64,000 nt of DNA from Chthoniobacterales bacterium (GTDB lineage: Bacteria; Verrucomicrobiota; Verrucomicrobiia; Chthoniobacterales; JACTMZ01): assembly GCA_044371145.1 (NCBI GenBank), contig JBILUI010000001.1, positions 3,497-67,496 of the forward strand. The letters run 5' to 3'. Below are positions 1 to 64,000 of the stretch, piece after piece. The position numbers were made by a program, and so were the translations under genes. Positions within the stretch are counted from its first letter, which is position 1. Each line of letters begins with the position of its first letter. The notes under the pieces were generated by a model, which was not told the DNA's origin, ran no database searches, and was given only the letters and a program-made list of their open reading frames with translations.

Positions 1-900
1 GATCAGTTTGTTCAACACAAACCCGTCGACTCCCTGCTCCGATCCACCCTCACATGTGCCGCCCAGCTTGAGAGCCGCAGACTCCCCCTGCGTCGGAAAA
101 TACCAGTCCGCGCCCACAGAGTCCGGCGATGATGGTGTTTGGAGGCCGAAGGACACGGGGATTGGATCAACATTGAGGCGCACCTTGAGCGCGCGCTTTT
201 TGAGCACGGTGCTCGGGTCCTCTAGATGGCTAAGCAGATCGCGGATTTCCTGCTCGGCCTGCTCGAGGAGTTCCGGATCGTCGACCATTGCGCCACTGGG
301 CAAGGGCATGAAGATCGAGGGCGTCCCGGCTCGTGGCCATTCGTGGCAAACAACTTGTCGTGGCCCGATAAAACACTCGGTCTGGCTCTGCTTCTGCTGC
401 TTACTCTCGATGGAAGACGGGCTTGGAGTCGTGGTTTCAGCAAGGCGAACCAACTTAAAACTGACGGATTCACGTGCCAGCGCGAGGCGCAACTCGGCGC
501 CATCATCAAAATTGACAACTACGGATTTGGCACCAAGCCTGTAGTCGGGGCTATCTCCGAGTCTGGCAGTCACTTCGTAGTCCCCCACCTTCGCCGTCAC
601 GATGCTGTCGGCCGTGGGCTCAAAACCCTTCAGGGCAATTTTGCCGCTAAACGAAAGGCGACTCATGATCCTCTCCGAAGCCGGCTGACCTGGCTCGCTG
701 AATTTCTTGAATTCTTGCTGGAGAGAGAAGGTGCTGGGGGCCGTTTTCAAGAGCCTCGGGAGGGGAGCGTCATGCGGAGCGTCGGTTTCTCCATGTTGTT
801 GATCATGAGCACGAACAAGATGCGGCACGAAGGCATTGGCCAAGAAGCAAAGGGCCAGAGGGAGAAGACCGAAGGATTTGCGAAGAGAGGTGGTTTTCAT
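1..900 (-). CDS. Secreted hypothetical protein, first 300 codons (gene continues beyond the left edge of the window)
   Basis: ATG at 900..898 is followed by 300 stop-free codons down to position 1 (hand-translated). It is absent from the ORF track because it has no in-window stop. The start MKTTSLRKSFGLLPLALCFLANAFVPHLVRA has the basic n-region and hydrophobic core of a Sec signal peptide. No family recognised. Confidence 0.55.
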   Translation of the reverse strand, partial: MKTTSLRKSFGLLPLALCFLANAFVPHLVRAHDQQHGETDAPHDAPLPRLLKTAPSTFSLQQEFKKFSEPGQPASERIMSRLSFSGKIALKGFEPTADSIVTAKVGDYEVTARLGDSPDYRLGAKSVVVNFDDGAELRLALARESVSFKLVRLAETTTPSPSSIESKQQKQSQTECFIGPRQVVCHEWPRAGTPSIFMPLPSGAMVDDPELLEQAEQEIRDLLSHLEDPSTVLKKRALKVRLNVDPIPVSFGLQTPSSPDSVGADWYFPTQGESAALKLGGTCEGGSEQGVDGFVLNKLI

Positions 901-934
901 GAAATGGAATAGGGTGGAACCAGAGAAACCGCAC

Positions 935-962
935 AACATAAACCGATCCGGCAATCTGTCAA
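935..962 (-). promoter_or_regulatory. Candidate sigma70-type promoter for the 1..900 gene
   Basis: On the minus strand: TTGACA (962..957), a 16-nt spacer, then TATGTT (940..935), about 35 nt upstream of the ATG at 900. Pattern match only. Confidence 0.3.
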
Positions 963-997
963 ACGGCGTTCCCCTCAAATGACACTCGCCGCGGCGC

Positions 998-1414
998 TCA
1001 ACCGCCGATGATTTTGACCAGAACCCGCTTGCGGCGCAGGCCGTCGAACTCGCCGTAGAAAATTTGCTCCCAAGGGCCGAAATCGAGCCGGCCTTCAGTC
1101 ACGGCGACGACCACCTCGCGCCCCATGATGCTGCGCTTGAGATGGGCGTCGGCATTGTCTTCGGCGCCGTTGTGCTTGTATTGGCTGTGTGGTTTTTCCG
1201 GGGCGAGCTTCTCCAGCCACTTTTCGAAATCGGCGTGCAGACCGCTTTCGTCGTCATTGATGAAGACGCTGGCTGTGATGTGCATGGCATTGACCAAGCA
1301 CAGTCCTTCCTTGATCCCGCTGGTGCGGAGACATTTTTCAATCTGCGGCGTGATGTTGATCAGTCCGCGCCGCGCGGGGACTTCGAACCAGAGTTCTTCG
1401 CGGAAGGATTTCAT
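998..1414 (-). CDS. yjbQ: YjbQ/UPF0047 family protein (secondary thiamine-phosphate synthase-type)
   Basis: 138-aa ORF with the family's typical length and pattern ([24 protein letters not shown]-terminal GEFDG..RKR). Confidence 0.85.
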
Positions 1415-1547
1415 GACGGATGTTTAGACCGTAAAGAACTCGGAGGACACGGATAAATGGTGCAGCCATGTAGCGTCGGTCTGCGATCGACGGCGCCTTT
1501 ACAGGAAATGTTTCCGGCGCTCATAGAGTGCCGCTGCAAGATGGTTA

Positions 1548-2825
1548 CTAAGGGTTCGCTGCGTAGCGCGCGAATTTCGCCTCCAGCGCGGGAGGGACGT
1601 GCGCGGTGAGGACGGCGTCGTCGCCCTCGTAGGCGATGTCGATGACATGGCCGGCGCGGTGCAACTCGGCCAGCGCGGCGCTGTCGGACTGCGGGATGCG
1701 GAATTTTTGGCGCAGACGCCAGGCCGAGAGCTGGTTTTGCAGTTCGTCGACGAACTCCTGCAGATTTTCGCCCGTCTTGACCGAGATGGCCACGCTGTTG
1801 GGATGGCGGGCCATGGCAGCCTGCACCGCCTCGGGATTTTCCAAGCGGTCGATCTTGTTGAAAACGATGAGCGTGTGCTTTCCGTCGGCTTCGAGTTCCC
1901 GGATGACCGCGTCCGTCGAGGCAATATGGTCTTCCCACCGCGGATGGCTCAGATCGACGACATGGACAAGGAGGTCGGCCGACTTCAACTCTTCGAGGGT
2001 GGCCTTGAAGGATTCGATGACGGTCGTGGGCAATTTGCGGATGAAACCGACCGTGTCGGTGAAGAGGACTTTCAATTTGTTGGGCAGGACAAATTGGCGG
2101 GTGGTCGGATCCAGTGTGGCGAAGAGTTTGTCCTCGGCGATGACACCCGCGTTCGTTAACCGGTTGAGCAGCGAAGATTTTCCAGCGTTGGTGTAACCGA
2201 CGATGGCGACAACCGGCCATTGATGGCGCGCGCGTCCTTCGCGCTGGATGGCGCGGTGTTTGCGCACTTCCTCGAGGTCTTTTTGCAAACGCGCGATGCG
2301 TTCCTGCACACGGCGGCGGTCGACCTCGAGCTGGGTTTCACCCGGACCGCGCGTGCCGATACCGCCGGTCTGACGCGACAAGTGCGTCCACATGCGGGTG
2401 AGACGCGGGAGCAAATACTGCAACTGCGCGAGTTCGATTTGCAGGCGTCCTTCCCGGCTGCGCGCCCGCCGCGCGAAGATGTCGAGGATGAGCTGGGTGC
2501 GATCGAGGATTTTTTTGGAAGTCACTTCCTCGAGATTTCGACCCTGCGCGGGAGACAGTTCGTCATCGAAAATGATCGAACCCGCGCCAGTCTCGGTGCA
2601 GAGCGCGGCCACTTCCTCGGCCTTGCCTTTGCCGATGTAATAGGGCGCCGTGGGGTGATCGAGCTTCTGCGTGACCGTATCGACGACCTTGGCGCCGGCT
2701 GTCGCGGCGAGTTCGCGCAGTTCCTCGAGTGAATCCTGCAAATCCCAACGGCTGACCCCGTTGTGCTCGAGTCCGACTAGGACGGTCTTCTCGGTCGCGG
2801 AGGGAGGTGGTGTGGTGAGGAGCAT
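1548..2825 (-). CDS. hflX: GTPase HflX
   Basis: 425-aa ORF with an HflX-type N-terminal domain. G-domain motifs are visible: G1 GYTNAGKSSLLN, G3 DTVGF, G4 NKID. It lies directly downstream of miaA. Confidence 0.93.
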   Translation of the reverse strand: MLLTTPPPSATEKTVLVGLEHNGVSRWDLQDSLEELRELAATAGAKVVDTVTQKLDHPTAPYYIGKGKAEEVAALCTETGAGSIIFDDELSPAQGRNLEEVTSKKILDRTQLILDIFARRARSREGRLQIELAQLQYLLPRLTRMWTHLSRQTGGIGTRGPGETQLEVDRRRVQERIARLQKDLEEVRKHRAIQREGRARHQWPVVAIVGYTNAGKSSLLNRLTNAGVIAEDKLFATLDPTTRQFVLPNKLKVLFTDTVGFIRKLPTTVIESFKATLEELKSADLLVHVVDLSHPRWEDHIASTDAVIRELEADGKHTLIVFNKIDRLENPEAVQAAMARHPNSVAISVKTGENLQEFVDELQNQLSAWRLRQKFRIPQSDSAALAELHRAGHVIDIAYEGDDAVLTAHVPPALEAKFARYAANP

Positions 2826-2919
2826 GCTTAAAAGTCGAGGGTTGAGGGACGAGAGCCGGAGAAAATCGAAGACAGCCGCAGGCCATCGAGAGAAGAGGTA
2901 AACTCCCGGAAAACGCGCT

Positions 2920-3831
2920 TCATGAAAGGCCCGACAAGAGGGCGATGCGATCGAAGGTATCGGGCGTCACTTCGGAAATATTCTCCTCGGGCAATGTGGA
3001 TTTGCCCCGGAACCACGTCAACTGCCTTTTGGCGTATTGGCGGGTGGCGACGGTGAGTTGCTCGCGGCATTCGTCGCAGGAAATCCGCCCGTCGAGCATT
3101 GCCGTGATCTCGCGCCATCCGAGAATCTGGCGGGCTGTTCCTCCGGCGGTTTCACGGACAGATTTCACCTCTTCGACCGCGCCCCGGGCCAATCGCTCCG
3201 CCACTGCATGGGCGATGCGCGCGGACAAATCCTCACGCGATCTCGTGATGAGAACGCCACGCAAGCCCTTTGGTGCCGGGGGCAACACGGTGAGCACTTC
3301 GGATGCAGGTTTGCCGGTCTGCAGGCAAAGTTCCAAGCGCCGCGCGACGCGGCGCGGATTGTTGGCATCGATGGCGAGAAGGCTTGGCGCGTCGAGTTCG
3401 CGCAGCTTGGTCTGCATCTCTTTGAGCGTCATTCCCCTCACCGTTTCGCGCAGCGCAGGATCGATGGCCGGGGCGGCAGGCAGTCCGCTGATCAGCGCTT
3501 GCAAATACAATCCGCTTCCACCGACGACGAACGGCATTTTTCCGCGCGCGACAATGTCTTCAAGCACCGGACAAACCGTCTTTGCGTAGTGCGCGGCATC
3601 GATCTCGTCCGCGCACGGGATGGTTCCATAAAGATGATGCGGCACGAGGTTTTGCTCTCCGGCGGAGGGTTGCGCGCTGAGCACGGGAAATTCACGATAC
3701 AATTGGAATGCGTCGGCGCAGACGATTTCGCCTTCGTGTTTGCGCGTCAAAGCGAGGGCGATTTCCGATTTGCCGACCGAGGTGGGGCCGGCGAGGAAAA
3801 CGCATCGACGGAGAATTTCCGTCGGGATCAT
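2920..3831 (-). CDS. miaA: tRNA dimethylallyltransferase MiaA
   Basis: 303-aa ORF with P-loop GPTSVGKS near the N-terminus and the MiaA pattern (CADAFQLYREFPVLSAQP, HHLYG). Confidence 0.93.
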   Translation of the reverse strand: MIPTEILRRCVFLAGPTSVGKSEIALALTRKHEGEIVCADAFQLYREFPVLSAQPSAGEQNLVPHHLYGTIPCADEIDAAHYAKTVCPVLEDIVARGKMPFVVGGSGLYLQALISGLPAAPAIDPALRETVRGMTLKEMQTKLRELDAPSLLAIDANNPRRVARRLELCLQTGKPASEVLTVLPPAPKGLRGVLITRSREDLSARIAHAVAERLARGAVEEVKSVRETAGGTARQILGWREITAMLDGRISCDECREQLTVATRQYAKRQLTWFRGKSTLPEENISEVTPDTFDRIALLSGLS

Positions 3832-3833
3832 CG

Positions 3834-3878
3834 GACCAAAAGAAAACGTCCGCTCCCCGCGAACGGGAAGCGGACGTT
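3834..3878 (-). terminator. Rho-independent terminator downstream of the RRM gene
   Basis: Perfect 10-bp arms AACGTCCGCT / AGCGGACGTT (3845..3854 and 3869..3878) with an inner CCCG/CGGG extension. On the transcribed (minus) strand they are followed by TTTTCTTTTGG (plus-strand 3834..3844). The element sits 20 nt after the RRM stop and abuts the miaA start. Confidence 0.7.
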
Positions 3879-3897
3879 GTGAAGATCCGACGGCACC

Positions 3898-4521
3898 TCA
3901 GGCCTGCTGCGACACGGTCTGGTCCGCCTCGGACGACGACGAAGATTCTTCGCGGTCGCGGCCGATGGAACGGTCGGCGGGAAGTTTGGCCCCGCTGACC
4001 ACGAGCTTGCGGCCCATGTATTCCTTGTCGTGGAGTTCTTCCACGGCGCGCTTGGCCTCGGAGATGGCGTTCATTTGCACGAAGCCGAATCCCTTGGAGC
4101 GCTGGGTGTGTTTGTTGGTGACAATTTCCACGTTGGCCACCGTGCCCACGCCCGAGAAGAGCTCGAAGAGATCGCTCTCCGCGGCGTCATAGGACAGATT
4201 ACCCACGTAGAGACGCGGGGTTGTCACCTCGATGGACTCGGGTTTGCGCGACTCGCGGGGAGCGCGTGGTTCGCGGGGCGGACGCGACTCGCGCGGGGCA
4301 CGGATCTCATCACGCGTGCGCTCGCGGCGCTCATGACCGTTGCTGGATGGTTTGGCGGCGGGCTGCGGCGCGAGGCCGAAGAACGCTTTGACTTTATCCC
4401 ACAGACCGGCCGGCTTGCGGGGTTCGCGGCGCACATGGAAGGTGTCGCCGGAACGCGGACTCGAGGAACGACGGTCGCGACCGCCGCGGCGGCGACGCTG
4501 ACCGGAATGACGTGAATTCAT
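3898..4521 (-). CDS. RRM-domain RNA-binding protein with Arg-rich N-terminal extension
   Basis: RNP2 LYVGNL and RNP1 KGFGFVQM motifs in the C-terminal half. The N-terminal ~100 aa is Arg-rich with PRE(S/P)R repeats. Start is uncertain: an in-frame GTG at 4227 (just before TTPRLYVGNL) would give a canonical ~100-aa RRM protein. Confidence 0.85.
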   Translation of the reverse strand: MNSRHSGQRRRRGGRDRRSSSPRSGDTFHVRREPRKPAGLWDKVKAFFGLAPQPAAKPSSNGHERRERTRDEIRAPRESRPPREPRAPRESRKPESIEVTTPRLYVGNLSYDAAESDLFELFSGVGTVANVEIVTNKHTQRSKGFGFVQMNAISEAKRAVEELHDKEYMGRKLVVSGAKLPADRSIGRDREESSSSSEADQTVSQQA

Positions 4522-4910
4522 GGAAGTATTCGTTTTGATGCTGTTGATGTTGGAAGAGCGGGGCGCGCCGACCGCGCACGTGGGTGAAGCCGCTCGTTGT
4601 GGTTAATGACGGAGCCGCGGCCGCGAATGGGGCACGGGCGGAGTCCGCCGGGTTTTCGGGGCGGGCCAAGGAGCCGGATTTGCGCCGCGCGAACAAAATC
4701 GCGGCGAAACCGAACAGGAGGGCGAGCCAACCGGATTTGGGGCGACCGGAATCGCAAGCTGCCTGCATCCAAGAGGATACCAGAAACATGGCCATAACCT
4801 CGAACAAGAACAACATATGGGCGGGGCAGGCCTGCGGCAATAAAGAAATCGCCGCCCCGAAGGACGGCGATGCTATTTTACTCTGTAAAGTGGGTTGTTT
4901 TGTCGCGCTT

Positions 4911-5591
4911 TTAAAATCCCGCGTCGTCGGGCGGACCATCCATCTCGGGGGGCGGCGGGCCTTGGGGACCATCTCCCTGCGGCCCACGATCCCGGCCCAT
5001 GATGCCGGGACCGAGTTTCTCGAGCAGCGGAGCGAGACGCGGGTCGGCTTTGAGCATGGCGGCCTTCATCGCTTGGTGCATTTCGCGGCCGGCCTCGCGT
5101 TTGGCCTCCGGTCCCTCCGCGTTGCGCATTTTTTCGCGGGCCGCTTGGACGGTAGGATCGTCTTTGGCCGCACTGAGCGCGGCTTTGAGTTGCTTCTTCT
5201 GCTCGGGTGTCAACGACTCGAACTTGCCGCGCATGTCCTTGGCGCGATCGCGCGCTGCTTTGACTTTGTCGAGGACGGGCCCCAACGAGGAGTCGGCCGA
5301 CAGCATGGCTGCGTGCATGGCGGTTTCGAGTTGCTTCTTCAGCGCGTCATTCGCCTCTTTGAGCGAGCGCACTGTCGGGTCGTCTTTAGCCTTCTCGCGG
5401 GCTGCTTGGAGACGTTCCTGTTCGTCAGGAGTCAGCTTGGCATAGGGAGGCGGCCCGTGCTTTTTGCCGTGCTGTTTCCAAGGGGGACCATCCCTGTCCG
5501 GACCGCCGGGTTGCGGTTGCGTGTCGTCTTGGGCCGAGAGCGGCGCAACCGCCGCGAGAAGACCCAGGGAGAGAAGAGTGAATTTTTTCAT
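4911..5591 (-). CDS. Periplasmic LTXXQ-motif (Spy/CpxP-like) repeat protein
   Basis: Signal peptide MKKFTLLSLGLLAAVAPLSAQ. There are two internally repeated helical units, each starting with an LTXXQ-type motif (KLTPDEQERL, SLTPEQKKQL) and containing KDDPTV. Confidence 0.65.
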   Translation of the reverse strand: MKKFTLLSLGLLAAVAPLSAQDDTQPQPGGPDRDGPPWKQHGKKHGPPPYAKLTPDEQERLQAAREKAKDDPTVRSLKEANDALKKQLETAMHAAMLSADSSLGPVLDKVKAARDRAKDMRGKFESLTPEQKKQLKAALSAAKDDPTVQAAREKMRNAEGPEAKREAGREMHQAMKAAMLKADPRLAPLLEKLGPGIMGRDRGPQGDGPQGPPPPEMDGPPDDAGF

Positions 5592-5632
5592 AACAACGTG
5601 TTCAACCCCGGCGACACGCTGCAGTTGCGGAT

Positions 5633-6733
5633 TTATTTGCGTGCAGCGAGACGAGCATAGAGAGCCTCAACCGTCCGCGCCTGTTGGCGTGCGTCAAATG
5701 ATGCCGTCACCTTCCCGCGCGCAGCGTGTCCTTGGGATGCTCGCAGCTCGGCGGATTGCAGATAGCGCCCGAGGACGGACGAGAAATCGTCCGCAGAACC
5801 GGGCTGCGCAGTCGATCCGCCATCACCGTCGCCAAGCAGTTCGAGGCATCCGTCGACTGCGGAAACGACGCAAGGCAAGCCGGACGCCATGGCTTCGAGC
5901 AGAATCATCGGCGTGCCTTCGTAGTCGGAGGTCAGAAGAAACACATCCGCAGCGGCGAGAACAGTCCGCGTGTCGCGAAATCCGAGCATCGCGACATTGC
6001 CGATTTTGTTTTGCGAAATGATCTCGCGCAGAGCCTGTTCTTCGGGGCCCGTTCCGGCGATGACAAAGCGCACCCCGGGGAAACGCCGTGCGATCTCGAG
6101 GAAAAGCGGCCAGTTCTTTTGAGGATGGAGGCGTCCCAGTCCGGCGACGACGAGAGATTCGGCGGGAATGCCGAGTTCTCGGCGGGCTGACATACGGACC
6201 TCGGCGCCGGCCGGGGCGAAACGTTCCGTGTCCACTCCGTTGGCGAGAAAGGAAATGCGTGCGGGATCGACGTTCTCACGCGCAATAACATCATCCCGCG
6301 TCGACCGCGAGACCGCGTAAATGTGCGAGGAGAGACGATTGGTTGCAGCATCGATCCACGTGGCGACCGCACTCCCGGTTCGCGCGCGATCGTTGCAGTG
6401 GTCGTGGTTGACGAGCGCGCGCTGTCCGCACAGTGCGGCAAGCGGTTTGCCGATCCAGTTCGAGCCGAAGAGGTGAAAATGAACCACATCGTATCGTCCG
6501 CGGCGCAGCAAGCGTGGCAGGGAAAGGAGATAGCCGGGCGGAAATTTTCCACGGGAAAGGAAATGCACGGGCACACCCTCCTTCTCCAGCGCGTCGGCAA
6601 ACACGCCGCGACCGTGCATCGGCGCCACTTCCATTTCGATGGCCGACCGGTCGCGGAAGCGGGAGAGATTGACCACCACAGTCTGCGCGCCCCCGAGATC
6701 GAGGCTGTCAATGACGTGGAGAACGCGGATCAT
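5633..6733 (-). CDS. Glycosyltransferase, GT4-like (GT-B fold)
   Basis: N-terminus MIRVLHVIDSLDLGGAQ. C-terminal donor-binding region LLTSDYEGTPMILLEAMASGLPCVVS. The ATG overlaps the upstream stop (ATGA at 6730..6733). Confidence 0.85.
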   Translation of the reverse strand: MIRVLHVIDSLDLGGAQTVVVNLSRFRDRSAIEMEVAPMHGRGVFADALEKEGVPVHFLSRGKFPPGYLLSLPRLLRRGRYDVVHFHLFGSNWIGKPLAALCGQRALVNHDHCNDRARTGSAVATWIDAATNRLSSHIYAVSRSTRDDVIARENVDPARISFLANGVDTERFAPAGAEVRMSARRELGIPAESLVVAGLGRLHPQKNWPLFLEIARRFPGVRFVIAGTGPEEQALREIISQNKIGNVAMLGFRDTRTVLAAADVFLLTSDYEGTPMILLEAMASGLPCVVSAVDGCLELLGDGDGGSTAQPGSADDFSSVLGRYLQSAELRASQGHAARGKVTASFDARQQARTVEALYARLAARK

Positions 6734-7215
6734 GCGCCGACCGGGCGGGCGGGATTGCCCGCCACCGTGCAGCCTGCGGGCACGTCGTGGAGCACGACAC
6801 TGCCGGCGCCGATTTTCGCATCGTCGCCGATTTCGATGCGTCCGATGATCACGCTGCTACAGCCGATGTCGACGCGGTCTCCGATCACCGGACAATCGTC
6901 GGACTCGCGCCGGTTACCGATCGTCGTACCATGGCGCAGCGTACAGTCGGAGCCGATGACCGCCGACTCGTGGACCACCAAACCGTAGCCGTGGTGCAAA
7001 CGCAGTCGTGGTCCGACTTTCGCTTTGTGGTTGAGTTCAATGCCCAACTCCCACCACACGATTAGTTGGTAGACAAAGAGATAAGGTGCAGCCAGCCAGC
7101 GGATACATTTCGGCCACCGGTGCAACTTTTGCGCGAAGCGGAATGAGCCGAGAATGAATTTCATCCGCAGGTCCTGCGGATTCACGCCCCAATCCTGCCA
7201 GATACCGTCGCTCAT
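6730..7215 (-). CDS. Serine-acetyltransferase-like (CysE/WcaB-type) LbH O-acetyltransferase
   Basis: Hexapeptide-repeat C-terminus (IGSDCTLRHGTTIGN, PVIGDRVDIGCSSVIIGRIEIGDDAKIGAGSVV, AGNPARP). I chose the ATG at 7215 (MSDGIWQDW) because it forms an ATGA overlap with the upstream stop. The ORF-track start is 7302. Confidence 0.8.
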   Translation of the reverse strand: MSDGIWQDWGVNPQDLRMKFILGSFRFAQKLHRWPKCIRWLAAPYLFVYQLIVWWELGIELNHKAKVGPRLRLHHGYGLVVHESAVIGSDCTLRHGTTIGNRRESDDCPVIGDRVDIGCSSVIIGRIEIGDDAKIGAGSVVLHDVPAGCTVAGNPARPVGA

Positions 7216-8312
7216 GCGTGTGCTTCTCCCCCACCCAATCCGCGCAGGAACGCACCGGTTTCTTTGTCGCTGTCGTGCATCTCGTTGACGAAACGCTCGC
7301 ATCCCTCCTGCATGCGCTCAAGACCGGACGTGTCGGCCATCATGGATTTTGCGCCGCCAACCAGTTTCCCGAAATCTTGTTCAGCGTGGAAACCGGGGCG
7401 GTAAAGACCGAAGAGGTCATCGGGATTCACCGCGAGTGAGAGCAGAGCGGCACGGCCGAGCCCGGCCTGGATGAAGCTGTTGGGCCAACCCTCCCACTCC
7501 GAAGTGTTGACGAAAACGCGCGCGCGATCGTAGTGCCGCTGCACCTGACTGTAGGGCACGCTCTCGATGAAACGCACATTGGACAGCGAGGCAGCGCGCA
7601 CCGCCACGCGTTGGTAAAGGTCGCGATCTTGGGCCGGGCAGATCATCTCGAAGGAGTTGTCAGGCAATGCTTCCGCGAGATCGAGGAACAGCTCCGGTCT
7701 TTTCATCGGCACGCAACGCGAGACCCAGAGAAAGTCCGTGTCTTTGGGCGGTCGCTCGCCGTCAGGACGCGGCACGAGAAGATAGCGGTAGAAGGATGCT
7801 TCCATCCCGCGGCGACGGTAATGCGCGAGTTGGTCGCGCGTGATGGCGTGTCGCGCATCACAGCGGCGAAGGGCAAATTCGAAAACGCCGCCCAACAAAG
7901 GATGTGCCCGCCGGTATTCGCCGTTCACCTCGGTATCCAGGGCACAAATGAAATCAATTTTGTAGCCGAGCGAGGGCCGCCAGAGCCAGAGGACGAAGAG
8001 CCAGGCGGTCCAGCCCATGACCACCACCCAATCAGGTTTTTCTTCCCGCAGCACCCGGAAGACGCGCGGCATAGAAGCGATCATCTCGGGCATTCGACCC
8101 GTGTGGAACTTTCCGGCATTGCGCACGCGCACGCCCTGCAAGACAGCTTGATCTGCTTGTCCTGTGTCGCCGGCGGCGATGACCACATCGTGTCCATGCC
8201 GACCAAGCGACCGCGCAAGCAGTGCGACCTGCAACTCGGCACCTCCTGAGGTCAGGGTCGAACCCTCGTCGAGCGCGAGATGTGCGTGGCTGGAAAGAAA
8301 AAGGATCTTCAC
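7212..8312 (-). CDS. Glycosyltransferase, GT4-like
   Basis: GTG start. N-terminus KILFLSSHAHL..GGAELQV and C-terminal VFVNTSEWEGWPNSFIQAG region, as in GT-B retaining transferases. Confidence 0.8.
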   Translation of the reverse strand: MKILFLSSHAHLALDEGSTLTSGGAELQVALLARSLGRHGHDVVIAAGDTGQADQAVLQGVRVRNAGKFHTGRMPEMIASMPRVFRVLREEKPDWVVVMGWTAWLFVLWLWRPSLGYKIDFICALDTEVNGEYRRAHPLLGGVFEFALRRCDARHAITRDQLAHYRRRGMEASFYRYLLVPRPDGERPPKDTDFLWVSRCVPMKRPELFLDLAEALPDNSFEMICPAQDRDLYQRVAVRAASLSNVRFIESVPYSQVQRHYDRARVFVNTSEWEGWPNSFIQAGLGRAALLSLAVNPDDLFGLYRPGFHAEQDFGKLVGGAKSMMADTSGLERMQEGCERFVNEMHDSDKETGAFLRGLGGGEAHA

Positions 8313-8344
8313 GCCGCTAATAAAAGGTTAAATTGCAGGCCGCA

Positions 8345-9319
8345 ATGCCTGTTGCTTTCCATCTTCCCCTTCGTCATCGCCCCGACGCCAGCCGCCAGCA
8401 GGCATGGCAGACGGGCGGGGTTGTCCCGGTCGAAGCGGAAGGCAAAACAGCCACGGCCCAGGCGTGGATTTATCAGACTTGGTTGCATCTTTCCCGCTCG
8501 GGCGCCGAAGTCTCGTTGGTCGAGGAGCTTCCGCGTGAAGGCGTGGCGGTGACGCTCAACGGATGGCTCAGGCCGGATTTCCTCGCGCCGCGCGAACTTT
8601 TCGTCGCGGGAGTGGTAGCCGACGGACTGCCCCATCCCGGTGTCGACCTGCAGATTGTGCAAAACCTTTGGCATGCGCGGCGTCTGACCGGCGCTTTTTT
8701 CATGCCACACTGGCCGCAACCGGGTTTGGTTCCGCGCGATCCCGCGCGCGGAACGAAAATGGAGAGGCTCTGTTTCTTCGGCGACCCGAAAAATCTCGCG
8801 GCCGGTTTGCGCGCCCCGGAGTGGCAACAGAAACTCCTTGAAACAACCGGGGCGCATTTCGAGCAGCGGGGCGCGGAGCGTTGGCACGATTACCATGATG
8901 TGGATGCCGTAGTTGCCGTGCGCGGATTCGGAAACGCAAACCAACCGCACAAACCGGCGACAAAACTTTACAACGCTTGGCTGGCAGGAGTGCCTTTTAT
9001 CGGCGGAAACGACTCGGCTTACCGCGCGGAAGCAGCACCCGACACCGATTACCTGATGGCCGGGTCGCCCGATGAGGTCATCGACTTGGTGCTGAAGATG
9101 CGCAACTCGTCGGAATGGCGTTCGAAAATCACGACACGTGGCCGGAAACGCTCAGAAGAAGTAGGCGGCCGGAAATTGACTCAACGCTGGAGCACATTAC
9201 TCGACTTCATGGCACAGCAACGGGAGAAAAAAATGCGCAAAACCAAGTGGCGCCTTGCCTCGGAGCGCGTGTTCAAAGCGACGTTGTACAAAGCGGACTC
9301 GCTGCGCCGGCGCGACTAG
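8345..9319 (+). CDS. Hypothetical protein, possibly glycosyltransferase-like
   Basis: Long ORF with codon usage like its neighbours. No motif I can assign beyond a GT-B-like C-terminal stretch (KPATKLYNAWLAGVPFIGG). ATG at 8345; the ORF-track TTG is at 8333. Its stop shares the tetranucleotide CTAG with the convergent GT2 at 9316. Confidence 0.5.
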   Translation: MPVAFHLPLRHRPDASRQQAWQTGGVVPVEAEGKTATAQAWIYQTWLHLSRSGAEVSLVEELPREGVAVTLNGWLRPDFLAPRELFVAGVVADGLPHPGVDLQIVQNLWHARRLTGAFFMPHWPQPGLVPRDPARGTKMERLCFFGDPKNLAAGLRAPEWQQKLLETTGAHFEQRGAERWHDYHDVDAVVAVRGFGNANQPHKPATKLYNAWLAGVPFIGGNDSAYRAEAAPDTDYLMAGSPDEVIDLVLKMRNSSEWRSKITTRGRKRSEEVGGRKLTQRWSTLLDFMAQQREKKMRKTKWRLASERVFKATLYKADSLRRRD

Positions 9320-10305
9320 AAGAATCTTTCGCGCAACCAACGAAGCGTGCCGGGCGGATCGCAAGAAAAGGCGCCGAAAATTTCCGGAAGCGCGGCGATT
9401 GGGTTTTCGCTGGTCCCAGCCAAGCGCAAATGCCAGCGGAATTGCGTGGAACGAGGTCCGGAGGAGCACTGCGGATAGCGCGCTGTGAATTCGTTTTCGA
9501 GACGCGCTTGCAATTCGTGAAAGGCCCTTCGACGCGCGGCCGGTAATCCGCGACGGAATTCCGCGCACAACGCGGACTCATCGGGAGAAAGACTTCTTCC
9601 CAAAAGAATAGCTGTTTGCCGGCCGGCAGCACGACTGGCTTCCTCCTCGGCCAAGCTGCGACCGGAGCGAGAGAGAGAATCATCCGAACGGCGGTAACTG
9701 ACCAAGCGCGCAGGCAGATTCGCCGTGGGTGAATTGTTCAGAACGCGCACCCAGAGGTCGTAATCCTGCGCGATGCGATAGCTCTCATCGTAACCGCCGT
9801 ATTTCTCCAGCACGGCAGCGCGACGGAAGACAACGGATGTGTGGAGAAACGGATTGAGCAGCATCGACGTCCAAAGGATTCCTGCCTCGCCGCACGGCAC
9901 ATCGAGCAATCCGACCTTTCGCCCCGCTTCGTCGATAAGAACACCCTGCGTGCCGAGGAGAATCACGTCAGGGTGCTTGTCCAAAAATTTCATCTGCGCG
10001 GCAAGGCGCCGGGGATCGCTAAGGTCGTCCGCGTCCTGGCGCGCCACCCAATCGCCGCGGCATTCGCGCAGCCCCTTATTCAAGGAAGCGGTCTGGCCGA
10101 TATTCGTCCCGTTGGTCACCACGCGGATGCGCGGATCTTTGGCCGCCCAATCCGCGAGCACCTGCGGCGTCGCGTCGTCGGATGCGTCGTCAACCACCAC
10201 CATTTCCCAATCGGCAAATGTTTGCCGGGCGATGCTGGCCATGGAGGCGTCGAGGTAAGAGCCACCGTTGCGCACGGCCATGAGAACGCTGATCGGGGGA
10301 GTCAT
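9316..10305 (-). CDS. Glycosyltransferase family 2
   Basis: ISVLMAVRNGGSYL, VVVDDASDDAT and QDADDLS are GT-A/GT2 hallmarks. The ATG at 10305 gives an ATGA overlap with the upstream stop. The ORF-track start 10506 would overlap that gene by ~200 nt. Confidence 0.88.
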   Translation of the reverse strand: MTPPISVLMAVRNGGSYLDASMASIARQTFADWEMVVVDDASDDATPQVLADWAAKDPRIRVVTNGTNIGQTASLNKGLRECRGDWVARQDADDLSDPRRLAAQMKFLDKHPDVILLGTQGVLIDEAGRKVGLLDVPCGEAGILWTSMLLNPFLHTSVVFRRAAVLEKYGGYDESYRIAQDYDLWVRVLNNSPTANLPARLVSYRRSDDSLSRSGRSLAEEEASRAAGRQTAILLGRSLSPDESALCAEFRRGLPAARRRAFHELQARLENEFTARYPQCSSGPRSTQFRWHLRLAGTSENPIAALPEIFGAFSCDPPGTLRWLRERFF

Positions 10306-11423
10306 CGCGACAAAAGCGACCGAAAGATTTCGCGGTGGGCGCCGGTCCACGCGGCGGCTTCGAACTTTCTCTCCGCGCGGGCCCTTGCCGCGATGGAAGC
10401 GGCTTCGATGTTCCCCCAAAGATCCACGACCGCGGCGGCCAGCTGCCCGACCGGCGGCGTGAGCATGCGATCCCAAACGAGAGGCAACGGCAGCAGACGC
10501 GCGCAAGCTGCATCGGTCATTTCGGGAAGTCCTCCCGTTGCCGAGCCCACCACCGGCAAACCGCAGGCCAGAGCCTCAGCGACCACGGTCGGACAAGGAT
10601 CGAGATACTTCGGATGTACGAGGATATCGTGCGCGCGGTAAAGATGCGGCGCTTCTTCCTGATCGAACGCCGGTTGCAAAAGAACCGCATCGGAGACACC
10701 AAGCTCGCGCAAGTAGTCGAGAGTTTCTTCCTTTCCGCGGCGCCACTGCAGCGATCCGGCCACGGTCAGTGTGGCCGGCATGCCTTCGCGGCGAAGAGCG
10801 TGCAGCGTATCGATCGCCGCAAAGACGCGGTCGCGATAAGCATGCGTCCCCATGGCGAGAAGACGCGGGGCTGCGGGCCGCGATGCGCAGCGAGCCGGAT
10901 GAAATTTGGACAGGTCGACAGGATTGAGCAAAACCCGCGACGGTTTTTCGACCGGACCGAGAAAGCGGTTGGCCGACTTGAGGCAAAAATCGCTCTGGTA
11001 AACGATGAAGTCTGTCAAGGCACGCAGTCGCCGCATCGGCGCGTTGTGCCTCTCCGCCTCTCCGCCGGCCCAGCCCGGATAGCCCACGCCGTTCTGGTTC
11101 CAAACCACGGCGATATTTTTGCGCCGGCACTCGGCGACGAGGTCTTCCGCGAAATGCGGCGGCACACTGCTAACCAAGTAAAGAATGTTGAACTTCTCCT
11201 CGTCACAACGGAAAGCGCGTTGCAGGGAAAGAAGTTTGACCGCACCACCGCGCACCAGACGTCCGTCATCGAGAACTCCGCCGAAGCACAGCACCGGCTC
11301 CGTGCCGTCGGCTCTCCGGACGTCGCGGCGTTGCTTCTGCCACCGACGGCGGTCGGGCAAGTCGAGAACGGCGCGGAGAGCGGACTTCAACCGCCACGGA
11401 ACAATATCGGTAAAATTGCTCAT
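10302..11423 (-). CDS. Glycosyltransferase, GT4/GT1-like
   Basis: C-terminal ILVHPKYLDPCPTVVAEALACGLPVVGSATGGLPE. ATGA overlap with the upstream gene at 11420..11423. Confidence 0.85.
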   Translation of the reverse strand: MSNFTDIVPWRLKSALRAVLDLPDRRRWQKQRRDVRRADGTEPVLCFGGVLDDGRLVRGGAVKLLSLQRAFRCDEEKFNILYLVSSVPPHFAEDLVAECRRKNIAVVWNQNGVGYPGWAGGEAERHNAPMRRLRALTDFIVYQSDFCLKSANRFLGPVEKPSRVLLNPVDLSKFHPARCASRPAAPRLLAMGTHAYRDRVFAAIDTLHALRREGMPATLTVAGSLQWRRGKEETLDYLRELGVSDAVLLQPAFDQEEAPHLYRAHDILVHPKYLDPCPTVVAEALACGLPVVGSATGGLPEMTDAACARLLPLPLVWDRMLTPPVGQLAAAVVDLWGNIEAASIAARARAERKFEAAAWTGAHREIFRSLLSR

Positions 11424-13081
11424 CGTTCGATTTTGTAGAGCAGAATTGATGCCCCGACTTCTTCCACCGGTTGTTCCTTGGATAACCAGGCGAATTGGTC
11501 GTAAGCCGGAACACCGGTGCCGAGGAGCAAATTCTGCCTACTAATCGCCACCCATCCTTCGATGCGGGTGTGGGGCGGCAAGTCGATGGTTTCCGGCAAA
11601 GGAAAACGGGCCAAGCTGATTCCTTTGCTGCCATTGTAGCGGATGTTCAAGCGATCGATGTTGCGCCGCTCGCAGGCCATGGCGAGTCGGCGCAAATCCT
11701 GGCCCCAATCGAGATCGCTGTCTGCCGCGACAGCTTCCGGTTTGCTTCCGGCCAAGACGTTGAAGTAAGCGAGATAATCCGGATGCGCGGCGAACGAGGA
11801 TGCTGCGCACGAGGCGATAATGGTGATTGTGGCGACTCTGCCCAAAAGCGGATGGCGCGCGGTTTGCCAGAGCCACGCGGCACCGGCACCGGCAACCACG
11901 GCGAGCAGAGGGTAGACGGAAAGAATCTGCCGCAAGCCGTTGTGCGGGGTGAAAAAAATCCCCGCGAGAACGATCGCGACGGCAGCGAGCAAGGGAGCGA
12001 ACACCGGCCAGCAGCCGCGGACTTGCCACGACGCTACGCAGCCGGCGGCCACGAGCAGCAGAAAAGAAGCCGGCGTTTTCACAGCCAGCAGCACGGGATA
12101 AAACAACCACCATCCTTCCTTGCCTACCGAGCCGAGGAACCAAGCCAGATGACCTTCGTCGCGGCGAAAATAAACCACGTCGAACAATCCCCAGAAAAAA
12201 TCCAAAGCTGGAAGCGGCAGAGCTTGTGCCACGCTGCGCGCCGCCGGCGAGAGCGGTCCCAAACCAGCAAGGACGGACTCCAGTTCCCCGCCCGCGCCGC
12301 CCTGGAGGATCGTTCCAAAAGAAAAGCGGTAAACCGCCCAGACAGAAACAAGGCAAAAGGTCGCGGCAATCAGCAGTGAGAGCAACGCGCCACGGAGAGA
12401 AAGAACGGCAGCGCCTATTTTCGCTCCACGACGCCCGAGAAACCAAGCGAGGCAAACGGCCGCGCCTCCCGCGGCGAGGAACGCGATGGCGGAAAATTTC
12501 GCTGTGATGGCTAGCCCCGCGGATACTCCCAAGACGGCTGCGTTCATCCAGCCAGGCTGCTCGAGCCACCGGAACAAGGCGTAAAGACTGGCGGCGACCA
12601 AGGCCGCGCACGCCATGTCGAGCGAAGCCAGACCGCCATGAGCCAAGACTGGCGGGAGCAAGGTGAAGAGAAAGGTGGCGACAAGCGCCGGCATCTCGCC
12701 GGCGCAGCAACGTGTCCAAGCCGCCACGACGAGGGAAGCGAGAACGAAAAAGGGGAGGACACCGAAGCGGGCCAGAGCGAGATTGCGTTCGTAGAGACCC
12801 CCTTCGTGCAACAACGCATTCCCATCGGTCCAATGATCCGCCGCTCCGGGGATTCCGCGCAACCCGGCAAAATAAGGCCCAGCCGCCATGGCAATGCGGG
12901 CCAGTGGCGGATGGAGACGTTCATGGGTGATGCGGCCGTGCTCCCACCACTGCAAACCCGCGGCAAGATGTGCAGGCTCGTCCCACGTCTGCCAAAAGGC
13001 ATCGTAAGTGGCGATGATACGCACACACCCCAATCCCACGATCGCGCCGAGAACCAACGCATACCAAGTTTGCTTCATCAT
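11420..13081 (-). CDS. GT-C fold membrane glycosyltransferase (GT39/GT83, PMT/ArnT-like)
   Basis: Many hydrophobic segments. The first-loop acidic motif TWDEPAHL followed by HPPL is typical of polyprenyl-phosphate-sugar-dependent GT-C enzymes. The ATG at 13081 gives an ATGA overlap with the upstream stop; ORF-track start 13102 is also possible. Confidence 0.85.
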   Translation of the reverse strand: MMKQTWYALVLGAIVGLGCVRIIATYDAFWQTWDEPAHLAAGLQWWEHGRITHERLHPPLARIAMAAGPYFAGLRGIPGAADHWTDGNALLHEGGLYERNLALARFGVLPFFVLASLVVAAWTRCCAGEMPALVATFLFTLLPPVLAHGGLASLDMACAALVAASLYALFRWLEQPGWMNAAVLGVSAGLAITAKFSAIAFLAAGGAAVCLAWFLGRRGAKIGAAVLSLRGALLSLLIAATFCLVSVWAVYRFSFGTILQGGAGGELESVLAGLGPLSPAARSVAQALPLPALDFFWGLFDVVYFRRDEGHLAWFLGSVGKEGWWLFYPVLLAVKTPASFLLLVAAGCVASWQVRGCWPVFAPLLAAVAIVLAGIFFTPHNGLRQILSVYPLLAVVAGAGAAWLWQTARHPLLGRVATITIIASCAASSFAAHPDYLAYFNVLAGSKPEAVAADSDLDWGQDLRRLAMACERRNIDRLNIRYNGSKGISLARFPLPETIDLPPHTRIEGWVAISRQNLLLGTGVPAYDQFAWLSKEQPVEEVGASILLYKIER

Positions 13082-14751
13082 GCGGCGAGCAGTCCCCGCC
13101 AAAAAGAGAGAGCCGCCTCCAACGAGGGCGGACGCGACATGGCCAGAAAACTCTCCCGTTCCTCAATGGCAATACGCACCGCTTCGTCGCGGGTGCGGCG
13201 CCGTCCGTGGGAAACCCCGCCGTGAAAGACCTGATAGTAATAAGCCGTGCCTGCGGGATAGACCGGCACTTTACCTTCGAGCATTGCTTGCCAGATGCGT
13301 TGCGAGGCGAAGTTGTCGTTTTCGTCGATGATGCACGGTGTATGGCCGGAATTTGTGCCACCCGTGAAAACCAACGGACAAACCACGACAGGACTGCGCG
13401 GGTGCAACCGGCGGAAGTTCACCGCATCCTGCACAGACGAGGCGATGTGAACCGTTTCATCCGATGCATCGCGCACTTCGCCACCCGGCGGGAGCAGCCG
13501 GAAGGACGCGGCGGCGGGATCAGCGTCCGTCGAAACGACAGGCGCGGACCGGTCGGCACGAATCTCGACGCCGAGTTGGTCGAAGACTGTGCGCAGATTG
13601 CCAACCGCAGCATCAAGCGCGGGAGCGCATCCTTGGTGATGAAACAATTGGACGGCTTGCGGCAGGCGGAGCCGGGAAAATCTTTTCGCCACACGGAAAG
13701 AAAAGTCGCGCAGGCTGTCCGCGAAAGCTCGTTTGTGACAGGACGCTTTTGCCCGGAAGGATTCCATCTTCGGGATATCGTCATAGAGAGCCCGCAAGTG
13801 CCGCGACATGGCCTCGTCCGTGTGGTCCCTCCTCACTTTGTCATGCTGCGCGTCGAGCGAGGCGCCCAGAAAACCATTCTGCATGTCGCGGTGGATTTTT
13901 TCGGCGGCTTCGGATGCCGCATCGAAGAGACACGGCGCAGGGAGAATATCACGAGCCACGCCGAGCGGCGTGCTGAGGAGTTTGGTGCGCGCGGCGGCGG
14001 CCTCCATGGCCGACTGCGGCCCGCCCTCCCAGCGCGAGGGAATCAGGCAAAGGTCGCAAGCGTTGTAAAGTTCGTTGAGTTGCGGACGCGCAAGGATATT
14101 GGTCCCGAAATCGTCCCCGGGGATATCACGTCCGACAAAAGTGAAAGGGATGCTGCAGCGCTCCAGTTCCCGCCGTAGCCAGTGGCGCCGCGGGCCGGCC
14201 AGCAAGACATGAAAATTTCCTCCTTTGGCGCGGAGCCGCCGAAGGATGTCCAGCATCATCTCCGGCGACTTCTGGAGTTTGGGTTTGGCCAGGTCGCTGC
14301 CCTCGGAGTCACGGTGGAAATTGCCGATGATGTAGGTGTTTTTTGGGAGCCCGTATTTCGCCCGGACCGCTTCTTTGTCGGCGATCGGAAAAAACAAACT
14401 TCCGTCGATCGCATAGGGAACAAGGACACAAGGAAGTTGTAGATCGCGAAACTGATCCCTCGCCTCAGTCGACCTCGCCACCCACAAATCGACCAGCTTC
14501 TGACCCCAGGCAAAGGATGGTTGGGTCAGATAAAAGAAAGGCGGGTTGTCCGCCTGTGCGACGACGAAACGGCGGCGAACCACGTCCGCATGGTGAAGGG
14601 CAAGCGGCAACCAGAAAGCCGCGTGGACAACATCGCATGATCCAAGGCCCGATGCCCGTGCCTTGCCGGCCAGCGCTCTGCGGATGAGCCGCAGATCTTC
14701 ATCGATGGCCCAACCATGCTGGTCGCCCGCGGTTGTAAAATAGCGGATCAA
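13078..14751 (-). CDS. GT4-like glycosyltransferase with ~220-aa C-terminal extension
   Basis: The first ~330 aa are GT-B-like (LIPSRWEGGPQSAMEAAAARTKLLSTP). The extra C-terminal domain is of unrecognised family. TTG start forms a TTGA overlap at 14748..14751. Confidence 0.7.
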   Translation of the reverse strand: MIRYFTTAGDQHGWAIDEDLRLIRRALAGKARASGLGSCDVVHAAFWLPLALHHADVVRRRFVVAQADNPPFFYLTQPSFAWGQKLVDLWVARSTEARDQFRDLQLPCVLVPYAIDGSLFFPIADKEAVRAKYGLPKNTYIIGNFHRDSEGSDLAKPKLQKSPEMMLDILRRLRAKGGNFHVLLAGPRRHWLRRELERCSIPFTFVGRDIPGDDFGTNILARPQLNELYNACDLCLIPSRWEGGPQSAMEAAAARTKLLSTPLGVARDILPAPCLFDAASEAAEKIHRDMQNGFLGASLDAQHDKVRRDHTDEAMSRHLRALYDDIPKMESFRAKASCHKRAFADSLRDFSFRVAKRFSRLRLPQAVQLFHHQGCAPALDAAVGNLRTVFDQLGVEIRADRSAPVVSTDADPAAASFRLLPPGGEVRDASDETVHIASSVQDAVNFRRLHPRSPVVVCPLVFTGGTNSGHTPCIIDENDNFASQRIWQAMLEGKVPVYPAGTAYYYQVFHGGVSHGRRRTRDEAVRIAIEERESFLAMSRPPSLEAALSFWRGLLAA

Positions 14752-15737
14752 ACGAAAGTTGTCCCGACCGGCACCGAGAGGATGCTCTGGAGCAGACGAC
14801 GGTAAGAAAGAGCCATGAGGTCGCCGGAGGGAGGATCGAGGAGAACCGCTTGCCGAAGTTCCGCGTAGCGTCGCTTCATCTCACCCACCGATGCGGCGAT
14901 GTCGTCGCCGATCTCAACACCGTATCTCCTGCCTGTTTCCACCGTGCCGCCGGTGTCGCGATGGTAGAGGAGCGGCAAGCCGCACTGGATTCCCTCGACC
15001 GGATGCATTGCACCTGGTTCGAAGCGCGAAGCTGAAACGTAACCATGACATTGCCGCAGCAATGACGCCAACTCGCGGCCGCTCACCGGGGCAAAAGTCC
15101 GTGCCGCACGCCAGCGGATGCCGGCCGGCCAGCGGCCGACAATCCACAATTCAACGTCTGGAAGTCGGCCTTCCGCGATCGCTGTGTCTATTGCTTCGTA
15201 GACATCGAAACCCTTGGCCATGTTGTCCGACCAATGATGGGTCACGAGGCGGAATGGCGTGCCCTCGGTCCATGGGATTTGTCCGATGGGGTGAAAAACG
15301 GATGGATCGGCGCCGGGAGAAATAACGGAATGCGGAAGACGCGGGTCGAACCACCCGGCAGCGTGGTGGTCGCGGAGCCACGCGGACACGAACACCGTGT
15401 GGTCCGCCACCTTGTTGCTTTGCTCGAGCAATGCATCCATTCCATCGCTGTTTTTGCGGATGTCGTTGTCATTGATACGATGAATGCACCGGACCTGAGG
15501 ATGGCGCGCTTTGAGTCCACCCACCTCTTTCCAGCCGAACGAGGTATGCGCCGTCATGCCGGTGTGGGTCATGATCACCGCATCCACAGGACGTCGCAGA
15601 TCGAAACGCACTCTCCAGCCGGTGAAGTTGAGGAATTGAGCCAACTGCGAGGCCCATTGGTTTGCGCCGCCCCAAGATCCGCGCCGCGGACGCAAATTGA
15701 GCGCCACCGTGGCCACACTGGGTTTATCGAAGATCAT
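14748..15737 (-). CDS. Glycosyltransferase, GT4-like
   Basis: YVSASRFEPGAMHPVEGIQCGLPLLYHRDTGG. I chose the ATG at 15737 (MIFDKPSVATVALN); the ORF-track start is 15788. Confidence 0.8.
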   Translation of the reverse strand: MIFDKPSVATVALNLRPRRGSWGGANQWASQLAQFLNFTGWRVRFDLRRPVDAVIMTHTGMTAHTSFGWKEVGGLKARHPQVRCIHRINDNDIRKNSDGMDALLEQSNKVADHTVFVSAWLRDHHAAGWFDPRLPHSVISPGADPSVFHPIGQIPWTEGTPFRLVTHHWSDNMAKGFDVYEAIDTAIAEGRLPDVELWIVGRWPAGIRWRAARTFAPVSGRELASLLRQCHGYVSASRFEPGAMHPVEGIQCGLPLLYHRDTGGTVETGRRYGVEIGDDIAASVGEMKRRYAELRQAVLLDPPSGDLMALSYRRLLQSILSVPVGTTFV

Positions 15738-16563
15738 CTTTCGGGAAAAACGGGGCAGTGGAGACGGAGGCCACAGGACCCCGGGCATAACGCTCCCTTT
15801 TGGATTCGGATGCTTCGGGTTGTCCGGTCAACCTGCGCCAAAAACGGCGCGCCCGTGCGGTCCAACCGCCGTAGAAAGTTTCGATGATGCTTTCGCGGCC
15901 GGAACTCATATCCGAGGGGTCGGAACCGCTCCGCGGAAGAAAACACATGTGGAGACAGCGAAGGGGCGAATCATCCCACGCAAACGCCTTGTGCAACTCG
16001 AGCTTCAACTGCTCGTGGTAGCCCTCCCGAAACACCGGCGCTCCACCGTGCAGACGCTCCGGCGTGTCCCCTCCCCATGAATGGAGAGCGGCGAAGTTGT
16101 AGAGCTTCACCATGCTTCGAGCCGGAGGGGAGGCAAAGCCCTCCGCTGTGCCTGCGGCAAGATCAAGACCGCGGCAGTGAATGACACTCCCCAGGATCAT
16201 CCAATGCCCATTGAACTCTCCGGCAAGCAGACGTTGGCGAAACCTGGCAAGGCGTTCCGCATCATAAAGTTCATCGCCGTCCACCGCGAAAATCCAGCAG
16301 TCTTGACCCACGTAGGGCTGAAGCAAGTCGTGAGATTCACGCGGATGTTCGACCGAAAAGAACCGGAATTTATCCGGGGACCGCGCCGCGATGGAGCGGA
16401 GGATTTCCGGCGTGCGATCATCCGAGCAGCGGTCGACGAGAAGCACTTCGTCGCAGAAAACGGCCATGTTGGCCACGGCGCGCTCGACGAAACGCTCTTC
16501 GTTGCGAACGAAGACCATACCGACGATCCGGGGCGTCCCGGCAGCGGTTCGATGCCCGCTCAC
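15724..16563 (-). CDS. GT-A fold (GT2-like) glycosyltransferase
   Basis: IVGMVFVRNEERF, LLVDRCSDDRT and FAVDGDELY motifs. The GTG at 16563 forms a GTGA overlap with the upstream stop and keeps the first beta-strand intact. The first ATG (16518) would truncate that strand. Confidence 0.7.
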   Translation of the reverse strand: MSGHRTAAGTPRIVGMVFVRNEERFVERAVANMAVFCDEVLLVDRCSDDRTPEILRSIAARSPDKFRFFSVEHPRESHDLLQPYVGQDCWIFAVDGDELYDAERLARFRQRLLAGEFNGHWMILGSVIHCRGLDLAAGTAEGFASPPARSMVKLYNFAALHSWGGDTPERLHGGAPVFREGYHEQLKLELHKAFAWDDSPLRCLHMCFLPRSGSDPSDMSSGRESIIETFYGGWTARARRFWRRLTGQPEASESKRERYARGPVASVSTAPFFPKDDLR

Positions 16564-17366
16564 GATTTCAACTTCTTCCCTACCAGCACCCAAATCCAAC
16601 CCCGCTCGCGCTCCACCCTGATCAATTCGCCAAAGCGTTCCATCAGGCGCCGCACCACATCTTCCTCGTGGTCCCACATGATCGACTCCCAAACGCCTGC
16701 ACCCTCATCATCATTGAAAGCAATGTCATAAAGAAGATAGCCTCCGGGCTTCAGGGCCCGGGCATGTTCGCCGATCATGGCGTCGAGATCGAAAGAGTGA
16801 TCGACGCAGTTGGTGTAAATCAGATCGAGCGAACCATCATGGGCAGCCAGCTTCATCATGTCCCCTTGTTCGACCAGCGGGTTGTCCGGTCCGGGATTGA
16901 GGTCGATGCCGCGCGCGTTGCGGAACCCGAGATCGCGCAGAACGTCAACTTCGGTGCCTTGGCGCGCGCCGCAGCAGAGGATCCGGGCCTCCGGAGGCAA
17001 CAAGGCGGGCAGATGGCGGAAGCGCGTGTAGAACTTGAGCCGATAGTCGAAAATGTCGAAATTACTGAACCCACCTTTGATTTTGACGAGTTCTTCCAGC
17101 TTGAGCTTCTGGTGGGTGAGATATTCATCGTAGTCGGCGTAATCTCTTTTCCGCAGTCCCTCTTCGGCCGACGGCTTCCATCCGCCGCCTCCGTGGTGCT
17201 TGTGGCGGACGGGATGCTTGTCGCGTTCGTGGTCGTAGGACGCGTCGCGGCCCGCGCGCAGTTTGCGGATGTAGCCGTAGCCGCCCGGGGTGAGCAGGTG
17301 GGCGAAAGTTTTCGCCCAGAATTTCGGTTGCGGGCGCCGGAGGACAAGATCGCGGAAGTAGGCCAT
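16560..17366 (-). CDS. Class I SAM-dependent methyltransferase
   Basis: Motif I-like ILCCGARQGTEV and the post-I/II region ARALKPGGYLLYDI. Confidence 0.8.
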   Translation of the reverse strand: MAYFRDLVLRRPQPKFWAKTFAHLLTPGGYGYIRKLRAGRDASYDHERDKHPVRHKHHGGGGWKPSAEEGLRKRDYADYDEYLTHQKLKLEELVKIKGGFSNFDIFDYRLKFYTRFRHLPALLPPEARILCCGARQGTEVDVLRDLGFRNARGIDLNPGPDNPLVEQGDMMKLAAHDGSLDLIYTNCVDHSFDLDAMIGEHARALKPGGYLLYDIAFNDDEGAGVWESIMWDHEEDVVRRLMERFGELIRVERERGWIWVLVGKKLKS

Positions 17367-17385
17367 GGATGAGAGACGATGAGTT

Positions 17386-18285
17386 TCAGCTTAGACCAAG
17401 CAGGCGCGATTTCACCTTTGAAAACAGGGCAAGCGGCGCACCCTCGATGTAGAGCAGGTCGTGCTTGAAAGCACCGACGTAATGGCGGCAGACAGCGCCG
17501 GGGCGACGGAAATAGCCCCAATTGATTTCATAACTCGGCGGAAGGGCTCCTCCCCGGTTCCACACCGAACCCATCAGACCGTATAGCGTCTGCTCGAAGA
17601 ACTGCGGGTGGTGGGCGGAATCCTGGAATGTGGCGATGAAGCGTTCGGCCAGATCCAGCGAAACGGCAGCTTTGGGCAGCAGGATGAGACCGCTGTTGAA
17701 GCGGGGCCACATGGTTATACCCATTCCTTTTTCGATGTATCCCCGCGGGATGCAGAATTTTTCCTTGGTATCCTCGTTGTATCGGCACGCCGGAGAATCG
17801 CTGTCGACCCAATCCAACACCTCCGGGGGTCTCTGGAAAAAGATGACATCCGAATCGAGCACGATAAAGCGTTCACCCGGACAGAATGCGGCGAAATCGG
17901 AAAATTTGAGGAAGAGGTTGTGCCGCGACCGCTCGGCCAGGCAGCGCGGATGCCCGGCAAGAAACTCAACCGCTCTCGCATCGCTCTCCTCGCGCGAAAC
18001 GAGCGTCGCATCCGGAAGCACGTTGAGGATTTTGCGACGCGCCGACTCGCCGACCGTGCCGTCCTCATGGATGAAGAAACGCCACCGGCGGCCCGTGTGG
18101 TGCTCGAAACACACGGCGGCAAGCAAACCTGCATCCCAAGTCCGCGTGGAAACAAGCATGTGAACGGTGGGCGTCTGTATTTTCTCACCGGGCCTTCGGT
18201 GAAGAGCCACCGCGGCGGGCGCAGCCAACCGGCGACCGGCAGACGCGCAGGCGCGGCGGATGGTTTGACGGACCGCGGTCAACAT
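17386..18285 (-). CDS. Hypothetical GT-A-like (GT8-like) nucleotide-sugar transferase
   Basis: FIVLDSDVIFF (DxD) and a later NSGLILLP segment resemble GT8-type enzymes. The ATG at 18285 overlaps the upstream stop by 7 nt; the ORF-track start is 18318. Confidence 0.5.
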   Translation of the reverse strand: MLTAVRQTIRRACASAGRRLAAPAAVALHRRPGEKIQTPTVHMLVSTRTWDAGLLAAVCFEHHTGRRWRFFIHEDGTVGESARRKILNVLPDATLVSREESDARAVEFLAGHPRCLAERSRHNLFLKFSDFAAFCPGERFIVLDSDVIFFQRPPEVLDWVDSDSPACRYNEDTKEKFCIPRGYIEKGMGITMWPRFNSGLILLPKAAVSLDLAERFIATFQDSAHHPQFFEQTLYGLMGSVWNRGGALPPSYEINWGYFRRPGAVCRHYVGAFKHDLLYIEGAPLALFSKVKSRLLGLS

Positions 18286-19151
18286 GCCGGACAAAAATTT
18301 TTCCTCACCGCCCCCCACTCCTGCGCCAGTGCGCGGCGGCCGGAAAAGCGGAGAAAATTTTCAAAATCGCGGCTTGGTTTACCGGCCCGCACGGCGCCGC
18401 TCCACAGGATCGGGTAAGGCCCGCGGTAATAGTGGTAGGGCCAGAGGCTCTCGCGATCGAAAGCATCCCGCGCTTTCTGCCCGCGAACAATACGGAGGAG
18501 AAAGCGATAAACATCGTAGGCGGGCAAAAGCGGTTGTCGCCAGAACTCGTCGCGCAAAAGGGAGGTGTGTGCCAAGGCGCCTCCGTGGACACGGTAACTT
18601 CTACACAGCAACTCCGCGCGGACGGGACCATCCGCCACGTCGCGATGCCTTTCGAAGTTCCAAGGCGTGCGGTCAGCCGGAGCAAACTGCCCGATTCTAG
18701 TTTCGAGCAACTCCTCCAGATGATGCACCGACCACAGTGATGGATGCAGAGAGAACTTCCAGCGGAAGCCGGGATCGCATCGCATCAGCGAGGAGTGTCG
18801 TCGGGACAATTTCCGTCCCTCTTTTTCCCGGCGCTGACCCCAGCCGAGGAGACAGATGTTCACCGCATTGAGTTCGTGCGCCAGCGACGGAAGCACCGTG
18901 TTGAGAGCATGGCCGTGACAGGGACCGACCGGCGGGTGGTCGTCGAGGATGAGATAAATCCAACGGAAACCTTGCTTCCGCATGGTTGAGACCCCGTCAC
19001 GGGTGACGGTCATCCAATCGCGTTGGTCTCCCAAACCCCACCGCACGACCCGCGGATGGTCCTGCCACGCGCGGTTGATCAGCGACTCCGTCCATTCGGC
19101 CACCGGACGGTAGCGGTCGCATGTCGAGAGAAGGATGCCGACTTCGTTCAT
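18279..19151 (-). CDS. Hypothetical protein (locus-specific, no family recognised)
   Basis: I trimmed the 451-aa ORF-track entry to the ATG at 19151 (MNEVGILLSTCDRY), which forms an ATGA overlap with the acyltransferase stop. The upstream 160 codons lie inside that better-supported gene and are Arg/Pro-rich. Confidence 0.5.
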   Translation of the reverse strand: MNEVGILLSTCDRYRPVAEWTESLINRAWQDHPRVVRWGLGDQRDWMTVTRDGVSTMRKQGFRWIYLILDDHPPVGPCHGHALNTVLPSLAHELNAVNICLLGWGQRREKEGRKLSRRHSSLMRCDPGFRWKFSLHPSLWSVHHLEELLETRIGQFAPADRTPWNFERHRDVADGPVRAELLCRSYRVHGGALAHTSLLRDEFWRQPLLPAYDVYRFLLRIVRGQKARDAFDRESLWPYHYYRGPYPILWSGAVRAGKPSRDFENFLRFSGRRALAQEWGAVRKNFCPAC

Positions 19152-20218
19152 GAAGACACATGCACCACGCGATGGCGCCAACGCTCGAAAGGAGCGAGGA
19201 AAAAGATCGTCATGGCCAAGGCCAGAATGAGGGAAACAAGCATGACGACTTCGCCTTGCCATGGAGGCGGCACCAGACCGCCGTATCCGTAGGCCCGGAA
19301 AAATTCCAGAACGAAGAAGTGGTTCAAGTAGACAGGGAAGGACAATTCGCCCACAGCGCGGTCGAAACGGTTTTTCGACGTGGCCGCGAAGACCATGACA
19401 ATAACCGGAAACATCGCCGCATAGAGGCCGTAGATCGGGAACAATTCGCCGCACTTTCGCGGCCATTCGGGCAGGAACCAGGTCCAAGCGGTGAGAAAAA
19501 CGAGCAGTCCGGCAATCACACCGGGGTAGGAAACCGCGGCGAAAGATCCCTCGGCCCACCAGCGGTAAGCGCGGCAAGCCAGCATGCCGGCGATGAAGAA
19601 AGCGATTTCGAAAGGGAAGAAACGATAAAGCCACGGATCACCCGAAAACCCGAGCCAGTGGCATCCGAGAAAACGGGCGAGCAGGCTGGCGACGACCAGC
19701 GCGATGAGCCCGCGTGATGACCAACGCGCCAGAAAGGGAGCAAGCAGGTAGAAGGTCAACTCCAGCGCGATGGTCCACGAAGGCTGGATGACAAGAAAGG
19801 GCCAGAGAGGCGGGATGTTTTGCGTGCCACTGACAAAAAAAAGCGCGTCTTGTCCGAAGACGGTCAGATTGGTCAAGGCTGCGGCGGCGACAGCCGCAGG
19901 ATGGCTGTCGCCCCAAGCGTCCGGCGTGAGGTAAGGCTGCAGAGCAAGCCACTTACCGGCGAGCAGACCGCTCAACGCGCTGCCGGCGACCACGAACAGA
20001 AGGACGGCAAAATACGGGACATAAATGCGCAATGCGCGGCTTTCGTAGAATTGACCAACGCTGGAATATTTTCCGGCGAGAATGAGTTGCATGTAGAAGC
20101 CGGAGATCACGTAGAACAGTTGAACCGCTTCCATGCCGTTGAGCATGCGGTCGGCACAGTTGGCTGAGGCGTGGCTCGCCACCACACAAAGCGCCAGATA
20201 GGTGCGGAGAAATCCCAC
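19148..20218 (-). CDS. Acyltransferase family 3 (OafA/YrhL-type) membrane O-acyltransferase
   Basis: N-terminal pattern FLRTYLALCVVASHA...VQLFYVISGFYM and ~10 hydrophobic segments. GTG start. Confidence 0.85.
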   Translation of the reverse strand: MGFLRTYLALCVVASHASANCADRMLNGMEAVQLFYVISGFYMQLILAGKYSSVGQFYESRALRIYVPYFAVLLFVVAGSALSGLLAGKWLALQPYLTPDAWGDSHPAAVAAAALTNLTVFGQDALFFVSGTQNIPPLWPFLVIQPSWTIALELTFYLLAPFLARWSSRGLIALVVASLLARFLGCHWLGFSGDPWLYRFFPFEIAFFIAGMLACRAYRWWAEGSFAAVSYPGVIAGLLVFLTAWTWFLPEWPRKCGELFPIYGLYAAMFPVIVMVFAATSKNRFDRAVGELSFPVYLNHFFVLEFFRAYGYGGLVPPPWQGEVVMLVSLILALAMTIFFLAPFERWRHRVVHVSS

Positions 20219-20224
20219 GCCGTT

Positions 20225-21094
20225 CTAGATGCAGCGCCGCAGCACGCCGAGCCAATCGCCGCGGAAGATGGCGCCGGGGTCTTCGCGCAACCCGCGCCAA
20301 ACGTCGGCCAGTGCCGCTGCGCGGTTTCCGGCCGCCACCGCGGAAGCGTTCATCAGATACCGGTCCGACAAAGCCCGCGCTTTTTCCCGCAGCAATGCGG
20401 CGCGGTCTCCGCCGTCGATCAATCCGTAGAACGGTGCGAAAATTTTTTCCCTTTCCTCGTAAACCTTGTGCCACGAGCGCACCGTCTTCGATTCGGGTTG
20501 CCGGTGCTGGATGGCCATCACTTCCTGAACATGGTGGAAACGAAATTTTTCCGAGGCGCGCCACCAATACTCGTAGTCCATGGCGTAGTGCAGATCTTCC
20601 CGCAGCAGACCCGTTGCTTCGCAGACTTTGCGGCGGAAGAAGACTGCCGGTTGGTGCAACCGCGCCCGCGATGACCACCAACGCACCAGATCAAGCCGGT
20701 CGTCGAACACGGCCGCCGCCCGCTGCGGAGGACGCCCGTCGTAGGCGACTTGCTCGACGTCGCCAAAGACCACATCGCACCGCGGATCGGCGAACAGTTC
20801 GCGCAAGCGCGCAAAAATTCCCGGCGGATAAGCATCGTCCGCATTGAGCCAGCAGATGATTTCTCCGCGGGCTGCGGCGAGGCCCTTGTTCACCGCATGC
20901 GACTGTCCACGGTCGGCTTCGCGGACAAATCGGGCGCGCGGAAAGCCCGCCGCCACCGTCGCAGTCTCGTCGGTCGAGCAATTGTCGAAAACCAGATGCT
21001 CGTAATCCTCCGAGCCCTGTTGTTGCACGCACTCCAGACAACGGGCCAGAAACTCGCCCTGGTTCCAGGACGGTGTGATGACGGAAAAAAACAA
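20225..21094 (-). CDS. Glycosyltransferase family 2
   Basis: FSVITPSWNQGEFL, VFDNCSTDET, DRGQSHAVNKG and WLNADDAY motifs. TTG start. Confidence 0.88.
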   Translation of the reverse strand: MFFSVITPSWNQGEFLARCLECVQQQGSEDYEHLVFDNCSTDETATVAAGFPRARFVREADRGQSHAVNKGLAAARGEIICWLNADDAYPPGIFARLRELFADPRCDVVFGDVEQVAYDGRPPQRAAAVFDDRLDLVRWWSSRARLHQPAVFFRRKVCEATGLLREDLHYAMDYEYWWRASEKFRFHHVQEVMAIQHRQPESKTVRSWHKVYEEREKIFAPFYGLIDGGDRAALLREKARALSDRYLMNASAVAAGNRAAALADVWRGLREDPGAIFRGDWLGVLRRCI

Positions 21095-21127
21095 TGATAT
21101 GGAGGGGATGAGGGAGCGCGGCGCTCC

Positions 21128-22087
21128 TCAACTTCCCGCAGGCGTCTTGAGGATCGGCACTTTCTTCCAACTATCCGCCTCAGTGAATTCGCGTCCGGCG
21201 AAACACCAGACAATAACTTTTTTGGAGCCCAAATAGTCTTTGTCAGCCCGTGCGCGACGGGCGAGTTGCACGCGCGAACTCGTGGCGCCGGATCCCCGCA
21301 CGCCGAGGACATCGGGCATGGAGCCGAGCGCGGCGGCCACTTGGTCGGGCAATCCGGCACCAGTGGCGTGCATGTCCCCGCCTTGGTGAAAGACGAGCAC
21401 ATGACTGTCCCCCAACAGCAGCACCGGATTTTTCTTCATCGCTTCCGGATCGGCCGGCAGGCGTTGCCCGCGCAGTTCGATCTCCTCGGGGTCGCCGCCG
21501 AGGTCGCCATTGATTGTTTGCTTCGTCCACGCAGTTCCCGCACCGCTCGCTTCGTGGTCAGCCATCCCCGCTCCTTCCAGCAAGGGCAACAGTCGATCGA
21601 CCGCCAACGCAATGCCGTGACCCGACCAATGCGTGTCGCGGCGGCAAAAAGGCTCGTATGTTGCCGAGGAGTAATCCGGAAGCAGATCAACCACGGTGAC
21701 TTTGCGGTCGGTCAGTTCGCGCATGATGGATTCCCAACCGGCGCGCATCTTCTCCTGTTCCTCCGCGGTCACTCCGGCGGCCGCGCCGGCCAGCAAAACC
21801 TTCGGCGGCACCGGCATGACGAGAAGAGTCGCATCCGCCGCCTTCATTTGCTCCGCAAAGTCGGCGATGGCATCGAGAGCGGGTTTGGTCAGATTGGCAA
21901 GGTCCGGGACGGACAGTTTGGCTGCGAACTTCAGCTCGGCTGGCAGGAATCGCCATCCGTCCTCGCCTGCGACGAAGGATTCCTTCCGCGCATCCGCTTC
22001 CCCGGCTTTCTTCTCGAGAACCTCGGCACCGCAGACCGGGAGGACGAAAACCGCCAGAAAGACTAAGGTGAGGCGGGCGAGATCCAT
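21128..22087 (-). CDS. AlgJ/AlgX-like permuted-SGNH polysaccharide O-acetyltransferase, secreted
   Basis: Signal peptide MDLARLTLVFLAVFVLPVCGA. DTHW (Asp-x-His) precedes LLLGDSHV, which is the permuted triad order characteristic of AlgX/AlgJ. Confidence 0.7.
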   Translation of the reverse strand: MDLARLTLVFLAVFVLPVCGAEVLEKKAGEADARKESFVAGEDGWRFLPAELKFAAKLSVPDLANLTKPALDAIADFAEQMKAADATLLVMPVPPKVLLAGAAAGVTAEEQEKMRAGWESIMRELTDRKVTVVDLLPDYSSATYEPFCRRDTHWSGHGIALAVDRLLPLLEGAGMADHEASGAGTAWTKQTINGDLGGDPEEIELRGQRLPADPEAMKKNPVLLLGDSHVLVFHQGGDMHATGAGLPDQVAAALGSMPDVLGVRGSGATSSRVQLARRARADKDYLGSKKVIVWCFAGREFTEADSWKKVPILKTPAGS

Positions 22088-23703
22088 TCGGCAAAATTCG
22101 GTGTTTCCAGCATCAAATCGAGATCATCCAACTCCCCGCGGTTGAGCGGATCGAGTTGCGCGGCTTGTTCGTCATAGTTGACCAAACGCACGCGCGCGCG
22201 GGCACCGGGCTGCAGGTCTGCGGCAGGCAAGAGCTGGTTGTCACGCATGGTGAATACATAAGCCAGCGCGTCGCCGTCGAGATTCTTGCCGTCGGCATCC
22301 TGCAAATCCGACAAGTGCACCGCGGTGAGGTAATCGCGGTAGGGCGTGGTGCCGGGCTTCGGCACGCGACCGAGCGCCGCCACGGTGGCGATCACCTCGC
22401 GCGGTTCGCCGGGCGGGACAATCAGAAAACTTCCGGTTTTGCCGACGTCCGCACCCGCCAACTCCACCGGAGTCCAATCGCCGCGAACCACTTCGCGCAG
22501 GGACAATTGCCAGACGAGAACATCTTTGCCCTCCAGCCAGGCCGGATCTCTGGTTGCCTCTGCCGCGAGCATCCGGCGCGCTTCGAGCGCACCGGCATCG
22601 TTGCGCGAAAGGCGATCCACCGGCGCACCGAGCCGGTGCGAAACCCGCTCGGCCAGCCCGGCCTGCGTGCCCCACCCAAGATCTTCAGACGAGTAGATGT
22701 TCGTGTAGCTGTCGCCCAACAAAAGAATCGGCGAACCCCGGTCGGGAACCCAGTCTTTGACCGGCGCGGTCAGAACGCGCTGTTTTCGCAAAATCGGCGA
22801 CACATCCGGCAACTGCAACATGCGCGCCGTGTCGCCGACCGCATCGATCTCGTCGGTCGCGGCAGGCGCCCCGGAAGTCGCAGCGCTCCCAAGTTCGCCG
22901 GCGATGGCCGCCGCGACCAGTTCCATGCCGGCAGGCGACCAATGACTGTCGCTCGCGAGATACTGCGGTTGTCCGGAAGAGAGAGCCTGCTCCCGCAACG
23001 CCTTGGATGGATCGATGACTACCGGCGCAGGTTGCTCCGGCAAACCACGGGCCAATGCTTCCTCGCTCCATGCCGCCGCAAGCAAAGCCGCGAATTCATC
23101 CCAACCCGCAGGCATCATCGCGTCGGCGTTGGTGCCACGCGCAATTTGCTCGGGATGAATCGAAGCCTTGCCGGGTGTCGGGACAAAGACCAAGCGCACC
23201 CCTTTCATTGCCAGATCCGCGGCAAAAGCGGCCAGACCACGGGCTGCGGTCTCGATCCCGCCCGAGGGCTGCAGCAACGCGTCGATATCCGGTCGGTAGA
23301 AAAGCCATCCATCGCGTCCGACATAGGCTTCTTCGCTTCCGGCACCGCCGAAGCGCAGCAGATAGTCGAGAGTGGCCGGACGCACCGCTTCGACAAGCGC
23401 CGACGAATCTTCCAGCGAAGTCTCGAAGTTCCCCATGCCCTGCAGCGCGGCGCGGTTGGCGGCGATCAATCGCTGCGGCAGCGAGGATTCCCCCTGCCAA
23501 GCACGGACCACGCCCGCAAATCCGGAAACGGCGGATTGCCGGGGATCCCGCCACGCACCGAGCAAGCCGTCGGCCAAAGGAACAATCAATAGCCCGCAAG
23601 CAAAGGCCAGCGAGAGAAAGATGGCAACCGAGCGCGACACTTCGGTGCGGCCCCAGCCTTGGGCGTAGTTGTCGCGGACAGGCGGCATGGAAGGTTGTGT
23701 CAT
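22063..23703 (-). CDS. AlgX/AlgJ-like permuted-SGNH protein with N-terminal TM anchor and C-terminal extra domain
   Basis: TM segment VAIFLSLAFACGLLIVPL. SDSHW precedes LLLGDSYTNIY. A ~130-aa C-terminal beta-rich tail could be carbohydrate-binding, as in AlgX. Confidence 0.7.
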   Translation of the reverse strand: MTQPSMPPVRDNYAQGWGRTEVSRSVAIFLSLAFACGLLIVPLADGLLGAWRDPRQSAVSGFAGVVRAWQGESSLPQRLIAANRAALQGMGNFETSLEDSSALVEAVRPATLDYLLRFGGAGSEEAYVGRDGWLFYRPDIDALLQPSGGIETAARGLAAFAADLAMKGVRLVFVPTPGKASIHPEQIARGTNADAMMPAGWDEFAALLAAAWSEEALARGLPEQPAPVVIDPSKALREQALSSGQPQYLASDSHWSPAGMELVAAAIAGELGSAATSGAPAATDEIDAVGDTARMLQLPDVSPILRKQRVLTAPVKDWVPDRGSPILLLGDSYTNIYSSEDLGWGTQAGLAERVSHRLGAPVDRLSRNDAGALEARRMLAAEATRDPAWLEGKDVLVWQLSLREVVRGDWTPVELAGADVGKTGSFLIVPPGEPREVIATVAALGRVPKPGTTPYRDYLTAVHLSDLQDADGKNLDGDALAYVFTMRDNQLLPAADLQPGARARVRLVNYDEQAAQLDPLNRGELDDLDLMLETPNFAEWISPASP

Positions 23704-23790
23704 GAAGATCGGAACATTTCTGAACCACCTTGTGCGGGGCTTGTCCTTACCTTGACCGCCACCCGCATCGGCCTAATCTTCCCGCGCACG

Positions 23791-25863
23791 ATGAGAGTTC
23801 GCACGGGATGGATCCCGCCATTTTTTCGCGGACGGGGAGCTGTATTTTGGTGGCGCTTCTCCCTGACCATAGCCGCGGCTGCCTTCAGCCTGCTTCTTAT
23901 ACTGCAACCTCCTCCGTGGCAGGTGTTGACCGATGCGGCAGGTGAAGAGTTGTCGGTAGGTCGCATTGTCTTCATCGGCACTTGGTTGGGAGGCGCGGGA
24001 GGCATCGCGATCCTTGCGTTCCTTTTCACGGTGTGCCCGTGGTGGGCCTGCGCCCCCGACCCGGCGAACCGGATTGTGGCCGCACCGCGGGCGCCGGTGT
24101 GGTTCTGGCCGGTTGTTGCGGCGGCGGTCATCGCCGCCGGTTCGATCGCGACTCCTTCACTCGGGCACAGCCTGTGGGACGACGAGCACGAGTCCCTTGT
24201 CTGGTATATTCTCGGGCGCTACGTGCGGCAGGCACCGGAGGGAAATATCAAACTCAAGGAGCACAACTGGCGCCGGACGGTTTTCGCCTACTCAACGCCG
24301 AACAACCATGTCTTCCACAACATCCTCGCGCGTTGGTCCAACGCGACCTGGCGCGCGCTTGCAGCCCCGAAGGAAAGGCAATTCAGCGAAGTGGCCCTTC
24401 GCTTGCCGGCTTTTCTCGCCGGCTTGGCCTGCGTGGCGGCTCTCGCACTTCTGCTCAAAGATTTCGGTTTGCCGGGTTCCGGTGCCTTGGCTGCATGGTT
24501 TCTCGCCCTGCAGCCGTGGTTCACCCAGCACATGGCGCTCGCGCGCGGATATGCCTTGGTCATGTTGCTCACCGTGCTGGTGCTTGTTTTTTGGCGCCGC
24601 GCCCTTGTTTCGGGCGCTTGGCAATGGTGGGCGCTGCTCGCCGCTTGCCAGTTCTTCGCGCTGTGGACTTATCCCGCCGTTGTTTTCCTCCTCGCGCTCC
24701 TCAACCTCTCCTTGGTGGCGCTCATTTTGTTCCGGCCTTCGCCGGTGAACGCGCCGGCGCGGACCTTGCTCTCCCGTTGGTTCAGTTGCTCCTGTCTGGC
24801 CGGCGCAGGCTTGCTGCCGCTGGTGTTTCCGCTCGTTCCGCAGATGAAAGACTACATGGAATCGCTCGGCGGGGGCATGATGGCCCTGCCATGGCTGGCC
24901 AATCTCGGTTCGTTCCTCGTCGGTGGCGCGGCTTGGGATCGCTCGTCCGGCAACGGCACCAGTTACCTCGATATGCAGTTGGTGGCGCGATCCTGCGGAC
25001 CCGCCGTGCTGTATGTCCTCTACGGAGGAGCGGTGCTGGTTTTTGTCATGGGGCTTATCCGCTTTTTCCGGCGCGGCAAACTCGAGGCAACCGTGGCCGC
25101 GTGCGTCGTTCTCGGCCCCGCAATGCACTGGCTTTACGCCGAGACCAAGGGGGTAATCCTTTGGGAATGGTATCTCGTCTATGTCGTCCCGTCGCTTTGC
25201 CTTTTCTGGGGAGTCGGGACAGCCGCCGTGGGACAGAGTGTTGCGCGGTTCACCCGGTCGTCTTGGCCGGGAGTATTGGCCTCCGTGCTGATTGTCGCTT
25301 TCTATGCCTACGCCGCATCGCCGGTCCGCGCCTGGCATTCGGCACACTCGCGTGTGCCTTATCGTGAGTCGACTGTGGCCGCCCGTTCCGGAGTGGACGG
25401 CGCACGGACGATCGTGTTTTCCACGACGGGGGCACCGCTGGCTTACGATCCCGCGTTGTTCTACATCGAAGAGCCGCTCGACGTTGCGATCCTCATGTTC
25501 CAGGCGGATGTCCAGCAGCGGCCCCTCGTGGCCAACATGGGACAAATGCAGAATCTGCGTGACAGTTGTCCGGAGATCTTCGCGCTGCTCGAAAGCAAAA
25601 AGCTCTTTCCCGTGGTGGAACGCTTCCCCGGATTCATGAGCGGCGGCGACCGCTTTGTCTGCCGCTACGCAGCCGGGAGCGCTGCGGCTTTCGACTTCTC
25701 CGGCATCCTCGATACGGACGAAGTGGCCTACGCGAAAAGCAAGGCTGGCATCGCACCGGAAAAGTTTTTCGCCGGACGCGGCAAGAAACATATCGCGCAG
25801 GGAGCGGGCGGTTACGGTCCCAGCCCCGGTTCCGGAAAAGAGCCTCACGGCTTCAGAAAATAA
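23791..25863 (+). CDS. Uncharacterised GT-C-like polytopic membrane protein (paralogue of 62288..>64000)
   Basis: Many TM segments. Acidic loop motif SLWDDEHE after the first helices, then PNNHVFHNIL, and a ~170-aa soluble C-terminus. I chose the ATG at 23791 (MRVRTGWIPPFF) so that it does not overlap the divergent gene ending at 23703. The ORF-track start is 23659. Confidence 0.7.
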   Translation: MRVRTGWIPPFFRGRGAVFWWRFSLTIAAAAFSLLLILQPPPWQVLTDAAGEELSVGRIVFIGTWLGGAGGIAILAFLFTVCPWWACAPDPANRIVAAPRAPVWFWPVVAAAVIAAGSIATPSLGHSLWDDEHESLVWYILGRYVRQAPEGNIKLKEHNWRRTVFAYSTPNNHVFHNILARWSNATWRALAAPKERQFSEVALRLPAFLAGLACVAALALLLKDFGLPGSGALAAWFLALQPWFTQHMALARGYALVMLLTVLVLVFWRRALVSGAWQWWALLAACQFFALWTYPAVVFLLALLNLSLVALILFRPSPVNAPARTLLSRWFSCSCLAGAGLLPLVFPLVPQMKDYMESLGGGMMALPWLANLGSFLVGGAAWDRSSGNGTSYLDMQLVARSCGPAVLYVLYGGAVLVFVMGLIRFFRRGKLEATVAACVVLGPAMHWLYAETKGVILWEWYLVYVVPSLCLFWGVGTAAVGQSVARFTRSSWPGVLASVLIVAFYAYAASPVRAWHSAHSRVPYRESTVAARSGVDGARTIVFSTTGAPLAYDPALFYIEEPLDVAILMFQADVQQRPLVANMGQMQNLRDSCPEIFALLESKKLFPVVERFPGFMSGGDRFVCRYAAGSAAAFDFSGILDTDEVAYAKSKAGIAPEKFFAGRGKKHIAQGAGGYGPSPGSGKEPHGFRK

Positions 25864-27286
25864 AATAGATAAACGGGTTGAATTTCTGCACGCCGAGCAT
25901 GAGCGCGGCGGCCCAGAATATCGCCAGGGACCAAACTGCTTTCGGCGCGGTGAGCCGCTGCGTCAAGACCAAGGTGGTCGGCCCGAACCAAACCAACGCG
26001 GCGGCCGCGGCCATGGCGATGACGAAAAGCGGCTTCCAAACCAAGCCGGCCACGAGCCCGGACAACTCCCCGACCGGCAGCAGACAAAAGAGCCGTCCGT
26101 AGTATTGCAACGCGCCGGGCAAGTCCTCGGCACGGAAGAGAACCCAAAGCAGGGAAACGACGGTGAAAGTGAGCGCCGTCTGCAGAAACGCGGGCATGCC
26201 GGACCATATGCTCCTGCCGGGCAAAGCCCGCTCCGCGGCCAGAAGAAGTCCGTGCACGCTTCCCCAGATGACGAAATTCCACGAGGCGCCGTGCCACAAA
26301 CCGCCGAGGAACATGACGATGAAAAGATTGGCGTAGGTGCGGGGCAATCCGCGCCGGTTTCCGCCGAGCGGAATATAAAGGTAATCGCGCAACCAGGTGG
26401 ACAGCGAGATATGCCAACGCTGCCAGAAATCGGTGATACTTTTTGCGCGATACGGCGAATCGAAGTTGATCGGGAAGCGGAAGCCGAGCATTAGCCCGAG
26501 ACCGATGGCCATGTCAGAATAGCCGCTGAAGTCGAAATAGATTTGGAACGAGTAAGCGAACATCCCCAGCCACGATTCGAGCACACCCGCGTCGGTCGCC
26601 CCGAAAAGTGTGTCGGCAACTTTTCCGCACGGGTTGGCTATGAGGACTTTTTTACCGAGGCCGAGCGAGAAGCAGGCCACGCCGCGGGCAAACGCCTCCC
26701 AGCTGCGATCCGGACGGCGCAGTTGCCGCGCCACGGTCTGGAACCGCACGATCGGTCCCGCAACCAGTTGCGGGAACATGGAGACATAAGCAGCGAAGCC
26801 GGCAAAGTTGCGCAGGGCACGCGCCTCGCCCCGGTAAATGTCGATGGTGTAGCTCGTCGACTGGAACGTGTAGAAGCTGATGCCCAGCGGCAGTGTGACC
26901 TCCAGAAAAAAATCCGGTTGGGCCCAGCCGATGTGCCCGGTCAACGCGCGGTAATTCTCCGCCGCGAAGTTGAAATACTTGAAGAACCCGAGGAGCGAAA
27001 GATTGGCAACGACGGATGTCCACAACGCGGCTTTCTCCGTGAAGGTGCGCTGCTCGATCAGGTTGCGCACGCGCCGGTTGCCCTCGCGCAGGAGGACCAG
27101 ACCGCAGATGTAGTCGATCACCGTCGACACCATCATGAGCAACATGAAGGCCGGATTCGCCCATCCGTAAAAAAGATAACTGAAGACCGCCAGCACCCCG
27201 AGCCACATGCGGCGCGGGGAGAGCAAGCTCACTGCCAGCGCGAGCGGCAGAAAATAAAAAAGAAACAGATGCGAACTGAAGACCAT
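25853..27286 (-). CDS. MBOAT family O-acyltransferase (AlgI/DltB-like), copy 1
   Basis: FSGYSDMAIG, FWQRWHISLSTWLRDYLYIPLGGNR, GLWHGASWNF and C-terminal FIYFIF. Its stop overlaps the convergent GT-C gene by 11 nt. Confidence 0.92.
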   Translation of the reverse strand: MVFSSHLFLFYFLPLALAVSLLSPRRMWLGVLAVFSYLFYGWANPAFMLLMMVSTVIDYICGLVLLREGNRRVRNLIEQRTFTEKAALWTSVVANLSLLGFFKYFNFAAENYRALTGHIGWAQPDFFLEVTLPLGISFYTFQSTSYTIDIYRGEARALRNFAGFAAYVSMFPQLVAGPIVRFQTVARQLRRPDRSWEAFARGVACFSLGLGKKVLIANPCGKVADTLFGATDAGVLESWLGMFAYSFQIYFDFSGYSDMAIGLGLMLGFRFPINFDSPYRAKSITDFWQRWHISLSTWLRDYLYIPLGGNRRGLPRTYANLFIVMFLGGLWHGASWNFVIWGSVHGLLLAAERALPGRSIWSGMPAFLQTALTFTVVSLLWVLFRAEDLPGALQYYGRLFCLLPVGELSGLVAGLVWKPLFVIAMAAAAALVWFGPTTLVLTQRLTAPKAVWSLAIFWAAALMLGVQKFNPFIYFIF

Positions 27287-27363
27287 GGGGTGTCGTCACC
27301 CGGAACGCCGTCGTCACTAACTTTGAAGCTGCTCCAAAAATTCCGGCGGTCTGGCTATCCCGA

Positions 27364-29481
27364 TCAAGAACCCGGAAATGCTTCGATATAGAGATGGTGA
27401 TCGAGATCGAATGGCTCGCCGATCATGCGCTCGGACTCCAGCTCAGGGTGGTTCTCGAAACGTTCGAGGCGCATGGTGCGCCGCGTTCCCGTCCGTAATG
27501 TCTTGTTTGCTTCCGGTTCGCGCCCGTCGAGGAGGATCCATTCCGCCACGCGCACTTCGCCGTTTTCGTCGGCCACGCGTGATTCGCCAATCACGCGATA
27601 AAGATTCAGCACCAGAGCGCGACGATACGGGGCGATGTCCTCCAAAGCGGGCGGTTCGTGGCGACGGACCAGCTCCAACTCCGTCTCGGTGATCTCGGGT
27701 GCACTCCGTGCGGCGAGTTTCGCCGTGTAGAGCCGGGATTTTCTCGCGATTTCCTCGTCCGAGATTTTGCGATCGTAGACGGCCACTCCCTCGAGCAAGC
27801 CGCTCCACTGGCGATCAACCCCTCGCCACTCGTCGCCGAAGAGCAGGCGCGCGGCGTTGTTCCAGCCGGAGAGATTGCCCTCGAATTGCGGCGATTGCTT
27901 CACCATCTTGCCGTCGACGTGGCAGGTCAAAACCCCGCGACCGTAGCTTACCACCACGTGGTAAGGACGCCCCGCTTCGATCCCGCAAAGCTCAATCTCC
28001 TCGCCGCGCGGACCCGTTTCCGTGGTACGCAGGCGAAAAACCAGACGGTCGGAATTCTGACCGAGATAAAAATTGAGATCGCTCCGATCGACGGAAAACG
28101 CAACCACCCGCCGCGGCCCGAACTGTTTTGCGGAGGCAGAGGTCAGGACAAGCTCGATGCTGAAAGCATCGCTTTTCTTGATGGCGTGGTTGATCTCCTC
28201 GTCGAATCCCTCCACACGGACGGACCCGCGATGCAGCCACATTTCGTTGTGCGCCCCGAACCGGGCCTCGCCCGATGCCACGGCCAGCGCAGCGCGCGGA
28301 AAAAGATCCGCGCGCGCGGAGCGGTTTCCTGACTGGTTGTTCTCCCACAAAAAAACAAGCCCCTCATCGGACACCGGCCAGCGATCCGTCAGCGGCGGAA
28401 GCGCCGGAACAAGTGGACTGTCTTCGCCGGGGCGACTGAGGGCCGATTGATACTTGTCACCGCCTTCGATCCAGACATCGGGGTTGAATTCTGCCGCATC
28501 ACTCCGGCTGACATTGACCCACGCTTCGACCGTTGCGAAATCACGGCTGAAACGACCGATGTGTATGTCCACCTGCGGACCGCCGCCGCCGAGACGGTTG
28601 TTTCCTTTGCCTATGCTGTAAGGTCCAGTCATAACCATGAACTGTGCGTGGTTGGACCAGCGCGGATGGTAAACCTCGTAGTTGTCGACCCCCGGCGCCT
28701 TGGAAATGTCGACCTTCCAATTTCGGTTGTTGAAAAGATCGTGCATCAACAGGTTGCGGTGCCGTCCGTCGAAGGTCCACGAAAGGTAGCTGTGGTCCGG
28801 AGCCAACCCGGGCCAGCAGCCATTCGCATTGTTGGCCCACACACCGTCGGGCAGAATAGCCACCCCGGAAACCGGCCACGGCATGTTGGCCGCGATCTTT
28901 TTGCCGTCCGCCGAGACGTGCAGGCTGCCCGGCATCGTGATGTGCGTCGGCGTTTTCGTCCAAAGCGTTTCCTTGGTTTCCGGATCGTCCAACCGGAAAC
29001 GCACGATCGGTGCGGGGACAAAAGCCTCCCCGAATCTTTCCTCTTTGCCGTAGACCCAGGTTTCCCCGGTTTTCGGATCGCGCCACAGGGCGCCGGCCAC
29101 CCCGGAGGCGACATCGCGGCGTCCCGAACCGTCCCAGTTGACCACGCAAATCATGCCGCTGGAGCTGTCGGTGAAGACAACGCGTTCCCCGTCGGGCGTG
29201 ATGAGCGGCCGCATGTAACTGCCTGTCTCGCCGAGAATGGGACGCAAGCCGCGCCCGTCGCGCGAATCGTAACCCATCAGGACAAAACTTTCCCCGTAGC
29301 CATCGAGGCGCCGTCCTCCCATGACATCGCGCTGCCATACAACGCGCGTGTGTGCCCCAGTCAGCTTTTCCACCTCGCGGTCGCGCGTCGCATCGGGAGC
29401 ATCCGAAGATGCGCCCTGCTCCGCACCAAAGCAGAGCAATGCGGCAGCGAGAGCAAAAGAGACGCAGAACCTACCCGCCAT
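27364..29481 (-). CDS. Secreted beta-propeller (TolB/PD40-like) + LamG/ConA-like domain protein
   Basis: Signal peptide MAGRFCVSFALAAALLCFGA. The N-terminal half has PD40-like repeats (PLITPDGERVVFTD, SADGKKIAAN). The C-terminal region LVFRLRT...YHVVVSYGRGVLTCHVDGK...LLFGDEW...GLLEGVAVYDRKIS is LamG-like. ATG at 29481; the ORF-track GTG is at 29496. Confidence 0.65.
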   Translation of the reverse strand: MAGRFCVSFALAAALLCFGAEQGASSDAPDATRDREVEKLTGAHTRVVWQRDVMGGRRLDGYGESFVLMGYDSRDGRGLRPILGETGSYMRPLITPDGERVVFTDSSSGMICVVNWDGSGRRDVASGVAGALWRDPKTGETWVYGKEERFGEAFVPAPIVRFRLDDPETKETLWTKTPTHITMPGSLHVSADGKKIAANMPWPVSGVAILPDGVWANNANGCWPGLAPDHSYLSWTFDGRHRNLLMHDLFNNRNWKVDISKAPGVDNYEVYHPRWSNHAQFMVMTGPYSIGKGNNRLGGGGPQVDIHIGRFSRDFATVEAWVNVSRSDAAEFNPDVWIEGGDKYQSALSRPGEDSPLVPALPPLTDRWPVSDEGLVFLWENNQSGNRSARADLFPRAALAVASGEARFGAHNEMWLHRGSVRVEGFDEEINHAIKKSDAFSIELVLTSASAKQFGPRRVVAFSVDRSDLNFYLGQNSDRLVFRLRTTETGPRGEEIELCGIEAGRPYHVVVSYGRGVLTCHVDGKMVKQSPQFEGNLSGWNNAARLLFGDEWRGVDRQWSGLLEGVAVYDRKISDEEIARKSRLYTAKLAARSAPEITETELELVRRHEPPALEDIAPYRRALVLNLYRVIGESRVADENGEVRVAEWILLDGREPEANKTLRTGTRRTMRLERFENHPELESERMIGEPFDLDHHLYIEAFPGS

Positions 29482-29499
29482 ACAGGAAGCCGTCACGAA

Positions 29500-30432
29500 T
29501 TACGAAAGCGCTGTCAGCCAGTCCGGCGCGGGAAAACGTTTTGCCCCGCCGCGCACGGCCAACCCGACGGCGGCGCGCATAGTCCAGAACGTGCGCACCC
29601 CGCGATGGCGGCAGGCGGAGAGCAGAGGACCGACGATGTCCCAGCAATTGAACCACACCGCTTCGTTGACCGCTTTTTCGAACAATATTCTCTCGTCGCG
29701 CGGCAATTCCGAAGGCCACGGCACGCCGTGCGAAACGCACCATTCCGGCAAGGCGAGGCGCGAGCGCAATCCGTTCCAGATGCGCTTCGCATCCATCTTC
29801 CCCGCGGAGACCGGACGCCATGTTTTGTCGAGGACAATCTCCGGGTGGTAGGCGCAACGCTCGACGAGCCCGGCTTTGATCCAGTAGTCACGATCTTCCA
29901 TTGGCTCGTAACCGGGAACAAAACCGCCGATGCGCACGTGCAACTCGCGTCGGATGACAGCCGAGCCGGGCGTGATGACCGCGCAACGCCAGTAGTTGCG
30001 CAGTGCGGGTAGCGGCGGGTCGCCTTCCGCATAGTTGTAGCCACTGGTGCGCGGCTCGGACGGCGGTTTCTCCCGGACTAGCACCATACCGTAAGCGACA
30101 CCTGCGTTCCCGGCCTCCGCCGCACGCACCAAGGCCGACGGCCCGGCAGGCAGCAAAATGTCGTCCGCATCGAGGAACAAAATCCATTCTCCGGAAGAAT
30201 GCTCCACCCCGATGTTGCGCGCGCGGGATACACCGCCGTTTTCCACCAGGAGATAGCGGATCTTGTCACCGAAGCCAGCGCAGATCTCGGCCGTATTGTC
30301 CGTGCTTCCGTCATCGACCACGACAATCTCGCGGGCTGATTCCTCGAGCCGGAGACAACTGGCAATGGTCGCCGGAAGAAACTCTGCCGCATCGTGGGCG
30401 GGGATGACGATGCTGAGAGAGGGTATTGGCAC
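29500..30432 (-). CDS. Glycosyltransferase family 2
   Basis: LSIVIPAHDAAEFL, VVVDDGSTDNT and FLDADDIL motifs. GTG start. Confidence 0.88.
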   Translation of the reverse strand: MPIPSLSIVIPAHDAAEFLPATIASCLRLEESAREIVVVDDGSTDNTAEICAGFGDKIRYLLVENGGVSRARNIGVEHSSGEWILFLDADDILLPAGPSALVRAAEAGNAGVAYGMVLVREKPPSEPRTSGYNYAEGDPPLPALRNYWRCAVITPGSAVIRRELHVRIGGFVPGYEPMEDRDYWIKAGLVERCAYHPEIVLDKTWRPVSAGKMDAKRIWNGLRSRLALPEWCVSHGVPWPSELPRDERILFEKAVNEAVWFNCWDIVGPLLSACRHRGVRTFWTMRAAVGLAVRGGAKRFPAPDWLTALS

Positions 30433-30460
30433 GGGACGTTCGATCTGCTACATACGCTTA

Positions 30461-31273
30461 ATGAAGGATCTAGTGCCCTTGCCGCTGCGACAATTTTTCG
30501 GCAGTGTATGCACCGATTGGAAGGCGCGGCGGCAGAAAGAACGCCTGCTGGCGGCGCTGCGGGGTGATGCGGTGCAGTGCAATGTGTGCGGGTGGCAGGG
30601 CGCTCGGTTTGCCGATGACCGGTGGCATAGGGAAACAGTCTGTCCGGTGTGCCGCCTGCAGGTGCGCCATCGCATGCTGGCGGCGCTGCTCGACGGCCTG
30701 GCTGATATCGATAAGACCGACGAATCTTCGCTGCTGGGAGGAAAGGACGTGCTGCATTTCGCGCCGGAGAGACAACTGAGTGAGAGATTCAGAAAAACAG
30801 CGCGCAAACATGTCACGGCGGACTTCGACCGCAGCGACTGCGACTTGCGGGTGAACATGAGTTGCATGCCGGAGGTCGCGGACGCTTCTTTCGACACTGT
30901 CATTGCCTGCGACGTGCTCGAGCATGTTCCGGACGACATCGCCGCCATGCGCGAATTGCGCCGTATTCTGCGAAGCGATGGCTTAGCCCTAGTCACGGTT
31001 CCGCAAAAAGACTCGCCGTCCGAGACTGACGAGGATTCTTCCGTCACGGATGAAGCACAGCGGATTGCGCGCTTCGGCCAGAAGGATCATGTGCGTATGT
31101 ATGGCGATGATTTTGCGGAGCGTCTCGAGTCAGCCGGATTCAGGGTGCGGGTGATCTCGGCGTCCACTTTTTCGAGCGCGCAAGTTGAGCGTCATGTGCT
31201 GAAACCGCCTTGGCCCAACCCCCACCCTTTGGCCACCAACCAGCGCCGTATCTATCTCGCGCTGGCCGTTTAG
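30461..31273 (+). CDS. SAM-dependent methyltransferase (type 11-like) with N-terminal CxxC..CxxC zinc ribbon
   Basis: CNVCGW...CPVCR, then VLHFAPE and ACDVLEHVPDDIAAMRELRRILRSDGLALVTVP. I chose the ATG at 30461 (MKDLVPLPL). The ORF-track start 30263 lies inside the divergent GT2. Confidence 0.8.
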   Translation: MKDLVPLPLRQFFGSVCTDWKARRQKERLLAALRGDAVQCNVCGWQGARFADDRWHRETVCPVCRLQVRHRMLAALLDGLADIDKTDESSLLGGKDVLHFAPERQLSERFRKTARKHVTADFDRSDCDLRVNMSCMPEVADASFDTVIACDVLEHVPDDIAAMRELRRILRSDGLALVTVPQKDSPSETDEDSSVTDEAQRIARFGQKDHVRMYGDDFAERLESAGFRVRVISASTFSSAQVERHVLKPPWPNPHPLATNQRRIYLALAV

Positions 31274-32412
31274 TTCTCCGCCGGATGAACATCCCGCAAA
31301 CAACGGGCGAAAATTTCAGTGAATTTGACTGCTCCCGCGGCGGTCGGATGGACAGCGTCGAACCATAGCTCCCCGGACATCAGCCCCTCCATGTCTTCCG
31401 CCGAAGGCACATACCATACCGGGCTTTGCGGATCATTGAGGGCGAGGGCAAAGTCCTCGGCGTAATGCGCGCGTTCCGGCTCGAGCACCGGCAACGCGAA
31501 AAACCCGACTTCATCGGCGTAGGGCAGCATGACTTCGTTGATATCGTCGATGGACCTCGACCACTGCTCGTAAGGCATCGAAGCGTCGGCCACCCGCTCG
31601 CTGCGCGGCGGTGAATTTTTCCACACCTCCACCGTCCGCGCGTAATCAAAGCCGGTCTCGGGTCGCTCCAGCGCGAGAAAAGTGCGATCGATGCGTTTCC
31701 TCTCGCCGGGCCATTTCATGTCGGAGAAAGAACCCACAGCGAACTGGTTGAGCAAGGCGTGATGGGCGAGCAGCGCCGCGACGGACCAACGTGGCAATTG
31801 CGGCTCGGAAGCCAACTGGGCTTCGTATGCTTTCCATCCGCGACAGGCATTGGCCGGATTGAGAAACTGGATGTATCGTTCGGTGAAAGCCTCTTTTTCG
31901 AAGCGGTAGAGCGGATGGCGGTCGTAAGCGTCGAAAATCTCGTGCAGCAGGGTGACTTTGGCGGAGGCGAGTTTCGCCCGCCCCTCTTCCCCGAGCAGCC
32001 GGAGGAAGGTCTCGAGCGCGTAGCGGCGTTCGAGATGTGTCTGGCCAATCATGGCGAACGAAATCACTGTCGCCGGCGTGCCGCGCTCGGCGAGAAGCTT
32101 CTCCAGCATCTCGTGGTCGAGGCCGAAATTCGTCGCACTGCTGCCGAGCAAGATGAAAACCGGACGACTTTCCCATCCGGGGTCCTTGGCCAAATGTCGC
32201 ACCGCCCAGCGGGCGCGCTGCGCCACGGGTGAATTCGGCCAGAACAATTCATCCGGCAAAAAACTGCGCGCGGCGGCGAGGCCGGCGAAGGCGCAAAACA
32301 CGGCCAACCCGAAACCGAGAAGCGACGGGGCGCTTCGCCCCCACGCGACCAGCGAGAGAAGCACGAGGACCGCTACCGGAACAAGGACGGCGCTGCCGGG
32401 ATCCGAAGTCAA
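31270..32412 (-). CDS. TM-anchored SGNH/DltD-like putative acyl-transfer partner of MBOAT copy 2
   Basis: N-terminal TM helices, block-I-like ILLGSSATNFG, and C-terminal WFDAVHPT (DxxH). TTG start forms a TTGA overlap with the MBOAT stop (32409..32412). Confidence 0.6.
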   Translation of the reverse strand: MTSDPGSAVLVPVAVLVLLSLVAWGRSAPSLLGFGLAVFCAFAGLAAARSFLPDELFWPNSPVAQRARWAVRHLAKDPGWESRPVFILLGSSATNFGLDHEMLEKLLAERGTPATVISFAMIGQTHLERRYALETFLRLLGEEGRAKLASAKVTLLHEIFDAYDRHPLYRFEKEAFTERYIQFLNPANACRGWKAYEAQLASEPQLPRWSVAALLAHHALLNQFAVGSFSDMKWPGERKRIDRTFLALERPETGFDYARTVEVWKNSPPRSERVADASMPYEQWSRSIDDINEVMLPYADEVGFFALPVLEPERAHYAEDFALALNDPQSPVWYVPSAEDMEGLMSGELWFDAVHPTAAGAVKFTEIFARCLRDVHPAEN

Positions 32413-33818
32413 AATTGAAAGTAGATGAAAGGCGCGTAGCCGATGTGCATGAAGAGCAGACCGACAACCAACGACAACGCGATCACCGCGTAGACGCCGG
32501 CGGTCGATCGGACGCGGAAGCGTTCAACAAACTTCGTCGATCCGACAAGAAAGGTGTCGGCCACCAGCGGCAGCAAAAGGAGGAGCCAAGGAAACGGCTG
32601 GGAAATTTCCCAAGCTGTGCCCAGCACCGAGGCCAGCTTTTCCCAAACAATCAGGGTGACTTGCCATGAATCCGCGCGGAAGGGAACCCAGCAGAGAAAG
32701 ACAAAGAGCTGCGTGAGCAGGAACGAAGCGGCGAGAAAAATACGGTTGCCCGCCAAGCGTGCGGCGGCATTTCCGGATGCCCAGGCGTGATTGATGCAAA
32801 GTGCCAGTCCGTGCGCCGCGCCCCAAAGGACAAAATTCCAATTAGCTCCGTGCCACAGTCCACCGAGAAACATGGTGACCATGAGATTGCGATACATACT
32901 CAACCGCGGCCCACGGTTTCCGCCCAGCGGGATGTAGACGTAGTCGCGCAACCACGTTGAGAGCGAAATGTGCCAACGGTGCCAGAAACCGATAAGTGAC
33001 GTTGCCCGGTAGGGGTGGTTGAAGTTGTCCGGCAGGTAGTAGCCGAGCATGTTGGCTACCCCGATCGCCATGAGCGAGTAACCCGCGAAATCGAAGTAAA
33101 TCTGCCCGTAAAAACCGAGCGTCGCACCGAAGACGGAGAGCGGAGAATGCGCAGCCGGATCGGCGTAAACCGCATCGACATAACCCGCGATGTTGTCGGC
33201 AAAGACGCTTTTGTAGAGGAAACCAATGGCAAATTTGCGCCAACCGTCGATGAACATGGAGGCGTCGAAGACGCGCGCGCTGGCCAACTGCGGAAGGAAA
33301 GTCTTCGCGTGGATGATCGGACCCGCCACAAGATGCGGGAAGAAACCCAGATAAACACCCAATTTGAGGAAGCTGCGCTCCACCGGAATTGTTCCGCGGT
33401 AGACGCTGACCAGATAGCTGATCGCTTGGAATATGTAGAAACTGACGCCGACCGGCAGGATGATGTTCAGCGTCGTCCAAGTGAGCTCCCCGCCGAAATG
33501 TTCCACCCCGCGCTGCACGCTGCTGATGAAAAAGTTGGCGTATTTGAAATACCCCAGAACGAGCAACTGTACGCCGCAGGCCGTCCAGAGAATGACTTCG
33601 GCACGCCCGCCGGCAGCCGCCGCCAGTGCCCGCCCGCCGGCGAAGGCCACGACGATAACAAACAGCAGCAGCGCGGTGAACCGCCAGTCCCACCATCCGT
33701 AAAAAAAGAAATTCGCCGCAAAAAGAAACGGCAACCTCCAACGATCGCTGCGCAGCAGCCAGTAAAGCGGCAGCACGACCGCCATGAACACGATAAAAAC
33801 CAGTGTGGTAAAAATCAT
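32409..33818 (-). CDS. MBOAT family O-acyltransferase, copy 2
   Basis: FAGYSLMAIG, FWHRWHISLSTWLRDYVYIPLGGNR, GLWHGANWNF and C-terminal FIYFQF. Confidence 0.92.
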   Translation of the reverse strand: MIFTTLVFIVFMAVVLPLYWLLRSDRWRLPFLFAANFFFYGWWDWRFTALLLFVIVVAFAGGRALAAAAGGRAEVILWTACGVQLLVLGYFKYANFFISSVQRGVEHFGGELTWTTLNIILPVGVSFYIFQAISYLVSVYRGTIPVERSFLKLGVYLGFFPHLVAGPIIHAKTFLPQLASARVFDASMFIDGWRKFAIGFLYKSVFADNIAGYVDAVYADPAAHSPLSVFGATLGFYGQIYFDFAGYSLMAIGVANMLGYYLPDNFNHPYRATSLIGFWHRWHISLSTWLRDYVYIPLGGNRGPRLSMYRNLMVTMFLGGLWHGANWNFVLWGAAHGLALCINHAWASGNAAARLAGNRIFLAASFLLTQLFVFLCWVPFRADSWQVTLIVWEKLASVLGTAWEISQPFPWLLLLLPLVADTFLVGSTKFVERFRVRSTAGVYAVIALSLVVGLLFMHIGYAPFIYFQF

Positions 33819-34025
33819 TTTATGCGTGAAACGGTCTTATCGTCGGTTTCCGGCACCGCGCATAATTTTACGCCACCAAACAGCGGCGAATTCCGTTGTT
33901 GAGACTTAGGGTCGCGCGCCCAGCTTCACAGGCGCTGTCGTCCGCGCGATTAGGAGCAGATTTTGCGCTGTGTCCAGATGCGTGCTGATCATTCTGATCA
34001 AAAGGTCAGGTTCCACTCCTGCGTG

Positions 34026-34733
34026 TCAGCCGACCGCGCGACGGATGGCCTCGCAGGTCCAGAGACCCAACGACTTGTCGGCGTAGGCTCCTTCGGCATC
34101 GTGACATTCCTCATTGATCAACTCATCGGGTTTCGGGAGATGAAAAGGAGCAATCTGCAGGTTGAGAGGACGCCACTTGCCCGCCGCGATCTCCTTGTTT
34201 TCCACGCGGGAAGGAAACGATGTGGTCAGCAGCAACTTCGAGCCGCTGCGCGCAATGTTGCGCAGAGCTTTCACCACATCGGCCAGCGGCAGATGAACCA
34301 GGCAGTCGCGGCAAATGACCAAATCAGCGCGAGGCAGCGGATCGTTAATTACGTCGAGATGGATGAACCGCACACCGGGCCGAGCGTGGCGCCTTTCGTT
34401 TTCTACGATCAAAGGCGCGACAATGTCCCCGCCGATGTAGGAAATTCCGCCCAGAGGCACGGAATCCATCCAGTAAAAATCGCCGCACGGTATGTCGAGC
34501 AGCGAAGAGATTGCTTTTTCCCGGAAAAGCCGCGGCAGCACCTCACGGACGATGCGCGTCGACTCGAGCGATGAGCCGCCGCCTGAGGCTGACCCCGCAG
34601 CACCCCAATAGCGCTTCTCGTAGATTCCGGTGAACTGGTCTTCATACTTTCTCCGCAGCAATCCGCACCCAACCAAGGCATTGCGCAGCAGTCGCACGCT
34701 TTTGGAAACGGGAGGCAGTGTGTGAAATTTCAT
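34026..34733 (-). CDS. Class I SAM-dependent methyltransferase
   Basis: LLDIPCGDFYWM (motif I), LVICRDCLVHLP and KLLLTTSFP. I chose the ATG at 34733 (MKFHTLPP). The ORF-track start 34922 overlaps the upstream gene. Confidence 0.8.
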   Translation of the reverse strand: MKFHTLPPVSKSVRLLRNALVGCGLLRRKYEDQFTGIYEKRYWGAAGSASGGGSSLESTRIVREVLPRLFREKAISSLLDIPCGDFYWMDSVPLGGISYIGGDIVAPLIVENERRHARPGVRFIHLDVINDPLPRADLVICRDCLVHLPLADVVKALRNIARSGSKLLLTTSFPSRVENKEIAAGKWRPLNLQIAPFHLPKPDELINEECHDAEGAYADKSLGLWTCEAIRRAVG

Positions 34734-34765
34734 GAGATCAGTTGCGGGACGGCGCTTGAAGTTAT

Positions 34766-35947
34766 TCAGGGCGCTTTCGCGCCGGACGGGGAACCTTCCA
34801 TGCGCGCCAGCACGGAGGCGAGTTCCTGCAGGTTGATAGAACCGTCCGGCTGTGCGGCCAAAGCCACATAGGACGGAACTTGCAAAGCGCGACACATTTT
34901 GAGGTAACAAGGAACCCACCAAGAGACGCTGGCCAATTCGACGACAGCAGAGGGCTGCGCGAACATCAGGTGGGTCATCGCCGCACCGTGCGCGGCCACC
35001 ACGATGTCGGCCGCGCCGACCGCGGCGCGAACGCGGGCATTGTCCATGGTGTGGGGACGCAGGATTTCGAAACCGCGATCATGAAGAAACGACTCCACTT
35101 CTTCCTCATTTTCCAAGCGCCGCGATTGTTTGGTCCCGGCTTGGTGAGCCCACCCGTGACGACTGAGGTAAATTTTTTTCCCGTGCTGCCTCTGGGGAGC
35201 AATGCCGAAATGTCTGCGCACCCGGCCGATGTTGGCAGCCTGGAAATCGTCCCAATGTTGCGAGGGACCCACCACTGTCAGGTGTCCGATGCGGAGCCCG
35301 GGCCAAGGAAGGTCAATCCAAGTGCATTGCTTGGCCGCGAGGTCCTCCGGTGCATGCCGCCGCGCGAAATCGGCGTCGAGGAGATAGGGTCCGGAGAACT
35401 CTCGGGAAATCCACGCAAAAGAGAGGAGAAACTCCATGACGTAGTCGCCGAATGTCCCCTGCTCGTTGGTCGAGCGTGCGACAAGCACTGCTTCGTGGAC
35501 AAAATCAAACTTCCGGCGTTCGGCTATGAGGGCGGCTGCTTCCAAAACGATCGCCGGCGTCAAGCGGCCGAAGAGACTGCTGCAACCGAGAATGCGGCGG
35601 TCCTGACAGACCAGTCCGTTGTGCAGCACGATTACGTTTCGGAGTTGGAGAACGCGCGGTCGCTCCGGGTGGCCTTGGGGCAAAGCCGGGAGTTTCCTTT
35701 TCCACCACGGGGCCAACCGAGGATCCACCTCGTATCCGCTGGGAAGACCCAGATCCTCCGGCGCAGCCTGCGGGAAAAATCCGGAGGCTTGGTTCCCTCC
35801 GTTGCGCCGGAGCGGCCGGTGCATCCATTTATGAACAGACGGCGGGAAACGGCAGGAAAGGGAAGCGACCAACCGGTGCATACTCCTTGCCAGCAAAGGC
35901 GAGAGCAGATTGACGTCCCCGTTCATGGGAAACAAAACGGACAGCAC
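34766..35947 (-). CDS. GT61/DUF563 family glycosyltransferase, copy 1
   Basis: KIYLSRHG...RRLENEEEVESFLHDRGFEILRPHTM...AADIVVAAHGAAMTHLMFAQPSAVVEL matches the DUF563 C-terminal signature. Start is uncertain (GTG 35947 or ATG 35926). Confidence 0.75.
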   Translation of the reverse strand: MLSVLFPMNGDVNLLSPLLARSMHRLVASLSCRFPPSVHKWMHRPLRRNGGNQASGFFPQAAPEDLGLPSGYEVDPRLAPWWKRKLPALPQGHPERPRVLQLRNVIVLHNGLVCQDRRILGCSSLFGRLTPAIVLEAAALIAERRKFDFVHEAVLVARSTNEQGTFGDYVMEFLLSFAWISREFSGPYLLDADFARRHAPEDLAAKQCTWIDLPWPGLRIGHLTVVGPSQHWDDFQAANIGRVRRHFGIAPQRQHGKKIYLSRHGWAHQAGTKQSRRLENEEEVESFLHDRGFEILRPHTMDNARVRAAVGAADIVVAAHGAAMTHLMFAQPSAVVELASVSWWVPCYLKMCRALQVPSYVALAAQPDGSINLQELASVLARMEGSPSGAKAP

Positions 35948-36267
35948 CGCCCGCGCCCGGGTGATCGGATCAGCATCAGCCTGGCAAACACAGTCCTTGC
36001 TCCCGGTTGGAGAATTGTGAGGAAATGCCGACCATGACTTTTTCCAATATCGTCGGCGGTATCCTCAGACCTTTCATCAGCCCGGGTCAGGAGCAGGCTC
36101 TGGTGCAAGTGCAGCAGGAAACCTAGACAGCGTGGCAGCACCGCAAGGGACTGCGCAAAATCCGCAAATGCGATCTGCTGCGTCCGCCGAGAATCAACCT
36201 CGGCAGCGGCGCCACGACCAAGCCGGGTTTTCTCAATATCGATATCTGCCCGGTAACCGATGTCAGT

Positions 36268-36732
36268 TTGGACCTGCGGCGTCCTTTGCCGTTCGAGGAC
36301 AATTGCTGCGATCTTATTTTTTCGGAGCACGCGCTTGAGCATATCGATTACCCTTGGCCGGTCATCGGTCTCCTCAGGGATTGTCTTCGCATTTTGAAGC
36401 CGGGCGGCAGATTAGCTTTCAGTGTCCCCGGGACGGAGTGGCCGCTGCTTGATTACCCGAAGGGACCCGATGCACCCTACTTCGAAGCATGTCGCGAGCA
36501 TCGCTGGCACAAAGGCTGTACCACGCGCATGGAACACATCAATTACCACTTCCGCCAGCGCGGGGAGCATCGCTTCGCTTACGATGAGGAAGCGGCAGCC
36601 AAGCTGCTGCCTGAAGCGGGTTTTGTGGGGCCGAGGAGACGGAAACCAGACCCGTCGCTTGACTCGGAGCATCGCTGCAAGGGCGGAGGCGGACTATTTA
36701 TGGAGGCTTTTAAGCCGGGCAGACAGGTCTGA
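36268..36732 (+). CDS. SAM-dependent methyltransferase, interrupted or start-less (probable pseudogene)
   Basis: The ORF-track TTG start at 36268 lies downstream of the in-frame SAM-binding motif RINLGSGATTKPGFLNIDI (36190..36246). No ATG/GTG/TTG lies between that motif and an in-frame TAG at 36124..36126. An in-frame ATG at 36034 lies upstream of the TAG. See findings. Confidence 0.55.
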   Translation: MDLRRPLPFEDNCCDLIFSEHALEHIDYPWPVIGLLRDCLRILKPGGRLAFSVPGTEWPLLDYPKGPDAPYFEACREHRWHKGCTTRMEHINYHFRQRGEHRFAYDEEAAAKLLPEAGFVGPRRRKPDPSLDSEHRCKGGGGLFMEAFKPGRQV

Positions 36733-37708
36733 TTGCGCGTTCCAAGGAGGCGCGCCAATGCGCCGCGGTCTTCTTCAGGACAAAAGAAAAAGAGTCGCCC
36801 AGTTTCAGTTCGCGGCACTGGCTCGGTTCAAATGCGGCGCGGTCGGCTGGCCGGCAATAGGGAAGAACCCGCTTGAAAATGTGATCAGGCAACCAACTGA
36901 GATTGAGCGTGACCAGCCGAACGGGCGCATCGTTGTCGGCCAGAAAAGCGAAGGCTCCTCCCCGCCGGTCGAGCGCAACTTTTTTGACCGGTATCCTGCC
37001 GGAAACCTTGCCGCGCGCCGGCACAAAGCCCGTGACCATGGCTAGCGCATCATCAAATAACTCCCCGTTACGCGGTTCTCCCAAGGCGCAAGTCCGGGTT
37101 TTGCGCAGATCGCGGAAGTGCTGCCAAGCGTCCATTTCATTGAAGGCCAGCCCGGAATGTCTGGCCAGCCTCTCGCTTTGTGCGGCAAGGAATTTATCGT
37201 CGCTGTAGAGGCGGAGAATATGTGAGGTGAATTCCCCGACAACGGGCATCGAGTTCACAAGACCGTTCAGGCAGCACCCTCTGCACTGCTCCGTTGCCTC
37301 GAAGGACGCCAGCGCCTTTTCTGAGGGCAGCAAGTCGGCCGCCACCATGGTATCGGAATCGAACGTCCAGAACCGCGCGATGCCGGACGCCCGGGCAAAC
37401 TCTTCGAGAAAGAACCATCGTTCGAAGACAAAACCAAGCCAATGTGCCGTTCCGCCGTGCTTTTTGAAGTGATGTCGCTTCCCCTCGATGGGCCGGAAGA
37501 CCTGACGGAAGCGATGCAGCTTCGGCGAAACCTCCAGCGAAGCGAACGGCAGAAAATCCACGCCGTTAGGAACGAATTGTTTGTTCGTGTCGTCCCCCAG
37601 GAAATAAATTTTTTTTCCCGGATTGCTCTGCACAGCCGCCCGCAGGGTCCACCACAGATAGCGGGATGGACCGTAATGGATAAAGACAATCGGCGCGTCG
37701 TTAACCAT
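36710..37708 (-). CDS. Hypothetical protein, possibly GT-A-like
   Basis: 332-aa ORF starting MVNDAPIVFIHYG, with a WTFDSDTMV (DxD-like) segment. No family recognised. It overlaps the convergent methyltransferase by 23 nt. Confidence 0.5.
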   Translation of the reverse strand: MVNDAPIVFIHYGPSRYLWWTLRAAVQSNPGKKIYFLGDDTNKQFVPNGVDFLPFASLEVSPKLHRFRQVFRPIEGKRHHFKKHGGTAHWLGFVFERWFFLEEFARASGIARFWTFDSDTMVAADLLPSEKALASFEATEQCRGCCLNGLVNSMPVVGEFTSHILRLYSDDKFLAAQSERLARHSGLAFNEMDAWQHFRDLRKTRTCALGEPRNGELFDDALAMVTGFVPARGKVSGRIPVKKVALDRRGGAFAFLADNDAPVRLVTLNLSWLPDHIFKRVLPYCRPADRAAFEPSQCRELKLGDSFSFVLKKTAAHWRASLERAIRPVCPA

Positions 37709-38945
37709 CGGAATGCCGCATCAAGCGACGAAAACACCTGGCGAACCACGGCTGCAGGACGGCTTCACGCTCCCTCTTCAAAATTTGTCTGCGCTCTTCG
37801 TGCACGCGGAGCGCGTGGTCGTTGGCGGGCACGAGTAGCGATGAGGATGCGGCCGAAGGGGCTGCTTCCATCAGGAGCGTCTCTTCCGCCGTGGCGGACT
37901 GCAGCAATCTCCACCCTTCTGACAGTCGATCGGACACAATGCCCGTCACGCAAACAGGTTCGGATAGATGGCACCGCCAGTCGCAACCCCGGCAAGGCAC
38001 ACGCGCAGTGAGCACAACCGAACGCGAACCGCGGGGTAAAAATCGCGGCCAGTGTCCCCCGCCGAAAACCGAAAGAACCGGGCGGCCAAGCGCGTTGGCC
38101 AAGTGCATCGGTCCGCAATCTTTTCCGACAAAGGCGTCGGAACCGGCTATGACACCACACAAGGCGGCGATGCGCTGGGTTTTCCCGGTCAAGTCGTGGT
38201 GCCGATGCGGATAGGCCATGCGCGACAGGATTTCGGCATGCGCTCGCTCCTCATCAGCACCGCCCACAAACACGAAAGGCAAACCGGTCAATGCCTCGAT
38301 TCCGCGGAGGGCCTCCGCCCAACTCCCGGTGCCCCAGCCGGCAAAGTAGTCGCCACGCCGGTAGCCTGCGCAGACGACGATATAATCGTCCGGCAAACCA
38401 GCGGGGCGCGGAAAGCCACCCGCCGAAGCAGCAAAGCGGAAAGGCCGAAGTTCTTCCGCCACGATCGGGCCAAGAAAATGTTCCGCCGCGAGACGGTTTC
38501 TCTCGAATTCGTTGTGCCCGGGTTCGACAACTACGGAAAAGTCATGGCAAGCAGCCAATTCGCGCGGATCCATGATACCCTCGCCCGGCCAGAAGCCTTC
38601 GGACAAACGGAAGCCGCCGATGAGACCTCTTTGCCTCTGCGCGACAAATTGTTCCTCGAGAAATGTTGGTTGCGAGGGACCGAAGAAAATCACTTCCGGG
38701 GAGAAACGACGCACCGCTTCGAGTTCGCGGCGGTAAGGGAAACGGCGACTGCGGGCCGTCTTGGAATACGGACTGAGCGACAAACAGACCGCATCGGCTT
38801 CCAAACCGGCCAATTCCGCCAATTCGACGGTCGGTTGTCTGGCCAAAAGCTGCAACTGCCAACCCGCCTTCTTCATGGCCAGAAGCCACGGCAAGCGGAT
38901 CAGGAAGTCGCCGAGTCCGTCGGGACTTGTCAGCGTCCACTTCAC
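37701..38945 (-). CDS. Glycosyltransferase family 9 (heptosyltransferase-like)
   Basis: N-terminal SPDGLGDFLIRLPWL and C-terminal FVGKDCGPMHLANALGRPVLSVFGG. The GTG at 38945 forms a GTGA overlap with the upstream stop. The ORF-track 590-aa version runs through the upstream gene. Confidence 0.8.
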   Translation of the reverse strand: MKWTLTSPDGLGDFLIRLPWLLAMKKAGWQLQLLARQPTVELAELAGLEADAVCLSLSPYSKTARSRRFPYRRELEAVRRFSPEVIFFGPSQPTFLEEQFVAQRQRGLIGGFRLSEGFWPGEGIMDPRELAACHDFSVVVEPGHNEFERNRLAAEHFLGPIVAEELRPFRFAASAGGFPRPAGLPDDYIVVCAGYRRGDYFAGWGTGSWAEALRGIEALTGLPFVFVGGADEERAHAEILSRMAYPHRHHDLTGKTQRIAALCGVIAGSDAFVGKDCGPMHLANALGRPVLSVFGGGHWPRFLPRGSRSVVLTARVPCRGCDWRCHLSEPVCVTGIVSDRLSEGWRLLQSATAEETLLMEAAPSAASSSLLVPANDHALRVHEERRQILKREREAVLQPWFARCFRRLMRHSDG

Positions 38946-40087
38946 AGTCCCGAGCGAACAGCCAGTTCGGAGGCAAAGCGTCCGTAGTTCAACTTGAAGA
39001 GCGCACGGGTATGCGCGGCTCTTGCGTGCTCCCATGCTGCGCGCGCGCGCGCCTCGATCTCGGTCGGGCTGAAAGCGGAAATGGTTGCCGCCGCAGAACG
39101 CACCGCCTCGACAGAACCTTCTTCGATGAGAACGCCAAAAGCACCCAAATCGACCGAAGACTCGTGTGTGCAGGCAGGAAGCAAACCGGCATGGAGGCAA
39201 TGTATCACACTGCCTGCACCTCCTTCGGCACAGGAAGGGTAAATGATGGTGCCGTGTGTCCGTGCTATTTGCCCGAAATCCGGAGAACCCATATCGAGCC
39301 AGCCGTGAAAGTGAATATTCGGAGAATGTCTGAGTTGTTTTTCGTAGAGCTTGTGGAAATCCGCTTCCTTCTCCGGGCGACCGCAAACCGTAAGCTGCAG
39401 GTCCGGGAGCGAGGCAAAGGCGTCGAGCACCAAGTCCAGGCCTTTGTGCACCATCCCGTAGCTGCCAACCCAAAGAAACTTGCGCCGCGCCTGTTCGAAG
39501 TCGCGGTCACGCGGCCATTCGAATTCGTAGGCCGAGGAAATGGGGATACGCATAACCGGCTTGCCGGTGAACAAAAAGCTTCCGGATGTGTAGTCGTTGC
39601 CCAAGACAACGATTCTGTCGACCAGTTCACTGCTCGCGCTGGGAACATTTTGCCTGCGCGGGCGCAAGGCGACGCCTTTTCTGTTGCGGACGCCCGAAAG
39701 GCGCGCCAACTCCGCCGTGTTCCAAGCAAGCCAATGCGATCCGGTGGCATGAAGTATCTTCATGCAGTCCGGGCGCAGCGCCGGCAACCATCTCTCCATG
39801 TCACCATGGAGATCGATAACCACCGCTGCATCGGGAGGAGGAAAGTAGCTCTCGTTGCGGTGGTCGACCACTTCCACACGGAAACCAAGGTCACGCCACG
39901 CTTCGGTCATCGCGACAACCTCGAAAGCGTTGGTATGACCCCTCGCCCGCGGCAAATCCCACCCTTCGCGGAGCGGCCACGAGATATAGGAAATCACCAC
40001 CGCACCCCGTGCCTTCGATGCGGGGGCCACGACAACGGGACGACGATTTTTACGATCTGCGAAAATTTTTCGGATTTGGTTGAGCAT
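38942..40087 (-). CDS. Glycosyltransferase, GT4-like
   Basis: FLWVGSYGMVHKGLDLVL and IIYPSCAEGGAGSVIHCLHAGLLP. I chose the ATG at 40087 (MLNQIRKIF). The ORF-track start 40225 overlaps the upstream gene. Confidence 0.75.
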   Translation of the reverse strand: MLNQIRKIFADRKNRRPVVVAPASKARGAVVISYISWPLREGWDLPRARGHTNAFEVVAMTEAWRDLGFRVEVVDHRNESYFPPPDAAVVIDLHGDMERWLPALRPDCMKILHATGSHWLAWNTAELARLSGVRNRKGVALRPRRQNVPSASSELVDRIVVLGNDYTSGSFLFTGKPVMRIPISSAYEFEWPRDRDFEQARRKFLWVGSYGMVHKGLDLVLDAFASLPDLQLTVCGRPEKEADFHKLYEKQLRHSPNIHFHGWLDMGSPDFGQIARTHGTIIYPSCAEGGAGSVIHCLHAGLLPACTHESSVDLGAFGVLIEEGSVEAVRSAAATISAFSPTEIEARARAAWEHARAAHTRALFKLNYGRFASELAVRSGL

Positions 40088-40154
40088 GGAGAACAGCGGT
40101 TTTTGCGGCTTATCGTGGATGAGGTTGACTGAGCGTACCCGAACTCCGGGCGTC

Positions 40155-41045
40155 TCAGCGCTGCAGCAGCGCCCTGACTTCCCGCATCCATCCGAGAAGG
40201 AATTCGACCGTCGAGATCGACGCACGGTTTAGAATCGATTGCCTCGCCCGCGCGAACTGCGGGCGCCATTGGCCGAGCTCAAGACACCGATTCGGGGCGC
40301 TATTGAGTGGCGGCGCAAATTCGCGCAGAGTTTCCGGGCGAATCTCGCGCAAGTCGGGCAGGAATAGCGCACCTGTGTCATGGAAGTGCGACATGGCCGC
40401 CGAATTCCGGATCACAGGTGTAGCGCCGCAGTAGAGGGATTCCCAGAACCGGTGTGTGTCCTCCCCGTTGCCGGGTGGACAGAGAACAAATTGGTGCGTG
40501 GACAAACTTCGCACATAATTCTCCTTGGCGCCCGGTCCGCCGTGGTCCGCGAAGTTGATCCAAGCTTGGGAGGATTCGCGCAGCCAAGCGGCCAGGGATC
40601 CGCGGGTCGCCTCGTTGCTGTGGGTGCTGAAGTTCGCGTAAAGCAGATTGACTCGCGGGAGACGCAGTTCGGCTGTTTGGCGAATCTGATCATGGGTCAC
40701 AGTCTTTTTGCCTCGCGCATTACCCAAGCCGAGGGGCAGCCCGCGGGCGGCCTGATTGTCCCGCACCTGCATGTTCGTGCCGAACCAGACGGCCACATGC
40801 GGCGGGCGGCGGCGCCAGAGAGCCGCATGCACGGGTTTGTCGCCTTCGCCCGTAACGAGAACGATACGTTTTCTGGTTCGGCGAAGGCTCCGGAAAAGCC
40901 GCCAGACTTCGTCTATCTTGCAAAAGACGATGTCGCCGTGACGGAAAGCCGGATCCTCGAAAGGCCGGAGGTCACTCCAAAAAGTGTGGTCGCAGAGGGA
41001 GCGAAAGGCATCCCCGCTAACCGGCTCGGCAATTTGTGGGCTCAA
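40155..41045 (-). CDS. Exostosin (GT47)-like glycosyltransferase
   Basis: YVRSLSTHQFVLCPPGNGEDTHRFWESLYCGATPVI matches the exostosin-domain C-terminal signature (F.LcP.G...s.R..E.l..G.iPVi). TTG start forms a TTGA overlap at 41042..41045. Confidence 0.7.
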   Translation of the reverse strand: MSPQIAEPVSGDAFRSLCDHTFWSDLRPFEDPAFRHGDIVFCKIDEVWRLFRSLRRTRKRIVLVTGEGDKPVHAALWRRRPPHVAVWFGTNMQVRDNQAARGLPLGLGNARGKKTVTHDQIRQTAELRLPRVNLLYANFSTHSNEATRGSLAAWLRESSQAWINFADHGGPGAKENYVRSLSTHQFVLCPPGNGEDTHRFWESLYCGATPVIRNSAAMSHFHDTGALFLPDLREIRPETLREFAPPLNSAPNRCLELGQWRPQFARARQSILNRASISTVEFLLGWMREVRALLQR

Positions 41046-42196
41046 TATTCTTTTTCCACCAGCAACTCGCGCGGCGAAAGCTCCGGATCGAGCGCCAGGG
41101 CCAGCGTTTTTTCCAACATCGCCGTGTCGATTTCGATGTCGAAATCGCGCGAGGCGTTCTCACCGAAAAGATGGTAGTGGCGCACGCCGCACAATGAAGC
41201 AACGCGATGGGCGGCATGGTCCCAGACCCTGGGGTTGAACGCCTCGATCAGGGCGCAACCCGAAGGGGCAAACAGCACGTTCATCGTCCCTGCGCCATGC
41301 ACACCGAAAATGGCTTCGGCATTCGAGAACAGCGCGACCTGAGCGGCAAAGTCCATCTCCTCGGTGAAGACTTCCTTGAAGCCGAAAGAAGCCAGGATCC
41401 TGTGCACCTCTTCGCTATTGATGATTTTACGCCTCGTGCGCTGCCGCGAGATATAGATTCGGCGCGGGCCTGATGGCGGGCCGGCGGCCTCGCGTAAGCG
41501 ATCGCGCACCCGGAGCAGAGGACGCGGGTCGGGCACGCCGCTCTTGCCGCAGGAGACAAAGCGGAGCTCGCGGAATCGCACAAGTTCCGTTGCGGGCTTG
41601 AGGACATTCGCGAGGCCAAGCAGGGAAACGCATTCCTCTTGGAAACGCGGCGAGGGTTTGTCGAGGACAACGAGCGCGGGGTCTCCGGCGGATAACGCAT
41701 CGGCTTTAGGCAAAGCATCCATGAGCCAGTGCGCGTAATTGTTCCCCCAGACGGTGCTCAACTTGAAGGCCGGTTCCTCGATGACAGGCGCTTCCTCGAG
41801 ACGCGTCGCCGCATGGCCCTCGTAAAGTGAAGGCAACGCATGAGAGGAGAAAGCGAGCACTTCGCGATCGGCGGTGATGACGAATCCCGAGGGAACATGC
41901 AGCCAGGCATCGCGGAGCACGAACTCGAAAGAAGGTGCGACCGGATAGGTCTCTCCCGTGTAAAGCCTCGCGTATTTGACGACGTCCCAAGCCCGTCGTT
42001 TTTTGACGAAAAAAACGGGTGGTTTTTCGAGAACGGCTTCGAGCGTCTGCGGGACGGCGATGGAAGGTTGCCTGCGGAAAGTCACACCTGTTTCGCGCGC
42101 TACTCCTTTGCCTTTACTCGCCAACTCAGCTGCGTCACGGACCACAGGCCAAGAACGTGCCTGCCGGCCAAAGTGCCAACTTTTCCAGGTTTTCAC
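41042..42196 (-). CDS. GT61/DUF563 family glycosyltransferase, copy 2
   Basis: NYAHWLMDALPK and RIYISRQRTRRKIINSEEVHRILASFGFKEVFTEEMDFAAQVALFSNAEAIFGVHGAGTMNVLFAPSGCALIE. The GTG at 42196 forms a GTGA overlap with the sulfotransferase stop; the ORF-track TTG is at 42208. Confidence 0.75.
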   Translation of the reverse strand: MKTWKSWHFGRQARSWPVVRDAAELASKGKGVARETGVTFRRQPSIAVPQTLEAVLEKPPVFFVKKRRAWDVVKYARLYTGETYPVAPSFEFVLRDAWLHVPSGFVITADREVLAFSSHALPSLYEGHAATRLEEAPVIEEPAFKLSTVWGNNYAHWLMDALPKADALSAGDPALVVLDKPSPRFQEECVSLLGLANVLKPATELVRFRELRFVSCGKSGVPDPRPLLRVRDRLREAAGPPSGPRRIYISRQRTRRKIINSEEVHRILASFGFKEVFTEEMDFAAQVALFSNAEAIFGVHGAGTMNVLFAPSGCALIEAFNPRVWDHAAHRVASLCGVRHYHLFGENASRDFDIEIDTAMLEKTLALALDPELSPRELLVEKEY

Positions 42197-42972
42197 GGAA
42201 GGTCCCAATCCTCTTTGCCCAGCCCGTAGCGCTGCGCCTGCTCCTCCAGAAAGATCTCATCTTCCTTGGTGAAATATTTTTTCCACTCCCCGGCGACGCC
42301 TTTTCGCGGCAGCACGGAAATGGCGTCATGTAAGCCCACCGCTTTCTGCCGCCAACGCGGCAGTGCTCCGGTCGATCGGCAGATGTCCCGCACCACGCGG
42401 CGAAAATCGCTCTTTATTTGCTCAAAACGGATCACGCAGATGTCTGGAACGGAAAGCCAACCGGAGACATGCGAGGCCCAACGGGCTGCCACGCTATCGA
42501 AACTTGCTGCGTCGGAAAAACCGTGCTTGAGGTAGTCGGTCAAAGGACGTCGCAAAAATTCCGCGAAGCTTTCGCAGCGCTGACTCTCGAGACCGGGATT
42601 GGTGCGATGGAGTTCGTCGCTGTTGAGGTAGTGGAAGAACGATACCAAGGTGTCTCGAGGATCACGCCAAACGTAAACCACCGGAGCCGCCGGATACCAC
42701 TCGCGGAAGAGATGAGCATCGGCGTGCGTCTTGACCAAACCTCCGCCATTCTTCCATAGGGGCCACTCGCGGCGGAAATCCTCGAGGTGCCGATGGCGAC
42801 TCTCAGGCCGGTCGTAGGGACCGAGCCAATCGCCGACGTAGCGCAAGTGCGGCCGGACGTAGGCGTTGGCAAAAATCGTATTGATCATGAAGTGCGTCCC
42901 GGATCTTTCGTGCGACACGACATAGAACGGTGTCTTCTTGCAGAGGATCCCGAAGATCAGCCGGTCGATCAT
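42193..42972 (-). CDS. PAPS-dependent sulfotransferase (Sulfotransfer_1/3-like)
   Basis: 5-prime-PSB loop YVVSHERSGTHF and 3-prime-PB motif VYVWRDPRDTLVSFFHY. I chose the ATG at 42972 (MIDRLIFGIL). The ORF-track start 43239 runs into the upstream GT2. Confidence 0.85.
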   Translation of the reverse strand: MIDRLIFGILCKKTPFYVVSHERSGTHFMINTIFANAYVRPHLRYVGDWLGPYDRPESRHRHLEDFRREWPLWKNGGGLVKTHADAHLFREWYPAAPVVYVWRDPRDTLVSFFHYLNSDELHRTNPGLESQRCESFAEFLRRPLTDYLKHGFSDAASFDSVAARWASHVSGWLSVPDICVIRFEQIKSDFRRVVRDICRSTGALPRWRQKAVGLHDAISVLPRKGVAGEWKKYFTKEDEIFLEEQAQRYGLGKEDWDLP

Positions 42973-43001
42973 GGATAACGCAGCTTTTTTTCCGCCGGCG
43001 C

Positions 43002-44120
43002 CTACCTCTTGCCGAAAGTGTCCATTCCCTTGCGGTAGAGAAAGACGCGCAAGTCGCGCAGGCCGCGACTCAAAGCGGAATTCAAGCGTTCGACGAAGGA
43101 CATCTGGTGGCGCGCGATCTTCTTTGCCTTGCGGTAAAGTGCCGCGTGGCCCGGCGAAGGGCAGGGAGCCGTGGAGAGTTCCAACTCTAAAAGTTTTCGC
43201 ATGCGCGACGGGGACCGCGGGACGCGATGCAACAGCCAATCTTCGATCGCATAGCGCTCCTTCAAGATTTGGTAGCGCGACGGCGACGTGAACTCTGCCG
43301 CCAAGTGCGCCGCGGCGCTACCCTTGCGGAGTCGATAACTAACCGTGCGTTCGGGGACATAGACCCGGCGACCGCCGCCTAAGGCGGAAGACATCAGCAC
43401 GACCTTGTCGGCGAAAGCCCGCACAAAAGGTCTCGCAGTTCGCGCAAACTCCTCCAGTTCGAGGCGTTTGGCGTGGTGGGCACGCAAAGAAAGAGTGGAG
43501 GTATTGTTGCCCAAGAAAAGATCGGGCAAGAAGTAAACCAAAGCCGTGCAGTATCCCCAATCATACGGTTTTTCCCAATCAATAGGGCCCAAAAGGCCCT
43601 TGAAGTCCATGGCCGATAAACTGCGCTTGAACGCGCCGATCAGATCACTGTCCCCGGTCATGGAGAAGCGGCAATAGATCAAATCAGCTTGGGGAAACTC
43701 ACTCCATCGGCGACGCATGGCCGCCAAATGACCGGGTTGGTAGCTGTCATCGCCATCGAGCAGTGTCACAATCTCCTGCCGCGAGGCCGATACGCCAGAC
43801 CCAATGGCCGCTGTTTGCCCGCGATTTTCGGTGTAGATGGTCTTTATGCAGGAGTGCCGGGCAGCCAATGCCCCGATGATTTCCCTCGAATTGTCGGTGC
43901 TCCCGTCATCGACGACGATGATTTCCTCCGGAGGTTCCGTCTGCGAGAGCACGCTTTCGATGCACTCGGCAATGTAACTTCCATTATTGTGGTTGTTGAT
44001 GAGAACTGCTATTGATGGATTGTGCACAGCGGTAATAGCCTTTCGGAACGGAATTTTGCTTTGGCAGACACGGAAAATAGAAAGAGCAGAGAAAACGCAG
44101 CACTGCTTGCGGTGCGACAT
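43002..44120 (-). CDS. Glycosyltransferase family 2
   Basis: IAVLINNHNNGSYI, IIVVDDGSTDNS and LLDGDDSY motifs. The C-terminal tail RVFLYRKGMDTFGKR is shared with the GT2 at 44304. Confidence 0.85.
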   Translation of the reverse strand: MSHRKQCCVFSALSIFRVCQSKIPFRKAITAVHNPSIAVLINNHNNGSYIAECIESVLSQTEPPEEIIVVDDGSTDNSREIIGALAARHSCIKTIYTENRGQTAAIGSGVSASRQEIVTLLDGDDSYQPGHLAAMRRRWSEFPQADLIYCRFSMTGDSDLIGAFKRSLSAMDFKGLLGPIDWEKPYDWGYCTALVYFLPDLFLGNNTSTLSLRAHHAKRLELEEFARTARPFVRAFADKVVLMSSALGGGRRVYVPERTVSYRLRKGSAAAHLAAEFTSPSRYQILKERYAIEDWLLHRVPRSPSRMRKLLELELSTAPCPSPGHAALYRKAKKIARHQMSFVERLNSALSRGLRDLRVFLYRKGMDTFGKR

Positions 44121-44175
44121 CGTAACAGAGCCCCATTAAAGCACGAGCAAGTCGCCGACATGATGCAGTCGCGGT

Positions 44176-44293
44176 CAAACATAAGTTTGGGAAAATACCT
44201 TGTGCATTTTGAAGTAGGTGCCGCGGCGCTCGTGGGAAACGATGTAAAACGGGGTTTTTCCCAAAGAAATTCGAAAACAATATCGTTGATCAT
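44176..44293 (-). pseudogene. Relic 5-prime end of a second sulfotransferase (frameshifted and truncated)
   Basis: ATG at 44293 reads MINDIVFEFLWEK. After a 1-nt shift in the run GGGAAAAACCCC it reads KTPFYIVSHERRGTYFKMHKVFSQTYV-stop (TGA 44178..44176). This parallels MIDRLIFGILCKKTPFYVVSHERSGTHFMINTIFANAYV of the intact gene at 42972. Confidence 0.6.
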
Positions 44294-44303
44294 CGCCGAC
44301 CGT

Positions 44304-45209
44304 CTACCGCTTGCCAAAAGTATCCAGTCCTTTGCGGTAGAGAAAAACGCGCACGGCGCGGAGAAGCCAATCGAACGCAGCGCGGACGGATAAATACCAA
44401 AAATCGCGACGTAACGGTGAGCCCCAATAACGAATTGCTCGCCGCCGTCTGGCGGCACTGTATTCGGCAAATCCTTTGCCTGTTTTTGCAGCTGGGTGAT
44501 AGTAAGATCCCGCCAATACTTTATCCACATTGACAAACTCAGCCTTACTCGACAAGCGTATCCAGTAGTCGAAATCCATGATCAAGTGCAAGTCTTCGTC
44601 TAGCATACCTACTCGCTCGGTAAGTTCGCGCCTCCAAAAAATTGCTGGCTGATGCATCCGGTAAGGCTTCCAGGTTTCAAGCAGTCTTCGTCGACTTATG
44701 TATTGTCCCTTTAGAACCGTTGAGTCGCGCCCGTCGGTATGGACTCTCAGAACATCACCTACTATAGCCGCAGGTTTCGGCTTTCGACAGAAGGTGCTTC
44801 CAACGAACATTAGCGTGCCGGTAAAGTAGAAGTCATCACTGTTCAACCAGCAAACGATCTCGCCTGTTGCTCGAGCAAGTCCTTTGTTGATGGCATGGCT
44901 CTGACCCCGATCAGGTTTGCTTTCCCACCAATCCAGCCACGGCGAATAGTGTTCTAGAATAAGTGTGCTGTCGTCCTTGCTGCCTCCATCAACAACAAAA
45001 TATTCCAGATTCGGATATCCTTGAAGGAGGACCGACCGAATGGTTGTCTCCAAAAACTCTGCTTGGTTGAAGGAAGGCGTGATAACAGTGATTCTCGGCC
45101 AAGAGTAATTCGTCTCTTCCAGTGGCGCGGCTTCAGATACCCATGGCCAGCATTCGCTGTCATGAACGCCTAGCCTCAGCGGCTCTGGCAAACTACGGTG
45201 CGATGGCAT
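44304..45209 (-). CDS. Glycosyltransferase family 2
   Basis: ITVITPSFNQAEFL, FVVDGGSKDDS, DRGQSHAINKG and WLNSDDFY motifs, the same subtype as 20225..21094. Visibly lower GC than the bulk of the locus. ATG at 45209; the ORF-track TTG is at 45212. Confidence 0.88.
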   Translation of the reverse strand: MPSHRSLPEPLRLGVHDSECWPWVSEAAPLEETNYSWPRITVITPSFNQAEFLETTIRSVLLQGYPNLEYFVVDGGSKDDSTLILEHYSPWLDWWESKPDRGQSHAINKGLARATGEIVCWLNSDDFYFTGTLMFVGSTFCRKPKPAAIVGDVLRVHTDGRDSTVLKGQYISRRRLLETWKPYRMHQPAIFWRRELTERVGMLDEDLHLIMDFDYWIRLSSKAEFVNVDKVLAGSYYHPAAKTGKGFAEYSAARRRRAIRYWGSPLRRDFWYLSVRAAFDWLLRAVRVFLYRKGLDTFGKR

Positions 45210-45500
45210 CAATTCAGACGGTCGGCAATTGAGTAAAATAAGTCATGCTGTTAGAAGTTCGTTTAATGGCACCGCAGGAGAGGGATACAGATTCGGAGCG
45301 AGAAAGCGTCGCCGTCCAACAAAGCCGCCACACTTTTTGATGAAGCTGATATGCAAGAGGCGACGAAGTATTCATAGTTGCTGATGGCCACGCTGATGGA
45401 GGGACGTTTGCTCATCTCAAATACGGAATCGTAGATTTCAAGCTACGATTAATCCGATGCTCCATAAGCCGCCTCGGTTCTTGGACGCATCGATGCGGTT

Positions 45501-46175
45501 TCATCGGCGGTAATAGCCAAAGAGCCTCATGTCGGAATCGTAGAGTCTCTCGATTCTGCCACGCGACAGGTCATCCAGGCCGCTGCGCCCGTCTTCCGGC
45601 AGCGAGGAATTCTGCCTGGGGATAAAATCGACTTTGAGGTCGAGCATGGACAGCATGCGCTCCAAATCCGATTCGAACGACTCCATGCGTCCGAGAAGAT
45701 CGATGTTCCCCAAGTCGACAAGCCGGGCCTGGCGGCGCAGATGGACATCGCAGCGATCGAGATCGAGGCCCTCGGCAAACGCGATGAATTCGCCGAGCTC
45801 TTTCATCCTTGCGTGATCGGAACTGCCGAATCCGAAATGGTTGCGCTCGAGCACGCGATCGCGCCAGCAGGACAAGAAGCGCTCGACGGGATCGCGGACG
45901 AAAGCGAACTTGAAATGATTCCGAACGGCTGCAGGGCGGTAATGCTGGAAGATACCGTTCTCCAGTTCGAAAACCGCACCGGCTTTTCGCAGGACGTCAA
46001 AGATCGTTCTCGTCCCGACTTTGGCCACGCGAAACCAGACGAACTTCGGTTCTCTTCCTATGGTCAGGTTGTAGCGCTGCTGGGAAGGGTAGAAACCCTG
46101 GAGAACCGCTCTCCTTGCGATGGCCTGGAAAGCGTCGTTGCGCCAACCGGGACGCGTTTCAGGAAGGTCGTGCAT
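45501..46175 (-). CDS. Sulfotransferase family 2 (carbohydrate sulfotransferase-like)
   Basis: WFRVAKVGTRTIFDVL (PAPS 5-prime-phosphosulfate loop), FAFVRDPVERFLSCW, DVHLRRQ and LGRMESFESDL, in the order typical of the Sulfotransfer_2 family. Confidence 0.8.
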   Translation of the reverse strand: MHDLPETRPGWRNDAFQAIARRAVLQGFYPSQQRYNLTIGREPKFVWFRVAKVGTRTIFDVLRKAGAVFELENGIFQHYRPAAVRNHFKFAFVRDPVERFLSCWRDRVLERNHFGFGSSDHARMKELGEFIAFAEGLDLDRCDVHLRRQARLVDLGNIDLLGRMESFESDLERMLSMLDLKVDFIPRQNSSLPEDGRSGLDDLSRGRIERLYDSDMRLFGYYRR

Positions 46176-46848
46176 GGTTCAAGCGGGACAGGAACCGCGT
46201 CGTGACTTTGCGCAAGAAATGCCTGAGGCCCCAGACATGCCCGACGCCGCGCACCAGGTAAGGCGGCGCAGGAATGGGATCGAGACCGTTGCGTAAAGCC
46301 CACGCATTGTAGGCACGGAAATTTGCCTGGTAGTAAGGATCCGCGTCTTGCGTTGCCGCAGAGGATTTGGCGTGGGAGCGGTGGTCAATATAGCCGGTGA
46401 GGTTTTCGTAATTGCCCGCTTTTTCCATCGCCCTGGAAATCCACCAGTCTACGTACGAGGCACCAATGTGTAACTTGGGGATATCTTTGGAAAGATAATC
46501 ATCCCATATCCGCAAAGGGATATAATACATATCGATACCGTGTACAAAACGTCCGCTCGGAACCTCCCGGCGGCGGAATCCGTAAACGCGGTCCGGATCG
46601 GGCACATCGAATGGGTCGCGCGTGAGTTCGACATCGGAGTTGCACCACACCAAAGCGCGGGCGGAGGTCTCACGGCGGGCTCGGTCAATGACATCACCCA
46701 AGAGGACGAGCCGACGGCCGGCCGGAAATCGGACAGGCGTTAACCCGAGACCAACAATGCTTTTATCCAGGCGTTCTTGCGCCGAATGGAGTCGCGCGTT
46801 GTCGGAGTCGGTGAGCCAGACAAATGTGACGACTCTGTTCTCCTTCAA
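46159..46848 (-). CDS. Hypothetical protein (no family recognised)
   Basis: 229-aa ORF. TTG start forms a TTGA overlap with the upstream stop (46845..46848). Lower-GC block. Confidence 0.45.
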   Translation of the reverse strand: MKENRVVTFVWLTDSDNARLHSAQERLDKSIVGLGLTPVRFPAGRRLVLLGDVIDRARRETSARALVWCNSDVELTRDPFDVPDPDRVYGFRRREVPSGRFVHGIDMYYIPLRIWDDYLSKDIPKLHIGASYVDWWISRAMEKAGNYENLTGYIDHRSHAKSSAATQDADPYYQANFRAYNAWALRNGLDPIPAPPYLVRGVGHVWGLRHFLRKVTTRFLSRLNHARPS

Positions 46849-47870
46849 GGCTTTGTGTCTTTCGTTGCCGATCCCGCAGCCATTGTTCCCTCGCCCCGCA
46901 ATTCAGGGACGGCTTTCTCGAGGGAATTCAGATAAATCGCCGATGAGCGGCTGTCCATATGCATGCCATCGGTCCAAGTCAGGCTCTCCTGGTCAACAGG
47001 CACTTGCAAGGCTGCGAAGGCTGCGGACGGCAGCCTCTGCCGGACGATTCGGAGAATGGCTTGGACGTAGGGGTGCCCGGCAAGATCCGGTGCAACCGGA
47101 AGAAAAACGAATCGTACCTTGGTGCCACGCTCCTCCAATTTACTCGCCAGACTTAACGCGCGGGAAAAATTGTCTTCGGCCCGCACTAAGACACTTTCGT
47201 CGGCCGCCAGCTTGTCGAAGAGAGCTTGTGTTTTTAGCTTAAGAGTCCCGTTTCGTTCTGCAGTTGCCGGCAGGTCGTCTGCCTCTTGTCGCTCACCGGC
47301 AACACGTTGTGCACGCTTCAGCATAAACTGCGCATCGGGATGGACACCGAAGCTGCTGGCAAACACCGTGCGGATGGGTTTCAGATCGCGAAGGACCATT
47401 CGTAGACGGTCAAAAGTTGGAGGCAATTCGCCATAGGCTCTTACAAGTTCCGTGTTGAGTTCTCTCTCCAGAAGATTGATTTCGGCCAGCACGAGTCGAG
47501 GGCGGCGATTTGACTGCGCCACGATTTCCAGACCGGTGAGAAAACTGCCTCCGGGCAAAGCAAGGTTGGAAACTTCAGACCACCGGAAAAGCTCATCCCT
47601 CATCTTGTTGCTGAGGGAGCTTCCCACGATCACAACATCGACGTGGTCTCGTGACAAAAACCGCTGCACTTTCTGGTGCTGCAAATCCCCCGGCGAAGTC
47701 GCCGGCTTCCGCACCGACCGCCAGCTATCGAAGCTCAGCACATAGAGGGAGAGCAGGATCGCGAATGCGACGACGAAGATTGCCCACCAGCGGGCCGGGC
47801 GCGCCGTCCGCTCCGGACGCACAAGATTGGTTTCATCGAAAAACGAATGAGGCGGCATACGTCGCTGCAA
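46845..47870 (-). CDS. TM-anchored SGNH/DltD-like putative acyl-transfer partner of MBOAT copy 3
   Basis: TM helix WWAIFVVAFAILLSLYVL, block-I-like VVIVGSSLSN, and C-terminal WTDGMHMD (DxxH). It starts 8 nt after the MBOAT stop and has the same layout as 31270..32412. Confidence 0.55.
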   Translation of the reverse strand: MQRRMPPHSFFDETNLVRPERTARPARWWAIFVVAFAILLSLYVLSFDSWRSVRKPATSPGDLQHQKVQRFLSRDHVDVVIVGSSLSNKMRDELFRWSEVSNLALPGGSFLTGLEIVAQSNRRPRLVLAEINLLERELNTELVRAYGELPPTFDRLRMVLRDLKPIRTVFASSFGVHPDAQFMLKRAQRVAGERQEADDLPATAERNGTLKLKTQALFDKLAADESVLVRAEDNFSRALSLASKLEERGTKVRFVFLPVAPDLAGHPYVQAILRIVRQRLPSAAFAALQVPVDQESLTWTDGMHMDSRSSAIYLNSLEKAVPELRGEGTMAAGSATKDTKP

Positions 47871-47878
47871 ACCTGATT

Positions 47879-49273
47879 TTAGAACTGAAAGTAAATAAAG
47901 GCTGTGTCAGGCCCACCTTCGATAAAGGAAAGCAGCAGAAGAACCGCATAGAGAACGGGCTCGTATTTGCGGAAGAGAGCAGTTCTTGCCAACGGTGCGC
48001 AGAGATGCTGAAGCACAACCGGCAACGCATACACAACCGCTAGGACGTAATAGTATGGACCGCGGAAAGCAGCCCAAGGATTCTCCAGCCAGCCCTGTAA
48101 ATAGGCGGTGCTTTCCGCCCATCCGTTGACCTTGAAAAGGAGCCAACCCAAGCTTACGAGGGCAAAAACAGCCGCAATCCGCAGAAAGCGCATGGGGAAG
48201 CTATGAAGCAGGCGTGCCACTCTGGGTATCGGGCCTAATAGGGTGCGAAAGGCTCTCTCGAAGCAAAGCAGGATTCCGTGATAAAGTCCCCAGACGAGAA
48301 AGTTGATGCTGCTCCCGTGCCACAAACCGCCAAGGCCCATCACGACAAGGAGATTGAAGTAGGTTCTCGATGAGCCCCGGCGACTCCCGCCCAGCGGTAT
48401 GTAGAGATAGTTCTTCAGCCAAGTTGACAGCGAAATGTGCCAGCGGTGCCAGAATTGGGCGAAGGATGCCGACAAGTAGGGCAGCCTGAAGTTCACGGGT
48501 AGCCGGTAGCCAAACAAGAGCGCCAACCCGATAGCCATGGCCGAGTAGCCAAAGAAGTCGGCGTAGATCTGGAAGCTAAAAAGACCCAACAAAAACAGAC
48601 GGTCAATGCCACCCAGAGTGCTTATGGAGTCGGCTGTCTCCATGTAAACAGTGAACTCGTTGAGGTTATTGGCACAAAAAGCCTTCATGAAAAAACCGAC
48701 CACAATCCATTTGGCGGCTGCGATGAAATCCACATCATCTATCCGCTTCGGCTCGATCTGCGGAAAGAAGCCGCGGGCGCGCGTGATGGGACCGCAAACC
48801 AGCTGTGGAAAAAAGAGAATATACAGCATGGTTTGTCCCGCGGACGGCGGAGAAACAGCCGTGCGATTCTTGGTGTAGTCGACAAGCAGGCTGATGTTGT
48901 GAAAAACGAAAAAAGAGATACCGATGGGCAATGGCAGCATGACAAAGTAGTCGAAGAAGAAAACTCCTGTTCCCGCGAAATTCAGAGGATCGACGAAAAG
49001 AAATTTGTATTTGAAAAAAGCCAACAGCGATAAGTTGGCGACCACACCGGCAATCATCCACGGAACACCGGACTTCATCGCGCCCCACAGACACGCCTGG
49101 GTGGCCAGCAGCGCGGTCAGCAAAAGAGGCAAAAATCTGGCATCGGCCCAGGCAAAGAAGAACATGCTGGCCATGATCAGCAGCGGCACCTGCATGTTTC
49201 GGAAGACAGGAGCATAATAAAGCGCGAAGACCGCAACCACGAACACGGCGAATTGCCACGAGAGAAAATTCAT
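47879..49273 (-). CDS. MBOAT family O-acyltransferase, copy 3
   Basis: FFGYSAMAIG, FWHRWHISLSTWLKNYLYIPLGGSR, GLWHGSSINF and C-terminal FIYFQF. Lower GC than copies 1 and 2. Confidence 0.92.
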   Translation of the reverse strand: MNFLSWQFAVFVVAVFALYYAPVFRNMQVPLLIMASMFFFAWADARFLPLLLTALLATQACLWGAMKSGVPWMIAGVVANLSLLAFFKYKFLFVDPLNFAGTGVFFFDYFVMLPLPIGISFFVFHNISLLVDYTKNRTAVSPPSAGQTMLYILFFPQLVCGPITRARGFFPQIEPKRIDDVDFIAAAKWIVVGFFMKAFCANNLNEFTVYMETADSISTLGGIDRLFLLGLFSFQIYADFFGYSAMAIGLALLFGYRLPVNFRLPYLSASFAQFWHRWHISLSTWLKNYLYIPLGGSRRGSSRTYFNLLVVMGLGGLWHGSSINFLVWGLYHGILLCFERAFRTLLGPIPRVARLLHSFPMRFLRIAAVFALVSLGWLLFKVNGWAESTAYLQGWLENPWAAFRGPYYYVLAVVYALPVVLQHLCAPLARTALFRKYEPVLYAVLLLLSFIEGGPDTAFIYFQF

Positions 49274-49303
49274 GACCCGACCTTGGGTTCTGGGTGCCGC
49301 AAC

Positions 49304-50287
49304 TCAGCAACACACCCGCTTCTTGGCGATTAGATCGCGCAATTCGAAGCGCACCGGACAGCTGCTACGGAAAAGCCAGCCAACAATATGGCCCCACCCC
49401 CATCGGCGCCCCGCCCGCAGGTTTTTGCGCGTGGCTCGCCACCAACCCCGCCAAGTGCCGTCGAACTGACTCCACCAGACGACGTCCATTTGACGGTAAA
49501 CCATGCCCTGAAGTTCCGGGTAACGCTGCCGCATGACCCGACTTCCAAGCAGAGAGATTAGCCTGTCGATCCTGAGTCGCTTCTTTTCTTCCAAGCCAAG
49601 CGGCGACCAGATTCCAGCAGAGTGCTGCCGGTAGGCGCAGCCATCGAAGTCCTCGAAGCCCAACAGACCGTGTTCGGTCACGAGAAGATCGAACATGAAA
49701 TCATAGGGAGTCCGGAGGTAATAGTCGGGCGTTTCGCCCATAACACACGACTTGCGAAACACAAGCGACGCCGTCGGGTATCCTGATCGCAACTCGCGGA
49801 GACAATCGGCCTGCGTGTATTCGCCCCGGTAAGCAAGTCCGTCCCAGACAAAGGGAATGATATTCCCGCCCTCGTTGACGGCATGACCCCGGTGAAAGAC
49901 AGCGGCCCAAGCCGGTTCGGACTGCAGTCGGCGCACTTGACGCTGCAATTTGGATGGCTCGGTCCAAAAGTCATCTCCTTCGCAGAGGGCTATGAATTTT
50001 CCGCGAGCGGAGCGGAATGTCTCGATCCACATGGAGCCGAGTTCCCCGCGTGAATAGCGGTTCGAAGCCTGACGATTCCACCGGAAGCGATCCGGATGTG
50101 ACTCCGCATAAAAACTCAACAGGCCCGGTGTATTGTCGGTCGAAGCGTCGTCGTTGACTATGATCTCGAACGGAAAATCCGTCCTTTGGGCCAAAAAGGA
50201 GTCGACGGCCTGGCGGATGAAGCGCTCGTGGTTGTAAGCAAAGCACACCACGCTGACAAGCGGAGCGGTCCCGGACCGAGTGATCAT
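49304..50287 (-). CDS. Glycosyltransferase family 2 (paralogue of the C-terminal half of 55385..57493)
   Basis: APLVSVVCFAYNHERF, IIVNDDASTDNT and CEGDDFWT motifs. I chose the ATG at 50287 (MITRSGTAPL). The ORF-track start 50488 overlaps the DegT gene. Confidence 0.85.
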   Translation of the reverse strand: MITRSGTAPLVSVVCFAYNHERFIRQAVDSFLAQRTDFPFEIIVNDDASTDNTPGLLSFYAESHPDRFRWNRQASNRYSRGELGSMWIETFRSARGKFIALCEGDDFWTEPSKLQRQVRRLQSEPAWAAVFHRGHAVNEGGNIIPFVWDGLAYRGEYTQADCLRELRSGYPTASLVFRKSCVMGETPDYYLRTPYDFMFDLLVTEHGLLGFEDFDGCAYRQHSAGIWSPLGLEEKKRLRIDRLISLLGSRVMRQRYPELQGMVYRQMDVVWWSQFDGTWRGWWRATRKNLRAGRRWGWGHIVGWLFRSSCPVRFELRDLIAKKRVCC

Positions 50288-50319
50288 GTCTGGAAATCGG
50301 AGCTTTCCACCGCGGACGC

Positions 50320-51459
50320 TTAACTTAGCAGGCATCTGATGAGCCCGCAGATGCGTTCGACATGAGAGCAATCGACGGATTGCCCGGTGGGCAAAACGAT
50401 CACGCTTTCGGCGACAGCCTCGGAATGCACCAGATTGTTGGACCGCCCGGACAATTCGGTCCGATAAGGCTCCATGCGATGGCAGCACGGCCAGAAATAC
50501 CTTCGCGCGATGACGTTTTCCGCATGCAGCGCGTTGACGATCTCGTCGCGCGATTTCCGACAGACTTTGGGGTCAACTTCCAACACAACGTATTGAAAAT
50601 TGCTCATGTCCTGCGGGTTGTATCGCAGGAGCGAAAGACCCGGAAGATTCCGCAAACCGTCGCGGTAAGCCTCGTAGTTGGCACGGTTGCAGGCGACGAT
50701 CTCTTCCATTGCTTCGAGACTGGTCAGCCCCATGGCTGCGCCAATCTCGCTGAGTTTCCCGTTCACACCCAGACCCACAACATTGTCAAAGCCCGCGAAC
50801 CCGAAATTTCTCATCAAACGCATGCGGGCGGCCAGATCGTCATGGTTGGTCACAATCGCACCGCCCTCGAAACAATTGACGAATTTGGTCGCGTGAAAAC
50901 TGAACACTTCGCATTGCCCGAAGTGGCCGATCATGGTCCCGTCGTGGGAGCAGTGGAAGGCGTGCGAGGCGTCATACATGACTTTAAGTCCATGCCGCTG
51001 CGCCAGGAGATCAATCGCGTTGCTTTCGCAGGCCCTCCCCCACAAATGGACACCGACGATACCCGACGTCCTGTCCGTGATCAGCGGTTCAATGGCACGC
51101 GGATCGATGTTGTGAGTGCGCGGATCGATGTCGGCAAAAACCGGAGTCAGGCCCAGCCAGCGCAAAGCGTGGGCGGTCGCGACGAAGGTGTAGGACGGAA
51201 CAATGACCTCGCCGGTCAAACCGATGGCGCGCGCGGCAATTTCCAAGGCGACCGTTCCGTTGCAGACCGCCACGCAATGCTTGACCCCGATAATCTGCTG
51301 AATTCTGGATTCGAATTCCTGCACCAAAGGCCCGTGATTGGACAAAACACGCCGATCGAGAATTTGATCGATGCGCGCGTGCAAAGTTGCACGGTCCCCT
51401 ATGTTCGGTCGCCCGACATGAAGGGGTTCGGCAAAAATCGGTTTCCTTGGAGTCTTCAA
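50320..51459 (-). CDS. DegT/DnrJ/EryC1/StrS family sugar aminotransferase
   Basis: PLP-lysine context EVFSFHATKF, plus CNGTVALEIA and DASHAF. The TTG at 51459 forms a TTGA overlap with the upstream stop and gives (M)KTPRKPIFAEPLHVGRPNIG. The ORF-track ATG starts (51543/51516) overlap the upstream gene by 60 nt or more. Confidence 0.9.
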   Translation of the reverse strand: MKTPRKPIFAEPLHVGRPNIGDRATLHARIDQILDRRVLSNHGPLVQEFESRIQQIIGVKHCVAVCNGTVALEIAARAIGLTGEVIVPSYTFVATAHALRWLGLTPVFADIDPRTHNIDPRAIEPLITDRTSGIVGVHLWGRACESNAIDLLAQRHGLKVMYDASHAFHCSHDGTMIGHFGQCEVFSFHATKFVNCFEGGAIVTNHDDLAARMRLMRNFGFAGFDNVVGLGVNGKLSEIGAAMGLTSLEAMEEIVACNRANYEAYRDGLRNLPGLSLLRYNPQDMSNFQYVVLEVDPKVCRKSRDEIVNALHAENVIARRYFWPCCHRMEPYRTELSGRSNNLVHSEAVAESVIVLPTGQSVDCSHVERICGLIRCLLS

Positions 51460-52208
51460 TTCCGCTTCCCGCGCTTCGGTGCCACACGCCTGCCGGCGCC
51501 CCAGCAGCACCCGCATTTGCCCGTTGCCGGCGGTCGATACCACGGATCCTCGGCGGACGAAGCTCTCAAAATTCTCGCCGGATTCCCGGCGACCACCTTT
51601 TCGTCACCCACGTCGCGGATCACCACACTGCCGGCACCGACCATCGAACCGCATCCTATCGATACGCCCGGGGCCAAAACAGCGCCGGCGCCGACCCACG
51701 AGAAGCAGCCGACGTGGGCACCACCACAAAGCACGGCACCCGGGGAAACGTGGGCGAAACAGCCGATCGAGCAGTCATGCTCCACGATCGCGCCGGAATT
51801 GATGATGGTCCCGCGTCGCACGACCGCGCGCGCCCCCAACACGGAGCAAGGGCCGGCCACAACGCACTCTCCGGCCTCCGCGCTTGCGGCCACGACTGCC
51901 GAAGGATGGATCGCACGGCTACATCGCAACCCTGCCCGGCGCGCTTTGGCTTCGGAACGGAATCGACCCAATGAATTGCCCATGGCCGGCAGAAAAAGGG
52001 CGTCTGGACCGCCGGCTGCCGCCAGTGCTTTCTTCCAACCGTGGTGAACATGCTCTTCGGAAGCTGGCGCTGTATTCTCATCAACGCCAAAGAAAATACG
52101 CGCCCCGGGAAAGACCAGCCGCGCAATCTCCGCCACGAAACGGGCATGGCCCCCGGCGCCCCAGAGAAGAACCGGGAGCGACTCATGGTGAATTTTGCTC
52201 CGCTTCAT
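51456..52208 (-). CDS. NeuD/PglD-type LbH sugar N-acyltransferase
   Basis: N-terminal Rossmann-like LLWGAGGHARFV followed by hexapeptide repeats (GAIVEHDCSIGCFAHVSPGAVLCGGAHVG..VGAGAVLAPGVSIG..VGAGSVV). The ATG at 52208 forms an ATGA overlap with the upstream stop. Confidence 0.85.
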   Translation of the reverse strand: MKRSKIHHESLPVLLWGAGGHARFVAEIARLVFPGARIFFGVDENTAPASEEHVHHGWKKALAAAGGPDALFLPAMGNSLGRFRSEAKARRAGLRCSRAIHPSAVVAASAEAGECVVAGPCSVLGARAVVRRGTIINSGAIVEHDCSIGCFAHVSPGAVLCGGAHVGCFSWVGAGAVLAPGVSIGCGSMVGAGSVVIRDVGDEKVVAGNPARILRASSAEDPWYRPPATGKCGCCWGAGRRVAPKRGKRN

Positions 52209-53119
52209 GACTCCGCCAGCTTCGGGTTGAGCCATGTCTGGACACCGTCTTGGAAGTCTATCTCCCCGAATGGTGTGGCCTGTCTGGAACGCGTCGCAAA
52301 GTCGTTGATCTTGGTCCAACCGAGCGCGCCGAAGCATCGCCTCAGACCTTCCTCTATGTCACTTCCATGAGTGCCGATGTGGACTCTCTTGACCAGTCTG
52401 TCCAGTGACTCGCGCGAATCCTCGACAACCTCCAGTTCCGCACCCTGGATATCCATGTCCAACAAGTCGACCGGGCCCGTTTTGGCCAAGACGTCCGGAA
52501 GATTGACCACCCTGACTTTCGCGAGGTGCCGCTTTCCGTCGATCCGGTGCCTCCACCTCTTGAGCGCAGCCCGCAGCGCGTGAAAACCGTGGGATCTCAA
52601 GCTGGGAACTGCATCTTCGCGATACATGGCCGCGCCATAAGTCTCGCGCGGCTCGCCGACCTCAAACCAGGCACGACGGCCACGGGTGCGAGCGCCAACC
52701 GCTGCTTCAATGAGCACGTGTGCGGAGGGATCAATTCCGTTGTCGATGAAGTGTTGGGAGATATAGGAAAAGCGGGAGGGCTCCGCCTCGACGGCGACAA
52801 GGAGGGGCTGTACATCGGATGTCTGCCTGAGCGCCGCAGCTGCAGCGACAACCCACGCTCCGTAGCCGGCGCCCAGCTCGATCATGACAAAACGTCCGCG
52901 AGATGAATGGACCGCGCTGAGGATCTCAACCCATTCAAAATACGATTCGTTGAACTCCGGAAGATCACCAGGTTTTATTTTAACGCGCCAGCGTGACATA
53001 TCCATGAAGGATTCGCGTGTCTTCACCCCGAGTCCGTTCACAATGAGCCCTGGCTCCTGCGGGCGGAGCCTGAAGTCAAAGTGTGAAAATACAGGGTGGT
53101 GAGCGGGTGGCTTTTCCAT
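52205..53119 (-). CDS. FkbM family methyltransferase
   Basis: MIELGAGYGAW (motif I) and VDLLDMDIQGAELEVV, typical of FkbM. Confidence 0.8.
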   Translation of the reverse strand: MEKPPAHHPVFSHFDFRLRPQEPGLIVNGLGVKTRESFMDMSRWRVKIKPGDLPEFNESYFEWVEILSAVHSSRGRFVMIELGAGYGAWVVAAAAALRQTSDVQPLLVAVEAEPSRFSYISQHFIDNGIDPSAHVLIEAAVGARTRGRRAWFEVGEPRETYGAAMYREDAVPSLRSHGFHALRAALKRWRHRIDGKRHLAKVRVVNLPDVLAKTGPVDLLDMDIQGAELEVVEDSRESLDRLVKRVHIGTHGSDIEEGLRRCFGALGWTKINDFATRSRQATPFGEIDFQDGVQTWLNPKLAES

Positions 53120-53161
53120 AATAAGCTGATTACTGCGCCATGGTTGTGTGGTGCCGCCTCA

Positions 53162-53884
53162 TTATAAGCGACACGCACGCTGGATATCCACGTGGACGCA
53201 GGAGGCTCCGACGCGAAGCGCCAAATTGTAGCCGCGGTCCTTCATGAAACTTGCTATGCTTGAGTCTTGCGTTCCGAAGTCCTCCACAAGCACTACAGTC
53301 GGGCGGAAACGATCCCAGTTGTTGGAGCGAAGCACTTCGAAATCATGCCCCTCGCAATCGATGTCAAAAAGATCGATGGGGCGTCCGGGCTCCCAGTGCT
53401 CTCCAAGTAAGGCGCCCAGAGTAACGGGACGCATCACATCCCCCTTTTCCGCACCCGCGTGACCGGTGATGCGGTCGGAAGGCCTACCCGCTACGGAAAC
53501 AGCCAACTTTTCGTCACGGTCGGAAACTGCAGCGCAGACAAACTTGTCGCGGGGCCGCAAGAGACTGAAAGAAGCCTCATGCTGCAGATTCATGTCCACA
53601 ACAAGCCCGGACCCCCCGCGCTGATAAAATCTGTAAGTGTTTGAATGCTCGATCGGATGAAAACATCCGACATCGACGTAGGAATACGGCCGCTTGCAAC
53701 CGGCTTCATCAAGCAGCTTTTCCAAGACAAGATCCTCACCGCACTGCGAAAAAGACAGGCGGGCAAAAGGAAGACAGTGTGCAGGCCACTGGCTGTAGCG
53801 GACATGACAGGTCGCAGAAAGCAACCTCTGCGCCAACGATTGCAGCCGTTTTTGCAGAAACTGAGGAAGGTGCATGAGAATCAA
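53162..53884 (-). CDS. FkbM family methyltransferase
   Basis: FSQCGEDLVLEKLL, YVDVGCFHP and IDLFDIDCEGHDFEVL. The TTG at 53884 forms a TTGA overlap with the wzt stop; an ATG at 53875 is also possible. Confidence 0.8.
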   Translation of the reverse strand: MILMHLPQFLQKRLQSLAQRLLSATCHVRYSQWPAHCLPFARLSFSQCGEDLVLEKLLDEAGCKRPYSYVDVGCFHPIEHSNTYRFYQRGGSGLVVDMNLQHEASFSLLRPRDKFVCAAVSDRDEKLAVSVAGRPSDRITGHAGAEKGDVMRPVTLGALLGEHWEPGRPIDLFDIDCEGHDFEVLRSNNWDRFRPTVVLVEDFGTQDSSIASFMKDRGYNLALRVGASCVHVDIQRACRL

Positions 53885-55101
53885 ACCGAAAAATCCGCGG
53901 AAAGAATCGAAAAAGACTTCGGGAGAAAGTCGACAATCGGAGGGCGGGACACCTCATGGTAGCGATCGACTCGGCCGTTCGGCCAGAGGACCCAGCTCTC
54001 ACGTGCCCCGGACTTGATGAGCAGATGCCGTGCCCTGTCGGCATGAAACTGGGACAACTCGGGCGTGATCGCGTGGACGACGATATCGGGAGCAGCGCTC
54101 CAGGAGGGTTCCGTCCGCAGCGTCTGCATGCGCGCGTCCGAAACCCAACCCAAGTCGGCCACCACACAACCCTCGGATGTCTCAACCGGGGCATTGAGCA
54201 CCACCTGGCCTTTTCCCAAGCGGCGCGAAAACAGACCGGCCAATTTTCCCAAAAAAAGCCCGGTCCTGCTATCGGGCAGCCCGGGTTCGCCGGCCTGGGA
54301 GTCCGTCTTGAGGTGCAGCGACTCGAGATAGCGGTCGGTCACTTCGCGAGCGGTTCCTTCGGCGACCAAACGCCCCTCTTCGAGCAGAATTCCCTTTGTG
54401 CAGAGCTTAAGCACGCTTTGGCTCGAATGGCTGACAAACAGGATCGTAACCCCGGAATTTTTGATCTCGTCGATTCGGTTGAGGCACTTCTCCTGAAACT
54501 TGGCATCGCCGACAGCGAGCACTTCGTCGAGTACAAGTATTTCGGGCTCCAAATGAGCCGCCACGGCGAAAGCGAGGCGCACGCGCATACCGCTAGAGTA
54601 TCGTTTCACCGGCGTGTCCATGAAATCGGGTATCTCGGCAAATTCGGCAATTCGCTCGTAGCGCTCCTGAATTTCTTTGTCTCTCATGCCCAAAATGCTG
54701 CCATTGAGAAAAACGTTTTCCTTGCCTGTCATCTCGTGGTTGAAGCCGGTGCCCACTTCGAGAAGGCTGGCCACACGGCCCTTGATTTTCGCCGTTCCGG
54801 TCGTCGGGGAGGTAATACGCGAAAGCAGCTTCAGCAATGTTGATTTGCCGGACCCATTGCGTCCCATGACACCAACGATGTCGCCCTGTTCGATCTTGAA
54901 GCTCACGTCTTTCAGCGCCCAGAAGTCGTAGGGGGTCGGTAGGCGATCTGTCGCATGCTCGAATACGGACGAATGAGGATCCGGCTTGCCAAGCTTGCGA
55001 GCCACCCAGCTTTCGATTTGATCGACGAGCATTCGCCGGTTGATCACACCAAGGCGGTATTTTTTGGAGAGATTTTCGACTTTGATGACGGTGTCGGACA
55101 T
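53881..55101 (-). CDS. wzt: Polysaccharide ABC exporter ATP-binding protein (Wzt/TagH-type) with atypical C-terminal domain
   Basis: Walker A GRNGSGKSTLLK, signature YSSGMRVRLAFA, Walker B ILVLDEVLAVGD. About 150 extra C-terminal residues follow (see finding on Uma2-like resemblance). Confidence 0.92.
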   Translation of the reverse strand: MSDTVIKVENLSKKYRLGVINRRMLVDQIESWVARKLGKPDPHSSVFEHATDRLPTPYDFWALKDVSFKIEQGDIVGVMGRNGSGKSTLLKLLSRITSPTTGTAKIKGRVASLLEVGTGFNHEMTGKENVFLNGSILGMRDKEIQERYERIAEFAEIPDFMDTPVKRYSSGMRVRLAFAVAAHLEPEILVLDEVLAVGDAKFQEKCLNRIDEIKNSGVTILFVSHSSQSVLKLCTKGILLEEGRLVAEGTAREVTDRYLESLHLKTDSQAGEPGLPDSRTGLFLGKLAGLFSRRLGKGQVVLNAPVETSEGCVVADLGWVSDARMQTLRTEPSWSAAPDIVVHAITPELSQFHADRARHLLIKSGARESWVLWPNGRVDRYHEVSRPPIVDFLPKSFSILSADFSV

Positions 55102-55384
55102 GGGAAGGAAAGTTTGCGGTGTTCAGTTGGCGGTTTTCAGTAAAACGAATCGAACGATCAAAGAGATAGCAAGCCGCAGTTGGCAGTATTCGGTGTTCGG
55201 CTTTGACAAGGGGTGCGACGACCTATCTACGATGCGCTGCGGTTCGCAAAGCCTCGGTGCCGCATTGGCGGACGCCTGTGCAGCCCGCTATCGTCAGCAG
55301 TTATCGCACGGGGTTCGGTTGAAAGCATAATGCGATCGATTTAATCGGGGATGAGGGTGTCGTCTTCGCCTTGCCGTCGCGAAA

Positions 55385-57493
55385 TCAGTCATCGCCTGTG
55401 TCGCGGGTGTCGACCAGGCGGCGGAAGCAACGGAGTGGTTTGGTAATCTTCCAAGAGAGGCTTTGCTTCATCGACTGCCATCCTGTGGCCTCTCTTTTGA
55501 TCTTGCGTCTCACCATTTCGAGGTGGCCGCGAATGCACTGCCCGTAAACTCGTCGCAGTTCATCATCCAGCAGCAGTTCGTTGAACATTTCGTAGTTTCG
55601 GAGGTAGCGGCCGACTTTGCTGCCGCCAATCCAGGCACCGGAACCGTGCTGACGATAGACAGACATGTTCGCATCCAAGACACCCAAATCACCGTGTTTG
55701 GTGATAGCTATATCCAGAGTAGTATCGCGCGGTCGGTTCAGAAGGTAGGCAGGCATGTCCTTGAGCGCAGACCGGCGGAAAACGAGAGAAGCTGTCGGGT
55801 AGCCGCTGAGCAACCACTCCACGCAATCTTGCCGGGTGTAGCGTCCGGCTTGCCGGTTTATACAGGAATCCATGAGAACTTTGCCGCTTTCATCAATCAC
55901 CCTAGCGTCATGGATACAGCCGACGCAGTCGGGATTCGTGCGCAAAAAGTCGATCTGCTTCTGAAGTTTGTGCGGGCTGGTCCAGTAATCGTCACCCTCG
56001 CACACGGCAATGAACTCGCCCCGGCAATGCGCCAGACAAGAAAGCATGGGCGATTCTCCACGCTCGCGCGAGTTCGTTGCGTAGAAAACCGGACGGATGA
56101 TTCTCCGGTTAGTTGCAGCGTGTCGCCGGATAATCTCATCCGTTCCATCGGTGGATGCGTCATCTTGCAAGACGATCTCAACGCGGAAATCCGTCTCCTG
56201 CATGAGAAAACCGGCGATGGCGTCGCCGATCATGTGCGCCTGGTTGTAAGTGTAGCAGCAGATGCTGACGAGGGGAGCTGTCCCATCCGACCAGTCGTGA
56301 CTCGTGATCGCAACAGGCGCCCCTAGTTGGGGGGCGGCATCAGGAGGATCGATCCGGGAGCCGACAATCCGCGCGCCGAGCGCTTTGTGAACAGCCTCGC
56401 AAACCCGGCGCACTGCTTCCTCGCTGATGGCTTGACCGGTGGGCAAGACAATCACTTTGGCCGCGACCTGTTCAGTCGCCGGCAAGCTTGTCTCAGAGCC
56501 TACACGGGCCGAGAGATAAGGCTCCATCCGATGGCAGCCCCGCCAAAAATACCGACGGGCGAGAATGCCTTCGGCGTGCAATGCCGCGACTAACTCATCG
56601 CGGCTCATCATGCAGTGCGCAGGGTCGACTTCGAGGACAATATATTGAAAATTCCCCTGCTGTTGCGTGTCATAGTCCAACACACGAATCCCGGGGAGAT
56701 CCGTCAGCAGCTGACGATACAGCTCGTAGTTGCGCCGGTTCTTCTCCACGAACCCGTCCATCGACTCGAGGTTGCACAGTCCCATCGCCGCGCAAACTTC
56801 CGGCATTTTCGCATTGATGCCCGGGCCGACAACCGAGTCATGGCCGTCGAAACCGAAATTTCTCATCAGCCGCATCTTGTCGGCCAGCGCGTCGTCGTTG
56901 GTGGTGATGACACCGCCCTCGAAAGTGTGCACGAATTTCGTTGCGTGGAAACTGAACACCTCGCAGTCGCCGAAGTTGCCAACCATCGTGCCGCCGCGCG
57001 AGCACCCGAAGGCATGCGACGCGTCATAGATAACTTTGAGGTCGTGTTGCCGCGCGATCCCTTCGATCGCCGCCGTGTCGCAAGGAGTTCCCCACGCATG
57101 GACACCGACCACGGCTGACGTGCGGGGCGTGACAGCATGCGCGATCTTCACGGGATCGATGTTGTGCGTCGCCGGACCGATGTCGACAAAGACAGGTTCC
57201 AATCCGATCCATTCGAAGGCATGCGCCGTGGCCACGAAAGTGAAGCTCGGCATGATCACCTCGCCCCGCAGCCCGAGCGCCTTCGCCGCGATCTGCAATC
57301 CAAGCGTTCCGTTGCAAACCGCTACCGCGTGCGGCACACCCAAAGTGTCGCAAATCTTGCGTTCGAATTGCTGAACAAGAGGTCCTCCGTTCGTCACCGG
57401 GCGCGGCGCCAGCAGATCTTGCACCCGCTGAAGATAAGCTCTCTCGTCGGGCATGTTGGGCAAACCGACGTGGAGTTTGGTCGCAGGTCTCAT
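55385..57493 (-). CDS. Fusion protein: DegT-family sugar aminotransferase (N) + GT2 glycosyltransferase (C)
   Basis: The first ~375 aa carry CNGTLGLQIA, DASHAF and EVFSFHATKF. After a linker come APLVSICCYTYNQAHM, IVLQDDASTDGT and CEGDDYWT. Each half aligns with the separate genes at 50320..51459 and 49304..50287. Confidence 0.88.
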   Translation of the reverse strand: MRPATKLHVGLPNMPDERAYLQRVQDLLAPRPVTNGGPLVQQFERKICDTLGVPHAVAVCNGTLGLQIAAKALGLRGEVIMPSFTFVATAHAFEWIGLEPVFVDIGPATHNIDPVKIAHAVTPRTSAVVGVHAWGTPCDTAAIEGIARQHDLKVIYDASHAFGCSRGGTMVGNFGDCEVFSFHATKFVHTFEGGVITTNDDALADKMRLMRNFGFDGHDSVVGPGINAKMPEVCAAMGLCNLESMDGFVEKNRRNYELYRQLLTDLPGIRVLDYDTQQQGNFQYIVLEVDPAHCMMSRDELVAALHAEGILARRYFWRGCHRMEPYLSARVGSETSLPATEQVAAKVIVLPTGQAISEEAVRRVCEAVHKALGARIVGSRIDPPDAAPQLGAPVAITSHDWSDGTAPLVSICCYTYNQAHMIGDAIAGFLMQETDFRVEIVLQDDASTDGTDEIIRRHAATNRRIIRPVFYATNSRERGESPMLSCLAHCRGEFIAVCEGDDYWTSPHKLQKQIDFLRTNPDCVGCIHDARVIDESGKVLMDSCINRQAGRYTRQDCVEWLLSGYPTASLVFRRSALKDMPAYLLNRPRDTTLDIAITKHGDLGVLDANMSVYRQHGSGAWIGGSKVGRYLRNYEMFNELLLDDELRRVYGQCIRGHLEMVRRKIKREATGWQSMKQSLSWKITKPLRCFRRLVDTRDTGDD

Positions 57494-57544
57494 AAACCTC
57501 TTTTTCTTATTGCCGCTGAGATGAGATACCGAAACACGCTACGC

Positions 57545-58210
57545 TCATATGGTCACCGAACGAGCCGGCACGCCGAAGACGGTCGATCCCGCCGGAACAT
57601 CGCGCGCGACCACGGACCCGGCTCCTACCGTTGCCCCGTCGCCGATGCGCGCGCCGGGAAGGATACTCGCATGCGGGTGAATGGTGACCCCGTCTCCAAC
57701 GATGACGCCACCACCGGCGAAAACAAAGGCGCCGACGTGGCAGCATTTGCCGAAACGCACATCGTGGCCGGCGGTCACATGTGCCGTCAGAAAAGTGTCA
57801 GCGCCGATGGAGACATCGCACGAAACAACGCAATACGGGCCGACCACGGCGCCGTCGGCCATTTCGACACCTCCGCCGATTTTGGCCGACGGTTCGCGCA
57901 AGACGGCAAACTTCGCACCGCGGCCACGCAACATGTCCGCGTATTTTCGACGATCGACCGAATTACCGATGGCGCAGACGAAAAGATCGTTCTCGCGCGG
58001 CCGGTAAAGCTGGGGCGTGCCGATGACGGGCGCTCCTACTGGGTCAATTCCGGGCCGGTCATCCAGAAATCCGGCAAGCTGCCAAACACAGCGTTCTCCC
58101 TCCGCCGATTGGATCCCGGCGGCCAAGTCGCGCACCTCGCGACCAAAGGCGCCCGCGCTCACGATGATGAGATTTTTCTTCACCGCAACGGCTGCACGAG
58201 ACCTTTCCAA
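57545..58210 (-). CDS. NeuD/PglD-type LbH sugar N-acyltransferase
   Basis: KKNLIIVSAGAFGREV followed by hexapeptide repeats (GPYCVVSCDVSIGADTFL..VGAFVFAGGGVIVGDGVTI..IGDGATVGAGSVV). TTG at 58210; a GTG at 58183 ((M)KKNLIIV) is an alternative start. Confidence 0.85.
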   Translation of the reverse strand: MERSRAAVAVKKNLIIVSAGAFGREVRDLAAGIQSAEGERCVWQLAGFLDDRPGIDPVGAPVIGTPQLYRPRENDLFVCAIGNSVDRRKYADMLRGRGAKFAVLREPSAKIGGGVEMADGAVVGPYCVVSCDVSIGADTFLTAHVTAGHDVRFGKCCHVGAFVFAGGGVIVGDGVTIHPHASILPGARIGDGATVGAGSVVARDVPAGSTVFGVPARSVTI

Positions 58211-58214
58211 AAAC

Positions 58215-59261
58215 TCAGACCTCGATAATTGGAGGACAAACCACCGGTCCGACTTCGCAAGCCAAGGTTCCCCATGAAAGCCCCACTCCGAACCCGCAGA
58301 GAAGAAGGCGAAGCCCTCCGTTCAGGAGTCGCGCGCCGAGTTGATCGACCATGGTGAGCGGGATCGTTGCCGAACTCGTGTTGCCGAAATCGGCCAGCGT
58401 GCCCGGACATTTTCCAGCATCCAACCTCAGCGATTTAACGATGGTATCGTTGATCAGCCGGCTGGCCTGGTGAAAAACGAAAGCATCGACTGAATCCGCC
58501 GACCATCCCGCGGCCTCCAAGGCAGCGCGCACGGCAGCGGGAACGACACGAACGGAGAAATTGAAAACGTCGGCACCCTTCATCTGATACTGCGTGTCGA
58601 AATATATCCGTCCGAGAACATCTTCCTTTGATGGAAGCGCCATCCCGTCCAAGCCGGGCTTGCCGCCGGAGCGCCTCTCCATGATGTAGTCCCATCCGCT
58701 CCCGTCGGTATGGAGCGAAAAGTGCATGGGCGCGGCCGCAGCGCGGCGCTCCAAGCCGACCGCAACTGCCGCATCGCCGAAGAGAGGCGCCCGAGGCGAC
58801 GCGGGATTCGGCTTTCCTGCTGCATCGCCGACGACAAGCAAAACCTTCGATGCCTCCGACGGGGCCAATAAACTCCCCGCGACGAGCATCCCATAGGGAA
58901 AACCGGAACACCCCAGATTGATGTCGAAAGCGGCACAGTCGGTCGAAAGACCGAGACGATGCTGCAGGATGCAGGCAGTGGACGGGTAGGCCACGTCGCC
59001 TGATTGCGTGACCACGACCAAAGCCTCGACTTCACTCTTATCCCAAACTAAGTCGGCGAGAATGCGCTCTGTGGCAAAGCGGGCGAGGTCGGAAAAGAAC
59101 AAGTCCGGCGGGCAGATACGCCTACGCAGAACACCGGTCGCGGACGAAAACCTCCGCCGCGCCTCCGGAGACTCGTAACCAGACTCCTCCACCGTCTCCA
59201 CGCTGGCAGGAACCGCCGCGCAGAGGCCGGCTAAATGGATGCCATGAAGAATGCTCTGCAC
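58215..59261 (-). CDS. 3-oxoacyl-ACP synthase III (FabH-like KAS III)
   Basis: Catalytic Cys in DINLGCSGF, His in FVFHQAS, Asn in FGNTSSATIP. The GTG start shares one nucleotide with the ACP stop. Confidence 0.88.
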   Translation of the reverse strand: MQSILHGIHLAGLCAAVPASVETVEESGYESPEARRRFSSATGVLRRRICPPDLFFSDLARFATERILADLVWDKSEVEALVVVTQSGDVAYPSTACILQHRLGLSTDCAAFDINLGCSGFPYGMLVAGSLLAPSEASKVLLVVGDAAGKPNPASPRAPLFGDAAVAVGLERRAAAAPMHFSLHTDGSGWDYIMERRSGGKPGLDGMALPSKEDVLGRIYFDTQYQMKGADVFNFSVRVVPAAVRAALEAAGWSADSVDAFVFHQASRLINDTIVKSLRLDAGKCPGTLADFGNTSSATIPLTMVDQLGARLLNGGLRLLLCGFGVGLSWGTLACEVGPVVCPPIIEV

Positions 59262-59497
59262 TAAAGTTTGCGCTGCACGAGCGCGATTAGATCCTTCAGA
59301 GAGCAGCAGGATTCCAACTCTTCACCCGAGACCTGCACGCCATAATCAGCGTAAACCTCCGCAACAAGCATGACAGCAGTTAACGAGTCCCAGCCCTCCA
59401 AGTCGCGCAGAACGCTGGTCAGAGCCAAACCCTGAGGAGCTTGTGCAAAGGCATTGTGCACCGCCGCGAAAAACTTTTCCTGATCGATCTCAGCCAT
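59261..59497 (-). CDS. Acyl carrier protein
   Basis: 78-aa acidic protein with the phosphopantetheine-attachment context LEGWDSLTAVML. Confidence 0.85.
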   Translation of the reverse strand: MAEIDQEKFFAAVHNAFAQAPQGLALTSVLRDLEGWDSLTAVMLVAEVYADYGVQVSGEELESCCSLKDLIALVQRKL

Positions 59498-59625
59498 GAT
59501 ATTCCAGCTCGTTCAATTGACTCGCGGAAAAACGCCTGAGAGGCTTGCAAGCATATCAGAATGCCGAGTCAGTTGGCTCGGAGACGTCTGCACTTGCCAC
59601 GCGCCCGGGGCGCGTCCCCCTGCGC

Positions 59626-59714
59626 TCAAAGGATGTCCACGCAGGTCCGCTGCGTCCGGTTGAACATAACCAAGCCCACCAGCACGACGGCGATGCTGAC
59701 AAAGGAGCTGAAAC
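59626..59714 (-). pseudogene. Orphan duplicate of the wzm 3-prime end
   Basis: The minus strand encodes ...SSFVSIAVVLVGLVMFNRTQRTCVDIL-stop. The last 23 codons are identical in protein to the end of wzm (60456..60524). The DNA differs at 12 of those codons, all synonymously (hand alignment). Confidence 0.75.
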
Positions 59715-59732
59715 GCAAGCAGCAGGAAAACA

Positions 59733-60167
59733 TCAGGGCGTCAGCAGTTCCACGCGCAGACCTTGGGACCGGAACAAATCAAAATCCGCGTCACGCGTAA
59801 CCCAAGTGCAACCGTGCTCGAAGGCAAGCGCTGCATGCTGGGCATCCGCCACCAGTTTGCCTTTGGCCGACACAGACTCGCAAAATGACCTCATTATGGT
59901 CCAATGCCGCTCGTCGGGTCCGAGCACAACACGACCGCGTGCAGCTAAGATCGAATCGATCACCGCAAGGGCCTGGGAAAGTGGAGTGGGCCTTGGCTGA
60001 AAGCCAGGATGTGTTACCACACGGACGAAGGACGCTGCCACCAAGAGCGAAAGCGCGAAAGGTTCGCCACCATTGACCAGACGCTCCATCCACTCCCGGT
60101 AAAAATCATGATCCGGGTCCTCGCGACGATGCGCGTAGACCAGAGTGTTCACGTCGGGCATGAGCAT
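59733..60167 (-). CDS. vapC: PIN-domain toxin VapC (type II toxin-antitoxin)
   Basis: 144 aa. Acidic PIN residues are in the expected contexts (MPDVNTLV, ...DAQHAALA, VTRDADF). It follows a small antitoxin ORF after a 5-nt gap. Confidence 0.88.
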   Translation of the reverse strand: MLMPDVNTLVYAHRREDPDHDFYREWMERLVNGGEPFALSLLVAASFVRVVTHPGFQPRPTPLSQALAVIDSILAARGRVVLGPDERHWTIMRSFCESVSAKGKLVADAQHAALAFEHGCTWVTRDADFDLFRSQGLRVELLTP

Positions 60168-60172
60168 CCTTC

Positions 60173-60391
60173 TCAGCGCCCATCATCGCGCAACGCGGCC
60201 AACTGCGACGGGGTTTGATGGATACCCGCAGGCTCGCCGAAAACAGGCATGGAGAACTGCTCCCTCCCCGTCCCGCTCCGGCGGTCGGAAAACAGGTGCT
60301 GTCGCAGGGCGGTGTTGACCAGATCGCTCAAGGTTTTGCCGGTGTTGGCCGCCTCGCGCTTGGCATGGCGAAAGACTTGATCGTTCAACAC
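60173..60391 (-). CDS. vapB: VapB-type antitoxin (ribbon-helix-helix)
   Basis: LNDQVFRHAKREAANTGKTLSDLVNTALRQHL is an RHH pattern. The GTG at 60391 is the first canonical start, but the stop-free in-frame upstream codons read KRITLV, which would complete the RHH beta-strand. The true start is therefore uncertain. Confidence 0.75.
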   Translation of the reverse strand: MLNDQVFRHAKREAANTGKTLSDLVNTALRQHLFSDRRSGTGREQFSMPVFGEPAGIHQTPSQLAALRDDGR

Positions 60392-60411
60392 GAGGGTTAT
60401 TCTCTTACAAA

Positions 60412-60425
60412 CATACGTACGTATG
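60412..60425. promoter_or_regulatory. Perfect 14-bp palindrome CATACGTACGTATG, candidate VapB operator
   Basis: The palindrome lies 21 nt upstream of the vapB start. A minus-strand TTGACA lies at 60441..60436, just after the wzm stop. RHH antitoxins typically autoregulate through promoter palindromes. Confidence 0.4.
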
Positions 60426-60455
60426 CGGACAGCGTTGTCAAGCGGCCTGGCTTCC

Positions 60456-61313
60456 TCAGAGAATATCGACGCACGTCCTCTGCGTCCGGTTGAACATAAC
60501 GAGGCCGACCAACACTACCGCGATGCTGATAAAAAAGCTGACAACGATTTGCCAAAGATAGACGGTGCCATGGCCCATGAAGGCGAAGCGGAACGCCTCG
60601 ATGATAAAAACCATCGGATTGAGCGCGTAGACCCAGCGCCAGTTTTCCGGGACCATACTCAGCGGGTAAACCACGCAGCTGGCATACATCCAAAGCTGCA
60701 TGAAAAAGCTGAGCATGATTTGCAGGTCGCGAAAACGGGTGGTCACGGCGGAGACCATGCAGCCGACGCCCAAGCCGAGCGCGGCCATTTGCAACAAAAG
60801 CACGGGCAACACGACGATGCGCCAACCCATGGCGATGTCCGCCCCTTGGTGGAAATAATACACGTAAAAAATGAGAAAAAGCACCATTTGCATTCCGAAG
60901 CCGATGAGATTCGCAATAAGTTGAGAGATAGGCACGACCAGTCGTGGGAAGTAGACCTTGTCGAACAATCCGCGGTTGGAACTAAAGGTGGCCGCCGTAT
61001 TGGTGACGCAGTTGTTGAAGTAGCCCCAGCAAACGGTGCCGGCCAAAAAGAAGAGCAGGGGGGGTATTTCTCCGGTGGAAATCTTGGCGATCTTGTTGAA
61101 AACGAGGGTGAACATCAGGCTGGTGAACAGGGGCTGAATCACATACCAAGCCGAGCCAAGGATCGTCTGCTTGTAGCGCGAGACAAAATCGCGATGCACC
61201 AGGCGCATGATAAGTTCCCGGTATTCCCAAATTTCGCGGAAAGGGATATGGAGCAGTTTGTGCTCGGACGTGATGACCGTCGTCCACTGCGGGTTTTGGA
61301 CTGTTGAATTCAT
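60456..61313 (-). CDS. wzm: Polysaccharide ABC exporter permease (ABC-2 type, Wzm)
   Basis: 285 aa. N-terminal REIWEYRELIMRLVHRDFVSRYKQTILGSAWYVIQPL is typical of Wzm/TagG/KpsM permeases. About six hydrophobic segments. Confidence 0.92.
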   Translation of the reverse strand: MNSTVQNPQWTTVITSEHKLLHIPFREIWEYRELIMRLVHRDFVSRYKQTILGSAWYVIQPLFTSLMFTLVFNKIAKISTGEIPPLLFFLAGTVCWGYFNNCVTNTAATFSSNRGLFDKVYFPRLVVPISQLIANLIGFGMQMVLFLIFYVYYFHQGADIAMGWRIVVLPVLLLQMAALGLGVGCMVSAVTTRFRDLQIMLSFFMQLWMYASCVVYPLSMVPENWRWVYALNPMVFIIEAFRFAFMGHGTVYLWQIVVSFFISIAVVLVGLVMFNRTQRTCVDIL

Positions 61314-61568
61314 GGAGAAAATCGAGTCGGTTGTTGGCGGTATCGGTTGACTAAGGTCTGTCTCGTTTCACTTGGCTATCGGGCGGCGGAGCCAGAAGAC
61401 ACGAATCATGAACCGTCGCATGCCGTCGTTGATTGCACAATCAGTCCAAGCTACCGCCCTTGGTCGGCAGCGGTGCGAACCGCGGGACCGGCAACTTCAC
61501 CTTGTTGTTGTGTTCCGACATTCCTTCGATCGCATCCCCGTCGGAGAGGGCTGCGGTCAGCCAACGGC

Positions 61569-62084
61569 TCAGAGCTTCATGAAGCGGATGAGCCAGGGGA
61601 GAATCTTGCGCCCTTTGTCGAGCCAGTGCTTGAGGCGGTCGATGCGGTCGCGGGTGGCGCGGCGTTCTTTGGGCGGCAACTCTGCGAGCGATTCCTCCAT
61701 GCGCCGGATCCTTTCCGCTGCCATATCGATGCGAGGCTGGAGCTCGTCCTTGATGAAGGCCGTCGCGAAACGGCTGAGCTCCAGGTCGGCCACATAGTGG
61801 TCGCGACGATCACCACGCTCGTAAACCACCCGCACCGCCCCGAAAGAACGCAGGAGCTTCAGGCCTTGGCTGGCCGCGCCCAGGCTGATGCCGAGCCGGC
61901 CCATGATCTCGTCCATGGCCATCGGTTTGGGGGCCACAAAAAGCAGCCCGTAGATTTCACCAACCGATTTGGGCAATCCTATGAGGCGCAAGAAGTTGAT
62001 AAACATCTCGATCGCCTCGACCTCCAACTCGGTCAGGCGACTCTTGTCTTCCTCCACAAAAAGCGGCGGCGGCACAGTGCGCAT
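61569..62084 (-). CDS. GbsR/MarR-type winged-helix transcriptional regulator
   Basis: Winged-helix region PMAMDEIMGRLGISLGAASQGLKLLRSFGAVRVV followed by a helical C-terminus. I chose the ATG at 62084 (MRTVPPPLF). The ORF-track start 62141 extends into an A/T-rich promoter-like stretch. Confidence 0.72.
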   Translation of the reverse strand: MRTVPPPLFVEEDKSRLTELEVEAIEMFINFLRLIGLPKSVGEIYGLLFVAPKPMAMDEIMGRLGISLGAASQGLKLLRSFGAVRVVYERGDRRDHYVADLELSRFATAFIKDELQPRIDMAAERIRRMEESLAELPPKERRATRDRIDRLKHWLDKGRKILPWLIRFMKL

Positions 62085-62287
62085 CTTATAGGGCACGATT
62101 TCAGGAGCTTCAAGAAAAAATGAAATAATTGATACGCCCACGCACCGGTTTATCGAAGTGGGAACGAGAATCCTAAAGCTGTTGCCTTTGCCCTTGCCCG
62201 GCCGCGCGGAGAATTGCCTGATGGTCTTGTGCGGCGGTGGAGCCTCAACAGAATCCTACTGGGAGCGGGATTCCCGGAAAAACAACA

Positions 62288-64000
62288 ATGAAAGCAATAA
62301 CTTCCTGGCGGCTGGCTCTCGGAGGAGCTGCCCTGTCGGCCGCCTACTGTGCCGCGTTGCTCCTTCCACAGGCCCGCATGGTCGGCGAGCCAGCGACCCT
62401 TCGCGACTACGCCGTGATCTGGTCGCTCGTGGCTTGCGTGTTCAACACCGGAGTCCTGGCAGTGTTGGCAATTGTCTGCCCCTGGTGGGCTGGAGGAAAG
62501 ATCTCCGAGACCGGCCCACTCAAAACAGAGGAAAGAAGTTCATCATGGTTCTGGGTTGGTGTGACGGCGGCTGCGATTGCACTCTTCGCTATGACATTAC
62601 CGAGACTCGGCCAAAGTCTCTGGGACGATGAGGAGACTTCTCTGCGATTCTCCATCTTGGGGCGCTATCTTCGCGTACAGCCGGATGGCCGGCCGCAGTT
62701 TCACGAGGCTTCGTGGCTTGAGACACTTTTTTACTACAAGCAGCCAAACAACCACGTATTTCACAACATCCTTTCGCGCGTCAGCAACTCAACGTGGAGA
62801 AGCCTGAAGCGCCCGAGCGGGCTGCAGTTCAATGAGGAGGCCGTGCGCTTGCCGGCTTTTGTGGCTGGAATCGCGGGGATTTTCTCCCTCGCACTGTTAC
62901 TCCGGGCGATGGGTTACCCAAAGGCGGGTTTGGCCGCTGCTTGGCTGTTGGCTTTTCACCCTTGGTACCAGCGCTATGTCTGTGAGGCGCGTGGGTACAG
63001 TCTTGTCTTGGCCCTGCTTCCGGTGGCGACCCTTGTCTGGCGGGAAGCCTTGCGCACCGGGCGATGGCAATGGTGGTCGGTATTCGCGCTCGTGCAATTC
63101 GTCCTAGTTTGGACCTACCCGGCTGTTCTCTTTGTGCTGCTTCCTTTGAATCTTGCCACGCCTTGGCTTGCACTCAGAGGACGCGATTTGGCCAAACCGC
63201 CCTATGTCTCGCTGGGAAGATGGTTTTGCTGCCAATCGCTGGCCGCTGTCGCGATGATGCAGGTCGCCGCTCCGCTCCTGCCGCAGGCTCGCGAGTATTT
63301 CCGCCCGCTGGACTTCCCACCGATAGATTCCCGCTGGCTCGCCGACTTCCTCAGTTATTTGGCTGCCGGACTGCCATGGGCAACGGATGAACCCGGGCAA
63401 ATACCATCTCATCCCCAGCTTGGCGAAATGGTAGCCGCGTCGCCCACGACATGGCTTGGTGTGGGCATGGCAGCGTTGTTGCTTGCTGCCTGGGGAATGG
63501 TGACAGTGGCAAAGCACAACGAAACCGCTTGGAAATTGGTTTTCGGCTGCACACTGCTCGGGCCAATGGTCCAAATGGTGTACGCTGCGTGGCATCGGCT
63601 TACGTTCTGGGAGTGGTATATCCTCCACGTGCTTCCGTGGGCGATAGCGCTGACATGTGTCGGCTTGGATCAAATGTCGGCACTCACCCACTCCCGTCTT
63701 CCCGGATTCAGGGCTGCTCCTAGAATGATCGTTCTGCTTGCGGTCTTTTCTTACGCATGGCTAACCGAACCGGTCAGACGATGGCAATCGGCGAGGCCGG
63801 TTACGCCGACACGCGATGCCGTCCTGTGCACACGCCGCAATTTGGATCCCGACGACCCCGAGAACAGGCGCATTATGACCGCTGGCCTGACAAATCCACC
63901 TGCCTGCTACGATGCGCACGTTTTTTTCGTCAAAGATTTGGGTGAACTCGTATTGCTCTGCCGCATGTCCGATCTCACGGGCAGGCCACTGTGGCTCAAC
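62288..64000 (+). CDS. Uncharacterised GT-C-like membrane protein, paralogue of 23791..25863 (3-prime end beyond the window)
   Basis: ATG at 62288 followed by 571 stop-free codons to the window end (hand-translated; not in the ORF track). It shares SLWDDE, PNNHVFHNIL, RLPAF.AG, ARGY.LV, WQWW and WTYPAV.F with the 23791 gene. Confidence 0.7.
   Translation, partial: MKAITSWRLALGGAALSAAYCAALLLPQARMVGEPATLRDYAVIWSLVACVFNTGVLAVLAIVCPWWAGGKISETGPLKTEERSSSWFWVGVTAAAIALFAMTLPRLGQSLWDDEETSLRFSILGRYLRVQPDGRPQFHEASWLETLFYYKQPNNHVFHNILSRVSNSTWRSLKRPSGLQFNEEAVRLPAFVAGIAGIFSLALLLRAMGYPKAGLAAAWLLAFHPWYQRYVCEARGYSLVLALLPVATLVWREALRTGRWQWWSVFALVQFVLVWTYPAVLFVLLPLNLATPWLALRGRDLAKPPYVSLGRWFCCQSLAAVAMMQVAAPLLPQAREYFRPLDFPPIDSRWLADFLSYLAAGLPWATDEPGQIPSHPQLGEMVAASPTTWLGVGMAALLLAAWGMVTVAKHNETAWKLVFGCTLLGPMVQMVYAAWHRLTFWEWYILHVLPWAIALTCVGLDQMSALTHSRLPGFRAAPRMIVLLAVFSYAWLTEPVRRWQSARPVTPTRDAVLCTRRNLDPDDPENRRIMTAGLTNPPACYDAHVFFVKDLGELVLLCRMSDLTGRPLWLN

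Follow-up and report, generated by a model that had tools for sequence, protein, structure and literature searches.

Two intact sulfotransferases within a 55-kb exported surface-glycan cluster of a soil-type verrucomicrobial bacterium

Results

Organisation of the glycan locus

The window, a 64,000-nucleotide stretch of DNA from a Chthoniobacterales bacterium, carries a 55-kb exported surface-glycan cluster of a soil-type verrucomicrobial bacterium, within which lie two intact sulfotransferases, ST1 and ST2 (Table 1). The initial annotation had placed two sulfotransferase genes inside a Wzm/Wzt locus; both genes are found at the coordinates given, on the minus strand, and contain the quoted motifs. 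The exporter is likewise confirmed, Wzm by PF01061 and Wzt by a match of residues 52-260, the nucleotide-binding domain, to Aquifex aeolicus Wzt (6amx/8dku, E about 1e-65). No solved structure matches the C-terminal extension of Wzt in sequence, and only the first ~278 residues of the protein align with a Chthoniobacterales homologue. Two FkbM-type methyltransferases are encoded immediately downstream of Wzt, and the three MBOAT sets of the locus are of the O-acetylation type.

In the TM scan, the polytopic proteins of the locus are limited to the three MBOAT proteins, AT3, two PMT-like GT-C enzymes and Wzm, and the GT1, GT2, GT4, GT9, GT61 and GT47-like enzymes have no threshold-meeting TM segment near the N-terminus. 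Pfam and TM scans of the about 75 window ORFs yielded no candidate Wzx flippase or Wzy polymerase. Neither a priming phosphoglycosyltransferase (WecA/WbaP-type) nor a ligase (WaaL-type), which would define the end product as O-antigen, capsule or protein glycan and may be encoded elsewhere, has a match in the window.

Same-strand genes around ST1 and ST2 are packed tightly, with a 16-nt overlap between the ST1 stop region and the GT61 start and a 17-nt overlap between the ST2 start and the unk229 stop region. The unk229 protein, which has no Pfam or NCBIfam match, yields an AF2 model (pLDDT 89.7) that Foldseek matches to the fucosyltransferase WrtF (2.7e-6), and also to B4GalT1 and PBCV-1 A64R, pointing to a GT-A-fold glycosyltransferase. 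Its invariant motif is W68-C69-N70-x-D72. Of its 144 homologue clusters at E <= 0.001, the 120 listed share 57-71% identity with it, its own cluster aside, and the named ones among those listed belong to Terrimicrobiaceae and Chthoniobacterales.

Table 1. Coordinates of the features described, in window positions
Feature	Coordinates	Strand	Description and evidence
Whole glycan locus	5633..59261	-	>20 soluble GTs, 3 MBOAT sets, AlgX-like proteins, AT3, methyltransferases, DegT aminotransferases, N-acyltransferases, FabH-like protein, GT-C enzymes (Pfam and TM scans)
Block downstream of ST1	36710..42208	-	GT61, GT47-like, GT4, GT9, unknown protein of 332 aa (unk332) (Pfam)
ST1	42193..42972	-	259 aa; soluble, cytosolic-SULT-like predicted PAPS sulfotransferase; PF00685, 56.8 bits (cut-off 22), residues 18-199
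GT2a	43002..44120	-	Family-2 glycosyltransferase directly upstream of ST1; PF00535, 96.2 bits
Relic	44145..44293	-	Initial ~50 codons of a gene resembling ST1, carrying a frameshift and a stop (tblastn)
GT2b	44304..45212	-	Family-2 glycosyltransferase in low-GC island, followed by the relic; PF00535, 71 bits
ST2	45501..46175	-	224 aa; soluble Sulfotransfer_2-family predicted sulfotransferase; PF03567, 67.9 bits (cut-off 22), profile positions 10-251 of 252
unk229	46159..46848	-	GT-A-fold glycosyltransferase by model; stop region overlaps ST2 start
Wzt	53881..55101	-	ABC ATPase, PF00005; ~145-aa C-terminal extension
Wzm	60456..61313	-	ABC-2 permease; PF01061, 84.2 bits

Two sulfotransferase families

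The Pfam scan assigns ST1 to Sulfotransfer_1 (PF00685) and ST2 to Sulfotransfer_2 (PF03567), both far above the cut-offs, in agreement with the initial assignment to two different families; ST1 also scores 28.3 bits with Sulfotransfer_3. No TM segment was detected in either protein by the TM scan. The start of ST1 at 42972 matches the N-termini of its homologues. Its best solved relative is human SULT1C3 (PDB 2reo, E 2.7e-11), in an alignment that takes in the KTH, RDPRDxLVS and RKGxxGxWKxYFT motifs, the 3'-phosphate motif and RKG loop pairing with 'VARNPKDCLVS' and 'RKGMPGDWKNYFT' of SULT1C3. Across ~34 homologues, down to 37% identity, the 5'-phosphosulfate loop S20-H-E-R-S-G-T-H27, with Arg in place of the canonical Lys, is invariant or nearly so. 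The same set leaves invariant K81, the R103-x-P-R-D..S111 motif (R103, P105, R106, D107, S111) and, in the RKGxxGxW loop, P222-R223-x-G225..G228. The catalytic histidine, H83 in LVKTH, aligns with LIKTH of SULT1C3 and is also invariant.

ST2 shows corresponding conservation over ~34 homologues, down to 32% identity: W47, R49, A51-K52 and G54-T55-R56 in the 5'-phosphosulfate loop, V93-R94-x-P96..R99..S102 in the 3'-phosphate motif, and H145 and Q149 are invariant. Neither sequence nor profile searches found a solved relative of ST2 in the PDB. Its AF2 model (pLDDT 89.8), compared with the PDB by Foldseek, gives top matches that are nearly all PF00685-type sulfotransferases and all weak (best E 0.026, every E > 0.01). 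PF00685 and PF03567 have the sulfotransferase fold and both PAPS-binding motifs in common, and Synechocystis XssA matches PF13469, PF00685 and, weakly, PF03567 together; with the Foldseek matches, this makes the earlier description of the two families as unrelated an overstatement.

Relic and low-GC island

A search of the window with ST1 by tblastn returned one extra match, at 44285..44145 (-), with 53% identity over 47 aa (E 3e-11), an in-frame TGA and correspondence to ST1 residues 4-50. The relic of a third sulfotransferase previously proposed at 44176..44293 is thus real, though slightly longer than claimed, and it is frameshifted, as the ATG at 44293 lies in another frame. The relic DNA aligns with the GT2a-end/ST1-start junction, including a 63-nt direct repeat of 84% identity (42999-43061 versus 44301-44363). 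GT2b and GT2a share 35% identity in the catalytic domain and 63% in the last 27 aa. The island, in which both GT2b and the relic lie, has a GC content of about 0.50, compared with 0.58-0.61 in the flanks. A third ST1-like gene probably arrived with GT2b on this lower-GC segment and then shrank to the 50-codon remnant.

Conservation in relatives

ST1 lies in a clade-conserved part of the locus and ST2 in a more variable part. The ST1 block, composed of Wzm, Wzt, the new GT-A protein unk229, ST1, GT61, GT47-like, GT4 and GT9, is common to Chthoniobacterales and Terrimicrobiaceae genomes, and the series ST1-GT47-like-GT4-GT9-unk332, together with Wzm, Wzt and unk229, recurs in assemblies of both groups. 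The GT61, GT47-like, GT4, GT9 and unk332 genes follow the ST1 homologues in the same way on contigs L001, L004, L006 and L009 and are rearranged on L014; a GT2 gene directly upstream of ST1 is also found on the L001 and P0002/L006 contigs. Wzm is 51% identical to the Wzm adjoining the ST1 block in the Chthoniobacterales MAG L009.

In the closest relative, with an ST1 of 82% identity, the order ST2-GT2-GT2-ST1-GT61-GT47-like is retained. At least five metagenomic relatives encode homologues of both ST1 and ST2 on one contig, the two occurring together only on contigs of closer relatives. Identical copies of ST1 and ST2 are present on 8 and 4 independent contigs, respectively.

PAPS supply

A scan of both strands, covering about 75 window ORFs, gave no APS-kinase or ATP-sulfurylase family match, which bears out the reported absence of PAPS-synthesis genes from the window, and none occurs among the genes called within 10 kb past either window end on matching contigs. 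Co-location of PAPS genes with sulfotransferases is the hallmark of a sulfated-polysaccharide cluster in the Vibrio study (PMC11641403). The present locus falls outside that definition, cysDN/cysC being absent from the window and from 10 kb on either side.

Discussion

Sulfation of the exported glycan

The presence of ST1 and ST2 suggests that the exported polymer is probably sulfated. We favour, with a probability of about 0.72, a reading in which both are active, soluble, PAPS-dependent O-sulfotransferases decorating the glycan of a ~55-kb ABC-transporter-dependent locus in the Chthoniobacterales/Terrimicrobiaceae group (Verrucomicrobiota). Polymer assembly would take place on the cytoplasmic side of the inner membrane, where soluble glycosyltransferases would extend a chain attached to a polyprenyl carrier. 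ST1 and ST2, drawing sulfate from cytoplasmic PAPS made by genes elsewhere in the genome, would then O-sulfate the undecaprenyl-linked intermediate before ABC export, each on a different sugar hydroxyl; from two enzymes, two sulfation positions can reasonably be inferred. Judged solely by gene adjacency, the acceptors are probably the products of neighbouring glycosyltransferases, GT2a or GT61 for ST1 and unk229 or GT2b for ST2. Wzm/Wzt would export the sulfated chain, which the MBOAT/AlgX-like sets and GT-C enzymes would modify further in the periplasm. Counting against this reading are the absence of APS-kinase and ATP-sulfurylase genes from the window and from 10 kb on either side, the weakness of the structural matches of ST2, and one ST1 homologue, in Planctomycetota L012, outside a glycan context.

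Both enzymes might instead be merely linked to the locus and act on another acceptor, such as an LPS core or lipid A sugar, a glycolipid, a small molecule or a protein. Such a role would fit the GT9 (heptosyltransferase-family) gene in the conserved block next to ST1, the small-molecule substrates of ST1's closest solved relatives, and a planctomycete ST1 homologue (Planctomycetota L012) that lies outside any glycan locus. We consider it improbable, however, given that both genes sit within one operon-like array with frames overlapping GT genes, that linkage to GT genes is kept over 40-80% sequence divergence, and that GT9 scores far under the LPS heptosyltransferase equivalog cut-offs (36 bits versus 185). 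Decay of one or both enzymes, leaving a glycan that is not sulfated at present, appears the most remote of the alternatives: ST1 and ST2 are full length relative to their homologues, keep all family-invariant residues and recur as identical copies on independent contigs, against which stand the clear decay of the third copy, the recombination scars and GC dip around ST2, GT2b and the relic, and the lack of local PAPS supply genes in the window and 10 kb at either end.

Known ABC-dependent O-antigens carry methyl, phosphomethyl or Kdo caps, and by analogy one sulfotransferase could add a terminating sulfate at the non-reducing end, a cap that would set chain length and be read by the Wzt C-terminal extension before export. 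The lack of any match of this extension to solved structures, the restriction of Wzt alignment to its first ~278 residues, as expected of a glycan-specific module, and the clade-conserved block that ST1 shares with Wzm and Wzt are consistent with such a cap. It is nevertheless very improbable, since the two FkbM-type methyltransferases just downstream of Wzt make a methyl cap the simpler candidate, and the single-domain ST1 and ST2 lack the long coiled-coil or multidomain architecture of known terminators such as WbdD and WbbB.

The favoured reading, O-sulfation of the exported glycan by ST1 and ST2, would add abundant soil and freshwater Verrucomicrobia, lineages usually studied as degraders of sulfated polysaccharides and not as producers, to the makers of sulfated surface polymers. 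It would further provide a pair of compact, soluble carbohydrate sulfotransferases from bacteria, belonging to different families and each accompanied by candidate partner glycosyltransferases; there is demand for enzymes of this sort in making sulfated glycans enzymatically or microbially. We know of no biochemically characterised bacterial polysaccharide sulfotransferase in either the ST1-type or the ST2-type subfamily. A broader proposal, which we regard as speculative and unlikely, is that sulfation by a small, previously undescribed SULT-like 'SHERSGTH' subfamily is a lineage-wide conserved trait of the main ABC-exported envelope glycan in soil and freshwater Chthoniobacterales/Terrimicrobiaceae, with sulfate possibly serving also as a terminal signal read by the divergent Wzt C-terminal domain. 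If true, a non-marine, non-cyanobacterial phylum would for the first time have a defined O-antigen-type polymer that is sulfate-capped or constitutively sulfated.

Comparison with known systems

Eukaryotic cytosolic SULT1/2 enzymes align with ST1 at the KTH catalytic histidine, RxPxDxxVS and RKGxxGxWKxxFT, but identity is low and the N-terminal loop is PKSGTTW in SULT versus SHERSGTH in ST1. SULT acceptors are small phenols and steroids, whereas the context of ST1 suggests a glycan. In rhizobia, NodH, LpsS and KpsS use PAPS to sulfate sugars of Nod factor, LPS and K-antigen; their genes are not known to lie within a Wzm/Wzt mega-locus, and Sinorhizobium devotes nodPQ to PAPS supply.

Published examples of bacterial polysaccharide clusters that contain sulfotransferases, ABC-type ones among them, already include those for synechan and of other cyanobacteria, of Vibrio KMM 8419 and of Pontiella, and the initial view that surface-glycan sulfation is uncommon is dated in light of these clusters (PMC8205485, PMC11641403, PMC7356697). 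In the synechan (xss) cluster of Synechocystis sp. PCC 6803, as here, two sulfotransferase genes of 'distinct subfamilies' lie in one cluster, among eight GTs; both were shown genetically, and the product of this two-sulfotransferase cluster bears 2 sulfates per 8-sugar repeat (PMC8205485). Synechan differs in being Wzx/Wzy-dependent, plasmid-borne, hosted by a cyanobacterium and controlled by the dedicated regulators XssQRS, and XssA and XssE, both of PF13469/PF00685 type, resemble ST1 only at the 3'-phosphate motif.

The Vibrio sp. KMM 8419 capsule cluster combines ABC-transporter export with several sulfotransferases scattered among GT genes, as in the present locus, but uses a Kps-type capsule exporter and contains a second cysDNC (PAPS) set (PMC11641403). 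Its sulfated polysaccharide structure was determined, and its three sulfotransferases were reported without biochemical characterisation (PMC11641403). Pontiella sulfatireligans F21, broadly from the same phylum, has a putative cluster for a sulfated glycosaminoglycan-like product, which includes a sulfotransferase with GT2, GT4 and aminotransferase genes as well as YfhO, and for which a sulfated exopolymer was detected (PMC7356697). This organism, unlike the present one, is a marine anaerobe of the Kiritimatiellae with a PF13469-annotated sulfotransferase and a mostly N-sulfated polymer, and a Wzm/Wzt context is not described for it. In a Pontiellaceae MAG, an ST1 homologue of 45% identity is flanked by GT2, YfhO-like and GT10 genes.

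Two apparent PAPS-type sulfotransferases in the glycan locus

The two sulfotransferases, ST1 and ST2, belong to different Pfam families. ST1 scores 56.8 bits against Sulfotransfer_1 (cut-off 22) and 28.3 bits against Sulfotransfer_3, and ST2 scores 67.9 bits against Sulfotransfer_2 with almost the entire profile covered, bearing out both sulfotransferase calls of the initial annotation; its description of the two families as "unrelated" is overstated. The top PDB-sequence matches of ST1 are animal cytosolic sulfotransferases, the best being human SULT1C3 (E 2.7e-11), in an alignment that spans LVKTH with the catalytic His, the 3'-phosphate motif VVYVWRDPRDTLVS and RKGVAGEWKKYFT. ST2 has no solved relative: a single-sequence search of the PDB is empty, and a profile search returns chance matches only (ribosomal eL22, capsid proteins). 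Its AlphaFold model, built with 34 homologues as input, is confident (pLDDT 89.8), and the top Foldseek matches in the PDB are nearly all sulfotransferases, every one weak (best E 0.026).

An alignment of 34 homologues reveals that SHERSGTH, K81, H83, R103-x-PRD...S111 and PR-x-G..G (222-228) are invariant or almost so in ST1, a conservation that extends to homologues at 37% identity. In the 34-homologue alignment of ST2, W47, R49, AK-x-GTR (51-56), VR-x-P..R..S (93-102), H145 and Q149 are invariant, extending to homologues at 32% identity. Neither ST1 nor ST2 contains a hydrophobic signal or anchor segment (maximum 19-residue Kyte-Doolittle means of 1.04 and 0.73). With these motifs kept and no such segment, both appear to be intact PAPS-type sulfotransferases that are soluble and cytoplasmic. 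NCBIfam holds no equivalog for ST1, ST2, the GT47-like and GT61 glycosyltransferases, or unk229, unk341 and unk332, three window proteins without a Pfam family.

Features of the glycan locus and its flank
Feature	Position	Strand	Length	Assignment
RRM_1 gene	3898..4521	-	207 aa	RNA-recognition motif
GT-like ORF	8333..9319	+		
MBOAT companion	21128..23703			
734-aa ORF	23659..25863	+	734 aa	weak PMT_2 (GT-C)
518-aa ORF	24292..25848	-	518 aa	rejected as gene
MBOAT	25853..27286	-		AlgI-like
Methyltransferase	30263..31273	+		
MBOAT	32409..33818	-		AlgI-like
Possible partial methyltransferase ORF	36268..36732	+		
ST1	42193..42972	-	259 aa	Sulfotransfer_1 + Sulfotransfer_3
GT2a	43002..44120	-		family-2 glycosyltransferase
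Relic	~44145..44293	-		decayed ST1-like copy
GT2b	44304..45212	-		family-2 glycosyltransferase
ST2	45501..46175	-	224 aa	Sulfotransfer_2
unk229	46159..46848	-	229 aa	stop region overlaps ST2 start by 17 nt
MBOAT companion	46845..47870		341 aa	without family
MBOAT	47879..49273	-		AlgI-like
FkbM methyltransferase	52205..53119			
FkbM methyltransferase	53162..53884			
Wzt	53881..55101	-		transporter nucleotide-binding protein
Aminotransferase-GT2 fusion	55385..57493	-	702 aa	DegT/DesI-like part
PIN-domain toxin gene	59733..60167	-		VapC-like
Wzm	60456..61313	-		transporter

Proposed sulfation before Wzm/Wzt export

Pfam scans of ~75 ORFs delineate one unbroken glycan locus from ~5633 to 61313, in which every gene of the ST1/ST2 region is on the minus strand. 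The locus encodes more than 20 glycosyltransferases (GT2, GT4, two GT61, GT9, GT47-like and two PMT-like GT-C), three MBOAT proteins, two AlgX-like SGNH proteins, one AT3 acyltransferase, several methyltransferases, with an FkbM-type pair located just downstream of Wzt, two DegT aminotransferases (one as a GT2 fusion), and PglD-like N-acyltransferases with a FabH-like gene; an ACP gene adjoining the latter is called on matching contigs. The nucleotide-binding domain of Wzt matches Aquifex Wzt (E ~1e-65), and with Wzm present the proposed Wzm/Wzt setting of the sulfotransferases holds. In a hydropathy scan only the MBOATs, AT3, the GT-C enzymes and Wzm prove polytopic, and nothing resembling Wzx or Wzy turns up. 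The earlier claim that the window lacks PAPS-synthesis genes also stands: none of the ~75 ORFs matches an APS kinase, ATP sulfurylase or PAPS-related family, and none of these families is encoded on contigs reaching 10 kb past either window end.

In the ABC-transporter-dependent pathway the full chain is assembled on a lipid carrier at the cytoplasmic face, and PAPS is present only in the cytoplasmic compartment. Since the chain would be built where PAPS is, and the sulfotransferase genes are interleaved and frame-overlapped with those of soluble glycosyltransferases, the locus is best explained by cytoplasmic O-sulfation of the lipid-linked glycan before export by two soluble sulfotransferases. 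ST1 and ST2 would O-sulfate the glycan ahead of Wzm/Wzt export, using PAPS supplied by genes elsewhere; once in the periplasm, the exported chain would be modified by the MBOAT/AlgX-like and GT-C enzymes. That the two families differ in their acceptor-binding regions suggests that each enzyme has its own acceptor position. Two sulfation positions are also plausible by analogy with the Synechocystis exopolysaccharide synechan, in which two sulfotransferases accompany two sulfates per repeat (PMC8205485).

Sulfate might instead form a terminal cap read by the Wzt extension, a reading that is less likely because the genes adjoining Wzt encode FkbM methyltransferases. Two further rivals are that the sulfotransferases act on a non-polymer acceptor, to be weighed against their interleaving with glycosyltransferases, and that their genes are inactive, to be weighed against the kept motifs.

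The C-terminal extension of Wzt (~145 aa, residues ~262-406) matches no solved Wzt carbohydrate-binding domain in sequence, and a Chthoniobacterales Wzt homologue aligns over the N-terminal ~278 residues only; together with the two FkbM genes directly after Wzt, the extension hints at a capped-chain export mechanism. The three separate MBOAT genes, whose companions are AlgX-like SGNH proteins or single-TM partners without family, such as the 341-aa ORF, imply that a single polymer may be O-acylated in the periplasm by as many as three distinct systems. The DegT/DesI-like part of the aminotransferase-GT2 fusion scores 471 bits against TIGR04427, below the 650 cut-off, and the fusion is kept at full length (44% identity) in a Terrimicrobiaceae MAG (L014). 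With the PglD-like, FabH-like and ACP genes lying upstream, it suggests an N-acylated amino-deoxy sugar.

A putative glycosyltransferase adjoining ST2

The protein unk229, which matches no Pfam or NCBIfam family, yields an AlphaFold model (pLDDT 89.7) that matches GT-A glycosyltransferases (WrtF at 2.7e-6, B4GalT1, PBCV-1 A64R), and its W-C-N-x-D motif is invariant among homologues. It has 144 homologue clusters (E <= 0.001), the best 120 of which are 57-71% identical, its own cluster aside; named homologues among the matches listed come from Terrimicrobiaceae and Chthoniobacterales. The protein looks like an undescribed glycosyltransferase family.

A sulfotransferase relic in a low-GC island

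The initial annotation had noted a relic of a third sulfotransferase, and this is confirmed. In a tblastn search of the whole window, the sole further significant match of ST1 lies at 44285..44145(-), aligning with ST1 residues 4-50 at 53% identity (E 3e-11) with a TGA in frame; the same gene begins at ATG 44293 in a different frame and is therefore also frameshifted. It occupies the gap between the GT2b stop (44304) and the GT2a start (44120). The DNA comprising the GT2b end and the relic aligns with that comprising the GT2a end and the ST1 start, and contains a 63-nt repeat of 84% identity. GT2a and GT2b share 63% identity over their last 27 residues, with just 35% in their catalytic domains. 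GC content dips to ~0.50 at ~43800..45500, against 0.58-0.61 in the flanks; the dip takes in GT2b, the relic and, upstream of GT2b, a non-coding gap of 288 nt.

An origin solely by in-situ tandem duplication was rejected, given the low identity of GT2a and GT2b outside the tail and the position of GT2b and the relic in the GC dip. Recombination or import at the conserved GT2-tail/ST-start junction, after which most of the incoming sulfotransferase would have been lost, fits better. The low-GC island, together with two glycosyltransferases so unlike save for a shared tail, suggests cassette exchange at this junction.

Conservation among relatives and known systems

ST1 and ST2 have 104 and 100 homologue clusters, respectively (E <= 1e-5), those named for ST1 being Terrimicrobiaceae, Chthoniobacterales, Litorilinea, Desulfohalobiaceae and Desulfobacterales. 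ST1 represents a small subfamily: a search of 1.84 billion cluster representatives yields 19 matches with E <= 1e-30 and 561 with E <= 1e-3. At least five ST2 homologue clusters lie on contigs equal in bp to contigs with ST1 homologues, and co-occurrence was confirmed directly for one pairing, on a 6710-bp contig. The nearest relative (ST1 82% identical) has the identical order ST2-GT2-GT2-ST1-GT61-GT47-like, and Terrimicrobiaceae assembly GCA_054683575.1 and other contigs carry ST1 followed by (GT61)-GT47-like-GT4-GT9 and an unknown protein of ~320 aa. Comparison of all window proteins by tblastn with Chthoniobacterales and Terrimicrobiaceae MAG loci revealed a common set of Wzm, Wzt, unk229, ST1, GT61, GT47-like, GT4, GT9, unk332 and GT2_d/e; these more distant loci gave no ST2 match. 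Outside this group, a homologue 45% identical to ST1 is flanked by GT2, YfhO-like and GT10 genes in a Pontiellaceae MAG, and a planctomycete homologue is without glycan context. Among PLSDB plasmids, tblastn gave no match for ST1 and matches for ST2 only at ~26% identity, in Marinovum, Paracoccus and Pseudoalteromonas.

Sulfotransferases within bacterial polysaccharide clusters are known already, and calling sulfation of bacterial surface glycans "uncommon" overstated the case. Maeda et al. showed that the synechan cluster holds two sulfotransferases (PMC8205485), the capsule cluster of Vibrio KMM 8419 encodes three sulfotransferases alongside an ABC exporter and a second set of cysDNC (PMC11641403), and Pontiella has a putative sulfated-polymer cluster (PMC7356697). 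The synechan enzymes XssA and XssE both belong to PF13469/PF00685; because their similarity to ST1 on direct comparison is confined to the 3'-phosphate motif, orthology is not claimed. New here are the host lineage, the PF00685 and PF03567 pairing, the lack of local PAPS genes and the clade-conserved ST1 block.

Other features of the locus

The PIN-domain toxin gene, preceded by a small ORF, lies between Wzm and the ACP/FabH genes and contributes to the ~5 kb Wzm-Wzt separation; in a relative (L001, 10833..11470) a VapBC pair is inserted directly after the ST1 homologue. Toxin-antitoxin pairs seem recurrent within these glycan loci. AT skew reverses sign at 24-26 kb, where the minus-strand 518-aa ORF, which has no PMT_2 match, was rejected in favor of the overlapping plus-strand 734-aa ORF, probably the real gene. 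Other plus-strand genes within this minus-strand locus are the GT-like ORF and a methyltransferase 58% identical to its Terrimicrobiaceae (L004) counterpart. A further plus-strand ORF, between GT61b and unk332, resembles class-I methyltransferase domains over their C-terminal half only (Methyltransf_11 positions 54-95) and could be a methyltransferase gene that has suffered truncation or a frameshift. Immediately outside the glycan locus, adjoining miaA and hflX, lies a gene for a protein with a eukaryote-type RRM_1 motif (71.8 bits).

Follow-up and report, generated by a model that had tools for sequence, protein, structure and literature searches.

The Wzt ATPase encoded in the stretch of DNA analysed here (the window, 64,000 nucleotides from a Chthoniobacterales bacterium) ends in a diverged, N-terminally truncated Uma2 / PD-(D/E)xK-fold domain, which makes up its last ~130 residues (core, residues 279-385) and occupies exactly the place of the beta-sandwich carbohydrate-binding domain (CBD) in canonical Wzt. 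The resemblance of this tail to Uma2 is well past chance level, and what is new here is a whole family of Uma2-tailed Wzt proteins in which tail and downstream glycan gene vary together. We put forward as the likeliest, at a little under an even chance, the reading that the tail is a non-catalytic cargo- or cap-recognition module standing in for the usual CBD.

The organization of the gene and of its product is as follows.

53881..55101, reverse strand: wzt, encoding a 406-aa Wzt, an ABC-transporter ATPase whose C-terminal domain is non-canonical (open-reading-frame list, Pfam, NCBIfam)
53881-53883, reverse strand: stop codon of wzt
54319..55101, reverse strand: nucleotide-binding domain (NBD), residues 1-261 (Aquifex alignment, full-length model)
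54319-54351, reverse strand: final 'hinge' helix of the NBD, residues 251-261 (full-length model)
54268..54318, reverse strand: linker, residues 262-278, variable and predicted to be flexible, with a conserved G.PESR.G motif at its end (model confidence, column entropy)
53947..54267, reverse strand: Uma2-like PD-(D/E)xK-fold domain, residues 279-385 (AF2, Foldseek, profile searches, hhalign)

Judged by sequence, the NBD is a canonical glycan-exporter domain of the Wzt/TagH type. The Pfam search of the product returns ABC_tran (4.5e-24), NCBIfam returns the TagH (2.6e-64) and galactan Wzt/RfbE (3.6e-59) models, both below their equivalog cutoffs, and residues 52-261 align with Aquifex aeolicus Wzt (E~1e-65). 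An identical copy of the protein (P0001) is present on public contigs. Within the hinge helix, Tyr258 is invariant in the family alignment and pairs with the first Tyr of the Aquifex QAYYKL motif, the hinge-helix Tyr of the Aquifex protein being known to contact the O antigen (PMC9445017). Beyond the helix, model confidence drops (pLDDT <50 for linker residues 265-276; low confidence for tail residues 1-22 in the tail-only model), the linker columns show high entropy, and the full-length model, with a pTM of only 0.55, provides no fixed arrangement of NBD and tail.

The original prediction had assigned the region beyond the NBD to a degenerate Uma2-like nuclease fold. The peptide it quoted (GKGQVVLNAPVETSEGCVVADLGWVS...AAPDIVVHAITPELSQFHADRARHLLIKSGARESWVLWPNGRVDRYH) was located at residues 296-382 of the 406-aa product, and the upper coordinate it gave, 54335, misses the reading frame by one base, residue 256 having its codon boundary at 54336. 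Structure prediction with AF2 gives a confident model of the tail (pLDDT 88.7, pTM 0.80), composed of alpha1 (278-294), beta1 (298-308), beta2 (311-321), a short helix (322-325), beta3 (340-344), alpha2 (351-363), beta4 (368-372) and beta5 (377-382), or H23-39, E43-53, E56-66, E85-89, H96-108, E113-117 and E122-127 in tail numbering. The core topology alpha-beta-beta-beta-alpha-beta, a mixed sheet with flanking helices, is present in this model. When used as a Foldseek query, it retrieves 9Y1L, 3OT2, 1WDJ and 6OKH at probability 1.0 (E 4e-7), the top seven matches being chains of all four solved Uma2/DUF820 entries, and other restriction-endonuclease-like folds (3IJM, AF1548, Cas4, Hjc) rank after them.

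Single-sequence searches are too weak to detect this homology, and family profiles are therefore needed. The window's tail alone has no match in Pfam or NCBIfam (none to Uma2 at E<=10), so that it misses the gathering score of the Pfam Uma2 family (PF05685, 27 bits), and a phmmer search of the PDB returns 6OKH alone, at E 0.46. A tail profile matches 3OT2, 9Y1L and 6OKH in the PDB (E 5.6e-5 to 3.1e-4), and a profile built from 50 family tails reaches, in a database of 5.8 billion sequences, the Pfam-verified Uma2 protein P0130 (E 6.6e-9; hhalign of family tails against P0130, probability 98.6%, E 9.5e-16), also matching a second such protein, P0131; as controls, the two proteins themselves reach 69 bits (P0130) and 50 bits (P0131) against Pfam Uma2. 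The Pfam model is touched, weakly, by 18 of the 50 family tails (best E 5.4e-4), with no other family recurring. The proposed kinship with Uma2 is borne out by these profile and structure matches.

The same prediction held that the tail is not the usual CBD, which also proved correct. None of the 50 family tails matches Pfam Wzt_C (PF14524) at E<=10, similarity to Aquifex Wzt ends at residue 261 although the 404-aa chains compared are full-length and contain the CBD, the AF2 model is alpha/beta and not a beta-sandwich, and no Wzt CBD appears among the Foldseek matches of the tail model. On the profile negative, the predicted fold and the Foldseek matches, an assignment of the tail as a canonical CBD was rejected. 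We give scarcely any credence to the notion that it is a canonical CBD diverged beyond recognition, or else a decaying relic without function: its position is that of a CBD and its size is similar, but the tail is an alpha/beta domain homologous to Uma2 and not a jelly-roll, no member matches Wzt_C, and a relic would hardly show 12 tail residues unchanged in 32 members or persist undamaged in more than 100 protein clusters throughout a bacterial order.

Those clusters were recovered by surveying for other Wzt proteins with this tail, as the original prediction had suggested. The carriers are soil and freshwater Verrucomicrobia, and all taxonomically assigned genomes belong to the Chthoniobacterales/Spartobacteria. 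Public Pfam annotation of the 120 members listed consists of ABC_tran/AAA_21 only, leaving ~145 residues without a domain assignment. Matches in Frigoribacterium (L019-L021) were discarded as spurious, since they lie in an alternative reading frame on the strand opposite an amidase gene, in DNA of high GC content, and three metagenome matches (L066-L068) that cover tail residues 16-91 only and resemble them were left out.

The active-site signature of Uma2 is H-PD-EXX-K, in which the Asp and the Glu are practically invariant (PMC551604). Its fate in the tail, and the conservation pattern around it, can be followed through five features.

54154..54156, reverse strand: codon of Asp316, the beta2 Asp and sole retained residue of H-PD-EXX-K (family tails, codon read)
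54085..54150, reverse strand: family-specific, near-invariant loop GW(V/I)S..R..T(L/M)RTEP.WSAAPD between beta2 and beta3, residues 318-339 (family alignments)
54073..54075, reverse strand: codon of His343 in beta3, where Uma2 has its catalytic Glu (family tails, PMC551604 signature)
54016..54084, reverse strand: hypervariable stretch across beta3 and alpha2, residues 340-362, the former catalytic pocket, which defines tail subtypes (family alignments)
54031..54033, reverse strand: codon of Ala357 in helix alpha2, where Uma2 has its migrated catalytic Lys (family tails)

Among 119 family tails, the Asp316 column holds D in 96 and E in 21, and was counted as kept in 117. The catalytic Glu, which had been predicted to be replaced by His, is indeed His343 of VVHAI in the window; elsewhere the column is occupied by S (40), N (34), G (11), C (8), A (7) and others, with Glu in a single tail of the 119. 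The position of the Lys, foreseen as Arg-rich, is Ala357 between Arg356 and Arg358, in a column of D (64), A (16), N (15) and others where Lys occurs in 0/119. The N-terminal subdomain that carries the signature His in Uma2 is absent, the preceding sequence being NBD and linker, and the hhalign alignment begins at residue 58 of P0130. With its signature as degenerate as had been supposed, the tail looks non-catalytic.

That the tail is still an enzyme, its active site rearranged around Asp316, Asp339, Glu331 or Glu307 into that of a nuclease or phosphodiesterase, seems very improbable. Catalytic residues are known to migrate in the PD-(D/E)xK superfamily (PMC551604), and five acidic residues of the tail are near-invariant (E307, D316, E331, D339, E368); however, the family has lost the 'practically invariant' Glu as well as the Lys, whose positions are hypervariable, the His-bearing subdomain is absent, and a nuclease attached to a glycan exporter in the cytoplasm would have no obvious substrate. 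The GW.S..R..T.RTEP.W part of the loop (318-334) has no counterpart in P0130 or P0131, its terminal AAPD (336-339) is common to the tails and both Uma2 proteins, and residues 340-362 show the lowest conservation inside the domain.

The gene lies in a glycan locus, of which three further genes concern us here.

60456..61313, reverse strand: wzm, the ABC-2 permease partner (Pfam ABC2_membrane, 1.2e-23)
53162..53884, reverse strand: FkbM-family methyltransferase directly downstream of wzt (Pfam Methyltransf_21, 2e-12)
52205..53119, reverse strand: second FkbM-family methyltransferase (Pfam, 2.9e-7; NCBIfam fkbM_fam, 2.6e-12, above cutoff)

Together with a permease partner in a glycan cluster, wzt is thus predicted to specify a Wzm/Wzt (ABC-2 / type V) exporter. 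In the window, wzm stands 5.3 kb upstream of wzt, while in most relatives the two genes are adjacent or within about 0.5 kb; wherever a related locus extends far enough, a wzm homologue (67-82% identity) lies on the upstream side of wzt. Around wzt and wzm are genes for glycosyltransferases, aminotransferases, acetyltransferases, methyltransferases and sulfotransferases, and each of the loci inspected is a glycan cluster that encodes candidates for end modification (FkbM, sulfotransferases, APS kinase, or APH kinase plus methyltransferase). Public gene calls place the start of the downstream FkbM gene at 53875, and its spacing from wzt is a 6-bp gap or a 4-bp overlap.

The window and three of the five relatives' loci inspected encode sulfotransferases or an APS kinase. 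A role of the invariant tail arginines as sulfate binders was considered and dropped, nothing tying these enzymes to tail subtype.

Mean identity across the family is 0.825 for the NBD versus 0.496 for the tail, with a correlation of 0.36 between the two. In a permutation test on 29 dereplicated loci, metagenome loci included, tail identity was 0.677 for pairs with homologous downstream genes and 0.512 for all others (p=0.0005), whereas NBD identity in those same pair classes was nearly equal (0.829 versus 0.818); for residues 340-362, same-neighbour pairs reached 0.62 and different-neighbour pairs 0.41. On 17 loci the test was underpowered, with 8 same-type pairs, and returned p~0.06. FkbM homologues directly follow wzt in the window and in five other loci (L006, L027, L031, L032 and L033), and five of these six, the window included, share the window's tail subtype, which bears the signature PD[IV]VV..[IV]; the exception, L006, has another subtype. 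This coupling is not an effect of NBD clade, because NBD identity is flat within the window's subtype and to the rest (0.826 versus 0.812; tail, 0.715 versus 0.481) and because the window's nearest NBD relative (L028, identity 0.91) has a different tail subtype. Another subtype, SRKRS.QEAE.DNHF, has no single partner, its downstream genes being of several kinds. The downstream FkbM methyltransferase, linked as it is to the window's tail subtype, is a candidate for the enzyme that modifies the chain end.

Taken at the level of these alignments, the tail is exchanged together with the adjacent sugar-modifying gene, and a tail swapped with such a neighbour is therefore probably a novel mode of cargo recognition. 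Physical linkage and recombination breakpoints alone, acting without functional coupling, could also generate the co-variation. A further alternative is that the tail recruits a protein, the neighbouring methyltransferase or another subtype-specific enzyme, so that termination or assembly would be scaffolded at the transporter. Such recruitment would account for the coupling of tail subtype to an FkbM gene in immediate contact with wzt and for the co-variation as a whole, but recognition of the enzyme's product fits the same data equally well and L006, FkbM-adjacent with another tail subtype, counts against recruitment too; we consider it distinctly unlikely.

If the tail does act as a recognition module in place of the CBD, its invariant stripe (PVET, D.GW.S, R..TLRTEP.WSAAPD, GA.E.W) would form a scaffold and possibly a docking surface on the NBD and hinge helix, and recognition of a glycan-specific feature would fall to the hypervariable former active-site pocket (beta3 and alpha2, residues 340-362). 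In the window that feature would most likely be a chain-end modification made by the directly downstream FkbM-type methyltransferase. Export of the undecaprenyl-linked polymer via Wzm/Wzt would then be licensed for finished chains only, the job that falls to the CBD in E. coli O9a, Raoultella and Aquifex. In its most specific form, which we advance tentatively and would sooner bet against than for, the proposal is that the vestigial Uma2 cleft has been converted to a glycan chain-end reader, here probably of an O-methylated terminal sugar produced by the adjacent FkbM enzyme. Such a cleft would be the first carbohydrate or cap recognition module on a PD-(D/E)xK fold and an independent evolutionary route to exporting only finished chains in ABC-transporter-dependent polysaccharide export, and its exchangeable subtypes would amount to a specificity cassette across the Chthoniobacterales.

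The distribution of conservation also bears on a different role, that of a dimerisation or ATPase-regulating clamp that would join Wzt subunits or dock on the NBD with no glycan binding. The most conserved tail residues, those of the invariant stripe, are identical across loci for different glycans, as would be expected of contacts with a constant protein (the 82%-identical NBD, for example) sooner than with a variable ligand, a point against the recognition reading; the four solved Uma2 entries all contain two or more chains, and canonical CBDs are likewise dimers docked on the NBD (PMC9445017). A clamp would, however, leave unexplained both the hypervariable beta3/alpha2 region and a subtype that tracks the downstream gene at constant NBD identity, and the loose full-length model (pTM 0.55) speaks against a fixed docking. 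On balance we hold the clamp to be unlikely, if a serious contender.

A second, unrelated accessory domain at the CBD position would imply that the 'accessory reader' slot of the transporter is evolutionarily open. To our knowledge, substrate gating in every studied Wzm/Wzt exporter relies on one domain type, the beta-sandwich CBD, and substrate specificity in E. coli O8/O9a is reportedly set by the Wzt C-terminal domain, in work attributed to Cuthbertson et al. (2005/2007). We know of no catalytically dead PD-(D/E)xK domain that serves a glycan ABC exporter in an accessory role, the literature searched included. Searches combining Wzt with Uma2 and Wzt with Verrucomicrobia returned nothing relevant, which is consistent with the suggestion that a repurposed nuclease fold in Wzt is novel, absence not being provable in this way. 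The lineage involved is abundant and poorly studied in soil and freshwater, and the Uma2-like domains, a very large family, gain a first non-nuclease context for study. Nature supplies the tail subtypes on NBDs that hardly differ, with a different downstream enzyme for each, which offers a clean experimental system for polymer-cargo recognition by ABC exporters, and the annotation gap noted above in the listed Wzt members is filled.

Compared with Uma2 / DUF820 / COG4636 proteins (PF05685; 1WDJ TT1808, 3OT2, 6OKH, 9Y1L), the tail has a homologous alpha-beta-beta-beta-alpha-beta-beta core and common blocks at beta1-beta2, (R/E)T.DG....D, at beta3, AAPDI.V..S, and at beta4, GA.E.W. It differs in lacking the first ~57 residues of the Uma2 protein, conserved His included, together with the Glu and Lys of H-PD-EXX-K, in its unique, near-invariant GW.S..R..T.RTEP.W insert, and in being fused to an ABC ATPase, Uma2 proteins standing alone. 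The nuclease activity of Uma2 itself is a prediction only (PMC3424549).

With the Wzt CBD (Wzt_C PF14524; E. coli O9a, Raoultella terrigena, Aquifex aeolicus; PMC9445017), the tail has in common its place after the hinge helix, a flexible tether, a similar size, a divergence faster than that of the NBD, its association with glycan-specific genes, and loci with candidate chain-end modifying enzymes. The two differ in fold, restriction-endonuclease-like alpha/beta for the tail and a dimeric jelly-roll beta-sandwich (C-terminal strand-swapped dimer) for the CBD; they have no sequence or profile similarity, and ligand binding by the tail is putative. Wzt/TagH/TarH/RfbE-type ATPases without an accessory domain (6JBH, 9CFL and 9QFX among them) are close in the NBD (E 1e-45 to 1e-56) and likewise have an ABC-2 permease partner, but those proteins end at the hinge helix or shortly beyond it or bear unrelated extensions, whereas the window's Wzt continues for ~145 residues that include a folded domain. 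In having kept the fold and lost the catalytic residues, the tail resembles dead PD-(D/E)xK domains reused as binding or structural modules, such as the RPB5 N-terminal domain and the tRNA-splicing endonuclease structural subunits (PMC551604), which, unlike the tail, serve nucleic-acid machinery.

The wzt gene (53881..55101, minus strand) encodes a protein of 406 residues. The peptide quoted in the original prediction is found in this ORF at residues 296-382; the region assigned to it, 53884 to 54335, does lie inside the ORF, with an upper coordinate one base off the codon boundary at 54336. The N-terminal two thirds of the protein constitute an ordinary Wzt ATPase, with Pfam ABC_tran over residues 63-194 and NCBIfam matches of the nucleotide-binding domain (NBD) to TagH and Wzt/RfbE-type models, down to 2.6e-64. 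Its closest solved relative is Aquifex aeolicus Wzt (E~1e-65, aligned residues 52-261), and this alignment ends at residue 261 even against the 404-residue chains 8DKU and 7K2T, where the carbohydrate-binding domain (CBD) is present. In the full-length AF2 model (pLDDT 75, pTM 0.55) the NBD ends in a helix (251-261), followed by a low-confidence linker (265-276) and a well-predicted C-terminal domain (278-385, pLDDT 84-93); as modelled, Wzt is two modules joined by a flexible tether. Tyr258, invariant across the family of Wzt proteins with such a tail, pairs with the first Tyr of Aquifex QAYYKL (SEQRES position 233 in 8DKU). Tyr233 of the 'hinge helix' is the key NBD residue contacting O antigen (PMC9445017), and its equivalence to Tyr258 assumes that the published numbering follows the SEQRES index.

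The tail alone (core residues 279-385) has no match in Pfam or NCBIfam, and its single-sequence PDB search returned 6OKH alone (E 0.46). Since single-sequence searches gave nothing convincing, we built a profile (A2) from 50 non-redundant family tails, every pair below 62% identity. Against the PDB, this profile retrieved 3OT2 (5.6e-5), 9Y1L (7.6e-5; recorded as 'putative restriction endonuclease domain-containing protein') and 6OKH (3.1e-4), all of Uma2/DUF820 type, the next match being noise. Among 5.8 billion proteins it recovered P0130 (E 6.6e-9) and P0131 (1e-4), which pass the Pfam Uma2 cutoff with 69 and 50 bits versus 27, and hhalign aligned A2 to P0130 over 116 columns (probability 98.6%, E 9.5e-16). 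Taken individually, 18 of the 50 tails touch Pfam Uma2, no second family recurs, and none of the 50 matches Wzt_C. The profile matches uphold the proposed likeness to Uma2, and the accompanying claim that this is not the usual Wzt CBD is upheld as well, as HMM and fold comparisons alike fail to place it there. With regard to fold and homology, we are highly confident that the tail is a diverged Uma2 domain; that it is a hidden canonical CBD, or a relic, is scarcely credible.

The COG4636/Uma2 active site has been described as H-PD-EXX-K, with 'practically invariant' Asp and Glu (Feder & Bujnicki, PMC551604). The corresponding positions were read from an alignment of 119 family tails with P0130 and P0131.

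Active-site positions in the family tails and in the Wzt of the window
Signature His: segment absent from Wzt tails; window, none
Beta2 Asp: D 96, E 21, other 2; window, Asp316
Beta3 Glu: S 40, N 34, G 11, C 8, A 7, others, with Glu in 1; window, His343
Helix Lys: D 64, A 16, N 15, others, with Lys in 0; window, Ala357, between Arg356 and Arg358

The tail begins at a point equivalent to residue ~58 of Uma2 proteins, and the entire N-terminal subdomain is absent. Both substitutions originally predicted, a His for the expected Glu and an Arg-rich Lys position, are borne out in the window, and the two canonical residues are almost or entirely missing across the family. We infer from the alignment that the classical metal-dependent nuclease chemistry of the tail is gone; a rearranged active enzyme is very improbable.

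A search with the full-length protein recovered an identical protein and more than 100 relatives that span 93-99% of the query. The architecture comprises at least 120 clusters at 90% identity, and for none of the 120 listed members does public Pfam annotation go beyond ABC_tran/AAA_21. A genome scan yielded 18 loci, all in Verrucomicrobiota MAGs labelled Chthoniobacterales, Spartobacteria, Terrimicrobiaceae or Chthoniobacter, and a metagenome scan 37 further loci; because both relied on a single peptide pattern, [ED]P[TSA]W[SN][AG]APD, the taxonomic range so obtained is a lower bound. The three matches from Frigoribacterium (L019-L021) were rejected as spurious. In L019 the pattern matched high-GC DNA in another reading frame, on the strand opposite an amidase gene, a false positive of searching by peptide pattern; L019-L021 and L066-L068 match only over a short part, tail residues 16-91 at most, and the five besides L019 were assumed to be spurious likewise. 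We found no description of a Wzt with a Uma2-like tail in the searchable literature, where absence is no proof of novelty.

Over 6,903 pairs, mean identity is 82.5% for the NBD and 49.6% for the tail (correlation 0.36). The invariant stripes of the tail are PVET, which closes beta1, D.GW.S (beta2), the R..T(L/M)RTEP.WSAAPD loop and GA.E.W (beta4); GW.S..R..T.RTEP.W (residues 318-334), which spans most of the loop, has no counterpart in true Uma2 proteins. The hypervariable stretch, residues 340-362, covers beta3 and alpha2, the same elements that bore the Glu and Lys.

The wzt gene is embedded in a large minus-strand glycan cluster.

Gene order, upstream to downstream (all minus strand)
60456-61313, wzm
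60173-60391, VapB-like ORF of 72 aa
59733-60167, PIN-domain gene (Pfam PIN 2.5e-15)
59261-59497, ACP-like gene
58215-59261, KASIII gene
57545-58210, PglD-like acetyltransferase
55385-57493, DegT-GT2 fusion of 702 aa
53881..55101, wzt
53162-53884, first of two FkbM methyltransferases
a further acetyltransferase, then DegT (50320-51543) and GT2 (49304-50488)
MBOAT gene, downstream of GT2
two sulfotransferases and several more glycosyltransferases

The first FkbM gene begins 6 bp past the wzt stop codon with one choice of start codon and overlaps it by 4 bp with another. Relatives also have wzm upstream of wzt, in most cases right next to it, and the pair heads clusters of varying content. The gap of 5.3 kb in the window (55101-60456) departs from most relatives, which are adjacent or within ~0.5 kb, L016 being another exception; the intervening ACP-like, KASIII, acetyltransferase and DegT-GT2 genes suggest synthesis of an N-acylated amino sugar. 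The VapB-like/PIN pair (59733-60391), between wzm and the remaining cluster, resembles a toxin-antitoxin insertion into a glycan-export operon. Given this pair, a PIN gene upstream of wzm in L010 and a 23S_rRNA_IVP gene between wzm and wzt in L025, the junction may be an insertion hot spot.

On either side of wzt and its two FkbM neighbours are paralogous modules (49304-51543 and 55385-58210, minus strand), each with its own hexapeptide acetyltransferase. The DegT-GT2 fusion matches the stand-alone DegT at 59% identity and the stand-alone GT2 at 42%, and the ORFs listed for these two overlap by ~170 bp; they may derive from a broken fusion, or GT2 may just have a later start. An ORF of 229 aa (46159-46848, minus strand) that matches nothing in Pfam or NCBIfam has counterparts of 55-62% identity downstream of wzt in L004, L008, L009 and L012 and is a conserved component of these clusters. 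Unannotated genes of ~170 aa lie just upstream of wzm in L025 (7417-7935), L026 (7940-8455), L027 (5984-6496) and L028 (8113-8619), and the window has a 190-aa ORF (61569-62141, minus strand) with no Pfam match. Sulfotransferase genes in the window (42193-43239 and 45501-46175, minus strand), L024 and L028, and an APS kinase in L025, hint that these Verrucomicrobia make sulfated surface glycans.

From the loci that had a complete wzt followed by an ORF, 29 remained after dereplication at 97% identity; these were assigned to groups according to which homologous gene comes next after wzt, and pairs were compared.

Mean identity by downstream gene type
Same type (22 pairs): tail 0.677, NBD 0.829
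Different type (384 pairs): tail 0.512, NBD 0.818

With tail identity regressed on NBD identity and group labels permuted, the excess was 0.151 (p=0.0005). An FkbM methyltransferase homologous to 53162-53884 marks the largest group, in which a single tail subtype, PD(I/V)VV..(I/V)....SQ..A...R...(V/I)K.GARESWV.WP.G.V.RY.E, is common to five of the six loci, counting the window. The subtype, present in 24 of the 119 family tails, is not an NBD clade: NBD identity is 0.826 within it versus 0.812 to the rest, against 0.715 versus 0.481 for the tail. L028, the window's nearest NBD relative (0.91), carries a different subtype (tail identity 0.495). NBD and tail therefore have discordant histories, with modules swapped at the linker, and the tail is exchanged along with the glycan-specific genes. 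L006 departs from this, combining FkbM with another subtype, and one subtype occurs beside several different neighbours. The tail and the downstream gene are also physically adjacent, and linkage alone could yield covariation. Of the rival readings of its role, recruitment of the neighbouring enzyme by the tail is improbable, and a glycan-independent dimerisation or ATPase-regulating clamp is doubtful, if less so.

The tail descends from Uma2 and forms a tethered, non-canonical accessory domain, which has lost its catalytic residues and occupies the CBD slot. Tentatively, and with a little less than an even chance, we read it as the exporter's module for cargo recognition or gating. On this reading, the invariant stripe would act as a scaffold, perhaps a docking surface for the NBD or hinge, and the hypervariable former catalytic pocket as the specificity site, which in the window would most likely read a methylated chain end produced by the adjacent FkbM enzyme. 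Such a tail on Wzt would come as a real surprise to the field of ABC-dependent glycan export, and its proposed function lends itself to direct testing.

Every inspected relative cluster contains a candidate chain-end modifier: FkbM, sulfotransferase, APS kinase, or APH kinase plus methyltransferase. The last arrangement, an APH-type kinase followed by a class I methyltransferase at 18701-20434 of L027 (the locus of family member P0034), recalls WbdD, the E. coli O9a chain terminator that combines a kinase with a methyltransferase. The tail itself is homologous to Uma2, but falls below the Pfam threshold and lacks both the active-site signature and the N-terminal subdomain, and is best described as a diverged offshoot rather than a member of Uma2; it takes the same place in the protein as the Wzt CBD, yet lies outside that family by HMM and fold.

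Follow-up and report, generated by a model that had tools for sequence, protein, structure and literature searches.

Both the serotype of O-antigens and flagellins and immune recognition depend to a large extent on the N-acyl groups that amino sugars carry. The O-antigen cluster of Vibrio cholerae O1 (rfbK-rfbO) contains a private ACP, which supplies the unusual N-acyl group (tetronate) of its perosamine, a 4-amino-4,6-dideoxyhexose. The viosamine island of Pseudomonas syringae pv. tabaci 6605 comprises vioA, vioM, vioT, vioS (KAS III), vioB (LbH), vioR (ketoreductase) and acp, and mutants combined with MS showed that the terminal D-Quip4N(3-hydroxy-1-oxobutyl)2Me is lost when vioA, vioB or vioR is deleted (Yamamoto et al. 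2011, PMC3927599). The flagellin glycosylation island of P. aeruginosa PAK similarly encodes a DegT protein (orfA), an ACP (orfB), a KAS III (orfC), a ketoreductase (orfD) and an LbH protein (orfE) (PMC3927599, Table 1). In the O-PS locus of Flavobacterium psychrophilum (wfpC-wfpG), the PglD homologue WfpG is predicted to take a 3,5-dihydroxyhexanoyl group from the ACP WfpD (Cisar et al. 2019, PMC6519341).

Domain searches of the ORFs in the window (the whole 64-kb stretch that was analysed) identify a glycan biosynthesis locus of 56 kb, with the following features:

59261-59497, minus strand: ACP of 78 aa, with the phosphopantetheine-site Ser in GWDSL (motif GWDSLTAVML) and a pI of 4.3
58215-59261, minus strand: KAS III-like condensing enzyme of 348 aa, with ACP_syn_III and ACP_syn_III_C domains (Pfam)
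57545-58183, minus strand: LbH#2, a NeuD/PglD/VioB-type N-acyltransferase of 212 aa from GTG 58183, with PglD_N and Hexapep domains (Pfam)
55385-57493, minus strand: DegT::GT2 fusion of 702 aa, DegT at residues 20-368 and GT2 at residues 410-579 (Pfam)
53881-55101, minus strand: Wzt ABC-transporter ATPase of 406 aa, with an ABC_tran domain and a C-terminal extension of about 145 aa
52205-53884, minus strand: two FkbM-family methyltransferases (Methyltransf_21)
49304-52208, minus strand: cassette 1 (LbH#1 - DegT#1 - GT2#1), a paralogous set without ACP/KAS
60456-61313, minus strand: Wzm ABC-2 permease, with an ABC2_membrane domain
47879-49273, 32409-33818 and 25853-27286: three DltB/AlgI-like MBOATs (domain search)
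19148-20218: AT3 acyltransferase (domain search)

The ACP, KAS III and LbH#2 genes lie head to tail upstream of the DegT::GT2 fusion (together, cassette 2). The first two overlap by one nucleotide: the ACP stop codon TAG (59263-59261) and the KAS start codon GTG (59261-59259) have a G in common (TAGTG), read as TTTAGTGCAG, and an identical overlap occurs in three related loci (L004, L087 and L088). The GTG at 58183 is the LbH#2 start chosen by gene callers on identical contigs, which gives a protein of 212 aa vs an ORF of 221 aa. A sequence-only reading of this DNA had described a 78-aa ACP and a FabH-like KAS III with a Cys/His/Asn triad, coupled through a shared nucleotide and leading into a NeuD/PglD-type LbH protein and the fusion. 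Domains, shared nucleotide and gene order all hold, and the triad (C118, H264 and N294) is invariant in 14 homologues and in about 140 family members. The Wzm/Wzt context suggests ABC-transporter-dependent export of the glycan. The PDB Wzt and TagH matches of Wzt span residues 52-261 only. The genes for the predicted modified sugar lie between wzm and wzt, beside the two FkbM methyltransferases. A promoter/terminator scan of 55000-61700 gave counts not above those of shuffled sequence.

Relatives of the KAS III are encoded in at least 594 species. A search for the co-occurrence of ACP, KAS III, LbH and DegT genes had been proposed from the sequence. In the best 80 loci, all from different species, the KAS is immediately preceded by an ACP gene in 74, more often than chance would give, a ketoreductase lies downstream of the KAS in 70 (88%), an LbH gene is nearby in 41 (34 of them from the subfamily of LbH#2) and a DegT gene in 18. 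In Bacteroidota loci, a GNAT and a GT2 stand in place of the LbH. Three Flavobacterium loci (L058, L074 and L082) fall in the same KAS family; P. syringae VioS and PAK OrfC are likened to the KAS of the window by gene content. Whether ACP, KAS or LbH is compared, the window has the same five loci as its nearest relatives, and the distance matrices are correlated (mirror-tree, r = 0.85 for KAS-ACP and r = 0.52 for KAS-LbH; 0 of 2000 permutations as high). By these measures, ACP, KAS and LbH#2 are inherited together. Among the features of modules of the viosamine-island/PAK orfA-E type, the window has ACP/KAS adjacency, a co-inherited LbH and a DegT, and lacks the dedicated ketoreductase (VioR/OrfD). 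The ACP-KAS III-acyltransferase arrangement is an already described, widespread module type and not a new one, which the sequence-only reading had missed.

We consider it likely that the ACP and KAS III make a short acyl group and that LbH#2 places it on the amino sugar, whatever the final oxidation state of that group. A short ACP-borne acyl group on the sugar of cassette 2 had been suggested before, and synteny, co-inheritance and the P. syringae gene set (PMC3927599) now argue for it. ACP-KAS-LbH would be a self-contained donor-and-transfer module, in which a C4 acyl group is built on a private carrier protein. Housekeeping AcpS and FabD would phosphopantetheinylate and malonylate the ACP; genes for AcpS, FabD and FabG are absent from the 64-kb window. 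The KAS III would condense malonyl-ACP with a short acyl-CoA as primer, in the simplest case acetyl-CoA, to yield 3-oxobutanoyl (acetoacetyl)-ACP, a product that we predict because the Cys-His-Asn triad is intact and because relatives have a ketoreductase immediately following. The DesI-like DegT domain would produce dTDP-4-amino-4,6-dideoxy-D-glucose (viosamine), LbH#2 would acylate the 4-amino group of this sugar with the pantetheine thioester as donor, and the fused GT2 domain would add the N-acyl sugar to the polysaccharide exported by Wzm/Wzt.

The identity of the sugar is suggested by the DegT domain, which matches DesI (PDB 2po3) at 5.3e-113 vs 8.6e-57 for perosamine synthetase, and which scores 471 bits against TIGR04427, under the equivalog cut-off of 650. 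Since the domain is DesI-like, the sugar of cassette 2 is probably viosamine. Homologues of the GT2 domain of the fusion adjoin the module in L087, L088, L006 and L007, and this C-terminal domain presumably transfers the N-acyl sugar; FkbM genes adjoin related modules in L086, L087 and L005. Between the two cassettes of the window, the DegT proteins are 59% identical, the GT2 proteins 42% and the LbH proteins 33% over their C-terminal half, which fits the same amino sugar carrying a different N-acyl group. Paralogous DegT and GT2 proteins with divergent LbHs are what the sequence-only reading, which assigned different N-acyl groups to the two cassettes, would lead one to expect: cassette 1, with its different LbH and no ACP/KAS, may install a CoA-derived group, e.g. 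acetyl, on a sugar of the kind used by cassette 2.

The earlier statement that the window has no ketoreductase or dehydratase stands: in Pfam searches of about 55 ORFs, which together cover the window, and of the gaps between genes, no adh_short, KR or hotdog domain turned up, no tblastn match of two cassette-type ketoreductases to the window was below E = 4.8, and the gene map has no gap larger than 762 bp. The window and five ACP-KAS-LbH loci that also lack a ketoreductase (L086, L003, L087, L006 and L088) form one clade, apparently verrucomicrobial, in which the KAS of four of the five relatives is 52-69% identical to that of the window and the conserved unit is exactly ACP-KAS-LbH, with no ketoreductase, in all six loci. 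Its sister group consists of two loci (L004 and L089) with a ketoreductase directly after the KAS, the latter about 50% identical to that of the window. The ketoreductase was also lost independently in a Bacteroidota clade. Its absence from the window is a fixed trait of the whole clade and not a gap in this window.

As no ketoreductase is found in the clade, the acyl group most likely stays 3-oxobutanoyl and the product would be N-(3-oxobutanoyl)viosamine, an assignment that we make tentatively, at somewhat under an even chance. Alternatively, housekeeping FabG may reduce acetoacetyl-ACP in trans. The sugar would then carry (R)-3-hydroxybutanoyl, the group of P. syringae, and it would make no chemical difference that the ketoreductase is missing. 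FabG enzymes tolerate a variety of ACPs and acetoacetyl thioesters, and nothing in the window speaks against such a route. It would also lead to the N-acyl group that is documented for this module type (PMC3927599). We nevertheless consider reduction in trans unlikely, if still a serious contender, because (i), 88% of related loci retain a dedicated ketoreductase directly after the KAS, which suggests that FabG is not normally sufficient; (ii), chromosomal FabG does not rescue the vioR deletion of P. syringae (PMC3927599), so that housekeeping FabG is no substitute there, which favours an unreduced 3-oxo product in modules lacking the ketoreductase; and (iii), a loss that is fixed clade-wide, and again in a Bacteroidota clade, reads more like a change of product.

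The unreduced product would reach the sugar through LbH#2, which scores 158.5 bits against TIGR03570 (the NeuD/PglB/VioB family, cut-off 160.8; LbH#1 scores 165.9) and has VioB (7txp), PglB-ATD (4m98) and PerB (4ea7) as its best PDB matches. Its GHD motif, which holds the putative catalytic His, is aligned to SHG in VioB and to DHD in PglB-ATD; H140 and D141 are invariant among cassette-linked LbHs. LbH#2 is 43-56% identical to cassette-linked LbHs (L003 and L004), vs 30-33% to LbH#1 of its own window, in the C-terminal half only (144 residues), and its own clade is ACP/KAS-linked in all eight loci. We infer that it takes the acyl group directly from acyl-ACP and not from acyl-CoA. The wider subfamily (33-45% identity) includes one subclade with a DegT neighbour only, and 10 of its 22 fully flanked loci have no ACP/KAS within 2.5-5 kb. 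The existence of this DegT-only subclade means that the LbH fold by itself does not dictate an ACP donor; it also rules out a subfamily exclusive to ACP/KAS loci, strict linkage being a property of the window's LbH clade. No ACP-docking signature was apparent in pI or net charge: with a median pI of 6.7, against 7.3 for unlinked LbHs, the FAS-linked ones show no shift to basic values. LpxA and LpxD are left-handed beta-helix trimers that accept acyl groups from acyl-ACP, but LbH#2 has a PglD-type N-terminal domain and ends with the LbH, without a C-terminal helical ACP-docking domain, and scores 40-53 bits against their models (cut-offs 207-243). By these measures, it is not a member of the LpxA/LpxD family.

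An ACP/KAS pair is missing from the neighbourhood of some LbH#2 subfamily members, and LbH#2 could itself be an acetyl-CoA-dependent N-acetyltransferase of the VioB/PerB type, with the ACP and KAS serving another acceptor, for instance via the three MBOATs or the AT3 protein of the locus. DltB-type MBOATs do take their substrate from a carrier protein. We give this little credence: only 2 of 86 other ACP-KAS loci have an MBOAT homologue, most have an N-acyltransferase (LbH or GNAT) after the module, the unit conserved in the ketoreductase-less clade is ACP-KAS-LbH, in 6 of 6 loci, and the window encodes no DltA-like adenylating or AMP-binding enzyme. Dlt-like use of the ACP by MBOATs was rejected, since MBOATs do not co-occur with the module.

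The absence of a ketoreductase might also be explained at the level of the KAS III, if it were a non-condensing acyl-CoA:ACP transacylase that loads the private ACP: no beta-keto group would arise and no ketoreductase would be needed. FabH enzymes show such a transacylase side activity, the KAS III-like proteins CerJ, DpsC and ChlB6 are pure acyltransferases, and the HQAN motif is changed to HQAS in the window, with Ser at that position in 58% of the clade and Asn invariant in the other groups. However, dedicated acyltransferases of the KAS III-like type usually replace the Asn or the Cys, whereas the decarboxylative Cys-His-Asn triad and the oxyanion-hole glycine are invariant throughout the ketoreductase-less clade. 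The ketoreductase after the KAS in the sister loci (L004 and L089) moreover implies an ancestral beta-keto product, and we regard pure transacylation as improbable. Mapped to the functional positions of E. coli FabH, the KAS groups with and without a ketoreductase differ at HQAN/HQAS and at pocket positions 87, 142 and 205. These differences do not translate into a predicted substrate, and the sequence does not disclose primer or chain length.

That the pair is simply the housekeeping FabH and AcpP of the organism, engaged in bulk fatty-acid synthesis and present in a glycan locus by accident, has next to nothing in its favour beyond general family resemblance (the ACP_syn_III and PP-binding domains, the ACP scoring 26.7 bits against Pfam PP-binding, gathering score 20.8), because the ACP and KAS scores are far under the AcpP and FabH cut-offs, domain searches found no plsX, fabD, fabG, acpP or fabF neighbours among the window ORFs, the same pair recurs, across many phyla, in loci for glycans or for flagellin glycosylation, and a long branch separates E. 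coli FabH in the KAS tree. The ACP reaches 19 bits against the AcpP model NF002148 (cut-off 71); the KAS III reaches 197.1 bits against PRK09352 (cut-off 249) and 158 against TIGR00747 (cut-off 292.1), and it falls under every NCBIfam FabH cut-off, with all equivalogs far short. The sequence-only reading, which had set the pair apart from bulk fatty-acid synthesis and called for a phylogeny of the KAS III against FabH, is upheld on this point, the enzyme of the window belonging to a cassette-type KAS family. With E. coli FabH and AcpP, the pair shares the thiolase fold, the Cys-His-Asn triad and a presumed condensation of acyl-CoA with malonyl-ACP to acetoacetyl-ACP; it differs in its sub-threshold scores, in the lack of a fab operon, in the predicted diversion of the product to a glycan and in the CoA contacts of E. 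coli FabH (W32, R36 and R151), which are not conserved. The best PDB match of the KAS III, 4efi (2.2e-54), is a Burkholderia 3-oxoacyl-ACP synthase of the same cassette-type family, with the same triad. The second KAS of a Massilia locus (L027) shares 57% identity with 4efi, and the KAS of three further loci (L019, L035 and L069) 47-50%, but 4efi belongs to a basal subclade, and a search found no functional annotation for it.

It is tempting to speculate that the ketoreductase-less clade puts N-acetoacetyl on viosamine, that acetoacetyl-ACP is the donor taken directly by the PglD-family LbH, and that the sugar, possibly methylated, is a non-reducing-end terminating cap read by the C-terminal extension of Wzt. 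The cap is proposed by analogy with the chain-limiting modified viosamine of P. syringae flagellin, and the combined proposal is rather doubtful. If it is true, LbH#2 would be the first member of the PglD family shown to use acyl-ACP. To our knowledge, N-acetoacetyl has not been reported on a bacterial glycan; the open-access literature, which misses most subscription journals and thus gives a weak negative, yielded neither N-acetoacetyl sugars nor a biochemically proven acyl-ACP-dependent PglD-type enzyme.

The survey points to one portable module, made of an ACP, a KAS III, an optional ketoreductase or second KAS and an N-acyltransferase, behind non-acetyl N-acylation in hundreds of species from many phyla. 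Which acyl group is made appears to be written in the gene content of the module: one KAS with a ketoreductase would give 3-hydroxybutanoyl, and two KAS with a ketoreductase dihydroxyhexanoyl. F. psychrophilum matches this pattern, in which one KAS would lead to C4 and two to C6. A clade with a stable loss of the ketoreductase is a natural place to seek a 3-oxoacyl modification, and its three-protein module should be a convenient system for asking whether a PglD-type LbH accepts acyl-ACP. For annotation, a 'FabH' or an 'acetyltransferase' called in a glycan locus should not be equated with fatty-acid synthesis or simple acetylation.

Compared with the known systems, the window is like the P. 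syringae island in combining a DegT-type 4-aminotransferase (for viosamine), a private ACP, a KAS III, a VioB/PglD-type LbH, a methyltransferase and a dedicated glycosyltransferase. Unlike the window, the island has the VioR ketoreductase, another gene order and a DegT that is not fused to a GT, and it modifies flagellin, vs a polysaccharide that would be exported by an ABC transporter. PAK orfA-E has the order DegT-ACP-KAS-KR-LbH, which is that of many of the best 80 loci (e.g. L011, L018, L020, L030 and L045); in contrast to the window, it contains a ketoreductase and stands in a flagellin context, and the PAK glycan structure is not fully solved. The F. psychrophilum genes share the polysaccharide context, being an O-polysaccharide locus for which acyl transfer from an O-PS-specific ACP to a 4-amino sugar is predicted, but they include two KAS and one ketoreductase, and the predicted assignment is to a C6 acyl group and UDP-Qui2NAc4N. 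The V. cholerae O1 cluster differs from the window in using an acyl-CoA-ligase-like activation instead of a KAS III, and a different acyl group. Modules of this type have been described since the flagellin work on P. aeruginosa and P. syringae, and our finding is incremental to it: what differs here is the branch that has dispensed with the ketoreductase.

Cassette 2 had been read from the sequence alone as an ACP, a FabH-like condensing enzyme (KAS), a left-handed beta-helix (LbH) acyltransferase and a DegT::GT2 fusion, and domain scans together with a direct reading of the junction bore out every detail of this layout:

59261-59497, minus strand: ACP, 78 aa, pI 4.3; Pfam PP-binding 26.7 bits (gathering score 20.8); phosphopantetheine-site motif GWDSL
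58215-59261, minus strand: KAS III-like protein, 348 aa; ACP_syn_III and ACP_syn_III_C domains
from GTG 58183, minus strand: LbH#2, NeuD/PglD-type LbH acyltransferase, 212 aa; start as placed by gene callers on identical public contigs
after LbH#2, minus strand: DegT::GT2 fusion, 702 aa; DegT aminotransferase at residues 20-368, GT2 glycosyltransferase at 410-579

The first two genes are joined at ...AAACTTTAGTGCAGAGC..., a single G being common to the ACP stop TAG and the KAS start GTG. A role of this pair in housekeeping fatty-acid synthesis is made very unlikely by scores below the FabH and AcpP cut-offs: the KAS reached 197 bits against the PRK09352 FabH subfamily model (cut-off 249) and 158 against TIGR00747 (cut-off 292), and the AcpP-type model, whose cut-off is 71, gave the ACP 19 bits. 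All of the 14 diverse homologues and of about 140 family members share the catalytic Cys118, His264 and Asn294; the CoA-contact residues W32, R36 and R151 of E. coli FabH are not kept in the family. The closest solved structure, 4efi (2.2e-54), is itself a member of the cassette-type KAS family by BLAST against the collected loci. Identical DNA was also found in assembly GCA_041447075.1 and two read-archive contigs. The named relatives nearest to it are metagenome-assembled genomes of Terrimicrobiaceae and Verrucomicrobiales, so that a Verrucomicrobium is the probable source.

The cassette 2 genes sit in a minus-strand glycan locus of about 56 kb (5633-61313), flanked by the housekeeping genes HflX and MiaA, in which domain scans recognized about 20 glycosyltransferases and several methyltransferases. 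Cassette 2 lies between wzm and wzt and is adjoined by two FkbM methyltransferases:

60456-61313, minus strand: Wzm
53881-55101, minus strand: Wzt, 406 aa
49304-52208, minus strand: cassette 1 (LbH#1, DegT#1, GT2#1), paralogous to cassette 2, without ACP or KAS
47879-49273, 32409-33818, 25853-27286, 22063-23703, 21128-22087 and 19148-20218, minus strand: three DltB/AlgI-like MBOATs, two AlgX-like SGNH proteins and one AT3 acyltransferase

The gene map thus agrees with the sequence-only reading that cassette 1 has no ACP/KAS pair. The two cassettes share 59% identity in their DegT domains and 42% in their GT2 domains, and LbH#1 aligns with LbH#2 only over the C-terminal helix (33%). From its gene content, the MBOAT/AlgX-like/AT3 set predicts a heavily O-acylated polysaccharide. 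Two sulfotransferases (Sulfotransfer_2 and Sulfotransfer_1; 45501-46175 and 42193-43239, minus strand) are also present, and the related ACP-KAS-LbH modules of loci L004, L086 and L087 are likewise adjoined by sulfotransferases, which suggests sulfated glycans. Inside the glycan operon, genes for a VapB-like antitoxin (72 aa) and for a PIN-domain VapC toxin (144 aa) interrupt the stretch from wzm to the ACP gene (59733-60391, minus strand), as they do in the identical contigs L001 and L002. A GT-C/PMT_2-like membrane glycosyltransferase runs from about 62288 (plus strand) beyond the window end at 64000 and is full length in L001 (5013-6974, 653 aa); a further PMT_2-like gene lies at 11420-13102. 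At the far end of the locus, a third hexapeptide-repeat acyltransferase (6730-7302, minus strand, 190 aa, without PglD_N) overlaps the ends of two GT4 genes.

Relatives of the KAS are encoded in at least 594 species in a scan of one genome per species. In the best 80 loci, ORFs were called and compared with small profiles derived from the window plus three related loci. This bears directly on the ACP-KAS III-LbH-DegT neighbourhood that had been singled out for a co-occurrence check: an ACP lies directly upstream of the KAS in 74 loci, an LbH near it in 41 (34 of the LbH#2 subfamily) and a DegT in 18, while 28 have a second KAS. A classical SDR ketoreductase (KR) is found on the same strand within 5 kb in 70 of the 80, almost always as the next gene. 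Precomputed Pfam annotation gave the same pattern. The usual proteobacterial order is DegT-ACP-KAS-KR-(KR)-LbH-(LbH), that of Flavobacterium is ACP-KAS-KR-KAS-LbH, and many Bacteroidota have ACP-KAS-(KR)-GT2-GNAT. The loci with precomputed annotation include a Solemya symbiont locus (L004, ACP-KAS-KR-LbH-sulfotransferase) and a flagellin locus (L005, ACP-KAS-KR-Rieske-LbH-FkbM...). In the flagellin-adjacent L005 / L008 (7767-17044), two Rieske-type oxygenases stand among two LbHs and three FkbM methyltransferases, suggesting that the acyl or sugar moiety is oxidized further. In L089 (7744-12398), LuxC, LuxE, an AMP-ligase and a KR, the 'fatty aldehyde' set reported from Aeromonas and enterobacterial flagellin glycosylation islands, adjoin an ACP-KAS-KR-LbH-LbH cassette.

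The window module has no KR. Among about 55 window ORFs scanned with Pfam there was no SDR/ketoreductase, no hotdog dehydratase, no FabD and no phosphopantetheinyl transferase, and tblastn of the window with two KRs from related cassettes gave a best E of 4.8, in line with the earlier remark that the window holds neither ketoreductase nor dehydratase. The largest gap in the gene map, and the only sizeable one in the minus-strand operon, is 762 bp (35948-36709); it holds only a plus-strand ORF (36268-36732, 154 aa), similar by eye to the C-terminal half of a class I SAM methyltransferase, which may be what is left of a gene, or else a short antisense gene. The same exact ACP-KAS-LbH arrangement, with no SDR within 7-8 kb, occurs in P0023/L086, P0030/L003, P0049/L087, P0060/L088 and L006, the first four having a KAS 52-69% identical to that of the window; a KR is present in homologues of at most 51% identity (P0062/L089, P0067/L004). 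Neighbour joining places the six KR-less LbH loci in a single clade, sister to L004 and L089; a second, independent KR-less clade belongs to Bacteroidota with a GNAT partner. In seven Bacteroidota loci (L024, L040, L064 and L081 by Pfam scan; L032, L033 and L053 by ORF size and order), ACP-KAS is followed by a GT2 of about 305 aa; a GNAT (Acetyltransf_3) replaces the LbH in L024, L040 and L064, and all but L040 lack the KR. FkbM methyltransferases, sulfotransferases, DegT, GT2 and ABC ATPase genes recur near KR-less modules, and homologues of the fusion's GT2 domain adjoin the module in L087, L088, L006 and L007.

LbH#2 is 43-56% identical to the cassette-linked LbHs of L003 and L004, versus about 30-33%, over part of the length only, to LbH#1 and LbH#3 of the window. 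The five nearest relatives of the window's KAS, ACP and LbH are the same five KR-less loci, and the pairwise distances of the KAS correlate with those of the ACP (r = 0.85) and of the LbH (r = 0.52), values that none of 2000 permutations reached. This sequence comparison shows that ACP, KAS and LbH are co-inherited as a unit, the correlation being no sign of physical interaction. Conversely, an LbH#2-subfamily alignment was used to retrieve 80 metagenomic loci, and 42 have ACP or KAS genes. Of the 80, 22 extend 2.5 kb or more on each side; 12 of these have an ACP or KAS and 10 have none, the latter mostly a single subclade with DegT as sole neighbour; in the window's own LbH clade the linkage holds in 8/8 loci. 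Association of the subfamily with FAS-like genes is therefore strong without being exclusive. A search of the LbHs for an ACP-docking charge signature found none. Service of the ACP to a Dlt-like O-acylation route was discarded, MBOAT homologues lying beside the module in only 2/86 loci.

The acceptor of LbH#2 is most likely dTDP-4-amino-4,6-dideoxy-D-glucose (viosamine), because the DegT domain resembles DesI, the dTDP-4-keto-6-deoxyglucose 4-aminotransferase (PDB 2po3, 5.3e-113; perosamine synthetases, 8.6e-57), and because the solved structures nearest to LbH#2, those of VioB, the PglB acetyltransferase domain and PerB, all belong to enzymes that N-acetylate 4-amino-4,6-dideoxyhexoses. The top NCBIfam model for the DegT domain is the DesI equivalog, below its cut-off (471 vs 650 bits). 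We propose that housekeeping AcpS and FabD would prime and malonylate the private ACP, that the KAS would condense acetyl-CoA with malonyl-ACP to 3-oxobutanoyl-ACP, that LbH#2 would transfer the acyl group to the 4-amino group of dTDP-viosamine, and that the fused GT2 domain would add the N-acyl sugar to the polymer. The acyl group seems to be encoded by module gene content: one KAS with a KR gives 3-hydroxybutanoyl in P. syringae (PMC3927599) and two KAS with one KR are predicted to make 3,5-dihydroxyhexanoyl in F. psychrophilum (PMC6519341), so that one KAS without a KR would give 3-oxobutanoyl. That the installed group stays 3-oxo is our tentative reading, at somewhat less than even chances. 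A 3-hydroxy product, formed through reduction in trans by FabG, appears somewhat less likely: chromosomal FabG fails to rescue a P. syringae vioR deletion, which argues that trans-reduction is not automatic, and a KR loss that is fixed in entire clades suggests that the product has changed. Other readings, such as a KAS acting only as a transacylase or an LbH using acetyl-CoA, share what probability remains. It is tempting to speculate that the N-acyl sugar may be a chain-terminating cap, since the cassette lies between wzm and wzt beside FkbM genes, Wzt carries a C-terminal extension and modified viosamine limits chain elongation in P. syringae (PMC3927599). The extension (about 145 aa, residues ~262-406) has no Pfam or PDB sequence match; it could be a carbohydrate-binding domain that reads such a cap.

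The cassette 2 module is a member of a known, widespread type. The viosamine island of P. syringae pv. tabaci, defined by Yamamoto et al. 2011, comprises vioA (aminotransferase), vioS (KAS III), vioB (LbH), vioR (3-oxoacyl-ACP reductase), acp, vioM and vioT, and makes D-Quip4N(3-hydroxy-1-oxobutyl)2Me, the terminal residue of the flagellin glycan, which is lost on deletion of vioA, vioB, vioT or vioR; all its genes have homologues in P. aeruginosa PAK orfA-orfN, orfA-E being DegT, ACP, KAS III, KR and LbH (PMC3927599). In F. psychrophilum, the PglD homologue WfpG is predicted to receive 3,5-dihydroxyhexanoyl from an ACP specific to the O-PS (Cisar et al. 2019, PMC6519341), and ACP and FabG genes were noted in surveys of enterobacterial and Aeromonas flagellin glycosylation islands (PMC4875605, PMC7874193). 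The proposal that the private pair feeds a short acyl group to the LbH, made from the window alone, is thus supported and in essence repeats the model already published for such modules (PMC3927599, PMC6519341). Whereas the P. syringae island has a KR, VioR, the window module has none, and what distinguishes it from known modules is stable KR loss, an ABC-transporter polysaccharide context in Verrucomicrobiota and the DegT::GT2 fusion.
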